A DNA stretch of 64,000 bases from Laetmonice hystrix (lineage: Eukaryota), in contig OZ249446.1 in assembly GCA_965235115.1 (NCBI GenBank), positions 21,266,001 through 21,330,000 of the forward strand, given 5' to 3'. Both the position numbers and the translations under genes were made by a program. The number at the start of each line of letters is the position of its first letter. The first letter of the stretch is position 1. The notes below the pieces were generated by a model, which saw only the letters and a program-made list of their open reading frames with translations, did not search any database and was not told the origin of the DNA. Shown one piece after another: positions 1 to 64,000 of the stretch.

Positions 1-1060
1 GTCTGGTGGTCAACCTGAACCCTGTGTGGACAACCTGGGGTGGTAGACATGGTTGTCTGGTGGTCAACCTGAACCCTGTGTGGACAACTCGGGGTGGTAG
101 ACACGGTTGTCTGGTGGTCAACCTGAACCCTGTGTGGACAACCCAGGGTGGTAGACATGGTTGTCTGGTGGTCAACCTGAACCTTGTGTGGACAACCCTG
201 GGTGGTAGGCATGGTTGTCTGGTGGTCAACCTGAACCCTGTGTGGACAACCCGGGGTGGTAGACATGGTTGTCTCGTGGTCAACCTGAACCCTGTGTGGA
301 CAACTCGGGGTGGTAGACACGGTTGTCTGGTGGTCAACTTGAACCCTGTGTGGACAACCTGGGGTGGTAGACACGGTTGTCTGGTGGTCAACCTGAACCC
401 TGTGTGGACAACCCGGGGTGGTAGACATGGTTGTCTGGTGGTCAACCTGAACACTGTGTGGACAACCCAGGGGCCCGTCTCACTAAAGGCTGCGTTAATA
501 ACCAGATCGTTAAGTTAACATAGGAGTGAATGGAAGGCTGCTGGTTACTGTAACCAGCAGCCTTCCATTCACTCCTATGTTAACTTAACGATCTGGTTAT
601 TATAACCAGCCTTTAGTGAGACGGGCCCCTGGGTGGTAGACATGGTTGTCTGGTGGTCAACCTGAACCCTGTGTGGACAACCCGGGTCGGTAGACATGGT
701 TGTCTCGTGGTCAACCTGAACCCTGTGTGGACAACCTGGGGTGGTAGACATGGTTGTCTCGTGGTCAACCTGAACCCTGTGTGGACAACCCGGGGTGGTA
801 GACATGGTTGTCTGGTGGTCAACCTGAACACTGTGTGGACAACCCAGGGTGGTAGACATGGTTGTCTGGTGGTCAACCTGAACCCTGTGTGGACAACCCG
901 GGGTGGTAGACATGGTTGTCTGGTGGTCAACCTGAACCCTGTGTGGACAACCCAGGGTGGTAGACATGGTTGTCTGGTGGTCAACCTGAACCCTGTGTGG
1001 ACAACCCGGGGTGGTAGACATGGTTGTCTGGTGGTCAACCTGAACCTTGCGTGGACAACC
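1..1060. repeat. 54-bp minisatellite in an ANKAR intron, interrupted by a MITE
   Basis: Unit ggtggtagacatggttgtctggtggtcaacctgaaccctgtgtggacaacccgg, tandem from the window start. Confidence 0.97.
471..628. mobile_element. Palindromic PIF/Harbinger-like MITE (158 bp)
   Basis: Near-perfect hairpin GGGCCCGTCTCACTAAAGG...CCTTTAGTGAGACGGGCCC with a 1-nt spacer at the centre, flanked by CAG (left) and CTG (right). Confidence 0.9.
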
Positions 1061-1103
1061 CAGGATGGAGTCGTCGACATAATTTTTCCCTTTTTTCACT
1101 CAG

Positions 1104-4100
1104 GTATCACGGTTTCTCCCTTGACTTTGAGACATACTACCCCCAGTCGCCACAGAAACCAAACTGGGTGCACTTCATGGTGGAGGAAACTGCAAGGCTT
1201 CGAGTTAAACGACAACAAATCAATGAAATACAAATCCACGAGATGTTCAAGAAACTCTTTGGCTACCAAAAAGCTATCAAATACAAGGTAAGTCAAATGC
1301 ATTTTACACTAAAACAATTAGTGCCTGTTTGTGGAAAACTAGTAAAAAAGCAGCGAAGCTCCATTAAAGAATGTTCATAAAATCATTTTCTCTGCTTCCA
1401 ATAAAAATGACAGTAAAATATTTTCAGAAAATATGTAGCATATATCTAGATATATAGCAGGAATTATACCACCAAATGTTTCATTGCAGAATGTGGCCAA
1501 TGGTCAGAAGGCTGCTGTGCGTCGTGGGCTGGTCGCACTTTTCGTAGCACTGTGCCGCAAACATAATGGCCCACGGCTAGGCAAACATGATGAACTGGGA
1601 CTGACATTGATGCACTGGGCAGCCATCATGAATCGGCCACACGTCATCGCATTCCTCATGCTACAGTCATGTGACATCAACGTCCGACGTAACATTTCTG
1701 TCCTTTCTCAAGGTATGATCCACACATTCCTTTACGGGAGAATACTGTCAAAGTAATTATTTAATTTCTCTTTACAGTAAGTTGTTTACATTTTATTGTA
1801 AAGCCTCCGTAGTACAGCGTGCAATTGATGAGGGTATATTGTAAAGGCATGTATAATAATTCACGTTTCTACGCATTCGTGATGATTTGTCTAGACATTT
1901 TAGCCTGGGAAATTTGATCAAATTTCTCGTAACCATGGTATCTTTACCCAGTTTCTGAATCAAATGAATACACAGTTACACGTAAATTATAGTATACTGC
2001 ATGGGTAAAATATTTATTAAAATAAAATGAATACAATTCAGATGGTAATCATGGTAAATAATTGTTAAAAATCGTTTTCTGCCTGAACTATTTGTTCAGA
2101 CGGAACCAGACGCCTTGAACCAGACAGCAAAGGTATCAAGAAATGAACTTGATGTTAGAAAATAGCTGTAAAGTAGAGAGAGAACAATTGTTACTGAAGA
2201 ACTAATGTTCCTCCGTTGTTCCAGCATGGTGTGCAGTGACCATCATCTGACCGTTGACCCTTACAATAAGGTGTGGACGTGCGGCTAGTTTAGATATTTT
2301 TGCATCTGGTCCTGAAGCGCACCACCTTGAAGCCTTTATCGTTTATTTGTTTCTTGTTGCATGGATTTTTAAAGTTTACAGTTGTTCAGTAGCTACTGTA
2401 TTTATTACCTTGTTCTATCGTTGAGGTACAATTTCTTGGTTTTGTTTTTGTCTGGGGAATAATTTCCCTTCAAACGGTCCTTTGCAGTTTGTTTATTTTC
2501 ATCTTTTAATAACATATTAAAAGGGAAAATTTGGAGGGGAATTTGACAAAGTTTTACATATTTAGGGCAAAATGAAATTACGCTATTACCAGGTATGCAA
2601 TTACAAAATCATCGAGCCTTTTTAAAGTGAAATAATTTTTTTTGGACCAAAATATACAAACAATATGTATTTTTTAAATAGTTTATTAACATTCTTATGT
2701 TTTCTTGGAAGTTCTTTTTAGATATTCCACAAAGTCAGGTGATCAGCATCCTCAAACAACCATTTTGTTTTGGAAAAGAACAGTTGCTTTTCTTTAATAT
2801 ATGATTATGGTTTTCGTGCATGTAGGTTACGTTCCAAGTTATCTCCGGACAGGTGAGGGAAAGTGTGGGCCATTGTTTTTGTGGGTTATGTGACGTCACG
2901 TCACCATACCACATGACTGCTGTGCTTGTGACTAAAATTTCCTATTAGGTCAAATCATGAACATTTGTGGCCTCTTAAAATATTGCAGTGAATAAGCTAA
3001 CACCTTACGTAAATATTGAAGCATGCAGGGCTTGTCCTTTAAAAAAAGCAGGTGCACAAAATTTTGTGCACCTTGTTAGAAGTAGGCGCGCATTTTTTTT
3101 TGTGCACCTAGAATGTGGTAGGCACACAATTTATTCTTGGGTCAGATGAGGTGTAATAGTGTGTATCCTCGCAACCGTCACACATCCCATCCATCTTGAC
3201 TTCTGTTAATGATCAACCATAGGCACATGGTTACTGCCAGGGTACAAGCACATTAGTATTATATACATTACAAGTAGTCCGAGGCGCACAAATTTTCAAG
3301 TTTTATTTTTGCAAGGTGCGCGTTTTTTTGTGCTCCTCTGTCCCATTTTAGGTGCGCCATGGCGCGCGCAATTGCGCGCCTTAAAGGACAAGCCCTGAGC
3401 ATGCAAAAAGACATTAATAGATTCAGGGTTTCAGTCATAAAAACAGGTTTGAAAATTCTTGCATCAAATCATGCCAGGGAACGTAAGTACACTGTGTGGT
3501 GAAGGAAACTATCAAAGTAATGCCTCTGGTGAACATCTACAACCAACATTTGATGTTGTAACATTTATATATAAAAGAATTAAATAAAAGAAAAACAGCT
3601 AAATTGTGTTGCAACATTCTTGTTTGAAAAAACAGCGTGAAAACCATTCGAGTTTTCTTAAATCTTGTCCTCTTTTTAAGTTGAAAATGCATGGATTTTG
3701 TTGTGGTTTTATATTCAGCATGACTAACATGAAGGATTTAGTGATTTAAGAAAATTTATGGTTGCCTTTTCATTAAAACTTATGGTTAAAACTGCTGTTT
3801 TATCATTAAAACTTAGGTTGAAATTTAGCAAACTGTTGTTTAAGTCAATACTGGATTGCTAAAGTGTGCATTATCTTTGCTGCTAACAGTTTTCAAGTTG
3901 CCAGTTTTTAAATCGCAGTGATTTATCTGTTGTAATAGGTGTCAGAGAGCCTTAGAGGGATGATCATGGGGGGAAAGATACATACTATGTATTTAAATTA
4001 TATAGGAAGATTAAAACATATTCCTTAAGTTAACATAACTCCATGAACACAAAGCTGCGACAGTCAGCTAATATGTACATTGAGCAGAAATTATTTTTAT

Positions 4101-7100
4101 GTTAGCACTTCGAGCCGCTGGGTATATTTCAGTTTAGTCAGCCTTGGATAATACTTCATAAGAAATAACTTATCGGTAATTCGTTTTTTGTTTGTGTGTG
4201 TGTGTTGTTTTTTTTTTTTGGTAATCGGAGGGTTGAGATGATACAATTACACCAATTCTCTTTTCATTTCTTGAATTCTTTATTTCTACACAGGACCTAC
4301 TCCCCTCCATTTAGCAGCACGTTGTGGATCCATCGATGCTGTTTGTTGTCTCCTAGCAACCAAAGCCAATATCCTAGCAACAGACAGAGACGGTTGGGCT
4401 CCCATACACAACGCGGCTTACTTCAACCATGAACACATCGTTAAAACCATGATCCACCGGAATCCAGCACTCTTAGAGCTCCAAGCTAAAAATGAGTAAG
4501 AAATGGCTGATCTTATGTGAATTAGAATAATAAGTGAGAAAAACTACAATTTAGAAAAAAAGGTACATTTCTTTTTTTTTATGTCTTTTAGAAGACACCG
4601 GTTGGACATTAGTTGAAATAGATTGGTTGTTGCTGAGCACATAAGGCAAAAAAATTAACGATAAAGAAATTGAGAAAAAGATGAACAAATTGAAACTGTG
4701 GGCATATATGGAGAGTCGCCAATTTTCCATTCTTTGTTTGCTGCATTAGTTTGAAGTCAACGCCGCTGCTGCTTGCCGCGAGTTCCGGAGCGCTTGCAGC
4801 CCTGAAGGCCCTGATCAGCCTTGGTGGTTACATCCTTCGTAAAGACGAGGATGGCTGCAATGTCATCCACCTAGCAGCGTTAAGGTTTCACACCAACATC
4901 CTTGAATTCTTCATCCGATGGAACCATCCCGATATTTCAGTGTGGCAAATTCTTGTAGGTAAGTGGCTAGTCTAATGTATCGGTGTCGGCGACCATGTAA
5001 ATTTCTGTAAATTTTCAAGAGAAAAATGAATTTTTCAGGTGGTATGTTTTTTTTTAAGGTATGTTGCGAAATGATGACATCCGGAGGAAGGACAGTGCAG
5101 TAAAATGCCTGGAGGTTATGTCGATATCAGAACCTGGCCACTGGAAGGCAATCCTAGAAGCAGGTCAGTAACCATGGTAACGGGTCATTTTGTATCGTTG
5201 GTGTTCTGGGGATGGCTTTAAAGTTACAATACCAAAATAAAGGTTATGATGTGTTATAATTAAGTCTCCTGATCCATGACTATCATACTCATGCATAACA
5301 GAAACAGGCTGAAAAAAGTTGTATGTTTATAAGTTTTACTCTAATCTGTTCATGAATGAAGGATTCCTAAAATTTGGTAAGTTGGGCTAGCAAAAGTAAA
5401 AGTTTGGTGGAAATGTTTAATCAGCGTTGGTAGTGAGGAATGAGTATTTGTAAAGCATGAGTACTGCAATTGAGAGATGAGATTTTTTTTTCTCACTTCA
5501 CGGGTAGGGTTTTTTTTTGGATATATTTGATATGTCCCTTTAACTTCATGTGCACCTATCACTTAGTATTACTACATTGTCAGGGATAGACCACGTACAC
5601 GCCTTCTCTTTACATGCAGATTTTTCACCATACAATTACATTTAATCAGATAATTCTTATTTTGTAAAAACCTACTTTTGGTATACTCTCCTGCAAGACC
5701 TTTTGCACCAAGCATTTATCAATGCCTAATTTGACAACAGACTTATGAGTGACTTGTAAATTCATTTAATATTAATAGTTTATAGATTTATGCAACTCGT
5801 ATATTATACAGGGGTATTAAAATTAAATAATATGCAAACTCATTTCATACATTATAATGAGTAATTTAGATAAAATTGCTACGTTCATTGAAAATGTTGA
5901 GAATATTTGTTTTCACCAACAGGTGGCATACCAGCTCTGGTAGACCTTCTCAAGGTTGACAACGAGGACATCCAATCAGTGGCTGCTTCGGTTCTGTGTA
6001 ACATCTCCGAGCATGACCCAATCAAACAAGGCCTTACAGAAGCCAACGCTGCACCGATCCTGATCAAGCTTTTGTACAGCCCTGTGGATGACATCCAATC
6101 ACGGACAGCGATAGTACTGCGGTATTTGGCTGCTGTTGATGATAATCAAAAGATTATCGCAGAGCAAGGAGGGATTGCAGCTCTGGTCAGTGTGCTGACA
6201 GATTTTCAGCAAAAAATCTTTTTGAAGCAGCTAAAAAATAATATCCAAATGAAATTAGAATTTTTTTTTTAAACAACCCTTCTAGGAATTAAAAGTTTAA
6301 ACTTTCTCATCATCTTAATAATTTGGACCCAATTAAAATGAAACATTTGATATAAATCTACTTTCACCGAATTTAGAGGTATATATTGGACAGTACATGT
6401 ACTTAATTCTTTTAAACGCTTCTTTGACAGCATGATTTTCCTTTTTCTTATATTCAGGTGAGTTTGCTGGACTCTGAACTGGAACATGTTCTTGTGAATG
6501 CTGTCAATGCAATCACCGTGCTCTGTCAGTGTAACCATGACAACCAGACTGCTGTGGCAACACATGGTGGAATCGAACCCCTGGTGGAGTTTTTGACAGT
6601 TAATTCAGGTGCCATTTTATTTCAATCAAGTCTAATTCCATGTACCGGTAATTTTTATTTGCTTTCAGGATGTAAGCTGAAGATAATTACTCATAATTCC
6701 AGGTAATAGAAGATATCTATAATTTTCCTTTTACTACCATTAGAAATTGAACGCGGCGTGTTTCCACAGATATTCTCCAAGCAGCCGCAGCAGGAGCGAT
6801 AGCAGCGATCTCACGCGGTCACAAAAACAACCAGGATGCTGTCATGGCAGAGGACGCAGTCGAGTAAGTCAGTTAGTCAACGTCGCCAATAGCATCTTTA
6901 CTTTGTTGAACACCAGAAGGCGTTTGTGAGAGTGGTTGGTGTCATTGACCGCTAGGGGGCAGGTTGAAACCGGATAACATGCCTCTCTGACCCTCCCCAA
7001 TACTCATGACATAATCATGGAAAGTTTGATTTTAATTGCAGTTTTAATACCGTAGCCAAATTGTCTCATGTTGTAGTTTTTTTAAGTGTAAGACCTGTAT

Positions 7101-10100
7101 GACTATCATACGAAGGCATAAAAGAAACAGGCTAAACAAAAGTTTGGTAGTTTCAGGTGTAATTTTCAAGAGTTTTAAAAACCACTCCCCTTACTGTAGG
7201 TTGGGATAGATTTGGCATTCACTTTTCCAATAATCATAATTTGTTTCTGTTATTTTTCTCCTATATCTGAGGATGAAGCATAAGAAACCAAGTTCTTCAT
7301 GGAAAATTACCACAGCTAGCACTAGTGATAATTGCCAATCCTTGAGATTTTGTTGTTTGAGACCAATCATTGAGATTATGTTTGAAGCCAATCATTGAGG
7401 GTTTGTTGTTTGAAGCCAATCCTTGATATTTTGTTGTTTGAGATCAATCCTTGATATTTTGTTGTTTGAGATCAATCCTTGATATTTTGTTGTTTGAGAC
7501 CCATCATTGAGATTTTGTTGTTTGAGACCCATCATTGAAATTTTGTTGTTTGAGACCAATCATTGAGATTTTGTTGTTTGAGACCAATCATTAAGATTTT
7601 GTTGTTTGAGACTAATCATTAAGATTTTGTTGTTTGAGACCAATCATTGAGATTTTGTTGTTTGAGACCCATTATTGAGATTTTGTTGTTTGAGACCAAT
7701 CATTGATATTTTGTTGTTTGAGACCCATCATTGAGATTTTGTTGTTTGAGACCAATCATTGATATTTTGTTGTTTGAGACCCATCATTGAGAGTTGGATG
7801 TTTGAGACCAATCATTGATATTTTGTTGTTTGAGACCCATCATTGAGATTTTGTTGTTTGAGACCAATCATTGAGATTTTGTTGTTTGAGACCAATCATT
7901 GAGATTTTGTTGTTTGAGACCCATCATTGAGAGTTTGTTGTTTGAGACAAATCATTGATATTTTGTTGTTTGAGACCAATCATTGAGATTTTGTTGTTTG
8001 AGACCAATCATTGAGATTTTTTTGTTTGAAAGCAATCCTTGATATCTTGTTGTTTCAGACCAGTGGTGAATTTAATCAAAGGGCGTGTGGTGAGCGTACA
8101 GGTTCAAGCTGCTGGTTCCCTCCAAGCTCTCTCAGAAAACAACCCCGACAGTCAGACAGCTTTCCTTGATCTTGATGCTCCCAAAGCCTTGATGCGTCTC
8201 TTTGTGAAGGTACAGATTTATTATTCTCAGCTCCTTTCACAATGTACAGTACAGCTCCTTGATCAAACGATGAACAGTCTAGTGTATATATCGTTGATTA
8301 ATGGATATAAGTTTAATCGGATACAATCAGTGAGTCTTGTAAAATCAAAATTGGATCGAACTTAGATTTTTAACTTCCATAGCTTCAAAAATCTGAAATT
8401 CTAATCAGCTTTCTATTTATTTTGAAATGATTTTTCAGAATTTATTTCGCTGATTATTATTTTTTTTTTATAAAGAGAGAGAATATCTTGTTCTGTCATG
8501 CGTATATATATTGACAGGTGTTTAACGTGTTAGAATGTAATTGGACGTTGTGTTAGTAAATGATTAGCTCCCATCTGTCAGGTCACTGACGATTTCCCCT
8601 GGTCCTCGCGAGGCCCAGAGATGGAACATGCCAGAGTATGTTGTCTGTTGTAGATATAGATAAAGACAAAAATTTATCCATATCTCACAATGCAGGGCTG
8701 AAAGTTGTCAGTGGGCCCTCTAATCATGAACTGATTTATACAGAATGTGAGGATAGTTTTATTGTTGACTATACTGAAGAGGGTTGGGTTTAATTGGGGC
8801 TACAGATATTTTTATTTTAGGAAAAATTCAAACATTCAGCCCTATTTATAACTTTTGCTCTGTCACAGAAGCTTACATGTAGGTCGCCGATTTTCCCCTC
8901 ACTGTGGTGTGTTGTTCACATATACATTGTATATTGTATTTCATTAGATTTATGTGCCTAGCAGTGCTGCATCACAGAGCATTATTTTCATAGCTATGAA
9001 AGAAAAAGGGGCAAGGTGAAAATTGTGGCAGAGTGCATAAAATGAAATTCCTCTACAACTTACCGTACATTACAGTAGGTTTAGTCAACTTAACCTCAAG
9101 AAAATCATGGTATATATTATGATTTTAAAATTTTGCTTTATTCCACGTCATTTCACAGACTGTAAGTATATTTTATTGTTAAGTTTTAATATTAAGATAA
9201 TCTTTTTTGATTTAAGGATATGGTTGACGGTGCTTTGTTTTTGTTTGAAACGCCCCCTTTTAGGAGGGACGTTTTTTTAATTAATAGACATTTGTTTTAC
9301 AAAGTTTTGTATTTTCTGGATTTGTAATGGTGGATTATTATACAGGTATATATGTGATGTTTTAACTCAAAGCCCTTGAAAATATTGTTTATTTTATATC
9401 TTATTTCATCCAGTGTTGAGAAGAAATTTTGAGGGCTGCATCTCACTATAGGCCTGGCTAGTAGTACTTTAAATTAAAATTTTGTGTATACTTCTTATCA
9501 AGACTGTTTGATTTTCTGAAGCCTAGGCTCTCCATTTTGTTATATTGGGGGTGCTAGATTTCAAACTGCTGATGCATTTGTTTGAAAAACAACCTTAGAA
9601 CTACGCAAAAATCTCAAAACCTTTTAGGAACTCAGTCTGGCTATCATTATTCAAGGGACCGGATTATATTTCATCATTAAGTTCTGTTCTCAGGGATAAG
9701 TTGTCTGTTATTGTTTTTGACTACGGTTAATGGATAGATCATTTATTTTAATCCCTCTTAAATAGAGTAAGTATCGGTACAACCTATAGGTGTCGTAAGG
9801 CTATAAAAAGTATTATGTTTAGTGTATCGGGGTGCGTGATCTTCAAACTATGGCATCTCCCCTCATGAACTTTTTATTGGGGTTTTGGTGTTTCTTATTT
9901 TTCTTAATTTTTTTCCTATTTCTTTTCACATATGCCTCAGTAATGTCACTTTTGCGATGGAAATGTTTCCAAATTACATGTAATAGAATAGTATTTGTAA
10001 ATTTACAAATATTGATTAATAAATATATTGATATGAACAGTTAAGAAAATCGCACCCCTGCAGCCACAAGGCTTTGACACTAAACATACTACTCTTTTTG

Positions 10101-13100
10101 TAAGGCCTAATACTGCTTGTGACACTTAGAATTATCACTACTAATGTAATGAATGGCATGGCAACTCAACACGTAGAATTTAACATGATGGTTTAAAAGT
10201 GAATATATAAAGACACACTGGTATTTTCATTTTATATACCAATTTCTGGTGCCGTTTAAGCCCGCCGCACATTGTCACGATTTTGTCCGATCCGAGCCGA
10301 CTCAACTGGAGCCGACTCACGACTGCCCTCTCACACCTTCCCGACCAACCCTTGCACACTGTCACGACTTGTGCCGTAAAATAGGCGACGATTCACGCCA
10401 CTAGGTCATGCGAACCTAGCGGGTATTTCGGGAATCAGTGCCATGACGCGTCACATGTGGTGTGCTGTGATTGGTTGCGACTGCCGACTGCAGTTGGCTC
10501 GAGTCATTAGCCATCGCACACTGTCACGACTTCAGCCAACTGCAGCCGACGAGTACAGCTCCCGATTAACATTTTGAATCGGCAGTGATTTGCTCCAACT
10601 GCAGTCGGGAGCTGTCGGGAGCAGTCGGGAACCATGGTTACCGACTCGAGTTGGGCAAAATCGGGAAAGTGTACGGCAGGCTTAAGTCGACGAGCATATA
10701 AAGACATTTTTTCGTGATAATGGTCACCCAGGGACCCTGGTTTGAAGATATTTTGTTGAGATAATGGTCACCCAGGGACCATGGTTTGAAGATATTTTGT
10801 TGAGATAATGGTCACCCAGGGATCATGGTTTGAAGATATTTTGTTGTGATAATGGTCACCCAGGGATCATGGTTTGAAGATATTTTGTTGTGATAATGGT
10901 CACCCAGGGACCATGGTTTGAAGATATTTTGTTGTGATAATGGTCACCCAGGGACCATTGTTTGAAGATATTTTGTTGTGATAATGGTCACCCAGGGATC
11001 ATGGTTTGAAGATATTTTGTTGTGATAATGGTCACCCAGGGATCATGGTCAACCAGGGATCATGAGACGCGTTTTTTTTGGTGGTTTAATTCGCTTGAAT
11101 TTCAAAGGTGCTTTTTATTAGTGAAGGGATTCGGATAAGAAAATGACAATGGTGAGTGCAAAAAAAGAATTTCGATGTCCTTGATTTTTAGACAGTAAGA
11201 GAGCTTACGTTAGTTTGCTCTCTCAAATCTATTTCCATCACCTAGAATTACTATAATTCCTGTGTCACATATATGGTAATAGATACAGTGCTTTACCCAA
11301 ATCAGTTTCATCTATATCAAATAGTATTATTAAATTTTAATAGAACCTCAGTGCTAAAAGTGAACTACTGTACCTCATTTGCAGAATCCATATCACTAAA
11401 TCTCAACTGTATCTCTGAATTGATTTTTTATCCTAATGACTATGTGTTTTTACGTTGTTCCAGTTGTTTGACATTGACGTGAAGGAGCAGGGTGCATGCG
11501 CACTGTGGTCGTTGGCAGGACACACGACAAGACAACAGAAATACATGGGAGAACGTATCGGCATTCAGTACCTGATTGAAATGTTACTCTCCAGCTCGGA
11601 GAAACTTCAGACAGTTGGTCAGTATCTAGCTCTCGTTTGATTACCCTAATGTAGGTGACAGGTAGATTTGTGTTTAATACAGGATGGTTGGGTAACTAAG
11701 ACACTATGGGCAGATCTGTGTTTGCAGGTTTTGGGGGGTTGGCAAGACTTATGTTTGTAGGTTGTTTGGGTATGGCAGGACTGAGATGTTCTATGTTTGC
11801 AGGTAGTTTGGGTATGGCGGGACTGAAAAGTTCTATGTTTGCAGGTTGTTAGGGTATGACTGGACTGGGATGGTCTATGTTTGCAGGGTATTTGGGTATG
11901 ACTGGACTGGGATGGTCTATATGTTTGCAGGCTGTTTAGGTATGATGGCACTGGGATGGTCTATGTTTGCAGGTTGTTTAGGTATGATGGCACTGGGATG
12001 ATCTATGTTTGCAGGGTGTTTGGGTATGACTGGACTGGGATGATCTATGTTTGCAGGTTGTTTGGGTATGACTGGACTGGGATGATCTATGTTTGCAGGT
12101 TGTTTAGGTATGATGGCACTGGGATGGTCCATGTTTGCAGGTCGTTAGGGTATGACTGGACTGGGATGATCTATGTTTGCAGGTTGTTTAGGTATGATGG
12201 CACTGGGATGGTCTATGTTTGCAGGTTGTTTGGGTATGACTGGACTGGGATGATCTGTTTGCAGGGTGTTTGGGTATGACTGGACTGGGATGGTCTATGT
12301 TTGCAGGTTGTTTAGGTATGATGGCACTGGGATGGTCTATGTTTGCAGGTTGTTTGGGTATGACTGGACTGGGATGATCTGTTTGCAGGTTGTTTGGGTA
12401 TGACTGGACTGGGATGATCTGCTTGCAGGTTGTTTGGGTATGACTGGACTGGGATGATCTGTTTGCAGGTTGTTTGGGTATGACTGGACTGGGATGATCT
12501 ATGTTTGCAGGTTGTTTGGGTATGACTGGACTGGGATGATCTATGTTTGCAGGGTGTTTAGGTATGACTGGACTGGGATGGTCTATGTTTGCAGGTTGTT
12601 TAGGTATGATGGCACTAGGATGGTCTATGTTTGCAGGTTGTTTAGGTATGATGGCACTGGGCAGTCAGGACACTGAAAACCAGAACAAGATTGCAGAACA
12701 AGGTGGACTCCCACCCCTTGTCCGACTCCTCCGGTCACGGAAAACTTCGCCAAGAGTGATCCTTCTTATCATAAAAACCCTTGGAACAATCTGTCTCGGT
12801 CAGTTCTCATTTCAATATCAGTCAAAGGGAAGCTTATAAAAGTATCACAAAATGTTAAAATATTAAGAGTATAATTAATCTTACATTTATTTAGAACATA
12901 TTATTACTGTTCTTAGTATTTGTAATCGAGAGTTTGTTGAGTACGTGACTCCATTTTTGACTTATTAAAAAAAAACTAAATCACCCGTAATTTCCATATT
13001 TATGAAGAATTTTTAACAGAAGCTTAGTTCAGCTAAAAAAATTAAAAGTAGTCTGAAGAACTTGTGGAATCTTGTGAAGTTGTGGGAAAGTACAACTAGG

Positions 13101-16100
13101 TGAACAGGTGTGATGCTAGCAAAATTAGTGTGTTTCTAATAGATTTATCTGTATAGATCGGGGTGTAATTAATTTATTTTTATATTAAGGTGTTGCACAC
13201 AGGAACAATCGCCTCACACAGCGTAAAATCGCAGAGGAGGGAACGATACCAATACTCGTACAGTTGATGGTGAAGTCACCTTCTGAGGAGATTCAGGTAA
13301 GTTCATGATTTGTTTCAAGGTTTATGGCACAGGACTGGTACAGGTCGGTCGTATGTCAACTGTACCCCCATCTAATGTAATGTAATGTTAGGCAAACTGT
13401 CTAAGTATGATAAACCTATCAATTTATGTTTCAGTCCAAAATGAACTTGAAATAAAGAAAAGTGACCTTTTCTGAGGGTTATATCTCGCCTTTTATTCTA
13501 GTGTTGAAGCATAATTGAGAGTTTTCTCAATTTGAAATGTGTCTGTTTTTGCCACCAGGTGGAGATAGCTTACACTCTGGGTTGTATTGTGCTTGGGCAT
13601 CCTGACAACCAGGAGAAGTTGTCTGACGAACCTGGATTTAAATTCAGCCTTCTCCTAGACCTTTTGGAATCTCACGATGAGGTTAGTAGGGTCAAACCCC
13701 TTCAAGGACATTTTTTGGTACTTAAGTACTATACCCACTATTTCAGTGATGGCGACTCGGTGATATATGTACGTGCTGTGCATCCCGTTTACATTGGTGA
13801 TGTGGAATTAAATTCAAGTCGATTGTCTCCATTTTTCTTTCCAGCAAATTCGGTTGAAAGCAGGATTCGCTCTAACCATTTTCGCCTTCAACAACACCTC
13901 ACAACAGTATGCTATCCGGGAGGCCGGGGGCGTGCGCTTTCAGTGTTTTGAAACATTCCTGGAGAGTGATGACAAATTCAGGAAATGCAACGCAGCATTT
14001 CAGGTAGATTATCTCTCTTCAAAATATTGGATGAATTGATAGGTATTTTTTGTAAGGATACACTCTCTAACCACACAAATAATATTGTCGATACAAGTAT
14101 AATTGTTATAATTTCTCTGTCATTTTGATGTCGCCCAGATCGTAGTCCTGGCCCGGGTCATCGTCGACAGGGACCAGGTTTACCTGACGGCAGATGGCGT
14201 CACCAAACTTACCAGTGTCCTCGAGTCGGAGGACGACAACGCCGTCATTCTTGCAGGTACAAATCTTGTTACTGTAATCATCACTGACTGAAATATAGTT
14301 GTCGAGGCACAGCATGTAGATTTCTGGCACGTTTCTATCATGTGCAACCCAAGTGACATGAAATGTGCAACTCATAAAAAAAAAGTATTTTCTCAATTAG
14401 GATCAGATTTTCCATATACATGTACATATATCTTATTCCTTGCTTATTGAGACTCACCAGCTAACATATAACAAGTATTGTTTCCATAACATTCAGTCTA
14501 CGTATCCTCAGCATATTTCTTGAAGTTAATCAACATTGACCTTGAATGTAACAAATTTCTGTGACTACGATTGGTTACTTTCAGCCAGTTTGATGTCCAG
14601 TCTTGCCCATACCCGGGCAGGGATACCCGACGCCATGATGACTGTCGGGGCAATAGAATTGCTCATTTACAAGCTCTACTCTGAAAACGAGCAAGTCCGG
14701 TTTGCGTGTGCCACAGCACTTGGGTATCTGACTTTTAACCGTGTGTCGGCACGGAAGTTGTTGGTGCAGTGCCGAAACACACCGGGACTCTATGATCAAA
14801 TGATCGACAACATTGGAAAAAATCCAAAAATCTGTAAAGACTTTACTGAGGAGTTCAGGACGGCTAAGCTTGTAGGACTGCCTTGTTTGAGGTAACTATT
14901 TATATTTTTGGCACCGTAAAAAAAGTCCAATAATGTTGATTATTTCTCATATTTGGTGATTTATGTTTACCTTTTTTTTAATAACGAACTATTGTTATTT
15001 AACAAGTAAAATGGATTCATGACAGTACATGTATATATTATACACACTTTACAAGTTTTTGAATTTTAAGATTTTTGTATGATTTTCAGCCTTGAAATTA
15101 ACGGTGGTCCTCCAGTCATACCGGCCAAAAAGAAAGGTTTGTGGAAATGTTATAATTTCTTCTTGCTGGCTGGTTATGTTAAAGTAAGAAAGTATATTAA
15201 CACTGAACAACATCTGTTTTATACCATCATGGAAGTATGTGTCAGTTACCATATGTCGGTTAAACTAAAAAAATGTCCAGTTTCCTCATTTTTACAGCTC
15301 CCTTTTAATTCTATTCCATCTATACTCAACTTACTTGTCATAAGGAATCCTAAGATCCCAAGATGTCCTAAAAGTTCCTCAGTTAGTCTGAACATATCAT
15401 TCAAGCTTGAGTGTATACTGCCTTTATTTTACAGTCCATCTTCGATTTTTGCGTATGTATCCTGTTCGGATGATCAACTTTTTCATACTTTTTATTATAC
15501 GTACCCGTAGATCAATCACTCAGGAAAATCACAACCCCAGATCAGCCTTTTATCAAAGAAATTCTATGCTATTTTCCAGTGGCTTTACCTATCCCGATAT
15601 GCAAGTTTTTTTGTTTTTTTTTGGGGGGGGGGGTGAATTTTATTTAATAATTAAGAAGCATATTTAATACAGTTTTTTTTACATGTTTAAAGTCACGGTT
15701 AAGAAACGCTGCATCACTACAGTTCCTTAGAGTAGCGAAGCACTCCTTGAATAATTTTTGCTGATTTGGATTAATGAAATTATGGTACCAATATAATGTA
15801 CCCAGGACATTATATTTAACTTTCTGCCAACTGTACCTACAATGTGTGTACATGCCCCATACTCCACACTACAGGCTTAGATACCTTAGCCTCCATCCAA
15901 ATCACCATGGTCTATTGTATTGTTCAGGTTTTCTGTTATACATGTAGTTTGAAGTAATATGAATCAGTATAGCCAATACTACTAAAGTTTCCGTGAAATC
16001 CTGTAAATGTTAGTAGAATTTCTTGATGAACTCACAAGGACAATTTGTTGTGTATGAAAGTGGAAAGATAATCTACTTTAACATATGTACACATGGAAAT

Positions 16101-16531
16101 GACATTATTCAACAGTATTGATGGATTTTAAATGTTTGATGTGGTGTGAAGATTTAAGCTTTCTCATGCAGCCTCACTTAATTAGAATATTTTTTTCTTT
16201 CTCGTGTGTTATTTCAGGCCAGAGACCAAAGACAACACAGAGTTACCGAGAGAGAATGAACAAAGAAAACGACTTTGTAGAACGGTCCATCTCTGCCCCG
16301 GCCACCTTTCAGACTCAGAGAGCTCGGTCGGCCGGTCCGTCAAGGTCACACAGTGCTACACGGACTCCCGACTCGCCGCCGTTCAGAAAACCAATGAAAA
16401 TCGAGGATGAGAAGCTGTTACCAAGGCGAGCAGCGACACCTAGTGGTTGTATAAGGTCAAAGGTCAATGCCTGGGAGTCAAAGTCAGGGTCGTTGTCAAG
16501 GCGACCCTACAGTGGTGCTAACAAGTCATAG
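1104..16531 (+). CDS. ANKAR: Ankyrin and armadillo repeat-containing protein, 3' portion (5' exons lie upstream of the window)
   Basis: 18 phase-consistent GT-AG exons: 1104-1287, 1490-1712, 4294-4495, 4750-4958, 5059-5163, 5923-6185, 6458-6608, 6770-6863, 8059-8209, 11464-11617, 12637-12798, 13190-13296, 13559-13681, 13845-14003, 14139-14256, 14585-14891, 15090-15136, 16218-16531 (TAG). Ankyrin repeats (GPTPLHLAA, STPLLLAASSG) are followed by ARM repeats. DVKEQGACALWSLAG, SLAHTRAGIPDA and GLPCLSLEINGGP match vertebrate ANKAR as I recall it. Confidence 0.93.
3026..3397. mobile_element. hAT-like MITE with 6-bp TSD
   Basis: TIR CAGGGCTTGTCCTTTAA; TSD AGCATG at 3020-3025 and 3398-3403. Confidence 0.9.
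7345..8062. repeat. 28-bp minisatellite running into an ANKAR splice acceptor
   Basis: Unit gagattttgttgtttgagaccaatcatt. The last copy (ttgttgtttCAG|acca) is the real acceptor at 8058. Confidence 0.95.
9799..10107. mobile_element. PIF/Harbinger-like MITE (TAA TSD)
   Basis: Imperfect TIR ggc(c)t(t)a.aaaaag(a)gta.tatgtttagtgt, with TAA on both sides. Confidence 0.7.
10260..10681. mobile_element. Non-autonomous DNA transposon (Harbinger-like or TTAA-type MITE)
   Basis: Imperfect TIR gcccgccgcaca / tgtacggcaggc, flanked by TTAA on both sides; interior rich in cgac/ccga. Confidence 0.7.
10717..11062. repeat. 44-bp minisatellite in an ANKAR intron
   Basis: Unit gataatggtcacccagggatcatggtttgaagatattttgttgt, about 7-8 copies. 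Confidence 0.95.
11715..12661. repeat. 42-bp minisatellite made of an ANKAR 3' splice site plus exon start
   Basis: Unit atctatgtttgcag|gttgtttgggtatgactggactgggatg, about 20 copies (some 40 bp). The last copy supplies the acceptor at 12636 and the first ~25 coding nt. Confidence 0.95.
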
Positions 16532-17240
16532 TAGAGATGATAAGAGAGAGCTAGGGATAGAAGATGACTCTGAATTATGGAGAGAGATCAGAGAGAGCCA
16601 GTCACACCAAATAAAGGTATCTCTCGTGGAGCTTAAGTGAGAAGTCAAGAACATAATAGTTGCCTGTCATGGTCCATTATTGCCAAGGATGTATCTGAAG
16701 ATATGACTTGTATTATATCTTGGTTATAACTTGAGACAATGCCGAAATGAACAAATTTTGGTTCAGCATTGGGATACTCGTTCTAGTCTTTTTCTGTAAA
16801 TTAAAAAACATATTTCCACAAGCTGCTGAGTAAAATCCCCCCCCCCCCCCACCTCCCCAGTATACTATGTATTGATGTATTGGGCAGCTAGAAGCTCACC
16901 CTCTCTTTTTGTGTATGCTGTTTGTCTTTAAACATTACGGTACTGTAAAAATATCCATTTTAATTTTAATAGCAGCAATGCACATTATGATCTGTCTAGG
17001 ATTAAGAATATTTCCCTGTGAAAATAAAGATTGTAAAGATAATGTATACGTGTATTCTAGTTCAAAGTGTCTTCTATGTGAATTATGTGAATGTGATTTG
17101 TACGTGGTTTGTGATGGCGATTCTTGGTAGCACCATCCAGACAACTGATAGGTGCTCTGTGTCATCAGGTTTAGGCTTCACACATTGTATGATGTACTTT
17201 AGTACTCCAGTACAAAATTATGTAAGATTCCTTCTTATTT

Positions 17241-17411
17241 TAAGTCCTGAGAGCACCCTTTTAGCAATTTCAAGATCATTTTCTGTGTCTTCCATCACGC
17301 CCGTAGCATGTCCCAGCTTCTTACAAAGTCTTTTCTGAATCATGTGCAATAATTTTCAATAATTCAGACCCCATGATGGCATCTTTGTTGGTTGACATCC
17401 TTCCCATGACA
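17241..17411 (-). pseudogene. Inverted, decayed partial copy of SNAP47 coding exon (source ~19423-19616)
   Basis: The reverse complement aligns to SNAP47 (gggaaggatgtcaaccaacaaagatg...catgattcagaaaagactttg...aaagggtgctctcaggactt). It carries an ~8-nt insertion, a CAA>TAA stop and a ~32-nt deletion at ggac microhomology. Confidence 0.9.
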
Positions 17412-18014
17412 TGGGGTTTAAAGAAAAACAAATCGTGCATGGTGGGTTTCAATGCCGGAGTGTCTGAAACCTTCTCTAGGAGTCTAGAACTGTAGCTGTA
17501 GATGAATTTCAGGTCAGTAAATCGTTCGGTGACATGCACACTTGATCACCAAATCATTTTTCTGTGTGAATCCAGAGACCACAATTGGCGGATATTGCAG
17601 GACAGCGCGAGGTCGAGACGGTATTCTGTAGCTGTTGTAACTCAAAATAACGTTAAATTATAATTTATGCCTTGTAACTTTTATCAGGGCAAAATTTAAC
17701 TTTTAGCAGCGTCAGAAGTTTACTGATTTTGATGGAGGCCACTGGAGGGGGGGGGGGGTACAGACACGGTCTAAATCAGTAAGATTTACTTGCCTTTTTG
17801 AAGGTAATAAAATAAAAACTTACAAACTTTGAGGACATGCATAGAGGAGGTCTACATATTTTCTTATTTGTTGGAAACGGAGTTTTTTTTTTTTGCGGTT
17901 TTTGAGATTCTTGGTAAATAAGTCTGCCCCCCGGCCCCTCAAGCGTTGATCAATGTGGCCGTGGCCGCCAGTCGCGAAGCCGAAGGGTGCGGGAACAAGT
18001 TTCGTAAACACGAG

Positions 18015-18054
18015 CACGTGGTTAGAATGACGTCATTTGACCCGGAAGTAAACA
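18015..18054 (+). promoter_or_regulatory. Putative SNAP47 core promoter (E-box, CRE, ETS)
   Basis: CACGTG 18015-18020, TGACGTCA 18028-18035 and CCGGAAGT 18042-18049 are clustered in a CpG-rich patch about 140 bp upstream of a strong splice donor (18185). Confidence 0.6.
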
Positions 18055-18318
18055 AACCCAGGTGTGACCGATGATGTGTGGTATGACTTTACGACTGGTT
18101 GCCTCCGTTTAAAGTCGATTTCGCAGTAGTTTTGACATTTTAAATGTACGCTGGAAATACAACCGTCGCCTGATGACTTAAGATGTAAGTTTATTTATGT
18201 GAGTAAGAGGCAGCTACGGCTACGCTCTGTGTGAGTTATAGTTGGGGTGATGATGAGCGATAATGGGGGGAATCTTCCACAATGAATGTGTTTATTATGT
18301 ACCGTACACTTAGCCTAA

Positions 18319-18515
18319 AGCCGCTTTCACATGCGTACGGTGTGCGGCGTGCGGCATGCGGCGTGCGTTTTTGTTAATAATGTAGCCAATGTAAATCGCC
18401 GCACGCCGCAAACCGGAGACATGTGAACGGTTATATCTATTTTCAGTTGTTCCATTTTTGCAAAAACGCACGCCGCACACCGCACACCGCAAACCGTGTG
18501 CATGTGAAAGCGGCT
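18319..18515. mobile_element. Harbinger-like MITE in SNAP47 intron 1
   Basis: TIR AGCCGCTTTCACATGC / GCATGTGAAAGCGGCT within a palindromic flank TAGCCTAA...TTAGGCTA. Confidence 0.85.
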
Positions 18516-19063
18516 TTAGGCTACAATCTAGTAAAACTCAAAACCTGGGCTGTATCGATTTATTGAGATGCTGAGGCGATGTTTAGATAGTAGTTTAGAT
18601 AGTAGATCTTAGTTTGACTAATTACCGAATCTAAACATATTGCTTGGGTACTTAGGCGGTCAACCTTCATGGTTCAACAAGTTACAAGTTCAAGCCTAGG
18701 CCAGGGCTAGGGTTAATTTCTATGTTTGTATCAAATTGCATGGGCGTTTGTTAATTAGGTGTTTAGCCTGCATTATCCAATGCAATTATCTGAATAGAAT
18801 TGATTTTTGGGGCTGGTCGAGAGCAAGTCAAATGGTGTAAATCTAGTACCCATAGTGGGAGAGCGGGAGATAGCTGTGATATTTACGGGAGTCTCCCGCA
18901 CGTTGCGGGAGAGTTGGCAGGCTTGGACAAAATATACCAGTGATTAAACAGAATTTTGTGTTGTACAAGGCCATTGTAACAGGAATGATGGAAAGCTACA
19001 TTGTTTTGTATATTTTTTTCACACAGACCAGCTTTTGTCTCGGCTTCCTGTGTTGACAAAGTG

Positions 19064-20947
19064 ATGTCAGTGCAGCGGTTTCCTGTCCGTCAATGGGCCA
19101 CCTCGTACTATCTGCCTGAACGGAAGAAATGGATGACGAGGCACTGGGCCTACGGGAATCTGTCCGTAAACGCCAAGGGAATCACCTTTATGGCCGTACC
19201 ATCAGGAAAATATCTTTCAATCAAGGAATCAATTTGCCTTGACTTACCATTCAAAGAAGTAACTGAAATCAAGAAATCAACGTCAGCGTTAATATTTAGT
19301 GCCCTGGTGGTAGTCACAAAGCAAGGATCTCATTGGTTCTCTTCATTGACCAATAGAGATGCAACATACAATGTCATTGAGCATTTTTGGCGGACGCGCC
19401 TCATTCCTGAGAAGTCGCGTCTGTCGTGGGAAGGATGTCAACCAACAAAGATGGGGTCTGAATTACTGAAACTTGCACATGATTCAGAAAAGACTTTGCA
19501 AGAAGCTGGGACACAGTTAAAGTCGCAAGGCGTCCAGTTGGACCATGCTATGGGCGTGATGGGAGACATAGACAATGATCTTGAAGTTGCAGAAAGGGTG
19601 CTCTCAGGACTTGAAAGTTGGCTTGGCAATTGGAAAATGCCCCCAAAAATGTATACTAGTGGAGATATTGAAATTATAAGTTCGAGTAACGTTCCAACTG
19701 TGTATGATTTTCCTATGGTTTTCAGTCAGCAAATTAGTGATCAAAGAAACAGTTCAAAGGTCCAGCCTCTAGAAAAGGGGATATTAAGACTATCCAAGGA
19801 AGGGGTCAGCATTTTGAATTCTGGCCAACTATGTGTGCATCATTTTTCCAAGCGAGATATTTCTGCCGTTCAAGTTTTGACGCCGTGGGAATTAGTCATT
19901 ACACGTTACCTGATTGGTCAGCCAGACATTAGTTATGATGTGGTTTCCACACACATGGTGCAGATCCTTAAGGCCCTGGAACCAGTATATAGAGCTAAAA
20001 TTAACTACACTGAACCACCAGAGGACCTTAGGGAAGAATCGTCCCCGTCAAGCAGAACAAGCCTAACAAGTAAGGATGACTATAATATTACATTAATTTT
20101 TTTAAAAGCTGAAATAACCGATACTACTTTGAAAAGATTTAAAAGAAAAGAAATCAGAATTACAAGTAGAAAAAGATTACTGACCTACTAAACCCTTTTG
20201 GCCGGTTGCAAGGACATAGTTAGTCTCAAGACTAACCCAATCTGTGGATTTACGCATATTTTCAAATCCCAGAAAGTCAGAATTTTCTAGCATTTTCTCA
20301 TTTTTGGAGACTGGCCCTTATTTCGCTGGCCAAGCACAAAAGAATTCCATTAAACAGGACTACCAAACGTCCCCAACCTTAAATCTAGGCTAGATAGTAA
20401 GTTAAGCCATTGTTGGGATTAACTTCACAAAATGTTCTTGCAACCGGCCACATGGGTTTAGTAGGTCATGTCAAATTCACACTAGGTGGCAGCACTTTCT
20501 AAGCTTTACTAGGTTTGGTACTCATGGCCATTTAGTATGTTAAAATACTGTTCAGAAGTCCTTTAGTCAGTGCATTTTAAAGCTAGTGTGACTCTTTCAG
20601 GTGAAAGCAGCAAGTCAACCCCAGTTGAATCTATAGCGATTCAGCCACTCTGCATAGGAAAGGCCCTTCGCGTGGACCAATCAACTGCCCCGTCAATGTC
20701 ACATGGTCTGCTCGATCAGCCAATGGGAGCAAAGCAGGTGCAGAAGGACAGCCAATCAACAAAGATTGTGACTGAAACTGAGGCTGAAGAGCTCGTTACC
20801 ATGGTAGCCAGAATGAAGGACATGGCTTTAGACATTCAGTCGGAGCAAGATTCCCAGATGGAGAAGATCGACTCACTGACCAGTACTGTAGAGTTGACTA
20901 CTGACCAGTTGAAGGTTGATACCCGCAGGATGAAGCGCCTCCTTTAG
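19064..20947 (+). CDS. SNAP47: Synaptosomal-associated protein 47 (PH-like domain plus two SNARE motifs), ~450 aa
   Basis: Coding exons 19064-20069 and 20601-20947, joined by a phase-1 GT-AG intron. SNARE motif 1 is GSELLKLAHDSEKTLQEAG...QLDHAM...DNDLEVAERVLSGLES; SNARE motif 2 is at the C-terminus (...MALDIQSEQDSQMEKIDSL...RRMKRLL). A probable non-coding exon 1 ends at the donor 18184|GTAAGT. Confidence 0.88.
20181..20468. mobile_element. MITE in the SNAP47 coding intron
   Basis: ~33-bp TIR tgacctactaaaccc...tggccggttgcaag; TSD not resolved. Confidence 0.7.
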
Positions 20948-21040
20948 AACACAACTATATACGATGCAGCCCCCTCACACACAATAATTCTTTTTCCCAA
21001 AGGTTACATTTTGGTAACTGTGTGTTGACTTTTTCCCCTG

Positions 21041-21190
21041 GGGCCTGTTTTACTAAAGGACCTTATTTAAGGACGTCGCTAATTTAACATAGAAGTGAAT
21101 GGTTGCTAGGTCGTTATTTTCGACCTAGCAACCCATTCACTTCTATGTTAAATTAGCGACGTCCTTAAATAAGGACCTTTAGTAGGAGTC
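21041..21190. mobile_element. Palindromic MITE in the SNAP47 3' UTR
   Basis: Hairpin tactaaaggaccttatttaaggacgtcgctaatttaacatagaagtgaatgg...cctttagta; the right terminus is decayed. Confidence 0.8.
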
Positions 21191-22895
21191 CTAAATCTGA
21201 AAGAATTCTTTGCACATGAAGATCTTGACTGTGAATAAATACGGTATTGATAATAAGAACTTTATCAAGGCCACTTTATTTTTTATAACTTATACCGTAA
21301 TTGTGTGCTTTGTATTCATATCGACCTTGTGATCTGAAAAGTTTTACATTCTCATCTGTATATCCTTTGAGAAGATTGGAAAAATCTGGACGGTATACAG
21401 ATACTTTATAATTACATTCTTCGATCAGATTTCGTGAGCCTAGGTGCCTTGTTTGGTGCCTTGTAGGTCCATCCCCAAAGGTATATATTATGTGTTTGGT
21501 TACAATAATTATTATTGTTAGTTTATTATACTTTTAGTCCTTAATGTTGGATCACCATACATGTATTTGTTGTTGTATTGGGTGTCTCCAACAGTATTCA
21601 TGTGATATTGTGTTTGCCTATTATTCAAAGTCTCTATCAGTAGACATGTTGTAGTACTGAAACAAATGACAAATAGTTACATACCATACTTGCTGTCGAA
21701 AGTTTGGCGATTGGAGAGTACGAAAACGAGTGATCAGAGCTGTGTACATGGTAGTCACTTTCATGGTTTTGTTTTATGGTACTGGTTTGCCGTAAATAAG
21801 TAGGCCTACCACCAGTAGTCTGCTGAAATCGAGATGTCGCAATTATTACATGTTCTAATGCCCCATTCGCTGCTTATCTACGCTAAATGTTAACCTGGCT
21901 AGTCATATAATATCTGTGCTGTTGATTTTAGATGAATTAATATTGGTCAACCAAAATTATGGAACCATCAATGACCATGTCATTTATCATGTAAAACGTT
22001 TGTCCTGGACAAGAACATGGCTTTTTTATTACTTTTTCAATTGTTATAGTAAAATTCCATGTTTTTTTCAAGTCTCAGGATCCCATGGAGGTTCCATAGG
22101 TTTTTTTTAGAGAACGAAAACATTGAAAATTTTGCTGAATTTCCTGTGAGCTGCTCCAGCATTTCCAAGCTGGATTTTTATGAATCTGTAATTCCATGAA
22201 TTTCAATGTTCCCATGACATATATAATCATTATGTAGAAGTTCCACTGAAAGGTTTGCACCACCTTTGTATATACATGTATACCTAGTCATAGTCCTAAA
22301 ATGATATGTCTTTACAACCGTTTCTATGATTTGTGAATCCAGAATCCTTTGTACACTTTCTTACAATTATATATTATTTGATTACAACTTTAGTACTACT
22401 AGTTTAAAAAGATGCAATCTTTACAGACCAAAATGCTTTAAACAAATTTATTTTATTTATGTAAAATACAAAAATGTACAGCGTTTTTTAATTAAACAGC
22501 ATTGTTAAACGGAAAATCTAGACAAGTTTTTAAAGTTACACGAACTAGATTCGATCACCAGTTTTAACGTGTCTTGTTATGGTCTATTTGATTTAAGAAT
22601 AAAATTTTTGAACAATGTTTTAAAGTGAAAACTTGTAAGGGTGTTAGGTCTTTTTATGATCTTCCTTGCCTTTTTGTAAGATAGTGCAGTACCTGGTCCA
22701 TGATAAAAGCGCTTGGCACCTTAAAATCTCCCAGCAATCCCCCCCCCCCCCCCAAAAAAAAAAAATAAATAAATTAATTAAAAAAAAAAAAAAAACCTGT
22801 TTTGATTCTTGTGGCTTCTCATAGACAAAGTTTACGCCTGTGTGGCACGTGTTTCCGTATAGTTCCCCCAAGATCCACTAGAGGTCTCTGAGCTA

Positions 22896-23056
22896 CCGGA
22901 AGTTTACAATGCCAATGGCCACTCCCTTGGCGATGATTCAAACAGTCAGAAGAAGCGAGTTGTGTTCGAAAACACTCATCTCAACTCGTGACAGCAGATA
23001 ATCAACACGTCAAGGGCACAGAGACTGTAAATTTGGCACGCTAGTTTACGATCAGG
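22896..23056 (+). promoter_or_regulatory. Putative promoter and non-coding first exon of the EF-hand/kelch gene
   Basis: ETS motif CCGGAAGT 22896-22903, followed by a segment ending at a CAG|GTAGGT donor near 23056. The next acceptor (TTTTTCAG, 24872) opens the ATG-containing exon. Confidence 0.4.
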
Positions 23057-23782
23057 TAGGTTCGTACACGTTTTTTCTCAGAGTACAGCAATCAAAGTCT
23101 GGCCATTTCCCGCTAATGTCAAATCAAGTTTACTTTCTAACTTTGCCACTTTCTTTAGGTCTACCCAACGTACCCAACGAGGCCTAACGTACGTTAGACC
23201 TGCTAAATACTGTAGCGTTAGGCCTACACTATACAGTATACTACATTTTTTGTTATGATGTAGGCCTGTGCCGTGGCTATGTGTTGTGGGCCGTAATTAA
23301 GTACATGGATTAAATTAAAATAATTGTAATTAATGTATAGCCTATGCTATAGGCTATACATTACATTGTCACCCCCCCCCCCCCCCGGCCATGCCCCTTT
23401 GCTTTGCCTTTGGAAATTCCCCCAGGTGGTAATTACAAGTTCTCAGAGTGACTGTTGTGAATTGTATGTGATTGCTTTATTGCATTAATATTATTAGTCA
23501 TTAGTCCAGGAATTAACCTAGGCCATGTAATCAGGATTGACTACTTTCTAGTGGTAGTCAATCTGAATCAGGCCTGTCGAGTCACACACACTCCGCATAT
23601 GATACATGCATTTGACATCTTTCACACACGCCCCCCCCCCCCCCCCCCCCCAATCCCCCACCGTGGGAGGGACAACCACTCCCGCACGGTCCTCTCCGCC
23701 CAGCGCTATGACGCAGGTCAAATTTCTAGGCCATTTCAGCTGGTTACCTCCATGCTGACATTTCTTTCTACCTTGAACCAAG

Positions 23783-23928
23783 GGGCCGGTTTTACTAAAG
23801 AGTCGAAAATAACGACGTCGAAAATTTAACATAGAAGTGAATGGGTTGCTAGGTCGAAAATAACGACCTAGCAACCATTCATTTAAATTTTCGACATCGT
23901 TATTTTCGACTTTTAGTAAAACCGGCCC
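23783..23928. mobile_element. Palindromic Harbinger-like MITE (same family as 21041)
   Basis: TIR GGGCCGGTTTTACTAAA; shares the internal motif ttaacatagaagtgaatgg; flanks AAG/CAG. Confidence 0.85.
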
Positions 23929-24191
23929 CAGGGCTGTTGCACTTCTGCCCATGCCAACCACATTAAGAACGATGACGCAACAAGTCAAGTTGCATATATT
24001 TCAACTAACACGGATATATTCTGTGTTTAACTTAAATAAGTTGATCTCATCAGATTTTTAAATAAGACTAGGCTCATCATAAGACTAGACACAGTTGATC
24101 TCATCAGATTTTTACACTGTTAGGCTGGCTTAGCCCTAAGACTGGGATTTAAAAACTGGCCCCAAATGAATAATGCCTCAAGACAGATATT

Positions 24192-24349
24192 CAGGCCTCG
24201 AATTACAAGTTGAAAGGGGCACGGCAAAAACTGCCGTCGATACATAAGAATCAACGTCAGATTTTTCCAGGGCACGGCGGCAAATTTACGATACATGGAA
24301 AACACACAATGGCAAATGCCGTCGATGCCGTCGTGTAATGCGAGGCCTG
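24192..24349. mobile_element. hAT-like MITE with 6-bp TSD
   Basis: TIR CAGGCCTCG(A/C)ATTACA; TSD GATATT on both sides. Confidence 0.88.
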
Positions 24350-24595
24350 GATATTCATGCTGGTCGAGTCATAAAAATTGAAATCACCATTTTATCCCCA
24401 TTGAGGTTAAACTATAGAAATTTCTGTGGTTTTGCCACCCGACCCCGCAGGGACTCTGTCCCTATGCCTCGGTGATGTCCTGGAAGGCACCGGCCGGACC
24501 CCCTGCCTTATCACACACATTTTATATCTCCTGTCTTAAAGTTTGTTGGTTTACATTAATATGTGAATTAATCTAACAAGTAACCTGCTGTACTG

Positions 24596-24856
24596 GGGCC
24601 CGTCTTACTAAACATCGTTAACCCCGATCTGGTTAACTCCCCAATAACCCTAATAATCCCTAATAATCAGAAATCGTTAATAACTAGGGCTGGTTAAAAC
24701 CCGTCTTACTAAGGTCTAGTTTGTAGCGTAACGTATAGGGAACGGTCTGGTTAACTTAATGGTAGGGGAGGTTCAGGGGGTGCCGACCTACGTTGTCTGG
24801 TTGTCGCCTAGGCGACGGCCTACTTTACCAGCAGTTAACTATATCGTGGGGCCCTG
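24596..24856. mobile_element. Degenerate GGGCCC-ended MITE
   Basis: Left end CTG-gggcccgtcttactaaa resembles the 471 element; the right end ggggcc-CTG is only weakly matched. Confidence 0.45.
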
Positions 24857-24964
24857 GTGTTGTATTTTTCAGAAAAGGTCCCTCAACATTACCTGGAATG
24901 GGTCTGGCTTATTCAGCATGTCGCAGCATTCTGTCCATATGATTGGTAGAAAACATCTGTATTT

Positions 24965-27900
24965 ATGGGCAGCCAGTTGAGTGTCCCTGAGGAAGAGAGA
25001 ACGCTCTCTCATTCATCATCCATCTGGTATCAGTGTAAGTCGAACTTTTTATACTTAGGAAGTGTATATTTAGCCAATGCCAACGTCCAAATAAGATTAT
25101 CTTAGTTTGAGTAATGACCGAATCCAAGCAAATTGCTTGGATTAGGGTCAGGACTAGGGTTAGTTTTATTTTTGTCTCAAATTATGTGGTAATTAGGTGT
25201 TAATTAGATAGTACCCTAATTCATACCTGCCAACCCTTCCGCATTCTGCGGAATCTTTCCGCATTTGAATGAGGTATTCCGCATTCCGCATTACTCTCTA
25301 AATATTACGGAATCATAAAATTTACAGAATAAGTATAGATTCCCTCCAAATACATGTTAAATCTCTCGCTCATGGCAGAGTTTCACTGGCAAAAAGATCG
25401 TTTATGGTCCCTGCCATATAACTAGATCTCTAAACTAAGTTTATTAAATCAGAGTTGTGCTTTCTGTCAGTAATGGAGAGGAAGAGAGAGAGATGAATAA
25501 AAGAAAGGGGGCCCATATAAGTTATTTGGAGAGAATATCAAAAGTCAATTTGGGATGATTCCGGATTCTGTCGACCAAATGTTGGCAGGTATGCCCTATG
25601 AGTTATGTAATGATATGTAGTATGTAGATCCTTTGTAAGTTTGAACTCGGCCATAGATACAAAGTTTGGTTCCTTGGAGATGATGTAATGTTACGTTTAT
25701 CATTGCAGTAGCAGAATGCAGTATAGACAAAGTCATCATCGCGTTTGGCCATCTAGAAACCCGGCACCTGACTTCAGACAGATATGTCGAGCCAACAACA
25801 CTGTAAGAAGCTCAGATCTTTTCTTTCTCTGGGTGGAGAGAATTTGGCTTTGCCTCCTTTAAAATAACTTTTGCTTGCCATGGCACTGACATGTTTAAGG
25901 CCACTTCTGCCATGGCCCATGCTGATATTCAGGCATGTCAGTGTTTCAGAGATCCGCCCAATTTCCGAGAATTGAAATTGGCCCAAATCTGAGGAATAAA
26001 AGCCTAGCTAGGCCTAATTCAGAGCCCAAAAACATAGCATCAAGCGCATTTTTGCTGACACCATGCACACCTAGATATCTTCCATCAATACCGTGCCGTC
26101 CTGGACACCCTCACCGGCCTCGGAAGGGCCGAGGAAGAGCGTCAACACGTGCTTCTGTTTACAAAGTTTCAGCATCAGCGGAGAACTTTGCGTCCGCTAA
26201 AAATCTACGGAGTGAATGGTGTCTATCTGCTCTGCGATTGGCTAAAAATACATGGAAATTAAGACTTAAGTTGATACTATTTCCTCCAATGAGAACGCGT
26301 CGTTTATTCTCTGCCCTATTTGTAAACACAAATGTCATGGCGCCGACTGATGGATAGTGGTGCAAGCGTGTTGATCCACGGGATCCACGTATTCGTCTGG
26401 GTGTTACCCAAAATCTAAGCCAAAGGAATGGAAAAGTCTATTTGAAAAAATTCTATTTGGCCTAGTTGAGGGGATAAGAGGTGGTAGGTTTGATACCTAG
26501 GCTAAGCGAATCAGTCATGTGCACTAGTCGGCTGGCGGGCGTCTGGCTGACAGTGCCGGGAGAGGTGGTGTCGCTGCCTGGGGTGAGGTGTGAGTTGATG
26601 GGGGAAAACATTGCAAAATACGCCTTGCAGATCAGACAACCCAGACCTTGCCATTATCAGTCTGCCCCAAGTCTGGAGCAGTGATTAGGTCTGCCCAGCC
26701 TAAGATGGTTCCAAGTGAAAGTGAAAAAAATAATTGAGGATTTAATTTTTTTTTCTTAATTTAAAACAATTCTCCCCGGTTGAAAACCTTCATTTTTTTA
26801 TGTTTTTTTTTTTCAGTAAAATGGGGGGGGGGGGGGGTTATTACAGCTGCCAACAATTTTCAGAGAATTTTGGTCTGGGCCACTGACATGCCTGTGATAT
26901 TAAAATATGAAGGTTTAAAAAAAAATCCTCATCTATTCTCGAAAATCTGTTCAAAGAAATGAATGACTGCCATTTTTATCCATGTGCAGTGCTTTTGGGC
27001 TTCCATTTTCTGTCTCGACTGCAAGCAAGCTGGTGGGCATATTTACGGACAGACATGGCCGAGGTGACTGGAAGAGTTGTTTTGGTAAGTTCTAATTTTG
27101 GTTATAAAGAAAGTGTTGCATTGGGCCTTATTTCATAAAAAAGACTATTTTCCTTCAGACATACCACATCAGACATACATAAAGCAGTGTTCTCCACAGG
27201 GTCGGGCCAAGGTCGGGCGGCCCCATGTGACGAGCGCCGAAGGCGCGCGAAACGAGTGCCGAAGGCGCGAGCTGTTTGTTTGGGGGGGGGGGGTCTGGGG
27301 GTCTTCCCCCAGAAAATGTTGAAATGTAGAAGCCCGGAGATGCGATTTCCCGGCATCTGGGAGAAAAAATGACTGCTCTCGGAAGGCACCCCAATCGGGA
27401 TAGGCGAGTTTAGACGATTGGAATGGATTTTAAGGTCGGGCGGTCGGCCACCAAGGTCGGGCGGTCGTGACCAAGGTCGGGCGGGCCGCTGCCAAGGTCA
27501 GGCGGCCCGCCCAACCTTGGAGCCTTGTGGAGAACACTGATAAAGGAATTAAAGAATATCTCGCATTTTAATGACTTCAAAATGCAGACATGGGCTGTTA
27601 GGTTAGATAAAGCTTAGACTACATAAATTTATGCACAAATGTATACCCAGGGGCAATGAACTGAGGAATTTCATGGCATACCTGCCAACCATTCCGATTT
27701 GATTGGATTCGTTCCGATTTTCATGTTTCCAGATAGCAAAAAATTGGAACGTTCCAATTTTCGAATTTTCAGATCGCAATATATAAATCAAATAATGTGA
27801 ACTTTTTTATCAAAACAGCCTTTCTGTAGCTTTAAAAATGCCCCAAACCCAGGAGCTCATGGCAGCTCTGCATCCTGTACCCCTGTCGGGGCAGGGGTGC

Positions 27901-30900
27901 CAGAAGCAAATTATTATTGGGGGGGGGGGGGGCGAGAGAGCTGAAGCGAAAGTCATAGGCTACAACATGTCTAGTAAAGCAGGGTCGGAGGCCCTCCCCA
28001 AGAAAATTTTAAAAACTACATGCCCTTTTGAGGCAGGATTTTTTTATGTTTTGAAGGAGTGAATGAATAGATTACAATGTATCATTAGGACAATCGACCC
28101 AGTCTTTCACGCACCCAAGTCATAGTTTCAACAGACCTACTGTATGTGGAAAAACCTGCCTTTTTTCATTCATGATCACAGATTATTGGGGGGGGGGGGG
28201 CGGGGCGATGCCCCCCCCCAACCAGTTTATTGAGGGGGTAGTCGCCCCCCCTCCCCCCTATCCCCCCCCCCGGCGCCTATGGTCGGGGGCCTAATTGGAA
28301 CCCTCACAGGTAGTGCTCAGATTTCTGGTTTTCCAGTGATGGCTGGTATGTCATTGGTCAATGCCAGGTGAACAACCAGCCATGAGACGTTCACTTCATG
28401 GCAACAACAGGCAACTGGAATGTTAAATTTCATTTGATTTCTCCATTTCTTTGGACCCATTCATTGATTTTTATTGTCTAAGGCCTTATCTAACCTAACA
28501 GCCAATATCTGCATTTTGAAGTCATTGAAATGAGAGATCTATACTCTATGATTCTGTGATCTATTTCTTTTTGCTTACATTATTTTTGATTCAAACATTT
28601 TTTAAGATATTCTGGAAATAGCTTTGAGTGGTCTCCTATATCTTTGTACACTGACAGTGATGACTACAAAGGTGTTATTGGTGTGTGTTTTTGTCCTCAG
28701 AGGTGCTCGTGTTTCTGGTGGAGGGAGCCCCAGATGCCAAACTTCGCTTGCTGTTTGATATCGTAAGTACTTGTGACTTTGTGTGGCAGCAATTCGTTCT
28801 GAACAACACACTTGGAAGAAGGTTCATTCACTAATATGTAAGATATTTATTAACAACTTGTAACTAACTAGTAAACTAACTGGTTTACTGACATAGAGTG
28901 GATTTCAAAAACTTAGAAAAACATTTTAAATAGAATGATAGTTTTTCAAAAAAATCATAACAGCTCCTATTATAATATTTATCAATAATACAATAATACT
29001 GGGTGCTGACTAGCTCACTTAGGAATGATTGCTTCCTTTAATTAAAGGGGTTCTGTGTGATAAACTGATGTAATATTTTGGAACCAATTTAATACCTTAT
29101 TTTATTGGTATACATTATTTTATTATTTGGTCTGCAACATTTAGTATAAACCTTTTCACAGTTCCTGGATATAATTATCAGTGATTGCTGTGTGTTTTAA
29201 ACCGTAGTATTTAGTACAGGTCGGTTGAAGGTCAGTCATATTTCAAGGTACAGTTACTGTCGCTGCTTGGCTTATTATGTTATTGACTGATTTGCATGCT
29301 CTTTATTCATGCAGTCCCATTATAAATGGTAAACCGTTGGCTTTAATGGCTATTATTGAAAGGAAATCGGCATTTTGTTGTGGGGCGTGCCAGTAATGAA
29401 ATAAACTAGACTAGTGGAATGGAGATCAGGTCTAAAAACATCTTGCCAAGCATGGTACTTGGTAGTCGGATGGACGGACGCGCTTATTGAAACACCCTCC
29501 AGGGCCTGGTTCACGATCAGAAACAAATAAATTTTTATTAACTTTTAAAAATCGATGTTAACCAATCAGATTCAATCAAAATTGACCCAAGTTAAATTGA
29601 CTTGACTTTGAATCGGGCCCTGAACGTGGTCTTGACCCAAGTTAAATTGACTTGACTTTGAATCGGGCCCTGAACGTGGTCTTGACCCAAGTTAAATTGA
29701 CTTGACTTTGAATCGGGCCCTGAACGTGGTCTTGACCCAAGTTAAATTGACTTGACTTTGAATCGGGCCCTGAACGTGGTCTTGACCCAAGTTAAATTGA
29801 CTTGACTTTGAATCGGGCCCTGAACGTGGTCTTGACCCAAGTTAAATTGACTTGACTTTGAATCGGGCCCTGAACGTGGTCTTGACCCAAGTTAAATTGA
29901 CTTGACTTTGAATCGGGCCCTGAACGTGGTCTTAGAAAAAAATCATAAAGTTGCTAGGAATGGAGAGCGTTAATTGAGGATGTAAGGCATGGCAGGCTGT
30001 GATAGTTCTTAGAGAAATAAGGAAGTAAGCTTGCTTCAGATTATTGGTAACCTTAGACAGCATGTGACATAGACGGATGATCATATCATTTTGATCAAAT
30101 AACACTATTATATAGCATAAGAGCTATATATAGGGGATTGCTGTTAGCAGGAAACAAAGCCTGATACTAATGAGTAAGATTGTCAAAGAGATCCTCTCAA
30201 ACATTGTAAACAAATTACGAAAAGATTTTACAGCACTGTAAAGGTTGATTCATAATCTATTTGCTATGGTATCAAATGGCCACCAACCTACAAACTCAGA
30301 ACTAAGGACACTGCAAATGATGTCGTCGTCTGGCTGTCAAGACTACGAACCAGTGGCAATAGTTTCAGTGACCTAAAATTTTTCAGTCAGCGGAGGTAGG
30401 CTATTTAGCTGTGAACCAGGCTTTGTGCATCAAATTAGTGTGGTAACGAATCACAATTGGCCTTATTCCAAGGGATTTTTATATTGACAGGCCTGGGAAT
30501 AAAAGGTATGGATTTTTTCTTTCTGTGACTTTCAAATTTGCAATTTAAGCGACGTTTCCTTTGGAGCATATCTGAGATTATGGTACCGGTATGTCGTGTT
30601 TCTTGTGAGTAGGTGTTTAAAAATACTTGGTGTGGCTTCAAGCTTTTAGCTTGGTGTATATTTTTTATATACCCTGGTAGGGTACCCTGGTAGGGTATAT
30701 CTTCCTGTGATTATATGTGGTGGGGGCATGTTTTGCATGCGTTAAGGCCATTTAAAATTAATTTTTAGTTTTTCATCAGTAGATGTTGAAAAATTTGGCG
30801 GGGAGGGCATTTTATATTTTATATTTTATATTTTAAAATTTCACGACCTATCATGAAATAAGGTGATTTAAGTCCAATATTTTGTACAAAAAATCATCTG

Positions 30901-33900
30901 TATTCAATAAAACTAAATTACAATACAAAAATAGACCACTTTAGTTTTATACATGATCGGGAGATGGCGCGCGCACTCCGTCAACGATCTCTGGTGTATT
31001 CAAAGGTGAAAAAACGGACTTTTAAAGAAATATAAAATATTAAAAAAAATCGGGGCGGGCCTAAAAATCGGGACGGGCGGTGATGAAAAACTAAAAATTA
31101 ATTTTAAATGGCCTAAGACAAAGTCGAAAAAGTTTGAGAAAATTATTTTCTTGTTGAGTTAAGAGAAGCAGAAATTTACTGTTATATTCTGTATCAGGGG
31201 ACAACCGGCAACAAAGTAGTCTTTTGTGTCAAAAGTATCTGAGCCATGACTTAAACAAGTTGGGGGGGGGGGGGGGGGGCGAACATTAGATATTTATTAG
31301 GGTGGGGCTGGGTTTTTTCTTGGGAATATTTTTTTATTTCAAAGAAAGGACTGCCTCAATTTCAACCCTCATGGCAAAATTTTATTTATTTCACATGAGA
31401 CTAATTATTTATTTCCAGATACTCATAACACATATTTTTTTTTTGACATGGCCAGGAAGAATTTATATATTTCACCAATTTTCCACCAGAAATTATTTAT
31501 TTCCAAAAACACTCCTTAATATCTAATGGCCACCCCCTTAGACAGGCCAGTTTGAACACCAGTCACATAATTCTAGACATATGAGTTCTGGGACGTTGGC
31601 ATAGTGCCAAGGGCAATGGTAAATGAGAACTAAAAATAGAATTTAGGAACATGAAGAAAATACTTAAATATTTATTTTTCCAAAATTTAATCACTATACA
31701 TTAGTCTGAGATTATGCTAATTAGTGTGAAAACTTAAATTTCTATGAATTCCGTAATTCTAAAGTCTTTTGTCATGAATATTGTGAACATCAAGAGAAAG
31801 CAATCTTGTCAGATAAAATTTAAGGTGTCTTTTATCAGGGGTAAATGTATAGGACCAAAGAACATGAGCATACATGTGCATGATATACTACAGGACATAG
31901 TTGGTGAATTATAATTAGGTTAGAAATATAATGGTGGTTAGTACAGTCAGACCTCGTTAATCCGTGCTTCTGTAATCCGGAGACCTCACAATCCAAACAC
32001 CCTTTCTGGCAACCTCTTCTACCATTTTCTATTTGAAATGATTCAGTAATCCGTATATTTCACAATCCGAACACATTTTAATGGGCACCAAGCTGTTCGG
32101 ATAAACGAGGTCTGACTGTATATATATCTCTGTGAATTATTATGTTGTGCAAATGTTTTTGCCAAATCATTTTCTATGCGTTTTCTTTTGTCTTGTTTAT
32201 GAATCTATATCAGCTTTTCAAAAATGCATAAATCTGTCAGTAAATAAATATTTGTAGATCGTTGTCAGGATAGCAAGAACAATATAATTCTACCTATGTC
32301 TGTCTGCGTGGTCAACGTGGATTTTCACGTTAAACAGTAAAATAAATGTCATGTCAAACAGGCATGTTCTCTCATATGTTTGAAAGGAACTGTAATACAT
32401 TGTAGTGCCTTTCAGTTTAGATTAGGAAGATAGTACACTAGGCATCATGGTGATGAAAGGACAAGTCAGCGCTGCATAATAAATGATATCTTTGGTAACG
32501 CTTGGCGAGGTGTGATATTAATACCCTGTAAAGATCAATGTAGAGTAGTGTTGAAAGAGACCATAAAGTCATCAGCCTACCAATACCAGCGCTGGTTTAA
32601 TAGATAGCGAGCACGCGACCCTTTACACCTGTATCACTGACTCACCTGTTCCAAACGTTACACAGACCGGCTGGAAGCCAGAAGATGTGATCCCACGCTC
32701 TCAACTTGAGTCACTCATTACTCGCTTACTCATCAACACAGAGAGGTAAGTCAATCGAGTTAAACACAGGTCTTTTACCTGGGGGAAAATTAGTTTATTT
32801 GCTTTGAGTTAATGACATTGCCATTGGTGTGACTTCATCGTTTTGTGTGGGGTGTCTTATGGTGTGAGGTATGGGTGTCCTTGCCGTAATAACTACATAT
32901 ACCCCCCACCCCTCCCCCCACATCACCACGGCGACTTGGTATAAGGCAGGTACCATAGGCAGGCACTGTCAGCAGGGAAAAATGGCATTGGGGTCATTGC
33001 ATCCCAGAATAGATGCCAGTGTCCGTTGTGACGGTTGTCACAACTGTTCAATGATAAACCTTAATTATTTTATGAACCAGTTGTCCAGCACAGTGCATCT
33101 TTGAGTTTCTCAGAATTATTATGCAAGTTGTTTTGGCACATGAATTTTTTGAAAGTCTGACTGTCTAAGGGGCCGTCCATCATTTTCATCATTTTCACGA
33201 GCGTACAGAGAGTACTTCCTTCCAGACCCCCCTCCCCCCCCTAAAGAGTACACACCATCCGTGAAAAAAATGATGATGACTTTTTACGGTACCCTGGTAG
33301 TGGTGTTTCGTACCACTTGTCATCGTCCCATGAAGAGCCATCATAAAATGAAATGGAGACACACCTAGAAACCTGGATAGATCTATGCTTTTTAATTACA
33401 AAAATAAAACATCAACCTCACAAGATGTATTCCCGCATTTTTAAACGTCCAAAAATGTCAGAAAAAAGTAATTAGGCCTACGTCATCGGGTCTGCCGGAG
33501 AAGCTGTACAGAGCTAGCCAGCAGCGCGATATTTGATTATCGGTCGATTCGCACTCTGTCAGTTTTTTTGACTACAGTCTAGAGTCCAGTTATAATTATT
33601 TTTAATGTAATAAAATACTGATATAACGAATTCGGCTATAGCCAAATTACGTCTATAACGAAGGCAAATTTTCCCCAAACTGAGGATTTTCCCAGTTATA
33701 ACGAAGTAGTAGGCCTAATGTGTCACTCTAGTGGCCCAGACAGAATAATTTTCGACATGAATTAAAAGGTGGGCCCTGTCCCTCCCCACAAACTGATTTC
33801 TTTGAAATTTTCAATGACAATTCCCCCATATATCCGCCCCTTAATTCCGAAAATTTGGTTAAAAAATATCAAAACACAAGCACTCTAAATTCATAAAAGC

Positions 33901-36900
33901 CGCCTGCCGCCCGCCAGAGTCTATAATTCCCGACTATTAATGAATTAAAAGGGACGCCCTGTCCCTCCCCCTGAACCGATTTCTTTGAAATTGTCAGCAC
34001 CAATTCCCCAATATATCCGCCCTTAGATCTAAAAATTTGGTTAAAGAATATCGAGAACTGTATAAATGCTGAACTTAAAAACACAGGCACCCCAAACTCA
34101 GGTATAGGCCTGAGCCGCCCATGCACCAGAGTCTTATTATAGGCTAATTCCCGACATGAATTAAAAGGTGAGCTCTGTCCCTTCCCCTGAACCGATTTCT
34201 TTGAAATTCTCGGCACCCATTGCCCTATATATCCGCTCATAGATCTGAAAAATTGGTTAACGAACTGTATAAATGCTGAACTTATAAACACAGGCACCCC
34301 AAATTCAGATAGGCCTATACAAGACGCCCGCCGCTCTTGCAGGGCGAGAGCTCTGGCGGCAAATAGTAGGCCTAGGCCTATATATTTCATCATCATTTTT
34401 TTCATAAAAGCGTACGCAGGGTCTAGACCCCCTCCCCCCCTTAGTACGGTTTGTACGCTCGTGAAAATGATGAAAATGATGGACGGCCCCTAAAGAAATA
34501 ATGCAAATCTGAATAAGTTACATACATGTGTACAGTGGGTTTGTTGAAATTCTGTGTGAATGTTTCAGTCACCATCAGATACATGATTGATTAATTGTGA
34601 ATTTAGATAAATCTCACAACATCTTTATATGGACACTGTGGTGACTTTATTTGATTCCCTACACAGATGAATTGCTAGAATAGGGTAACCCACCCAAAGT
34701 ATTACGGGTATACTATAAATAAAATGTAATATCAAGGTTTTAGGGAAAGTTAGACAGGTGGGGGTGTGGTAGAAGTGGGCGTTACGAGACGTCTGTGTCG
34801 TATGTGGGTGTTTGTATGTGTGTATAAACGTCCTCTACCTTGTATGTACATAATTATCATTCTTGCTTTATGTACCAGGTACATTTCTGTAACAGGATAT
34901 AACGTTTACAGCGGCTATAGCTTTTATTTCTGAACGTGTTTTCACACACGTTTGTTTCACAGAATGTTTACATGCCCCAGGGCGTCAGGACAGGCCACTG
35001 AACTGATTTATTGACCGCTCTCACCTTCACTTTGACATCATTTGATATTCACATATGATCGCTATTTCCTCCCGTGTCGCAGTTTCTCTTGAATTCTAGC
35101 ACAATGGTATTGGGATCACTAATGGTTCAGTGAGACCGACAAAGTGAATGGGGAAGTGGTTTTTGTGCCTGTGATCGGCGCTGAGTGATGGGTCATTCAA
35201 TATTGATAAAGGAAGCGAATTCATCAATGACAAAAAACCTGGAACCATGGGAACCACCATGGCTTTGTCCAACACCTGTAGCTTCAGTGGTGAGAAGGTC
35301 AGCGGTTGAGAAACTTTTCCACTTCCATTCTTAATTGTAAGGGACGAACAAAATGTATGGAAAATTGTTCTGCTGATGACGGGGTCTTTGTGATAGTTTA
35401 CAATGATATGTCAATATTGACTGTTATTATGCGGTGAGAAGGTTATAGTGTGACGCCGAGTTTTTTTTAGGTTTGGTGGTGTTGTTGGTTACGGTCCAAT
35501 TTAATTAAAATTAGATCTTGGTATTCCCCTTCTGGGCTGTGCTCGCATGAAGCGCATGTGAAATAACTAATATCTAATGTTAATTAGATTGGTTACGGTA
35601 AATATACAGCGGTGACAGAGTATAACGAAAAACTGCAATTAAAATGGTGGGACTGAGGGGCAAATACCCAGAGGTGTGTGTGTGTGTGTGGGGGGGGGGG
35701 CTCACACATAAAGGTAAAAATAAATTAATGGTAGATTAATATATTAAAAAAAAAATGGATGATAAAATACAGGATTTTTGGTCCATGTTTGGAATAAGGT
35801 TGATAAGCAACGGAAATTCTGAGTGTTTATGTTTGAACTTGCTAAAACTGGGACCAGGTTAGGACTGGTTGGTGTCCGTCCTCAGGTGACGTGTGTGTGG
35901 CCCATCCCGAGGCGATTCCCCCTCCCCCCGTCCCCACGTCCCCACGTCCCCGTCCTCCCTGTCCCTGTCTTTCCCCTCCCCGTCCCCGTCCTCCTCCCTG
36001 TCCCCGTCCTCCTCCCTGTCCCCGTCCTCCTCCCCGTCCTCCTCCTTGTCCCCGTCCTCCCCCCTGTCCTCCTCCCTGTCCCCGTCCTCCCCCTCCCCCT
36101 CCTGCTGTATTACGTGTTCCTTTGGTCCCAAACCCGAAACCTCACTTGTCTTATCCACATGACTGCCAGCCTTCTACATTGTGGGTCACTGGTTGTCATG
36201 GAAACGGGAAAACAACCATGGTGACTCGGGTTGATTAGTTCCGTTAATACCAATTATTGTGGCTTGGTCAATGAAAGGGTTTTAGGGCCATCACACTTTT
36301 CATTTATTAATGTACACCTGTAGGAGAGATGCCTGGGTAGGTAGGTAGGTTGTATATACGTGACGTACCGAGGGGACTTTAATTATATGTGTTATGTGAC
36401 AACAGTGTGATGTGTACAGGTGGCATTGTTCGGCCAGATTACCTTTTGGTGACCAGAAAAACCGAGTGTAACTTGCTGTTATTTCTGTGGAGTTTCAAGC
36501 TGACGTCAATATATATATTAAGGCGTTTAATGAATGTAACCCTAATAACACGCCAAGAATTTCTTTCTTTCAGGATTGTCAAGGCGGATGGCCAACTTCA
36601 GTTGACAGGTAAGTCCGAGGGATACTGGTTCTCCATCAATAGTTGTTATAGCAGCAGGTAAAAGAAATATGAAATGAATGGATTGTGTTCATGTCGCTTT
36701 TCATACACAGAGTACAGCTGTCACTGGTGTTATCATTGTTTCGTTATCTAGGACGTAGTTTACCTGATCTTGAGTACCTGTTGTGTTGACTGGTATCTCA
36801 TTAAGCAGCACATTTTTACGGCCTGTGATGCCTACTGCAAAGATTGACATTTTGTATTGAATTGCTCAAGGTTAGATTTTTTGAAGGGGGGTTCACACTT

Positions 36901-39900
36901 TCACGATAACGACCACGATATAGCTATCGTAGCTCTATCGTGATCTATCGTGATGCTATCGTGATATATCGCGGTCTATCGCGGTGTATCGGCATACTTG
37001 TCCTGAAAAGCTACGTAAATTTTGAACATGTTTAAAAATTACGTAGTGCTATCGTGCTGGCTGTATTCGTAGCTCTGTCGTAGGTCAACCGTAGCTCCAT
37101 CGTAGCTCTATCGTAGCTTTATTGGCAAAGTCGTAGTGTTATCATCACGCTGGAACACGACAGTGCCGACAATAACGATAGTTACGATAGTATCACCATA
37201 GAGGTACGATAGAGCTAGGAATACATACGACAGACCACGACAGCGTCACGAAGTACCGCGACAGGGCTACGATAGATCACGACAGTAATCCGATAGCGGT
37301 ACGACATGTACGACAGTCGTACTGCACTCGTAGACATCGTAGCTTTGTCGTCATATATCGTAGCTCTGTCGTACAATATCGTAGCTCTGTCGTCATATGT
37401 CGTAGTGCTGTCCTGACTGTCGTAGCGCTATTGTCATTTTCGTAGCTCTGTCGTCCAAATCGTAGGTCTGTCGTAGCTAGGTCGGCAAAGTCGCAGCATT
37501 GTCGTAGCTCGGCCGTAGCGCTATCGGCCTGATTTTCCGTAGCTCTATCGTAACGGTCTCGTAGTGCAGTCGTAGCTCAGTCGTACATGTCGTACATGTC
37601 GTGATTGTCGTAGGTCTGTCGCCACTGTTGTAGCACTGTCGTAACACTGTCGTAGCTCTATTTTCATTGTCGCCATCGACATTTCTTAGCACTATCGTAG
37701 CTGTATCGTGGTTATCGCAGCGCTATCGCAGCAATCGTAGCGCAAACGTAGCGCTATCGTGCTCATCATGGTCAATTTGAAACATTAATATCGTGGTCTC
37801 TCGTGGTCTGTCGTAAATGCCTTTTGTCGTGGTCTATCGTGGTCTATCGTGGTCGTAGTGCTATCGTGAAAGTGTGAAAATGTAGGAGAAATGAAGCGGA
37901 GGAATTTCACTGCGAGGCGAAGGAATTTCAGATTGTCTGTGAAGTACAACAGTTGAAAACAACTGATTTCAACACCATTCATTCAAAAAACACATTGTTT
38001 TGATGTAATGGATGGAGTTTTTTTTTGTCACAGGAATCTTCGATGTTCACACCAACATCGAAATAACCGTGAATGAGTTGGTGGGAGAAATCGAAGATTT
38101 TTCTGCCGGTGCGGGGATAACATACGATGTGTTAGAGCAATGGCTTATCGAGTCTACAGCTATCAGTTTTGACATGTTTAGCAAGGTAGGTTATAAAATT
38201 AGAGAATTTTAGAAAGAAATATTGCTCTTTTAGTGCTCCTAACTCATTCAAATTCTGACAAGTTTCAAAATTGATTTTTTTTTGCAGGATGACTTTCAGG
38301 CCACATCAAATTCTACTCCTGCCAGACTGAGCAGTGGAAAGGGTTGTTACCAATGGGATCAGTTACCGAGTGACAAGAGTGAGACCGTGCCATCCTCTCG
38401 GAGTAAACACGCGGTCACGTTTTACAATGGATTCGTATACCTGTATGGTGGACGAGACGGAAACCTCGGACTCAAAGATCTCTGGAAGTTTAACATTGGT
38501 GAGAAACTTGTCAAATTAACAAATTGTCAATATCATTCACAGTTAAAGTCCTGGCCCCGGTTTCAAGAAGGTGTTTAGGTTAACTAAGTTGGTTAAGATG
38601 AATTTGAACCATAGATTGACCAATCAGGAAACAGAGAATTAACCAATCTTGGTTAAAGTCAGAGTTAACCACGATTTTAACCAACATAGTTAACCACTTT
38701 CTCGAAACCGGGGCCTGACTGTCAGGTGATGCCTAGCCATGCCTGCAGAAATTCTCTCCATCGATTTAAAAATGTACTGAATTGTGATGATCTGTGCTTG
38801 ATTCCTACAGGCACCAACAGGTGGCAGCAGCTGTTGTGTCGGGGGGACAGGCCCCCCTTATTGCAGGATCATACCATGGTGGCACAGAAGGTAGAATTTT
38901 ACTCTTCCCTCTCAAAAATCTTGTTAATCTTACTGAAAGCTTCAAGTTGAGAAGAGTTTGTAGGTGTGGAATTTTGCTTTGTTTTTAGACAATTTATAAT
39001 CAGTTTCCTTAAAGGGAATAGAAAAGTTCAAACTATCAATATAAGGGTGTTCAGCATGAACAAGCTTGTTCTTACCTAAAATTCTGTGATTATCTGATCT
39101 TTAATAAAGGAATAATCAACCGAAATGTAGAGACATTCTCCCGCTGGCTTCGTCGGTTTGTTTACCCTATTTGGCCCTTATCTCAATCTAATAATAGATA
39201 TAGCTCCCGCTGTCTCGCGTGGGAAATAGCGAATGACCCGGGCGGTATTTTTAAAAAGTCGCCGTAGACAGTGTTCCACTTATGGGTGTGACCTTAGACA
39301 CTTTATATGGTGTTACTGGTGTTCAAAGGTACGTTAGTGAGGAACTTTTCTATTCCCTTTAAGACACTGTTTGATATGAACATTTTTGGACATTTTCAGG
39401 GGAAACTGTATGTTTTTGGTGGAGCATTTTCCAGTACTCACGAAGCACCCCTCTGGATCCTATCACTTGGTAAGATAAACTATATCAGTGAAATTCAAAC
39501 ATTAGACTCAGTTGTAATATCCAATCGAATTTAGTATTCTTCCATATTGAGTGATAGAATCTATCTGTCTATCTGGGAGTTTATTCTAGCTGCCATGGTG
39601 TGTAATTATCTCTTGCAGACTCTCTGGTCTGGCAGAAACATGACGTAGACGGTGAAGTCATGGTGCCGTGCGGTCGTCGTGGTCATACGGCCGTCGTTGT
39701 TGATAACGCCATGCACGTCTATGGTGGTTTCCTTGATCTGAAAGGATCGTCAAGTGAATTCTGGACTTTTGATTTTGGTAAGATGAGAAAGGTATATTGG
39801 TACTGAATAGAGTAACTCTGGGGGATTTTTTGAACATTTCCTGCAGCAAAGCCGAAAGTGTTAAAAAAATGGCTTTTCAAGTTCATAATTTATTATTTTT

Positions 39901-42900
39901 CAACTTTTTGATTTGCACCAGGTATTGAAATGTGGCATTTGGCGCACAGTGCGTCGATGACAGATGAGGGTCCTGGCGGTCGCCATGGACATGCAGCTGT
40001 TGTCCATGACAACGAGATGTGGATATTTGGTGGCATGTGTGACCTACACCCACGAAATGACCTCTGGAAATGGAACTTTGGTTAATAAATTTCCTTTATT
40101 TTATTTCGAATAATGTTCATTTTTTACGATGGTTCTACAATTGGTTACTTTTACATAAATTTTAAAAAAAAATCATACATAATATTTAATTTACATTTTT
40201 TTCAGATATTGATATTATGGTATTGGTAATGTGTGCCTCATTACTGGTATTGGTAATGTGTGCCTCATTACTGGTATTGTTATTGTGTGCCTCATTACTG
40301 GTATTGGTAATGTGTGCCTCATTACTGGTATTGGTAATGTGTGCCTCATTACTGGTATTGGTAATGTGTGCCTCATTACTGGTATTGGTAATGTGTGCCT
40401 CATTACTGGTATTGGTAATGTGTGCCTCATCATTGGTAATGTGTGCCTCATTACTGGTATTGGTAATGTGTGCCTCATTACTGGTATTGTTATTGTGTGC
40501 CTCATTACTGGTATTGTTAATGTGTGCCTCATTACTGGTATTGGTAATGTGTGCCTCATTACTGATATTGGTAATGTGTGCCTCATTACTGGTATTGGTA
40601 ATGTGTGCCTCATTACTGGTATTGGTAATGTGTGCCTCATTACTGGTATTGGTAATGTGTGCCTCATTACTGGTAATGTGTGCCTCATTACTGGTATTGG
40701 TAATGTGTGCCTCATTACTGGTATTAGTAATGTGTGCCTCATTCCCACAATATTGTAAAACTTTATGAAAATGCCTAAACTGCTGATTCACAGGTTTGCG
40801 GAAATGGCACAAGGTGAAAAGTAAGAACGGACCACATGGATTGACTGGGCACTCCATGAGCAAGGTAGAGCAATGTCGTAATATATTTCCGCATAATTTT
40901 GTTGTCCGATGTTAAGAGGTGAAAATTCTTCCGTAATTTTCCTTCATTCATAATCTGTCACTGTGGTTTCAGATTTCTGGAGGAATGTTGGTGTATGGTG
41001 GCGAAAATGTCGGAAATCTCCAGGGAGACTTGTGGAAGTTTACATTTGGTGAGTGCCGTCAGAATTTGTTGTCGCTCTCATTGCCTTTTTGATCCGTTCG
41101 AAAAATAGCATCAGAAAGTGGAAGTTAACCCACAGAATTTCTTGAACATGTTGTGTTACTGTTAACATTATGCATGTTCTGTTAGATATTTAAAAGTTTT
41201 TGATATACTTGTAGATACATCACAAGTTACGATTTTAAGCTTAGAATGTCCTACATATCAAAGGATAAATCCCCCTTGGTAAAATCTCTGCGGAATTTAG
41301 CCAAGTTAAAATCAATCTCTTTTCCTAGCCCCACACCGAACCCTAACCCACCTAACTACAGTCACCATACCTCTCTTTTGACAGCAAGCCAGACATGGCA
41401 GAAGATTCCATTTGGGGAAGACATGCCATTAGCCAGGAGTCAACATCAAGCTCTCGTCATCCCTGCCTTCCTGGTCAGCCAAGCCTGGTCCACGCCGACC
41501 AGTGAACGGGCACGGTCCGCGCCGTACTTACAGGATAAGGCTTTGAACTTTAACCTCCAAGAGGACCGCCCCTTTTCAAGCCCACCTTCTATGACCAATG
41601 AGAAACAGTCTTTCAGTTTCAAGAACAAGGTTTTGCCAGCTGATTCTGCCACGGAGCTGCTGATTGGTCCCTTTTCAGATGAGGAGGAATCAGCTAGAAA
41701 AGATAGTAAATTTAAAGAATCAATCCAGATGGATGCAATGAGTCCTCAAAGCCCTGTCTCTCCAGTCAAAGGCGGAAGAGAGAAAAGGAATATTTTAGAA
41801 TGTTTCTCGGAGTCTGTGAGCTTTCAGGACTCTGAGGTTTGTTATAGTTTATTAAAACAAACAGGGGATGCTCAAGTGACCCTTGACCTGAAGGGGACTG
41901 CAATCTTCAAAAAAACCGGTCCATTGCCGGGACATATTGAACCCACGTGTAAAAGTAAAACGGGATCAGTGTCCCGCTTACTGTCCTCGGAAAGTGAGTC
42001 ATCAGAGAATGGTCTCGATAACCCTTCGTTTGTCCTTGATACGAGTGGAAACTTCTCCAGGAGGGTCGGCGACAAGGAAGAATACTGTCCGGTCAAGAAG
42101 AGCAAAAAACACTACTTGGCCAATCGCGGTTGTGTTTCCATGGAGATGAAGAGTGCATCTACAGAGAGCATACTGAGTATGAGCCATAACCCAGCACTTC
42201 CTCCACCATACTGGATGCATGCCAGCAACTACCAAAACCAAGACTTGAAAAACGTCGTCCACGACCCCTTGAAAAGTCACTCGGAGTCCCTTCTACATGA
42301 CCTTGGCGGCATCGAGGTCACAAGAATTGACCCAGACCGGGGGCTTTGGCCACACCAAGTCTTTCCTGAAGACCTTTTTATTGAAGACCTAGAATATTAC
42401 GATAATGACCAGTTGTGCCTAAGCAGCGAATCAGCATTTAGTAGAGATGACGCACATTCGCAGTCTAGCGAATCAAAATTAAGGGCTCAATCGGAGGCAA
42501 ACCTCTGTGTCCCCAAACAGACAGCACTGCCTGACTTACTCATTGGTTTATCTGAATCCAGTTTGAATCAACCTGTTCAAAATAACTGGTTTACTACAGG
42601 AAGAGGACTGTCTAGAGGCACGGTAAAAAATAACTTACAGACCCAAGCAGTATGTGCAGAACAGGAAACCAGCAATAAACTTCGATGGTCTGACCCACAA
42701 AATGGAATCAGTTACAGTCAAGGGAGAGAGACAAATATTTCAGACAAAATGAAGAGAGAAGTACTGGTGACAAGGGACAATAGAGAATCGGAAAATATAC
42801 AGGCTCCCTCTACTGGGCCAGTGAAGGACTTTTTAAAACTTAGGGTAAGTAAACAAAAATTTCAACAAAATTATCAAATATTAAAAACAAGAATGGTTAG

Positions 42901-43191
42901 AAGAACATAAAGGCATAAAAAGCTATCGAAAATTCGACCAAGACATTTTAATATTGGTCCCCCAGGTCTAATACCCTGATTTATTTATTTATTTTTTGTT
43001 TTTATTGGTTATTTTTGTTATTGCTGATGACTCTATGTACACGTATTTCATGGTTACAGTGTCTTCGTCGTTCTGACACCACCCATATCTTAGTGTTTGG
43101 GGGCAAGGATTCAGAGTCTCTCAACATCGGAATCAAATCACTCCCAGTGTGGCATCTCGATGTGACAACTGGTAACCACAACAACAGGTAA
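24965..43191 (+). CDS. Predicted N-myristoylated, degenerate EF-hand (NCS/recoverin-like) plus kelch-repeat protein, ~1001 aa
   Basis: 16 GT-AG exons, all phase-compatible, totalling 3006 nt: 24965-25034, 25709-25802, 26990-27084, 28701-28762, 32666-32745, 36574-36608, 38034-38185, 38288-38498, 38811-38890, 39400-39469, 39619-39777, 39922-40080, 40794-40864, 40973-41048, 41385-42844, 43060-43191 (TAA). The protein starts MGSQLS. Kelch motifs: SRSKHAV..VYLYGGRDG..DLWKF, GRRGHTAV..MHVYGG, GRHGHAAV..MWIFGG, MLVYGG..DLWKF, HILVFGG. The kelch part is secure; joining it to the N-terminal exons is inferred from phase and open frame. Confidence 0.75.
25222..25593. mobile_element. hAT-like MITE
   Basis: TIR CATACCTGCCAAC / GTTGGCAGGTATG; degenerate 8-bp flanks ccctaatt/ccctatga. 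Related solo ends occur near 18915 and 27678. Confidence 0.8.
25930..26894. mobile_element. hAT-like non-autonomous element (965 bp) with 7-bp TSD
   Basis: 14-bp TIR CAGGCATGTCAGTG; TSD TGATATT at 25923-25929 and 26895-26901. Confidence 0.85.
27185..27539. mobile_element. hAT-like MITE with 6-bp TSD
   Basis: TIR CAGTGTTCTCCACA; TSD ATAAAG at 27179-27184 and 27540-27545. Confidence 0.9.
29503..29619. mobile_element. Short Harbinger-like MITE whose right end is tandemly amplified
   Basis: Imperfect TIR GGCCTGGTTCA / TGAATCGGGCC; flanks CAG...CTG. Confidence 0.6.
29582..29933. repeat. 50-bp tandem repeat, 7 identical copies
   Basis: Unit ttgacccaagttaaattgacttgactttgaatcgggccctgaacgtggtc. Confidence 0.97.
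30746..31113. mobile_element. PIF/Harbinger-like MITE (TAA TSD)
   Basis: TIR GGCCATTTAAAATTAATTTTTAGTTTTTCATCA; TAA on both sides. Confidence 0.9.
31944..32118. mobile_element. Tc1/mariner-type MITE (TA TSD), copy 1
   Basis: TIR CAGTCAGACCTCG; TA flanks; homologous to 48584-48759. Confidence 0.88.
33169..34490. mobile_element. PIF/Harbinger-like non-autonomous element (1.3 kb)
   Basis: ~38-bp TIR GGGGCCGTCCATCATTTTCATCATTTTCACGAGCGTAC; TAA TSD; three degenerate ~200-bp internal repeats at ~33750-34330. Confidence 0.9.
35915..36105. repeat. Polypyrimidine (C-rich) low-complexity microsatellite
   Basis: Repeated cctccccgtccccgt-type units; the ORFs over it are compositional artefacts. Confidence 0.85.
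36886..37885. mobile_element. Harbinger-like non-autonomous element with tcgtag-rich interior
   Basis: Subterminal inverted repeats ttcacactttcacgata / tatcgtgaaagtgtgaa; termini degraded. Confidence 0.75.
38554..38714. mobile_element. Harbinger-like MITE with perfect CTG TSD
   Basis: TIR GCCCCGGTTTC; CTG at 38551-38553 and 38715-38717. Confidence 0.88.
40217..40745. repeat. 27-bp minisatellite in a kelch-region intron
   Basis: Unit gtaatgtgtgcctcattactggtattg, about 20 copies including shortened variants. Confidence 0.97.
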
Positions 43192-45049
43192 CCATGGCAA
43201 CGGCATGGGTTGATGGGAACAACACCGAGATGATATTTACAATTAATATTTGGTCAGATTTGTTGTCGGAACCAAACCAAACTGAACTCAGATAAACAGG
43301 ATAATAGAAAGACCAAAAAAAGAGTGAGTTTGACCAAAGTTTGTCCAACCAAAGACGACACTATTTTTTTAAGAAGATGATGTGGTGCTATCATCAAGCT
43401 GATAATAATTCAGACCACCGTCCAATTAAAACTCATTTTATTGTAAAAAGAAAATTAAAAACAATGTAAAAAAAGGGAAGGAGTCTGGCTCAAAGCAAAG
43501 ATTGAAAGACTTGTATGGTTTCAGAGTTTCCTGGTGCATTGAATTTTGATGGATTGATTTTTGTGTGTTTATATATTATGTTGTATTTGTAATAGACAGC
43601 ATTAATCGGAGCCGATAATTTATCTGTAGGTATTCTTTTGTTTTTATTATTCATTTACAGACATTTATTTAGAAGCTTACTCACCAAATGACTATGTTAT
43701 GTGTATATTTCATCAAATGTTGTGCAATATGTTAGTTTTCTTGTTAGCCCAGAGAGATATATTGAAGAAAAGTATATTCATACACACCAAGTATTACTGT
43801 GATAACTTTGTTATGTAGAGATAGCCGGAAACTTGAAGAGTAATGCCAAAATTATTTCTTGATAGTTTTAATATGATTCATATATGTGATATTGTGTAAA
43901 CTTCCCAAAGACCGAAGTACAAAAGTTCAAACAGTATTTGAGCAAGTTAAAATTCTGTGAGAACCTTTTTCATATTTAGGTAGAGATCAGTTTACCAAAG
44001 TTGAAGAGGTAATTTGGTTGCATTAGGTTTACAATGAGTGTTCTGATTGCTTAAACAGGCTGGAAGTCATGTTGTCATCTTTAATTGACACTGGAAAAAT
44101 TGGCTTCCATTCTCTTCGTACGCATTTGACACTCCAACTACGCTGATACGTTCAGTCCTTCATATCCTACGCAAAAACCTAGAAATGGCTATTTACCGTA
44201 AAAATCACCTTTTCACCGCTCATTTCTGCTCAAAATGTGCTCATAATGCATCTGAAACAACCCTTAATTTCATTTTTTTCCCGTACCTAATCTTGCGTCC
44301 TGGCATGCACGTGCCCTGGCTGTGCCACTTTGGGGCATGGGGCTGAATGTTGCTTCGCAAAAATTGTGAAATGTTGGCTTTTTGAATTTAGAGGCATGAA
44401 GAAATTGCAAATGGTGATGGATTTTCGACTGCCGGCCCAAGGCTGTTGTTTGTGAATAAAATAAAACAAACCAAAAAAGATTCTTTTGTGATATACCGGT
44501 GTAGCGACACATCAGTCAGTAGGCCTACTAGTCTTTTAGTGAGTTTAATATGGCTTCTGAATTTTGACATGCATGTAGACCTGATGAAGAAATCGGGAGA
44601 ATAGGTACACAAATATGTGTTTTTGTAAAAAAGAGATTAGTAAATTCACTCACATTGTTAAGAGCGTGCAGGCGTTAAATTCAGAATGTATCTTGCTGAT
44701 AACGTCTGAAATACATGTATCACTAAACATTGTTCACTCAGGGTTGTCAAAACTTACAGGTTTTCTGCCTGCCACATTGGCCACCCAAACTTCTACTCAG
44801 GACAGAGGAATCTTTTGGGGCATTGAGCGATGGACTTTTATTGTAGTTAATGATAATGGTGAGGTGAATTGAAAAGTGAAAACAATGGTTGTGGAGTACA
44901 ATGTATTAAAAAGGTTCTGCATTTTAGTGTGTGATATCAGTGGAGAAAACCATGAGTGTCAGAGATTGTAATACATGAGTAGGTTTTCTGGCATTCATTG
45001 TTAGGGGTCAAGTGTAATATTGATGGCATATGTGATGCATTGCTTGTTG

Positions 45050-45725
45050 TGACGGGTGTAAACTTGACGGGAGGTTTGCTCCATTGATGAAGCGATTAGA
45101 GATTGTGAAGGGTGTAATGTAAACTTGACGGGAGTTTTGCTCCATTGATGGAGCGATTAGAGATTGTGACGGGTGTAATGTAAACTTGACGGGAGGTTTG
45201 CTCCATTGATGGAGCGATTAGAGATTGTGACGGGTGTAATGTAAACTTGACGGGAGGTTTGCTCCATTGATGGAGCGATTAGAGATTGTGACGGGTGTAA
45301 TGTAAACTTGACGGGAGGTTTGCTCCATTGATGGAGCGATTAGAGATTGTGACGGGTGTAATGTAAACTTGACGGGAGTTTTGCTCCATTGATGGAGCGA
45401 TTAGAGATTGTGACGGGTGTAATGTAAACTTGACGGGAGGTTTGCTCCATTGATGAAGCTATTAGAGATTGTGACGGGTGTAATGTAAACTTGACGGGAG
45501 GTTTGCTCCATTGATGGAGCGATTAGAGATTGTGACGGGTGTAATGTAAACTTGACAGAAGTTTTGCTCCATTGATGGAGCGATTAGAGATTTTGACGGG
45601 TGTAATGTAAACTTGACGGGAGGTTTGCTCCATTGATGGAGCGATTAGAGATTTTGACGGGTGTAATGTAAACTTGACGGGAGGTTTGCTCCATTGATGG
45701 AGCGATTAGAGATTTTGACGGGTGA
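45050..45725. repeat. 61-bp tandem repeat (~11 copies) between the kelch gene and VPS41
   Basis: Unit taaacttgacgggaggtttgctccattgatggagcgattagagattgtgacgggtgtaatg. Confidence 0.97.
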
Positions 45726-47489
45726 GACGTAAACTCAGTGGACATTTTACAGAGTTAAAAGGTTTTGATGAATCTGTTGTAGACTGTGATTGGTTAACAC
45801 AGATTTTGAAGATTCTGTTTGATGAACTGTTGATTTTCTGTTGAATAGATTAGTTTCAATGACTTATATTCCGTTTCTGTTGCAATGTGTCATGAAATGG
45901 TGTCATGCAATGATAATATAAACAGAAAATAAAGATGTTTTACCAAGTTTTAACACAACCTTTATAGTTTGCCTTTAAAAATGTTATACCTAAAGTTCAT
46001 AGTATTTTCTAGTGGCGCATGTATCTAATACACATATGGAAATGGAAATTTTGAAATTTACACAGGACAATTCGTCCAGTATTCATCTGTACGCACGTAA
46101 GTGAAAACATGATGGAACAAGATTTAGTTGTGTTCAGATTGAATGAAGCCTTATAATACTCGCCAAGTTCTGAGGTTGCTCTTAAAATCTTCCAGGTGAT
46201 AAATTGAGCATGTTTCAGCGGGAACAAATTGATTCTTAGTAAGACGGGCCCCTGTTACTAAGAATGTCACTCCCCAAATCAGGGACATATTGATTGGGGA
46301 CATGTCCCCAACACTTTCAATGGAGGGACTTTTTAATAAGACACCTCACAACGGGGATACCATGATCTGGGGACTTTGGTGGGGATTTTGCTGGCGATCA
46401 TCGTTAGTAAGACAGGTCCCAAAATGGTTGGAAGGCCTCATTCTGGAGGTCATTGCTAAATTATTACTATGGAAACATGGAATCATCTGAGTAGATAGAC
46501 ATTTATTCATCTCCATGACACGTGACAAACGAGGTTCTGAGAGACATAACATAAACATTCACAACCAAAGTTAACTTGAATCTCATACGTGTACTGGTAG
46601 TTCGCAAGTTAACGTCACGCATCACTGCACATCCCCCCAGGATATAATACATGTACATAGGTATCCCAGCTCACGTCAAACCTAATAAAAACGTTTTATT
46701 CATACAGTATGACGTCCAAAAACGTTTAGTAAACGTTCTTTTCTCGCTGGGATAGTAATTTGTCAAAAATATCACATTTCCGCCCTCTCAGGACGAACGA
46801 GAACATTTATAATGTTAGTCACACCAAGAAAAGTTCAAGTCGTGGCGGTTGACAAAACCATTGCACGGTCAATATTCAGAGTTTTACAATCTTACATGAA
46901 ATCGGCCCTGCCTTACGTGATTTAATAATTTACAGTGGTCTCCCAAATCTGTAAGGCTATGCCGTCCATCTGTCAGACTTATCACATGACAGATGTTTCT
47001 TGGATCAGAAAGCAACAAAAACAAAACTTCCCATGGCCAAAAACATATCCCAGCATTAAATCATTATCAACGATGTGAAAGATCGAGCAACCCTCGCCAG
47101 AGTCGGCTGGAATGTCCATCCTTTACGTAACAAGCAATAACTGTACAAGTATACCACAACTGACCAAGAAAAATGCTACCCGCTAATAATTCAGAGTAAT
47201 TCTGCAGTTTTTCATGAATTTGTAACTGAAGCCACTGTGAGTCAAGCAGCTAGGGGTCCACAAGGGATCGGGAAAGACCTGTCCCGACCCCCTGACCCCT
47301 CCTCCTCTTTGGCAGTTTTCCCCCTCGTACCGGTTTCTCTTTTCCCCTTCCCCAAACAAAACCTCATAATGATCTCTTCTTATTTTCTTATTTCTGTAAA
47401 ATGTGGGAGAGACCTGTGGCACATATTCAGTGACACTCTGTGTCGTTTGTTAGAGCGTAGACCTATTGCATGCCATCGCTAATGCTTTT

Positions 47490-47800
47490 GTCTTATTGTC
47501 GACTTGGTGCACACTCTCAGCAATGGACTCGTCATAATTCCATGACAGCAGACTTGTTGCACACTCCCAGCAATGGACTTGTCTTACATTTTGTATTTCC
47601 ATGAGAGCAGACTTGTTGCACACTCCCAGCGATGGACTTGTCTTATTTCGATAACAGCAAACTTGTTGCACACTCCCAGCAATGGACTTGTCTTATTTCC
47701 ATGACAGCAGACTTGTTGCACACTCTCTGTGATGGACTGTTCATATTTCCATGACAGCAGACTTGTTGCACACTCCCGGCGATGGACTTGTCTTATTTCC
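47490..47800. repeat. 50-bp minisatellite beginning at the VPS41 stop codon (3' UTR)
   Basis: tcttatttc recurs at 47641, 47691 and 47791; the minus-strand unit starts ggaaaTAAgacaagtcc. Confidence 0.85.
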
Positions 47801-50800
47801 GTGCCGTCGCTGCCAGACCTGGGCCTCGTTTCTGAGCACTACAGATGGGGCACGCATCCTGAAAGACAATCAAGCCCTCTCCTGTCATTGCTGGTCACTT
47901 CTTTTCTAACTTCACAGTGGAAAAACAAGTCGATTTCCATTTGGCTATGGAGATTACCTGAGCTGTTTACATAACATTCACATCTGCCCTTGGTAGATTC
48001 TGATGTGTCAAAATCTTAAAGATTCTGCTGACAATAAATTAATCATAAATACATATTTAGTGAAAGGAAGAAAATGAGTGATGTTAAGATCATGTGCGGC
48101 ACCTATCAAATCTCGCAGTATGGGAAATAATGCCTTTGCAAAGCCTTGGGTTTACTCTGTTGGCCCCCAGATTAGTGTTAGGTGCACTCAAATTAACAGT
48201 AACGTGCATTTTCTACAGACAGCCCACACAAAAGTCAGCATGGTGACATATGGATATTTTTACCTTTTCAAAATCAGAAACGCTTGTTCTTTCTATCAAA
48301 ATACATAATATTGATATGTGTAATGGGTTTGACTTAGTGTAGCACATGACCTTAAGACAAGATTTTAGATTTCAGAGTGTGACCGACCGTGCAGTGAGCA
48401 GGTAGGCAGTCCTCGTGGTAGACATGATGACAGTGGAATCCTACGATATTACTGCTATACCGTAAATCTGGAGAGAAAAAAAACAACTCAAATACTTCAA
48501 TGACACTGTGGTCGGATCATTTATGTTGTCAACTGTTGTCAAATAAAGTTGTCTTAAAGACTGAGCATATGAAAATCACGATACAATCAGACCTTGATAA
48601 TTCGTGCTTCTTTAATCCGTATATCTCACAATCCGAGAAAACTTTCTGGTAACCTCTTCTACCATTCTCTATTTAAAATGATTCAGTAATCCGTATATTT
48701 CACAATCTGAACATAATTTTAACGGGCACCAAGCTGTTTGGATAAACGAGGTCTGACTGTACAGCAACAAGTGTTCTCCTGTCCTCTCAGATTAATTACA
48801 TCCGACATCTGTGATGTGATCAATAATTATATTTTAGCAATGTTCCCTTTAAGTGCCTTCGTAAATAAAACCATGTGATTCCTTACCTGCTACGATGACT
48901 CGCTCGTGGCAGCCTTGGCAGGCCTGGATGTTTGTGATAGAGAACCCACGTCGCTGAGTCTTCACCAACTTCTGCAGCAGGCCGAAACAATCCGAAACTA
49001 GAATCCGACGGCAACCCTCTCGAAGTGCAATCTGCAAGTTCAGAAAAAAGTGCTATATTCAACAATGCTTTTACAACTTCAATTTCTACTTTAAATCCAG
49101 TTAATATACTCAACTGACTAAGAATGACTTGGGTCCTGTTTAGACTAAATGACAAACCATATTCAACTTGCTATTTCTGAGCTCAGAGAAACCAAACCTT
49201 GTCATGCCTTGCTTGGCTCAGCTCGTGAGGTGACTCTGGTACCAAGCTCAGTTTACTCAAGGAATCACGAGCAGCCAGATGTTACTCGGCTCACTGAGTA
49301 CATACCTGAAGTTGTACTTCCTGGAGCTCACTGAGTACCGTACATACCTGAAGTTGGTAGGACTTCCTGGAGCTCACTGAGTACATAGCTGAAGTTGGTA
49401 GTCCTGGAGCTCACTGAGTACATACCTGAAATTGTACTTCCTGGAGCTCACTGAGTACCGTACATACCTGAAGTTGGTAGGACTTCCTGGAGCTCACTGA
49501 GTACATAGCTGAAGTTGGTAGTCCTGGAGCTCACTGAGTACATACCTGAAGTTGTACTTCCTGGAGCTCACTGAGTACCGTACATACCTGAAGTTGGTAG
49601 GACTTCCTGGAGCTCACTGAGTACATAGCTGAAGTTGGTAGTCCTGGAGCTCACTGAGTACATACCTGAAATTGGTAGTCCTGGAGCTCACCGAGTACAT
49701 ACCTGAAGTTGGTAGTCCTGGAGCTCACCGAGTACATACCTGAAGTTGGTAGTCCTGGAGCTCACCGAGTACATACCTGAAGTTGGTAGTCCTGAAGCTC
49801 ACAGAGTACATACCTGAAGTTGGTAGTCCTGGAGCTCAATGAGTACATGCCTGAAGTTGGTAGTCCAGGGCCCGGTTTTTTGGTTGAGCTTGAGTTAAGC
49901 TTGAGACGAAAACCTCGTCTCAAGCTCACGGCCCTACGAGTCGACTCGTAGGGCCGTGAGCTTGAGACAAGGTTTTCGTCTCAAACTTGACTCAAGCTCA
50001 ACCAAAAAACCGGGCCCTGGAGCTCACTGAGTACATACCTGAAGTTGGTAGTCCTGGAGAATTTTGACGAGGGAATCCCGCAGTCCCGGAATCTCCATCC
50101 CTTCCTCAATCCGCTGTATTAGGATGATCGGGTCGACGTGGGTTCCGATATTCTGTAGCAGGCCCCGAATGAAAGCTGCTCGGAAAGACGATAACGAGAT
50201 AGGAGATGACACATTAACACTGGTTTAATTTGGATGGCGATAAATGTACAAGCTGAGGCGTGTTTCACTCTTACATCTAAGAACTGCATCATTGGTGGCT
50301 CAGTGGTTAGGTACCAGCTTCAACTAGTGCTTATACTAACAGGTTCGAACCCTGCCCCTTCACAGTGAAACTGAGTGGGTTACCAAAAGCTAGGCTTCCA
50401 ACACTGTGTCTACGAAAGAGTAGAGCATTGTCTCTTGTTACGATGAGAAAGATAAACAAAGCATTGTTGGCGGCACGCGAGCTCGGGATTAGAGGCAAGA
50501 CGCTGAGAGATCTTTTTCCTTGATTGAGGTATCTAGGTGCTAATCAAATATGCCAATAGAGAACTGATGACAGAGAGAGGTGAGAGAGGTTCTTACACGG
50601 TCTGTGGATGGAGTAATTGATGAGGTCTTCCCACAGTTCCCTGTCGTTGTGCTCCATGCAGAACTCGATTGCTCCGTTCACATCGTGCAGGTCGTTGGTG
50701 ATCAGCTGCAGGGCTTGCTTGGTGTTACCCATGCGACCTGTGATGTACGAGGTAAACTAACAATTAGAGTTTTACCCTCCAGGCTTAGACGGCAATGAAC

Positions 50801-53800
50801 CTCAAGGAGTACATTATAGAAATAATTGTGTTGAATTGTTAAGACTCAGATCAAATCCTTCAATTTTCAAGGTTCTATTAAATTATGAATTACCGTCATA
50901 TGAAAGCCGTTTTTCCACAATTTTCATGAACCTTTGAACAGAATTCTCATTACCGAGGGCTTTCCGAAGTACCAACCTTTTATTTGTTTTTCTCGCCTAT
51001 AAACTTCTATGGATATACTCACCAAGTAGAAAAACCATCTCCTGTGTCAACTGTCTCTGCTGACACTCTTCCAGTGCTGCCTGGAGAGGGTAGTAGTTGG
51101 AGGCCCGGAGGAACGGCAGGAGTCGGGTACGGTCGTACTCGGCATACAATCGCACCTGGAGAGCATGGTGTTGTTGGCCGAGGTGGGCATCCCGCACAAA
51201 CAGTCGGTCCAGGTACTGCACATCAAGCATGTGTGTATAATCAATCTACACATTCTCCACACATTAATTGTTGGCCGTGAGCCTCGTTCAACATGTGCTG
51301 ACTAAAAACAGTTCAGTGGATGTACACAAAATGTACAACCATATTTACTGACTGTACTCATGTATTACTGTCCTTTTTGTAATAATTTTTTTGTTCATTT
51401 TATTTGTTTTGGACACCTTTGTTTTAGGCTGCAGATCGCTCTTTCAATGGTCATGGGGTAAAATATTGGTTTGTATCATGCCTGAACATCTGAAAGGTCA
51501 GATTTCCATGATTTCTATGTACATGTAGCCAATCTAACTGCCTTGTGGGTCTCTTTCCTTCATCGTGTCTGCTCAGGTGCTGCGATCTGTATAATGCCCC
51601 AAGTAAAGTTAACACTAGATGGCAGCACCAGAGTTTGGGGGACGGACTCACCAAGTGTAGGAGGTGTGGTGCTTTCTCCAACTGGTGTACCACCTTGTCA
51701 ATCTGAAACCACACCAAACATCATTCTTCAACACTAAATCTCATTCAACATCAGAGAATAATATCAAACATCATTCTTCAATACTAAATCTCATTTAACA
51801 TCAGAAAACACCAAACATTATTCTCCAACACTAAATCTCATTCAACATCAGAGAACAACACCAAAAATTATTCTTTAACACTAAATCTCATTCAACATCA
51901 GAGAACAACACCAAAAATTATTCTTTAACACTAAATCTCATTCAACATCAGAGAATAACACCAAACATCATTCTTCAATACTAAATCTCATTTAACATCA
52001 GAAAACAACACCAAAAATCATTCTTCAATACTAAATCTCATTCAACATCAGAGAACAACACCAAACATCATTCTTCAATACTAAATCTCATTCAACATCA
52101 GAGAACAACACCAAACATTATTCTTCAATACTTAATCTCATTCAACATCAGAGAACAACACCAAAAATTATTCTTTAACACTAAATCTCATTCAACATCA
52201 GAGAATAACACCAAACATCATTCTTCAATACTAAATCTCATTTAACATCAGAAAACAACACCAAAAATCATTCTTCAATACTAAATCTCATTCAACATCA
52301 GAGAACAACACCAAACATCATTCTTCAATACTAAATCTCATTCAACATCAGAGAACAACACCAAACATTATTCTTCAATACTTAATCTCATTCAACATCA
52401 GAGAACAACACCAAAAATTATTCTTTAACACTAAATCTCATTCAACATCAGAGAATAACACCAAACATCATTCTTCAATACTAAATCTCATTTAACATCA
52501 GAAAACAACACCAAACATTATTCTTCAATACTTAATCTCATTCAACATCAGAGAACAACACCAAAAATTATTCTTTAACACTAAATCTCATTCAACATCA
52601 GAGAATAACACCAAACATCATTCTTCAATACTAAATCTCATTTAACATCAGAAAACAACACCAAACATTATTCTTCAATACTAAATCTCATTCAACATCA
52701 GAGAACAACACCAAAAATGATTCTTTAACACTAAATCTCATTCAACATCAGAGAATAACACCAAACATCATTCTTCAATACTAAATCTCATTTAACATCA
52801 GAAAACAACACCAAACATTATTCTTCAATACTTAATCTCATTCAACATCAGAAAACAACACCAAACATTATTCTTCAATACTTAATCTCATTCAACATCA
52901 GAGAACAACACCAAACATTATTCTTCAATACTTAATCTCATTCAACATCAGACTGAACAAAACATTATTCCAGTTAGCCGATTACAAATAGCCTTGATCG
53001 GTTACATTTCCCTATGTCATTTTTATGTGGCTGAATGAGGTTTAGCAGACTTACCGGACACTTGTCAATGTTATCGAGCAGCATCTTAACGGCAGCCTCC
53101 GTATCAAAGTCCATCAGCAGCACGATCTTGTCGCTGATGGAGTCAAACAAGTTGTGTCGGTGGATAAGCTCAAAGACATCCTTGTGCTTCAGGCGCAGGT
53201 AGATCCCGAGGGCCTTGTCGTACCGCTTGTCGTGCGTGTACCTGGCAACACAAACCAACGGTAGTATTACCAGTAGTACCAGTAGTATTGGTAGTATTAT
53301 ACTGAAGTACATCTAGTAAATCCGGCAGTCCAAGGACCCAACTTTGTCAACGTTCCTACAGCAACACAGTAGGTTTGGGCCCCCTCAATGACTTTATTTA
53401 TATTTGCTGTCATATTCAACTACATTAGTATCAGACCTAGGGCTCCCCCCTTGTTCATTTTTCATGGCTTTCCACATTTTTAACAGTAACACCAGAATTT
53501 TTTTAGCTTTTTGGGTTGCTAACTTTGTCTCCCGTCCTCATGTGAACTTACAGTTCGCCGAGGCACTGCAGTAGAATGGCATTGTGTCGATCGCGATCCA
53601 ACTTGTCCAACACAGCATTGACAATGGTCTGAATGTTGTACAGGTCGCATGGCCACTCTTTGATCAAATTCTCAAACCCCTAAAACAAACAAACCCAGTC
53701 TTTTATTGTCACTCCATTTCAAAAGAAGTATCCATCCTGTATAGTTTTCAAGAATTTCTGGCCTGTCTTTTACCTGGGCTATACCTTACCATCAGTTCCC

Positions 53801-56800
53801 TAGTTAATTAATACCTATTTATTTCCTTTAAAGAAGCACTGTAAAGACTACCCACTTAATTGATTTGATAGATAGAGACAAATTCAACCATGTCTTCTCT
53901 ACATACTTACCACATGGTCAGTTTGAAGAAACTCATTGAGGACCATTTCATAGATACCGGGAGAGAGCCGTGGTTCACCTCGCGGGAGGTAGGGGGCGAT
54001 TGCCTGTGACCACAGAGAAAAAACAATAATATTTAATAATAGCTTCAGGCATTCACTTAGTGCATCAGTCACAGGGCCCAGTAGATGGAGTTTCCAAATC
54101 TACATCAGAACAATTTAACTTGGGAGATGAAAATTAAACACTGCATCTTACTGCATTATTGCTGAATTTTTTTTATATGAAGTAAATATAAGTAAATACA
54201 CTGAGAATTCCACGAAACTTAAATATGACTTTGACATTCACTGACCTTTAGTTGGTGTATCTGTGCGAACTTGTACACCTCCTCTTCCCACAGTTCCTTA
54301 CCCTTCCCGAGGATTTTCACACAGAGTCGTGCTGCATCTTCATACTCGCGCTCATCTAACAAGAAAGTCAGATACTGTTTTCCTATCTCCTGAAGATGGA
54401 AAACAATAAATTAACGCTTTTAGCAGCAACTTCAGTTGATTCACTTTTCATGAAAGATTACTTCTCATGCTGCTTATTAACAAACTCGGTATGAAGAAAA
54501 CTTAAAAAAACTTAAGAAAGATTAGAGTGATTTTTTTACACGGTAGAGAAGTGGCCAATGAGAATGACCACAAAGTGGCCGAGTTCTGACGACACCAGTT
54601 ACATGACCTACCTGGTAGTTGTGAGATTTCAAGTCCCTGCTGTGTTCTGATGCAGCCGCCATTGCTTCCTACAAGGGTCATGGCAGTAAAATACATAATA
54701 TCGAAATACTATATCACGATGTGTTATGATTGTGCAAAACAGTGACTGCAAGTGAACATTGTCCACAGTAGATGAAAGAAAGGGTACCTGATTTATTTAC
54801 TAATTTCCTTTTAAATTATCTAGTTAAAACATCAGTCATTTCTATTTTGCACATCAGTGTTTGAAGTCCATAAACTCACCTCAAACATTTCATGTTCTAG
54901 CAGCCAAGCGATATGATCATCCTGGTCACGCTGTCGGGACACCACAATATCTTTTGGACTTACAATAAAGAAGATATTTTCCTCACTGATTGCCTCTGGA
55001 ATATTAACAGAATTTAATCATTTCAGAACTTCGCTTGACACTTCTATAAAAAAATTTTTACTATTTTTTATACTTTAATTTATTTACTGAGCTTTTCATC
55101 CTTACCTAGATGGTAGTCATTGCAGCGGTACTCGGGGAAACCATTGACAGAGAGCGCATCATTTGAGACTTCATTGTAGTAATCCATGAACGGTTCGATG
55201 ATCCGTAAGTGAGGTCGGCTGGCTAACATTTTACCACCCTAAAACATGAATCAATAATAAATACAATTTCCCTTTAAAATTTCTGTATAAAAATAATTTT
55301 GAAGCCTTTTATGATTCAATTTTGGCAGAAAAAAAAATTGGTATATAATCAATTACAGAACAAAGTTTATGACACCTATCACTCACCTCCTGTGTGACCC
55401 CATTCTCATCATAGGTCAAGGTCACGAGATGGTCCCCGTATGCCGCTAAGCCACACACGTAGAACTCTGTTGTGAACATTGATACTGAAGGAAGTAAAAG
55501 TCAGTATGTAAGTAAAACATAATACAGGTAACATCATCAGTGTTTTCTAACAAGAGCAGCTTTTTAGACCAATCTAAAATCTTTATTATGAAGTGAAAGA
55601 AATGTCATTCAGTTGATTAATTTGCATTCCCTCATGATTCATCATCACTGATTAAAAGACCATTACGGTACATTATTACTAAGAAATATGTTTCCAACTC
55701 ACAAAAAATAAAATAAAAGTAAAAAGTACTGATATATTACCTAAACTGGCATACTTACCAATCTCAACGTAAGTGTTAGGAAGGTCTCGTATCTCCTGCT
55801 CTTTCCTGTCTTTCACTAAACACACCTACAGACCAACCAAAGTTTGAAATCACATGAATTAGATATAATCTTTAGATCATCACTTGCTTCCAACCAATTA
55901 TTTAGTATCTTTTTTTAAATCCCTTTATCATAGCTCAACCGTGAGAAGATACAAATTTCGCTATTTCTCTTTTCAAGTCCTTTCTCTGTCTTCATGCAGC
56001 CGTATCCTACAAATTGTTATTTAAATCTAGATGATTATGCGCTCATACCTCTTAATGCTAAAGCCATGCTACTTACCTTAATGCTGTTGCCCCAGCCAAT
56101 CAAAAGAGTCCTATCATCCTTCCATGCCAAATTACATCTATATAGTTCTGGCCGCAGGCTGTAGGTTGACGTTAAAATGGCAACAACAAAATCACAAAGT
56201 CATTAATAATTACGGAGAAGACTTATGAAATACTCTTTCAGAACAAAGGTGCCAGCAATATTTCCTTTCATTACATTATATCGGGTGGATAAAAAAAAAC
56301 GCCCCGAACTTCGAACTTTAATATTACAAAAACTATGCATTATAATTCCATATAATTTCTCATACTATTACTTCATGATATTATCTCTGGTATGTTAAAG
56401 TTTCAGCTCAATAGCTTTGATATTAATCCCGTGGCGCTAAAACCAAAAATCATTGTCTAAAAGCGCAATGCCGGAATTAGGTCAAATATCATGCAGCTGC
56501 CTGGTGTCCAATTTGATACCTGTTTGATGCACCGCATTGTACCTTGGGTAAAAAATGTTTCAATATTTAGTTTTTGCATGTTTTACAATATGTATAATGT
56601 TGTGGACAACTAGATATAATAAATTATGTGCTATTCCTAGTACTTCTAGAGAAAACTAGATGTTTACTGTGTCAAACCCTACAGAGAAACTGCAACATTA
56701 GGACGATATATGACTGTAACCAGAAGTTCAAGGGAAATCGTATCATTATCACGTTTAGAAACACGTTCAGAACGTTGCATATTTCCCAATGTTGGGAAGA

Positions 56801-59800
56801 TATGTCCCTATCGGAGATCATGAAGTGCATTGGCTCATGGAAAAAGAGACTGAAAGCAGTATGAAGTGAAAACGGGGGACCGATTGATCACCGACTGGAG
56901 TGTGAGGCCAGGGACTCTGGGTGCGACTACAACTCGCTTTAGGCCGGCATTGCGCTTTTGTACAATGATTTTTGTTTTTAGCGCCACGGAAAGATTATCC
57001 AAGCTATTGAGTTGTAACATTAACAACTACGAGACAACATCATGAAGTGATATTAAGAAAAATTTCATTGAATTACAATCATTACTTTTTGAGATATTGA
57101 AGTTTAAAGTTCGGGGCGTTTTATTTTATCCACCCGATATATTCCTCACCATAAAATGTATATCATGATCATGTTGGACCACAACAAATTTATAAGTCTT
57201 CAGGCATGAGACCACGTCCTTACAAGTGAAACAAAATGACCTCTAGGTATTTGTGGCTGATGTCTCATACAATCTGGTGCGTATAACATTTATATTAATT
57301 ATATTAAGCTAATATACTCTACTCACAAAAGAATGTTCTGCTTTGCTACGTGTTTTAACTACACGGAACATGCAAATAAACAACTGGCATTCATGGCACA
57401 AATTATACACACTCTCTGCTATTAAATAAACAACTGGCATTCATGGCACAAATTATACACACTCTCTGCTATTAAATAAACAACTGGCATTCATGGCACA
57501 AATTATACACACTCTCTGCTATTAAATAAACAACTGGCATTCATGGCACAAATTATACACACTCTCTGCTATTAAATAAACAACTGGCATTCATGGCACA
57601 AATTATACACACTCTCTGCTATTAAATAAACAACTGGCATTCATGGCACAAATTATACACACTCTCTGCTATTAAATAAACAACTGGCATTCGTGGCACA
57701 AATTACCGTAATCTTCCGTGTATAAGCCGCACTTTTTTCCTCCTCAAATTAATCATAAATCAGGGGTGCGGCTTATACATGGCCACAAGCTTCTGGAACC
57801 TTCTACGTCTATGTGGAGACCAAGTCATCCCTAGGTGGCACCACCAACGCTATTATTACACCCCTAGGCTAGTGGTGGTATTGCGAATAAAGTATTAATG
57901 TTATAGAGAGTTATAGATTTAAAGAAACATATAGAGAGAGATATAGACAGAGAAAGATTCTGGGCAAGATCATCATTTGAATGGGACAAAGGACAGGCAT
58001 TTCTGATGGGAACTGGCCTGCTTTATACCCACAACCCGTTAATACCCATTGTTTTACGTGTGACTCTTTGCTGACTAAGACAGTGAGATGGATTCCCAAA
58101 ATAAAAGTGGGTCCTATTGTTTTCAATGCCCCGTGAAAGCAACGGCCCGTTTAACAATGGGAGGTGATGGTGGCACCGGCGTCTGGCCAACGACTTTTCA
58201 CACTATGGCCAAGCTGGTGAAACACCTAGCTGATACACGTCTCAGCCTGTAGGGTTGATGGTTGGGGCCCAACTTTGCTACGACTGGCATCAGAAATGTG
58301 AATTTTTTTTTCTCTGACTTTTGCTCTAAAAACTGGGGTGTGGCTTATACATGGCCGCGGCTTGTACACGGAAGATTACGGTATACACTCTCTGCTATTA
58401 AATAAACAACTGGCATTTATGGCACAAATTATACACTCTCTGCTATTAAAACCCAAATCTACAAAACAAAACGTTATTGTCATTAATAACGTCAAAGTGG
58501 ACTGCAGTGCAATTTCTAATTAGATCAACAAAAGAAATGGCATGAAGGAATGTTTCTCAGTCATGTATCAGTAGGTATATTCTCATATATACCGGTACTT
58601 TCTCATTAAATGTACACTTCAAAGAAGTGTAGTTTATATTCAAAGAACAGAAAAACAAGTGAAGGATAGATGGAGTCGGAATGGAAAAACTAAAAACTGG
58701 ATGGCTAAGGTTGAAATAAAAATAGAGCAATATGGCATGCATGTTTCGCTTACAATGTTTGTGATCGATGGTTCCTGGAACATGTCATATATAAAGATAT
58801 TTCAAGAAGAGGTTGAGAAAAGGAAAGAAATGCTATCCAGGGTAAAATACAGTCTGTACTTGCTGGCATACATACGGAGTAATCGTAAAGCATTCTGAGA
58901 GTGTGCAGTTTGATGTAAGGTTTGGCCATTATGTGTATAGTTCGAGTAATACCGTACATAATTTTGCTAATCCATATAGGTGGAGAAATAAATTTGGCAA
59001 AATTCTATCATTCTGGATTTTGGTATTTTTATTATTATTTTTGTTTGTGTGTTCTACCTTATTTTGTATTTTTGATCACCAACAGTGAGGGAAAGGTTTA
59101 TAGTGGTTTATGGTATACATGTATATCTGAAGTGGAAAATAAAACAGACAACTGGATGTGTATGATCATGTACGGGTGTATATGATAAAAGTCCATGTAC
59201 ATTTCCGCACATCAACATTGCTGACTTGAAACTAACAGAGAATGATAATAATATATCAATATTTATCTTAAATCTGCCCATCCTTGTATTATGCATACTG
59301 GCCGAATTAGGCTTTATTCAACACAATTTCTGTGTTGAATAAAGGTCTCAGGAATACAGTGAACAAAATATCAGTTCTCTGAAACACTATTGTCATCATT
59401 ACTTCAACAATCCAACAAGAAAATTGAAATAATAAGTTCTATAAAATGAAAAAGTAGGATGAATATTGCAAACCATGACGTTTTGAAAGCTACCACTAGA
59501 GAAGGCACAAAACATAACCATGTGTCAAATGATGGATTTTTTTTCAAAATGTGTAAAGTTTGGGTCTGTATAAAGCAAAATAAAGACACTCTAAGATTGC
59601 TTACTTCTCCCAGGCTTGAAAAAATACTTTATTGACTCACCCTGGACTGTCTCTGGCGATGAATGTAATACGTCGCTTGGAGCTCATGTCATAAACTTTC
59701 ACACCCTGGGTATAAACAAAAATATTGTTATAAAATGTTCAGCATTATCCATCAACATAAACTGTTGTTACACTATTCCAAATATATTTTGCCTCTAAAT

Positions 59801-62800
59801 ATTTCCACCGACTACACAGCAAGGCACATTTTGGATTTTTTTTTAGGATTTTTCTTTCCTTCTAAAAATTAGTTTTAACATTCTTCAATATCAAAAACCA
59901 GAACTACATGTTTATGTAACGTACCACATCATTGGCCCATGCAATAAAATGTGACCTCCATTTGATACTTCTAATTGGTCCCTCTCCCTGGTGCAGAGTG
60001 TATGTCTTGTTGCGACTAAGAAAACCTTTTTCATTCAAAACGAGCTGGGGGAAAAAAGACAGAAAATATTGTTAGTCAAGTGGATTCTCAAAACTCAAAA
60101 CTCATATCTTTTTACTCAGGTGCAAGTACCGTACACTGTGGAAAACAATCTGAATATTTTTTTAGCAGAAAAGATGAAGTCATATTTTGAATGACTCAGT
60201 TTGAAATGCCTGATAGTGTCTGGCAATTATTACCAAACCAACCAGGTACATGTATTTATAAACCATTGCCTTTCAATCCACACCTGACAAAAAAAACAAA
60301 GTTTCCAAAAAGAACAAACACGATAGAATGCCCAAACACCTACATGACTGATCAAACCATTCAAAGACTCCCATGCTATTTTTACAGGGGAACCATCTCT
60401 GCACATCAGTGATTTTTTTAGCCGGTCAGAAAGTCGGTAAACCACCTGCATTGATTGCCACGCAGTGAAACCAAAGCGGAAATGATCGGCTGGCTCCTGT
60501 GTTTGCCTTCAACTGTCTGTCTATGGATCCACTGTCTACTGTCGACCTTATGACAAACTGAGCATCGGGTGCCAGCTCTCAGACTCTATCATGATACCAT
60601 GAAAACAAATGTGCCGTTGCTATGGAAACAGACTGTGTGAGAAAGTCAAAATCAATAGCAGAAAATACATCTGTGTGTGCAGGTGTTTGACTAATGGCAT
60701 TTTTCCCCTCTGTATGTGTCTCTCTCACGACGCCATGTCAGAGTCTGTGCATCTATGATGAACATTTCATTTCAGCATCTTTCTTTTTTATTATAACTGA
60801 AATAAAGATAATATAATCTATGCAACTGTCAAAGCCAGACATGATTTATGACTTTGATAGTTGCACAGATTTAAAATGTGATGTCTAACTATGATGATAT
60901 CAAGACTCATGCTCATTAATTTTTTTTCCAAACGGCTTACTCCCAATATAAATCTTGTTATCAAATTTGTTAAGATACATTGCTGCTTTCTCTGTTCAAA
61001 TATCATCAAGTCATCTACAATAATGACTGTCTATATAACATACAAAAGTATAATATAACAACTTATATCTCTCTAATTATGAAAACCTCCTTTAACCTTC
61101 GTATACAAAGCACCCTGTTTACATTATCCTTTTTTGCTGTTTGGAACTAATCTATTTTTAAGGAACATACTCTTCTATTTTGTGAACATGAAACTACTGA
61201 TTGAGCCCCAAACTGTGACCTTCAGCATTGGTTTGATCTCACTGATGAACATAGGTCTATACAGACATGAGCAGAAGGAATACGCAAATTCACTGAAAAT
61301 TTCTTGTTTGTGGCCGTAGACCACAACCCGAGGCCATCGGCATCGGAGAGGGAGGGGAGCTAGGGTCAAGCGAGGGGGGGCATCCTCCTCCCTTGGAAGG
61401 AAAATTTGAAAATCTTGACATTAATTGAGTGCATTCTGGTGACATTTGAGAGGGATATTAAGGGTATATCACCTAACATAGATTTGGACAAGTTTCACCC
61501 TAAGCCCCCTATATATATGCGTTTTTGAGATCTCATCATATTTACATAGATCTCGAAGACCACAAATTTTGAAGCGGAAAAAGCGGAAAACCGTGAATCC
61601 GTGGAAAATGCTCATGTCTGTCTATAGAACTTCACTTAGGGCTAGGATACATACCCCTTGCCTGATGGCTACTAATGGTATTACCCCCTTGCAAACACTG
61701 TATTGGTGTCATACCAACAGTTGTTAGTTAAATCTAAACATTGACAGGACAGTCCCTCACCTGCTGAACATTCAGTCTCTGAATATATAATAATAATATA
61801 ATATTCATCTTCCTTTTATTATTAAATAAATTATTGTATTAAATAGAGACCTTAAATATCTCCTTGCCATGTTCTACTCCTAGACATAATATTTTTCACT
61901 TGCAATCTTGAGTGGCTCTTACCAGTACTCAAAAATCTTCCATGGGACATTACAGAACTGCTTTGCTCTAATTGACAGCTATGTTATGAGCTTATTATAA
62001 CTCTGGAAGCTCACCTTGTCATCACCTGTGACGAAGTGCTTGCCACTGCCAGCCTTAGAGAACTGTGGATCGACAGCAACTGCCTTGACGGGTCGATCAA
62101 AGTTTATGACCTGGTTATTGTCTGTGTTGTAAAGTCCATTGATGACAACCTGGAAACACAGTGGCACAGCATAGCAATGATAATCTGTCACTTGTGATGC
62201 GTCATGCGACTCAGCCAAACAATGCATTTTTACAGTTTTTCAAGCACTGCCCAGGCTAGCACAGATCCAGGGGGCACAGGGGCCATGTCCCCCCCCCCCC
62301 TTCATTTGGCCAAGCATAGTTTTTTCCAATTCAAAAACCACGGCATTATAATGTGACCATGTACATTATTTGGCTGCTTGAATAAATGATGTTTTTTTAG
62401 ATCAAGTAACGTTGTTGTTATTTCAAGATTAGTTTTAATGAATGCTTATTCTTAAAAAGTATGTGCCCCCTTTTTAAAAAAATCCTGGATCTGTGCCTGT
62501 TATTCAAGGCAAAAATAATCAAAATATCACTTTTCAACCTGGCATTATGTAATTTTTCTACACTGAGCATCCTTTGCTGTAGTAACTATTCTGCATGTCC
62601 TAAATAACTCAATAATGTACGACTTTGGCTCAGGCTGACATTAAATTATGACGTCACAATAACTTTTACTTGTGGCACCGATTTCATCATGTTGACCGCA
62701 GACTACATCCCTTATAAGACTAAACTTTGTGTCATTACTGTCAATCATGAACAAGACGAATGAGAAAGTCAATGCTTTGCTATCCATGTCCTCCGTTAAC

Positions 62801-63745
62801 CTACCCGTCCGTCATCAGAACAACTGGCAATATAGTCCCCATTGTCATCAATACTGATCTGGTTAACTGTTGTCGTGTGCTGCAAAAAAAAAAAAAAGAA
62901 ATGTACAATTCATGTAAATTGACATGCCCATACACACTAAAATCTTCAAACTATGACAGAGAATTTTAACAAAATAATATTTTTAAAGCAGAAAATTCTT
63001 TTACAAGTTCTACTGCAGTAAGCATCTTACAAATAAAGGTAAGTTAAATATTTACCGCAGGTAACTCCTTACTCCGGATGTTATTGCCACAATGGTCGAG
63101 GATATGAATCATGCCCCAATGAGTGCCCAGTGCTAGGAACTGGAGAATAAAAATTACGATAAAAATCAACATCATACCATTATTCTGTCACTTATTTCAT
63201 TTTATATTTAGCTACATGAGATCACTGTATGGTCTCAATATTTCTTTCTCTTACTAATTTAAGGTTCAGATTCATCTTATTTCAGCACTGTAGCCCTTAT
63301 AAAAATCACCCTTGCTCAAAAACTGTTGTCATACATCTTTGTAGTCATTTAAGATTGTGGAGGAACATTATAATACAAAATATAATTTTATCCTAAGAGA
63401 TCAAAGAATTATAAGATGTAAACAGACCTTGGGATGTACACCCATGCAACTAGCAGCATCTTTACTGAGGATGGACGACAAATCATTGTTGATTCGCTCA
63501 TACTTCAACTTAGGTTCCACCTCCTGCATACGGAAAAATATTTGACTAAAACCAAGTTAAAGTGGCATGGTCAATACAAAACTATAAAACAAAACATATT
63601 AGCTGATTACTAGATAAAGTATGAGTTGAAAAATATTTAAATAGAACTATATTTTTAACAGACTTTCAAAGTTACACTTTTCTTTGGTTGGAGACCATAC
63701 CTCTGAATCTTCCTCTGATTCTGTGTCCTCCTCATCTTCTTCATC
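47793..63745 (-). CDS. VPS41: Vacuolar protein sorting 41 (HOPS subunit); the start exon lies beyond the window end
   Basis: Phase-consistent minus-strand exons: 63745-63701, 63523-63428, 63139-63056, 62879-62805, 62149-62015, 60044-59925, 59705-59641, 56158-56077, 55825-55759, 55484-55387, 55238-55106, 54995-54880, 54668-54612, 54389-54246, 54003-53911, 53679-53552, 53241-53055, 51702-51652, 51215-51023, 50737-50597, 50175-50039, 49031-48887, 48467-48388, 47858-47793. Diagnostic peptides: EPKLKYERI, FLALGTHWG, LYAEYDRTRLLPFLR, GTHVDPIILIQRI, and a C-terminal RING-H2 ending CSAQKRGPG. Confidence 0.95.
48584..48759. mobile_element. Tc1/mariner-type MITE (TA TSD), copy 2
   Basis: Homologous along its length to 31944-32118; TA flanks. 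Confidence 0.85.
49288..50059. repeat. 37-bp minisatellite made of the VPS41 exon end plus 5' splice site, with a 120-bp higher-order repeat
   Basis: Unit gagtacatacctgaagttggtagtcctggagctcact; lines 49321, 49441 and 49561 are identical (120-bp period). Confidence 0.95.
49869..50016. mobile_element. Palindromic Harbinger-like MITE inserted in the 37-bp array
   Basis: TIR GGCCCGGTTTTTTGGTTGAGC; centre GAGTCGACTC with no spacer; flanks CAG...CTG, whereas empty units read gtcCTGgag. Confidence 0.92.
50293..50460 (+). mobile_element. Probable tRNA-derived SINE (antisense in a VPS41 intron)
   Basis: Pol III A-box TGGCTCAGTGG (~50296) and B-box GGTTCGAACCC (~50342); no complete cloverleaf; followed by non-tRNA body. 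The 3' end is approximate. Confidence 0.55.
51704..52935. repeat. 50-bp minisatellite (~24 copies) abutting a VPS41 splice acceptor
   Basis: Unit acaccaaacatcattcttcaatactaaatctcattcaacatcagagaaca; the terminal copy forms the acceptor region of exon 51702-51652. Confidence 0.97.
56279..57139. mobile_element. Tc1/mariner-like deletion derivative with ~200-bp imperfect TIRs
   Basis: Ends tatcgggtggataaaa...aacgccccgaactt; inner TIR gtggcgctaaaa..aaaaatcattgt..aaaagcgcaatgccgg is mirrored; TA context; no transposase ORF. Confidence 0.85.
57375..58450. repeat. 50-bp minisatellite split by a MITE
   Basis: Unit attaaataaacaactggcattcatggcacaaattatacacactctctgct; resumes at 58382 after the insertion. 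Confidence 0.95.
57706..58381. mobile_element. pogo/Tigger-like MITE (TA TSD) inserted in the 50-bp array
   Basis: TIR CCGTAATCTTCCGTGTA(T/C)AAGCCGC; TA duplicated relative to the empty repeat unit aaatTAtacac. Confidence 0.92.
62266..62498. mobile_element. Degenerate hAT-like MITE
   Basis: Inverted repeat cacagatccagg / cctggatctgtg with a poly-C interior; TSD not resolved. Confidence 0.55.
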
Positions 63746-64000
63746 CTTTATGGAATAAAATAGGAGAAAATAATCAAAGATGCAACACTTTGAAATTACA
63801 ATATATCCTAACAGCCAAATCTTTAACGCCATTTTTTCTCCCAAGTTGGGAAGTGAAGCATGCATGTTCAGGTTCTTGGACTCAGGTTAGTATGCATAGT
63901 TAACCTTCAGCTAGTTGAGTCTAGTAGGTCAAACCTGTGATTACAAGGCCAGTCTACTGAGTAAACCAGCAACTGGGGCAGAGAGGCTAATTCACACCTC

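Follow-up and report, generated by a model that had tools for sequence, protein, structure and literature searches.

A predicted fusion of an NCS-type head with a myristoylation consensus to a split-blade kelch propeller in an unnamed metazoan gene family

Introduction

In textbook accounts, the NCS proteins are calcium sensors that stand alone and act upon separate targets. The current study concerns a gene of Laetmonice hystrix, located within a 64,000-nucleotide stretch of DNA (hereafter the window), in which a head of this type appears instead at the front of a kelch propeller. We consider it likely that a single gene encodes both parts, i.e. an NCS-type head carrying a myristoylation consensus and a kelch propeller whose sixth blade is split, and that the head serves as a calcium-blind anchor. 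The initial annotation had likewise read an EF-like head with a myristoylation consensus fused to a kelch protein, and this reading, as far as it can be judged from sequence, is now supported by four lines of evidence: the in-phase consensus splicing of the head exons, a first kelch exon devoid of Met, the existence of fused orthologues, and a profile and fold belonging to the NCS group.

Results

The full gene lies on the + strand and consists of 16 coding exons between 24965 and 43191, which encode a product of 1018 aa and terminate with the stop codon 43189-43191. The head is encoded by seven GT-AG exons spanning 24965-38185, whose lengths sum to 588 nt and yield 196 aa beginning with MGSQLS:

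24965-25034, + strand, 70 nt: coding exon 1, with the ATG at 24965, MGSQLS (N-myristoylation consensus MGxxxS) and a GTAAGT donor
25709-25802, + strand, 94 nt: coding exon 2, helix region belonging to the first (cryptic) EF unit, with a CAG acceptor in phase and a GTAAGA donor
26990-27084, + strand, 95 nt: coding exon 3, EF2 region with the degenerate loop TDRHGRGDWKSC
28701-28762, + strand, 62 nt: coding exon 4, helix connecting EF2 and EF3 (EVLVFLVEGAPDAKLRLLFDI), which fits the family profile alignment
32666-32745, + strand, 80 nt: coding exon 5, degenerate EF3 loop and exiting helix
36574-36608, + strand, 35 nt: coding micro-exon 6, IVKADGQLQLT, with a CAG acceptor and a CAG/GTAAGT donor
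38034-38185, + strand, 152 nt: coding exon 7, EF4 region, ending in phase 0 with no stop

Throughout the gene model, the splice sites are consensus and the phases are correct. The head acceptors all consist of a pyrimidine tract followed by AG (CAG in six cases and AAG in one), while the five GTAAGT donors of the head account for five of the six GTAAGT hexamers found on the + strand of 24965-38287. Exon 7 closes in phase 0 and is separated by an intron of 102 nt from the first kelch exon, which opens in phase 0 at 38288. Among 181 phase-compatible candidates, the 35-nt micro-exon ranked best, and exon 7 is the top single-fragment match of the family profile in 15000-38300; using tblastn with the Glandiceps protein, exon 7 is also collinear with kelch exon 1. 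For exon 3, an acceptor at 27026 (59 nt) was considered and rejected, as it yields a 184-aa head with a 12-column gap relative to the orthologues and the acceptor at 26990 restores exactly those 12 aa. The initial annotation had proposed seven small exons in phase with the kelch exon, most of them hidden from the list of open reading frames. All seven were recovered at or close to where it had placed them, and only exons 1, 4 and 7 fall within ORFs of at least 40 aa. As judged from splice signals and homology at the junctions, the seven-exon head joined to the kelch exons is confirmed as a real gene, correctly read.

The remaining nine exons encode the propeller and the end of the protein:

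38288-38498, + strand, 211 nt: kelch exon 1, linker, closing strand and blade 1, with no Met and with Pfam Kelch matches
38811-38890, + strand, 80 nt: kelch exon 2, aligned by tblastn with an orthologue
39400-39469, + strand, 70 nt: kelch exon 3, aligned by tblastn with an orthologue
39619-39777, + strand, 159 nt: kelch exon 4, blade 3, with the acceptor at 39619 set by orthologue tblastn and a Pfam Kelch match
39922-40080, + strand, 159 nt: kelch exon 5, blade 4, by Pfam and tblastn
40794-40864, + strand, 71 nt: kelch exon 6, first half of blade 5, by tblastn with Glandiceps, with splice sites and phase verified
40973-41048, + strand, 76 nt: kelch exon 7, second half of blade 5, by tblastn and splice check
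41385-42895, + strand, 1511 nt: large exon, first strand of blade 6 followed by ~480 Ser-rich, probably disordered aa
43060-43191, + strand, 132 nt including the stop: last coding exon, remainder of blade 6 (..ILVFGGKD..VWHLDV..)
43192-44900, + strand: probable 3' untranslated region, tentatively assigned from the contig coverage of run X4

Within residues 1-330 of the product, the only Mets are M1, M193 and M289, and kelch exon 1 has none, so the propeller cannot start by itself there. Furthermore, no alternative ATG first exon in phase with 38288 was found. These features bear directly upon the number of genes at this locus. It is scarcely credible that the region contains two of them, namely a stand-alone NCS-like gene comprising exons 1-7 and ending in the intron after 38185, plus a kelch gene driven from a separate promoter. 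A stand-alone product is formally possible through retention of that intron, as the frame would stop eight codons beyond exon 7 (..FSKVGYKIREF) to give a protein of 204 aa, and many of the orthologue models are kelch-only. However, the frame is shut just upstream of the Met-free kelch exon 1, a good exon 7 donor and a strong acceptor face each other across the short intron with both in phase 0, and the same join is predicted in at least eight species from five phyla. A related scenario, which we regard as rather unlikely and which is compatible with the main explanation, is that the fusion is real but represents one isoform, with an additional promoter, located within the 13 kb occupied by the head exons, producing a head-less or head-truncated kelch protein. 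This would be in line with the Lingula RefSeq model, which omits the upstream MG-exons (locus L001) and has an annotated start, MVHVF.., that joins exon 3, as well as with kelch-only models, such as those from sea stars, crinoids and insects, in which a separate Met immediately precedes the first strand. In the window, it is at odds with the Met-free kelch exon and with the missing in-phase alternative start, and the truncated models of other species may be mere annotation gaps. The single fused gene remains our preferred reading of the locus.

Residues 197 to ~497 correspond to the first five blades and the opening strand of the sixth, with Pfam Kelch_1, Kelch_2, Kelch_3 and Kelch_4 all scoring above their cut-offs on single exons. 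The count of six blades comes from alignment to orthologues; the orthologue propeller is modelled with a pLDDT of ~90. The large exon falls within an open frame of 554 codons and shares 43% identity with a 520-aa ORF from a relative; Pfam returned no match on either this exon or the last one. In the amphioxus orthologue, the region matching the Ser-rich insert has a pLDDT below 50, and its last 30 aa, at the C-terminus, are modelled as strands (pLDDT ~80). The motif of the last exon is kept at the extreme C-terminus of the orthologues. By these alignments and models, blade 6 is predicted to be split by an insert of ~480 residues, with the last exon supplying the remaining strands. Two RxxSxP motifs (residues 513-518 and 533-538) are conserved in most of the bilaterian orthologues listed. 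Contigs from the small run X4 cover the large exon, 43089-44060 and 44307-44900, and do not cover 40760-41418 or 42761-43088. Such coverage of exons without introns is a hint of RNA, though no proof of it; among the sequencing runs recorded for the species, none is listed as RNA, and contigs from four runs over 40760-44900 included none spanning a junction. Further exons beyond the stop, entered through a donor-like CAG/GTAACC overlapping 43189-43191, were also considered and rejected, since there is no kelch-like ORF downstream, the orthologues end with the last-exon motif and the X4 contigs read straight through. Separately, a 27-bp array is present at 40214-40743. An exhaustive search of representative sequences with kelch exon 1 returned mostly giant multi-kelch proteins, and the orthologues were picked out by blastp.

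When the 196 aa of the spliced head are compared with a profile of orthologue N-termini made without the window sequence, they reach 40.2 bits (E 1.5e-14), with residues 1-195 aligned to profile positions 1-200. The maximum among 3000 random in-frame GT-AG chains started from exon 1 was 7.7 bits, and chance does not account for the exon chain. With blastp, residues 1-165 pair with residues 1-162 of the Ptychodera N-terminus. The orthologue head profile in turn matches calaxin (2e-20), hippocalcin-like protein 1 (HPCAL1; 3.5e-17) and NCS-1 (7.7e-17), with KChIP and calcineurin B also among its best matches. The Ptychodera head, as modelled by AF2 (pLDDT 76), has its best structural match in myristoylated NCS1 (2l2e; TM 0.58/0.65), and the fold search with orthologue heads also returns neurocalcin, NCS-1, calcineurin B and USP32. 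The four-EF-hand fold of ~190 aa is seen for the orthologue heads, and for the window it is transferred via the profile match only. Pfam gave zero matches on individual head exons, and the exon 7 ORF, used as query in a word-based search of proteins, produced no candidate. One part of the initial annotation did not hold by itself, that is, the alignment of a 44-aa segment to NCS-1: phmmer against the PDB returned no NCS protein, and it is the family profile alone that finds NCS. Assignment of the window head to the NCS type is supported by the profile, its predicted fold being carried over from the orthologues. The N-terminus is as had been proposed, since the ATG at 24965 opens the MGxxxS consensus; MGSQLS provides Gly2 and Ser6, with neither Pro nor charge at position 3, and N-myristoylation of the head is inferred from this consensus.

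Head and kelch propeller are fused in the same way in proteins predicted for three acorn worms, a brittle star, Lingula, two cnidarians and Trichoplax, and so the suggestion to look for joined modules in relatives was borne out. Fused orthologues include those of Glandiceps talaboti (XP_077978700.1, LOC144434118), Ptychodera flava, Amphiura filiformis, Stylophora pistillata (LOC111332386) and Actinostola, with partial heads in Lingula anatina (LOC106180011), Saccoglossus and Trichoplax. Their starts follow MG[AGSQ][EQSD][LF][SNT], as in MGGELS, MGAELS, MGSELS, MGQDLS, MGQSLT and MGQEFN. The window propeller is 44-53% identical to those of family members, which form a clade apart from LZTR1 (support 100/100), and no family members were present among the tetrapod matches obtained. 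The window gene is, by sequence, an orthologue in a conserved, unnamed and uncharacterised metazoan family of the same layout, and the fusion architecture is old, as its prediction across these phyla indicates. As to the suspicion that such an EF-hand-kelch scaffold might be undescribed, the family is unnamed and apparently unstudied, with no paper on the fusion found and database entries labelled "uncharacterized protein", but it had already been predicted in at least five phyla. The description of this kelch family as stand-alone applies to some lineages, such as Capitella, in which the 3 kb separating it from the next gene contain no head-like ORF, but not to those in which it is fused.

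Orthologues share the MGxxx[ST] start, an NCS-like head of ~200 aa and five kelch blades with one further strand; next come a long disordered insert, in which the two RxxSxP motifs lie, and a ..FGGK..W.. piece at the C-terminus. In Lingula, the nearest available relative, exon 2 is also 94 nt (L001:8890-8983) with the same phases, exon 3 is 95 nt and exon 4 is ~62 nt; an unannotated MGIQHS exon ends in the same phase as window exon 1, and, at the position of the 35-nt exon of the window, the annotated model likewise includes a micro-exon (ISQLEFYNN). Window exon 7 corresponds to two exons in Lingula. Where the window differs is in its head, which is far more diverged than those of the orthologues and has every EF loop degenerate.

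All four EF loops of the window lack the usual calcium ligands, and the earlier claim that these were mostly lost agrees with their degeneracy in the alignments. The EF2 loop TDRHGRGDWKSC is devoid of acidic residues at positions 1, 5 and 12, although Asp at position 3 and Gly at position 6 are retained; the EF3 loop DITGWKPEDVIP has no position-12 Glu and is not acidic at positions 1 and 5; and the EF4 loop has no position-12 Glu either. According to the orthologue and profile alignments, no loop combines a bidentate Glu or Asp at position 12 with acidic residues at 1, 3 and 5. In contrast, EF2 with or without EF3 is canonical in the cnidarian and most hemichordate orthologues, and the heads of Stylophora, Actinostola and P0169 exceed the curated cut-off of Pfam EF-hand, the cnidarian heads scoring 40-48 bits. 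The sequence of the window head indicates that it probably no longer binds calcium. Non-canonical EF loops able to bind calcium are known, and together with the two residues retained in EF2 and the ADGQLQL of the 35-nt exon, which is similar to the central part of an EF loop, these might suggest that loops of a non-canonical kind allow the head to go on sensing calcium or another metal. Given the ligand pattern described above and the absence of Pfam EF-hand matches in the window exons, as opposed to the scores of the cnidarian heads, we consider this improbable.

A further possibility would be that the head exons are a decaying relic, a module on its way out that may be skipped or non-functional. 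The loss of ligands from all four loops would fit this, as would an identity to orthologue heads of merely 17-22%, compared with that of 45-53% for the propeller. Nevertheless, we find it very improbable: all seven exons still have open frames and consensus splice sites, the MGxxxS start and the hydrophobic pattern of the helices persist over the full profile length, and the propeller depends upon the head exons for its start codon. Moreover, pseudo-EF-hand domains with a retained structural role are common, the EF region of USP32 being a case for comparison. A retained, probably calcium-blind head on a kelch protein is the reading that we carry forward.

Discussion

Based upon these features, several suggestions can be made regarding the function of the protein. 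Firstly, a head that does not bind calcium may serve constitutively as a lipid anchor or docking module, and its myristoylation would hold the propeller at the membrane. Secondly, the membrane-held propeller may recruit a partner protein, a role suggested by its closest solved relatives, the substrate-recognition propellers of LZTR1, KLHDC10, KLHDC3, FBXO42 and KLHDC2. Thirdly, the two RxxSxP motifs that closely follow the propeller resemble phospho-dependent sites of the 14-3-3 type and could regulate it. As for the ancestral protein, the canonical EF2, with or without EF3, of the cnidarian and most hemichordate heads suggests that it probably joined a calcium-myristoyl switch and the effector domain of that switch within one protein. 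On a broader and more tentative view, to which we would give slightly less than an even chance, the family as a whole would be an ancient metazoan one, in which an NCS-type calcium-myristoyl switch is fused to a kelch effector of the substrate-recognition type, with its last blade closed across a long, phospho-regulated loop, and the lineage of the window would have become calcium-blind, either always on or always off.

Such a family, conserved between cnidarians, Trichoplax and hemichordates, would present a sensor and its effector within one chain and would point to an unstudied membrane-tethered kelch adaptor. The window protein, as a natural variant in which the calcium sites are all lost, would be a useful built-in control. 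The small head exons are also easily overlooked, as in the Lingula reference model, which lacks the first two and with them the myristoylation site. As the architecture is visible in public predicted proteins, the present result amounts to a correct annotation rather than a new kind of protein.

When compared with known systems, the head of the family most closely resembles the NCS proteins (NCS-1/frequenin, hippocalcin, neurocalcin, GCAPs and KChIPs) and calaxin (EFCAB1), with which it shares a length of ~190-200 aa, four helix-loop-helix units and a myristoylation consensus. The NCS proteins exist as stand-alone molecules in which EF2, EF3 and in some cases EF4 bind calcium, whereas the window head is spliced to a kelch propeller, has no intact loop and is missing the CPxG signature of NCS EF1. 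Among solved propellers, the closest by sequence is the kelch domain of LZTR1 (PDB 9mey; 2e-33 with the Ptychodera orthologue), in which blade 1 is very similar; in LZTR1, however, the propeller is followed by two BTB-BACK domains, which neither the window gene nor its orthologues have. KLHDC2, KLHDC3, KLHDC10 and FBXO42 are six-bladed kelch proteins with significant sequence matches and shared Pfam groupings (PF24681 and PF24981), but they have neither a myristoylated EF head nor a split sixth blade, and no F-box was seen in the window gene. Finally, the N-terminal EF region of USP32 (residues 173-353), to which the head had been likened from the outset, was indeed returned by the fold search with orthologue heads, at rank 10. 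It likewise places a degenerate EF module in front of a larger protein, although the partner domain there is a ubiquitin hydrolase and the likeness is at the level of fold only (TM ~0.3).

Results

The current analysis identifies the gene at 24965-43191 as a further member of a conserved, apparently never studied metazoan family, in which an NCS-like head (residues 1-196 here) and a kelch propeller are joined in one protein. On the plus strand, an ATG at 24965 opens the sequence MGSQLS in an exon that closes on a GTAAGT donor. The head chain was rebuilt from peptide landmarks and splice phases, the introns of this DNA being of the eukaryotic GT-AG type, and the seven exons proposed in the initial annotation were all recovered, summing to 588 nt and hence 196 amino acids:

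24965-25034, plus strand, head exon 1, 70 nt
25709-25802, plus strand, head exon 2, 94 nt
26990-27084, plus strand, head exon 3, 95 nt
28701-28762, plus strand, head exon 4, 62 nt
32666-32745, plus strand, head exon 5, 80 nt
36574-36608, plus strand, head exon 6, 35 nt
38034-38185, plus strand, head exon 7, 152 nt

All seven acceptors consist of a pyrimidine tract followed by AG (six CAG, one AAG), and five of the exons use GTAAGT as donor, a hexamer occurring six times in total on the plus strand of the whole 13.3 kb. The 35-nt exon ranked first among 181 phase-compatible candidates. When scored against A1, a profile of nine orthologue N-termini from which the window had been left out, the spliced head aligned end-to-end (window residues 1-195, profile positions 1-200) with 40.2 bits and an E-value of 1.5e-14. 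The control consisted of 3000 random chains, each extending exon 1 by six segments of this region that were stop-free, in frame and bounded by GT-AG, and reached a maximum of 7.7 bits against A1. An exon 3 acceptor at 27026 was dropped in favor of 26990, which restored 12 missing aligned residues and raised the profile score from 29.5 to 40.2 bits. Two of the head introns carry repeats. Between exons 4 and 5, a 50-bp tandem repeat (29582-29933) is present in 7.0 copies that are 100% identical, suggesting either very recent expansion or assembly collapse, while the intron before the 35-nt exon contains an imperfect C/T-rich repeat (35921-36102, units of 8-48 bp) that yields deceptive proline-rich ORFs, the longest of 133 aa, on both strands.

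The proposed in-phase splice into the kelch exons is likewise supported by the sequence. Exon 7 contains no stop and ends on a good donor, a strong acceptor lies 102 nt further on, and the phases agree: both the end of the head chain and the start of the first kelch exon at 38288 are in phase 0, the latter behind a T-rich tract and a CAG. This kelch exon contains no Met, its frame is closed just upstream, and the only Mets within residues 1-330 are M1, M193 and M289, which leaves the propeller without a separate start codon there. The same join is found in predicted proteins of Glandiceps (XP_077978700.1), Ptychodera, Amphiura, Stylophora and Actinostola as well as in one eukprot entry, with partial heads in Saccoglossus, Lingula and Trichoplax. 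Lingula anatina is the nearest relative reached (53% identity in the propeller), and the exon plan of its locus (L001, LFEI02000582.1) is that of the window: exon 1 (MGIQHS) ends in phase 1 and is followed by exons of 94 nt, 95 nt and about 62 nt, a micro-exon at the place of the 35-nt exon, and further on the junction of the head with the first kelch exon. The Lingula reference protein (LOC106180011) starts with MVHVF and lacks the first two of these exons, which are unannotated:

L001:8259-8313 and L001:8890-8983, encoding MGIQHS and the first EF helix, with the phases of window exons 1 and 2

In Lingula too, part of the head is hidden from annotation, and the genuine myristoylated start is probably missing from the public model. 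Splicing, the Met-less first kelch exon, the orthologous fusions and the Lingula exon plan all support a single joined protein.

The final gene model has 16 coding exons and encodes 1018 aa. Pfam backs the kelch exons, and tblastn with an orthologue added two small blade-5 exons (40794-40864 and 40973-41048) and set the acceptor of the fourth kelch exon at 39619. Kelch exons 5 and 6 are separated by an intron with a 27-bp minisatellite (40214-40743; 20 copies, 93% matches), the source of spurious ORFs, 175-225 aa long, in four frames. The 1511-nt exon at 41385-42895 encodes the first strand of blade 6 followed by about 480 Ser-rich residues, and its product is 43% identical to a 520-aa ORF on a relative's 124-kb contig, where the neighbors of this ORF, kelch fragments and one fragment of VPS41, are ordered as in the window. 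The last exon (43060-43191) encodes ILVFGGKD and VWHLDV before the stop, a motif located at the extreme C-terminus of the Saccoglossus, Tubulanus, amphioxus, Stylophora and beetle orthologues as well. For the amphioxus orthologue, AlphaFold gives a confident propeller (pLDDT about 90) and two strands formed by the final 30 residues (about 80), with an insert below 50 between them, so the sixth blade is predicted to close across a long disordered loop.

Most of the bilaterian orthologues listed keep two motifs directly after the propeller, R-x-x-S-[AV]-P-x-L and R-P-x-S-S-P. In the window protein they lie at residues 513-518 and 533-538, about 20 residues apart within the 1511-nt exon, and the pair spans annelid, nemertean, echinoderms and hemichordates. 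RxxpSxP is one form of 14-3-3 sites; the pair resembles such phosphosites, and control by 14-3-3 proteins is conceivable.

None of the sequencing runs on record for this species is listed as RNA. Four runs from one sample were aligned to 40760-44900. Three cover this stretch evenly, as genomic DNA would. The fourth, a small run of unrecorded kind (X4), covers 41419-42760, 43089-44060 and 44307-44900 with depth growing toward the 3' end, and has zero cover in the intron-bearing stretches 40760-41418 (including the two small blade-5 exons) and 42761-43088. Over 40760-44900, no junction-crossing contigs were obtained from the four runs, and the X4 pattern is no more than a hint of RNA with a long 3' UTR. 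Within this probable 3' UTR, 44096-44373 is a high-copy dispersed element, with word depths of 1900-6200 in genomic runs versus about 30-70 around it and many loose ends at 44118, 44216-44220, 44307 and 44362. Further downstream, a 61-bp unit repeated in tandem about 12 times (45008-45745) shows up on the minus strand as a series of near-identical 36-aa ORFs. The kelch gene and the 3' exons of VPS41 (48352-50212, minus strand; RING-H2-like FHCHHVYHEDCLP) are arranged tail to tail, and the same neighborhood recurs on the relative's 124-kb contig, where an opposite-strand TPR_Vps41 fragment comes after the kelch ORFs. The upstream neighbor (19001-20947, plus strand), which resembles a SNAP47-type gene, has one ORF of 396 aa and another of 125 aa that ends in a SNARE-like heptad segment (RRMKRLL), and it stops about 4 kb before the ATG.

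Discussion

The observation made in the initial annotation is confirmed and its interpretation supported. Pfam EF-hand models recognize the cnidarian heads above the curated cut-off (40-48 bits) and those of Ptychodera and Amphiura more weakly. Against all PDB sequences, the family profile best matches calaxin (2.1e-20), hippocalcin-like protein 1 (3.5e-17) and NCS-1 (7.7e-17), followed by neurocalcin, KChIPs, calcineurin B, CBLs, GCAPs and recoverin. The Ptychodera head as modeled by AlphaFold (pLDDT 76, pTM 0.72) has myristoylated apo NCS1 (2l2e; TM 0.58/0.65) as its top match, then NCS-1, GCAP1, hippocalcin, frequenin-2, calcineurin B and calaxin, and its comparison with reviewed proteins yields neurocalcin, NCS-1, calcineurin B and the USP32 EF region. 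Because of these profile and fold matches, the NCS-like label is right for the family. The 44-aa core singled out in the initial annotation matched no NCS protein in the PDB as a lone query. For the window head, the label is supported through a chain from window to family profile to NCS proteins, the fold matches being those of orthologue heads. Calaxin is an outer-arm dynein calcium sensor, and the matches of an orthologue propeller include the N-terminal kelch domain of an outer-arm dynein alpha heavy chain (7kzm_A, 1.4e-16); the two matches are possibly a coincidence.

The claimed loss of calcium ligands also holds. With loops assigned using the family profile and cnidarian and hemichordate sequences, the EF2 loop reads TDRHGRGDWKSC in the window, DRDGDGVINWRE in Ptychodera and DKDRNGHIDRDE in Stylophora; EF3 reads DITGWKPEDVIP in the window and DLDGTDGVSVSE in Stylophora, and the EF4 region of the window is DFSAGAGITYDV. 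None of the window loops combines a position-12 Glu with acidic positions 1, 3 and 5, from which we infer that this head would not bind calcium and that the ancestral head did. A putatively calcium-blind version of the head is what the window itself adds to the family. Presumably, the head is myristoylated; it could tether the protein to membranes, and the propeller might recruit partners.

When examining distribution, head and propeller occur together in Cnidaria, Placozoa, Brachiopoda, Echinodermata (brittle star), Hemichordata and the window, and head-less models are found in crinoids, sea stars, urchin, amphioxus, insects, spider, nemertean, Capitella, bivalve and lungfish. Nothing head-like is present in the 3 kb that separate the Capitella gene from its neighbor, so at least one lineage has truly lost the head; elsewhere, head-less models may reflect missed exons instead of loss. 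The fusion, initially thought to be possibly undescribed, already exists in databases under the label of uncharacterized proteins. Full-text literature searching turned up no publication describing kelch repeats fused to an EF-hand or NCS head.

Among solved structures, the nearest propellers belong to LZTR1 (2e-33), KLHDC10, KLHDC3, FBXO42 and KLHDC2, and all of them are substrate-recognition modules of cullin-RING ligases. No BTB domain was found in the family, either by Pfam on the window exons or in the orthologues, and relative to LZTR1 the family forms a separate clade with 100/100 support.
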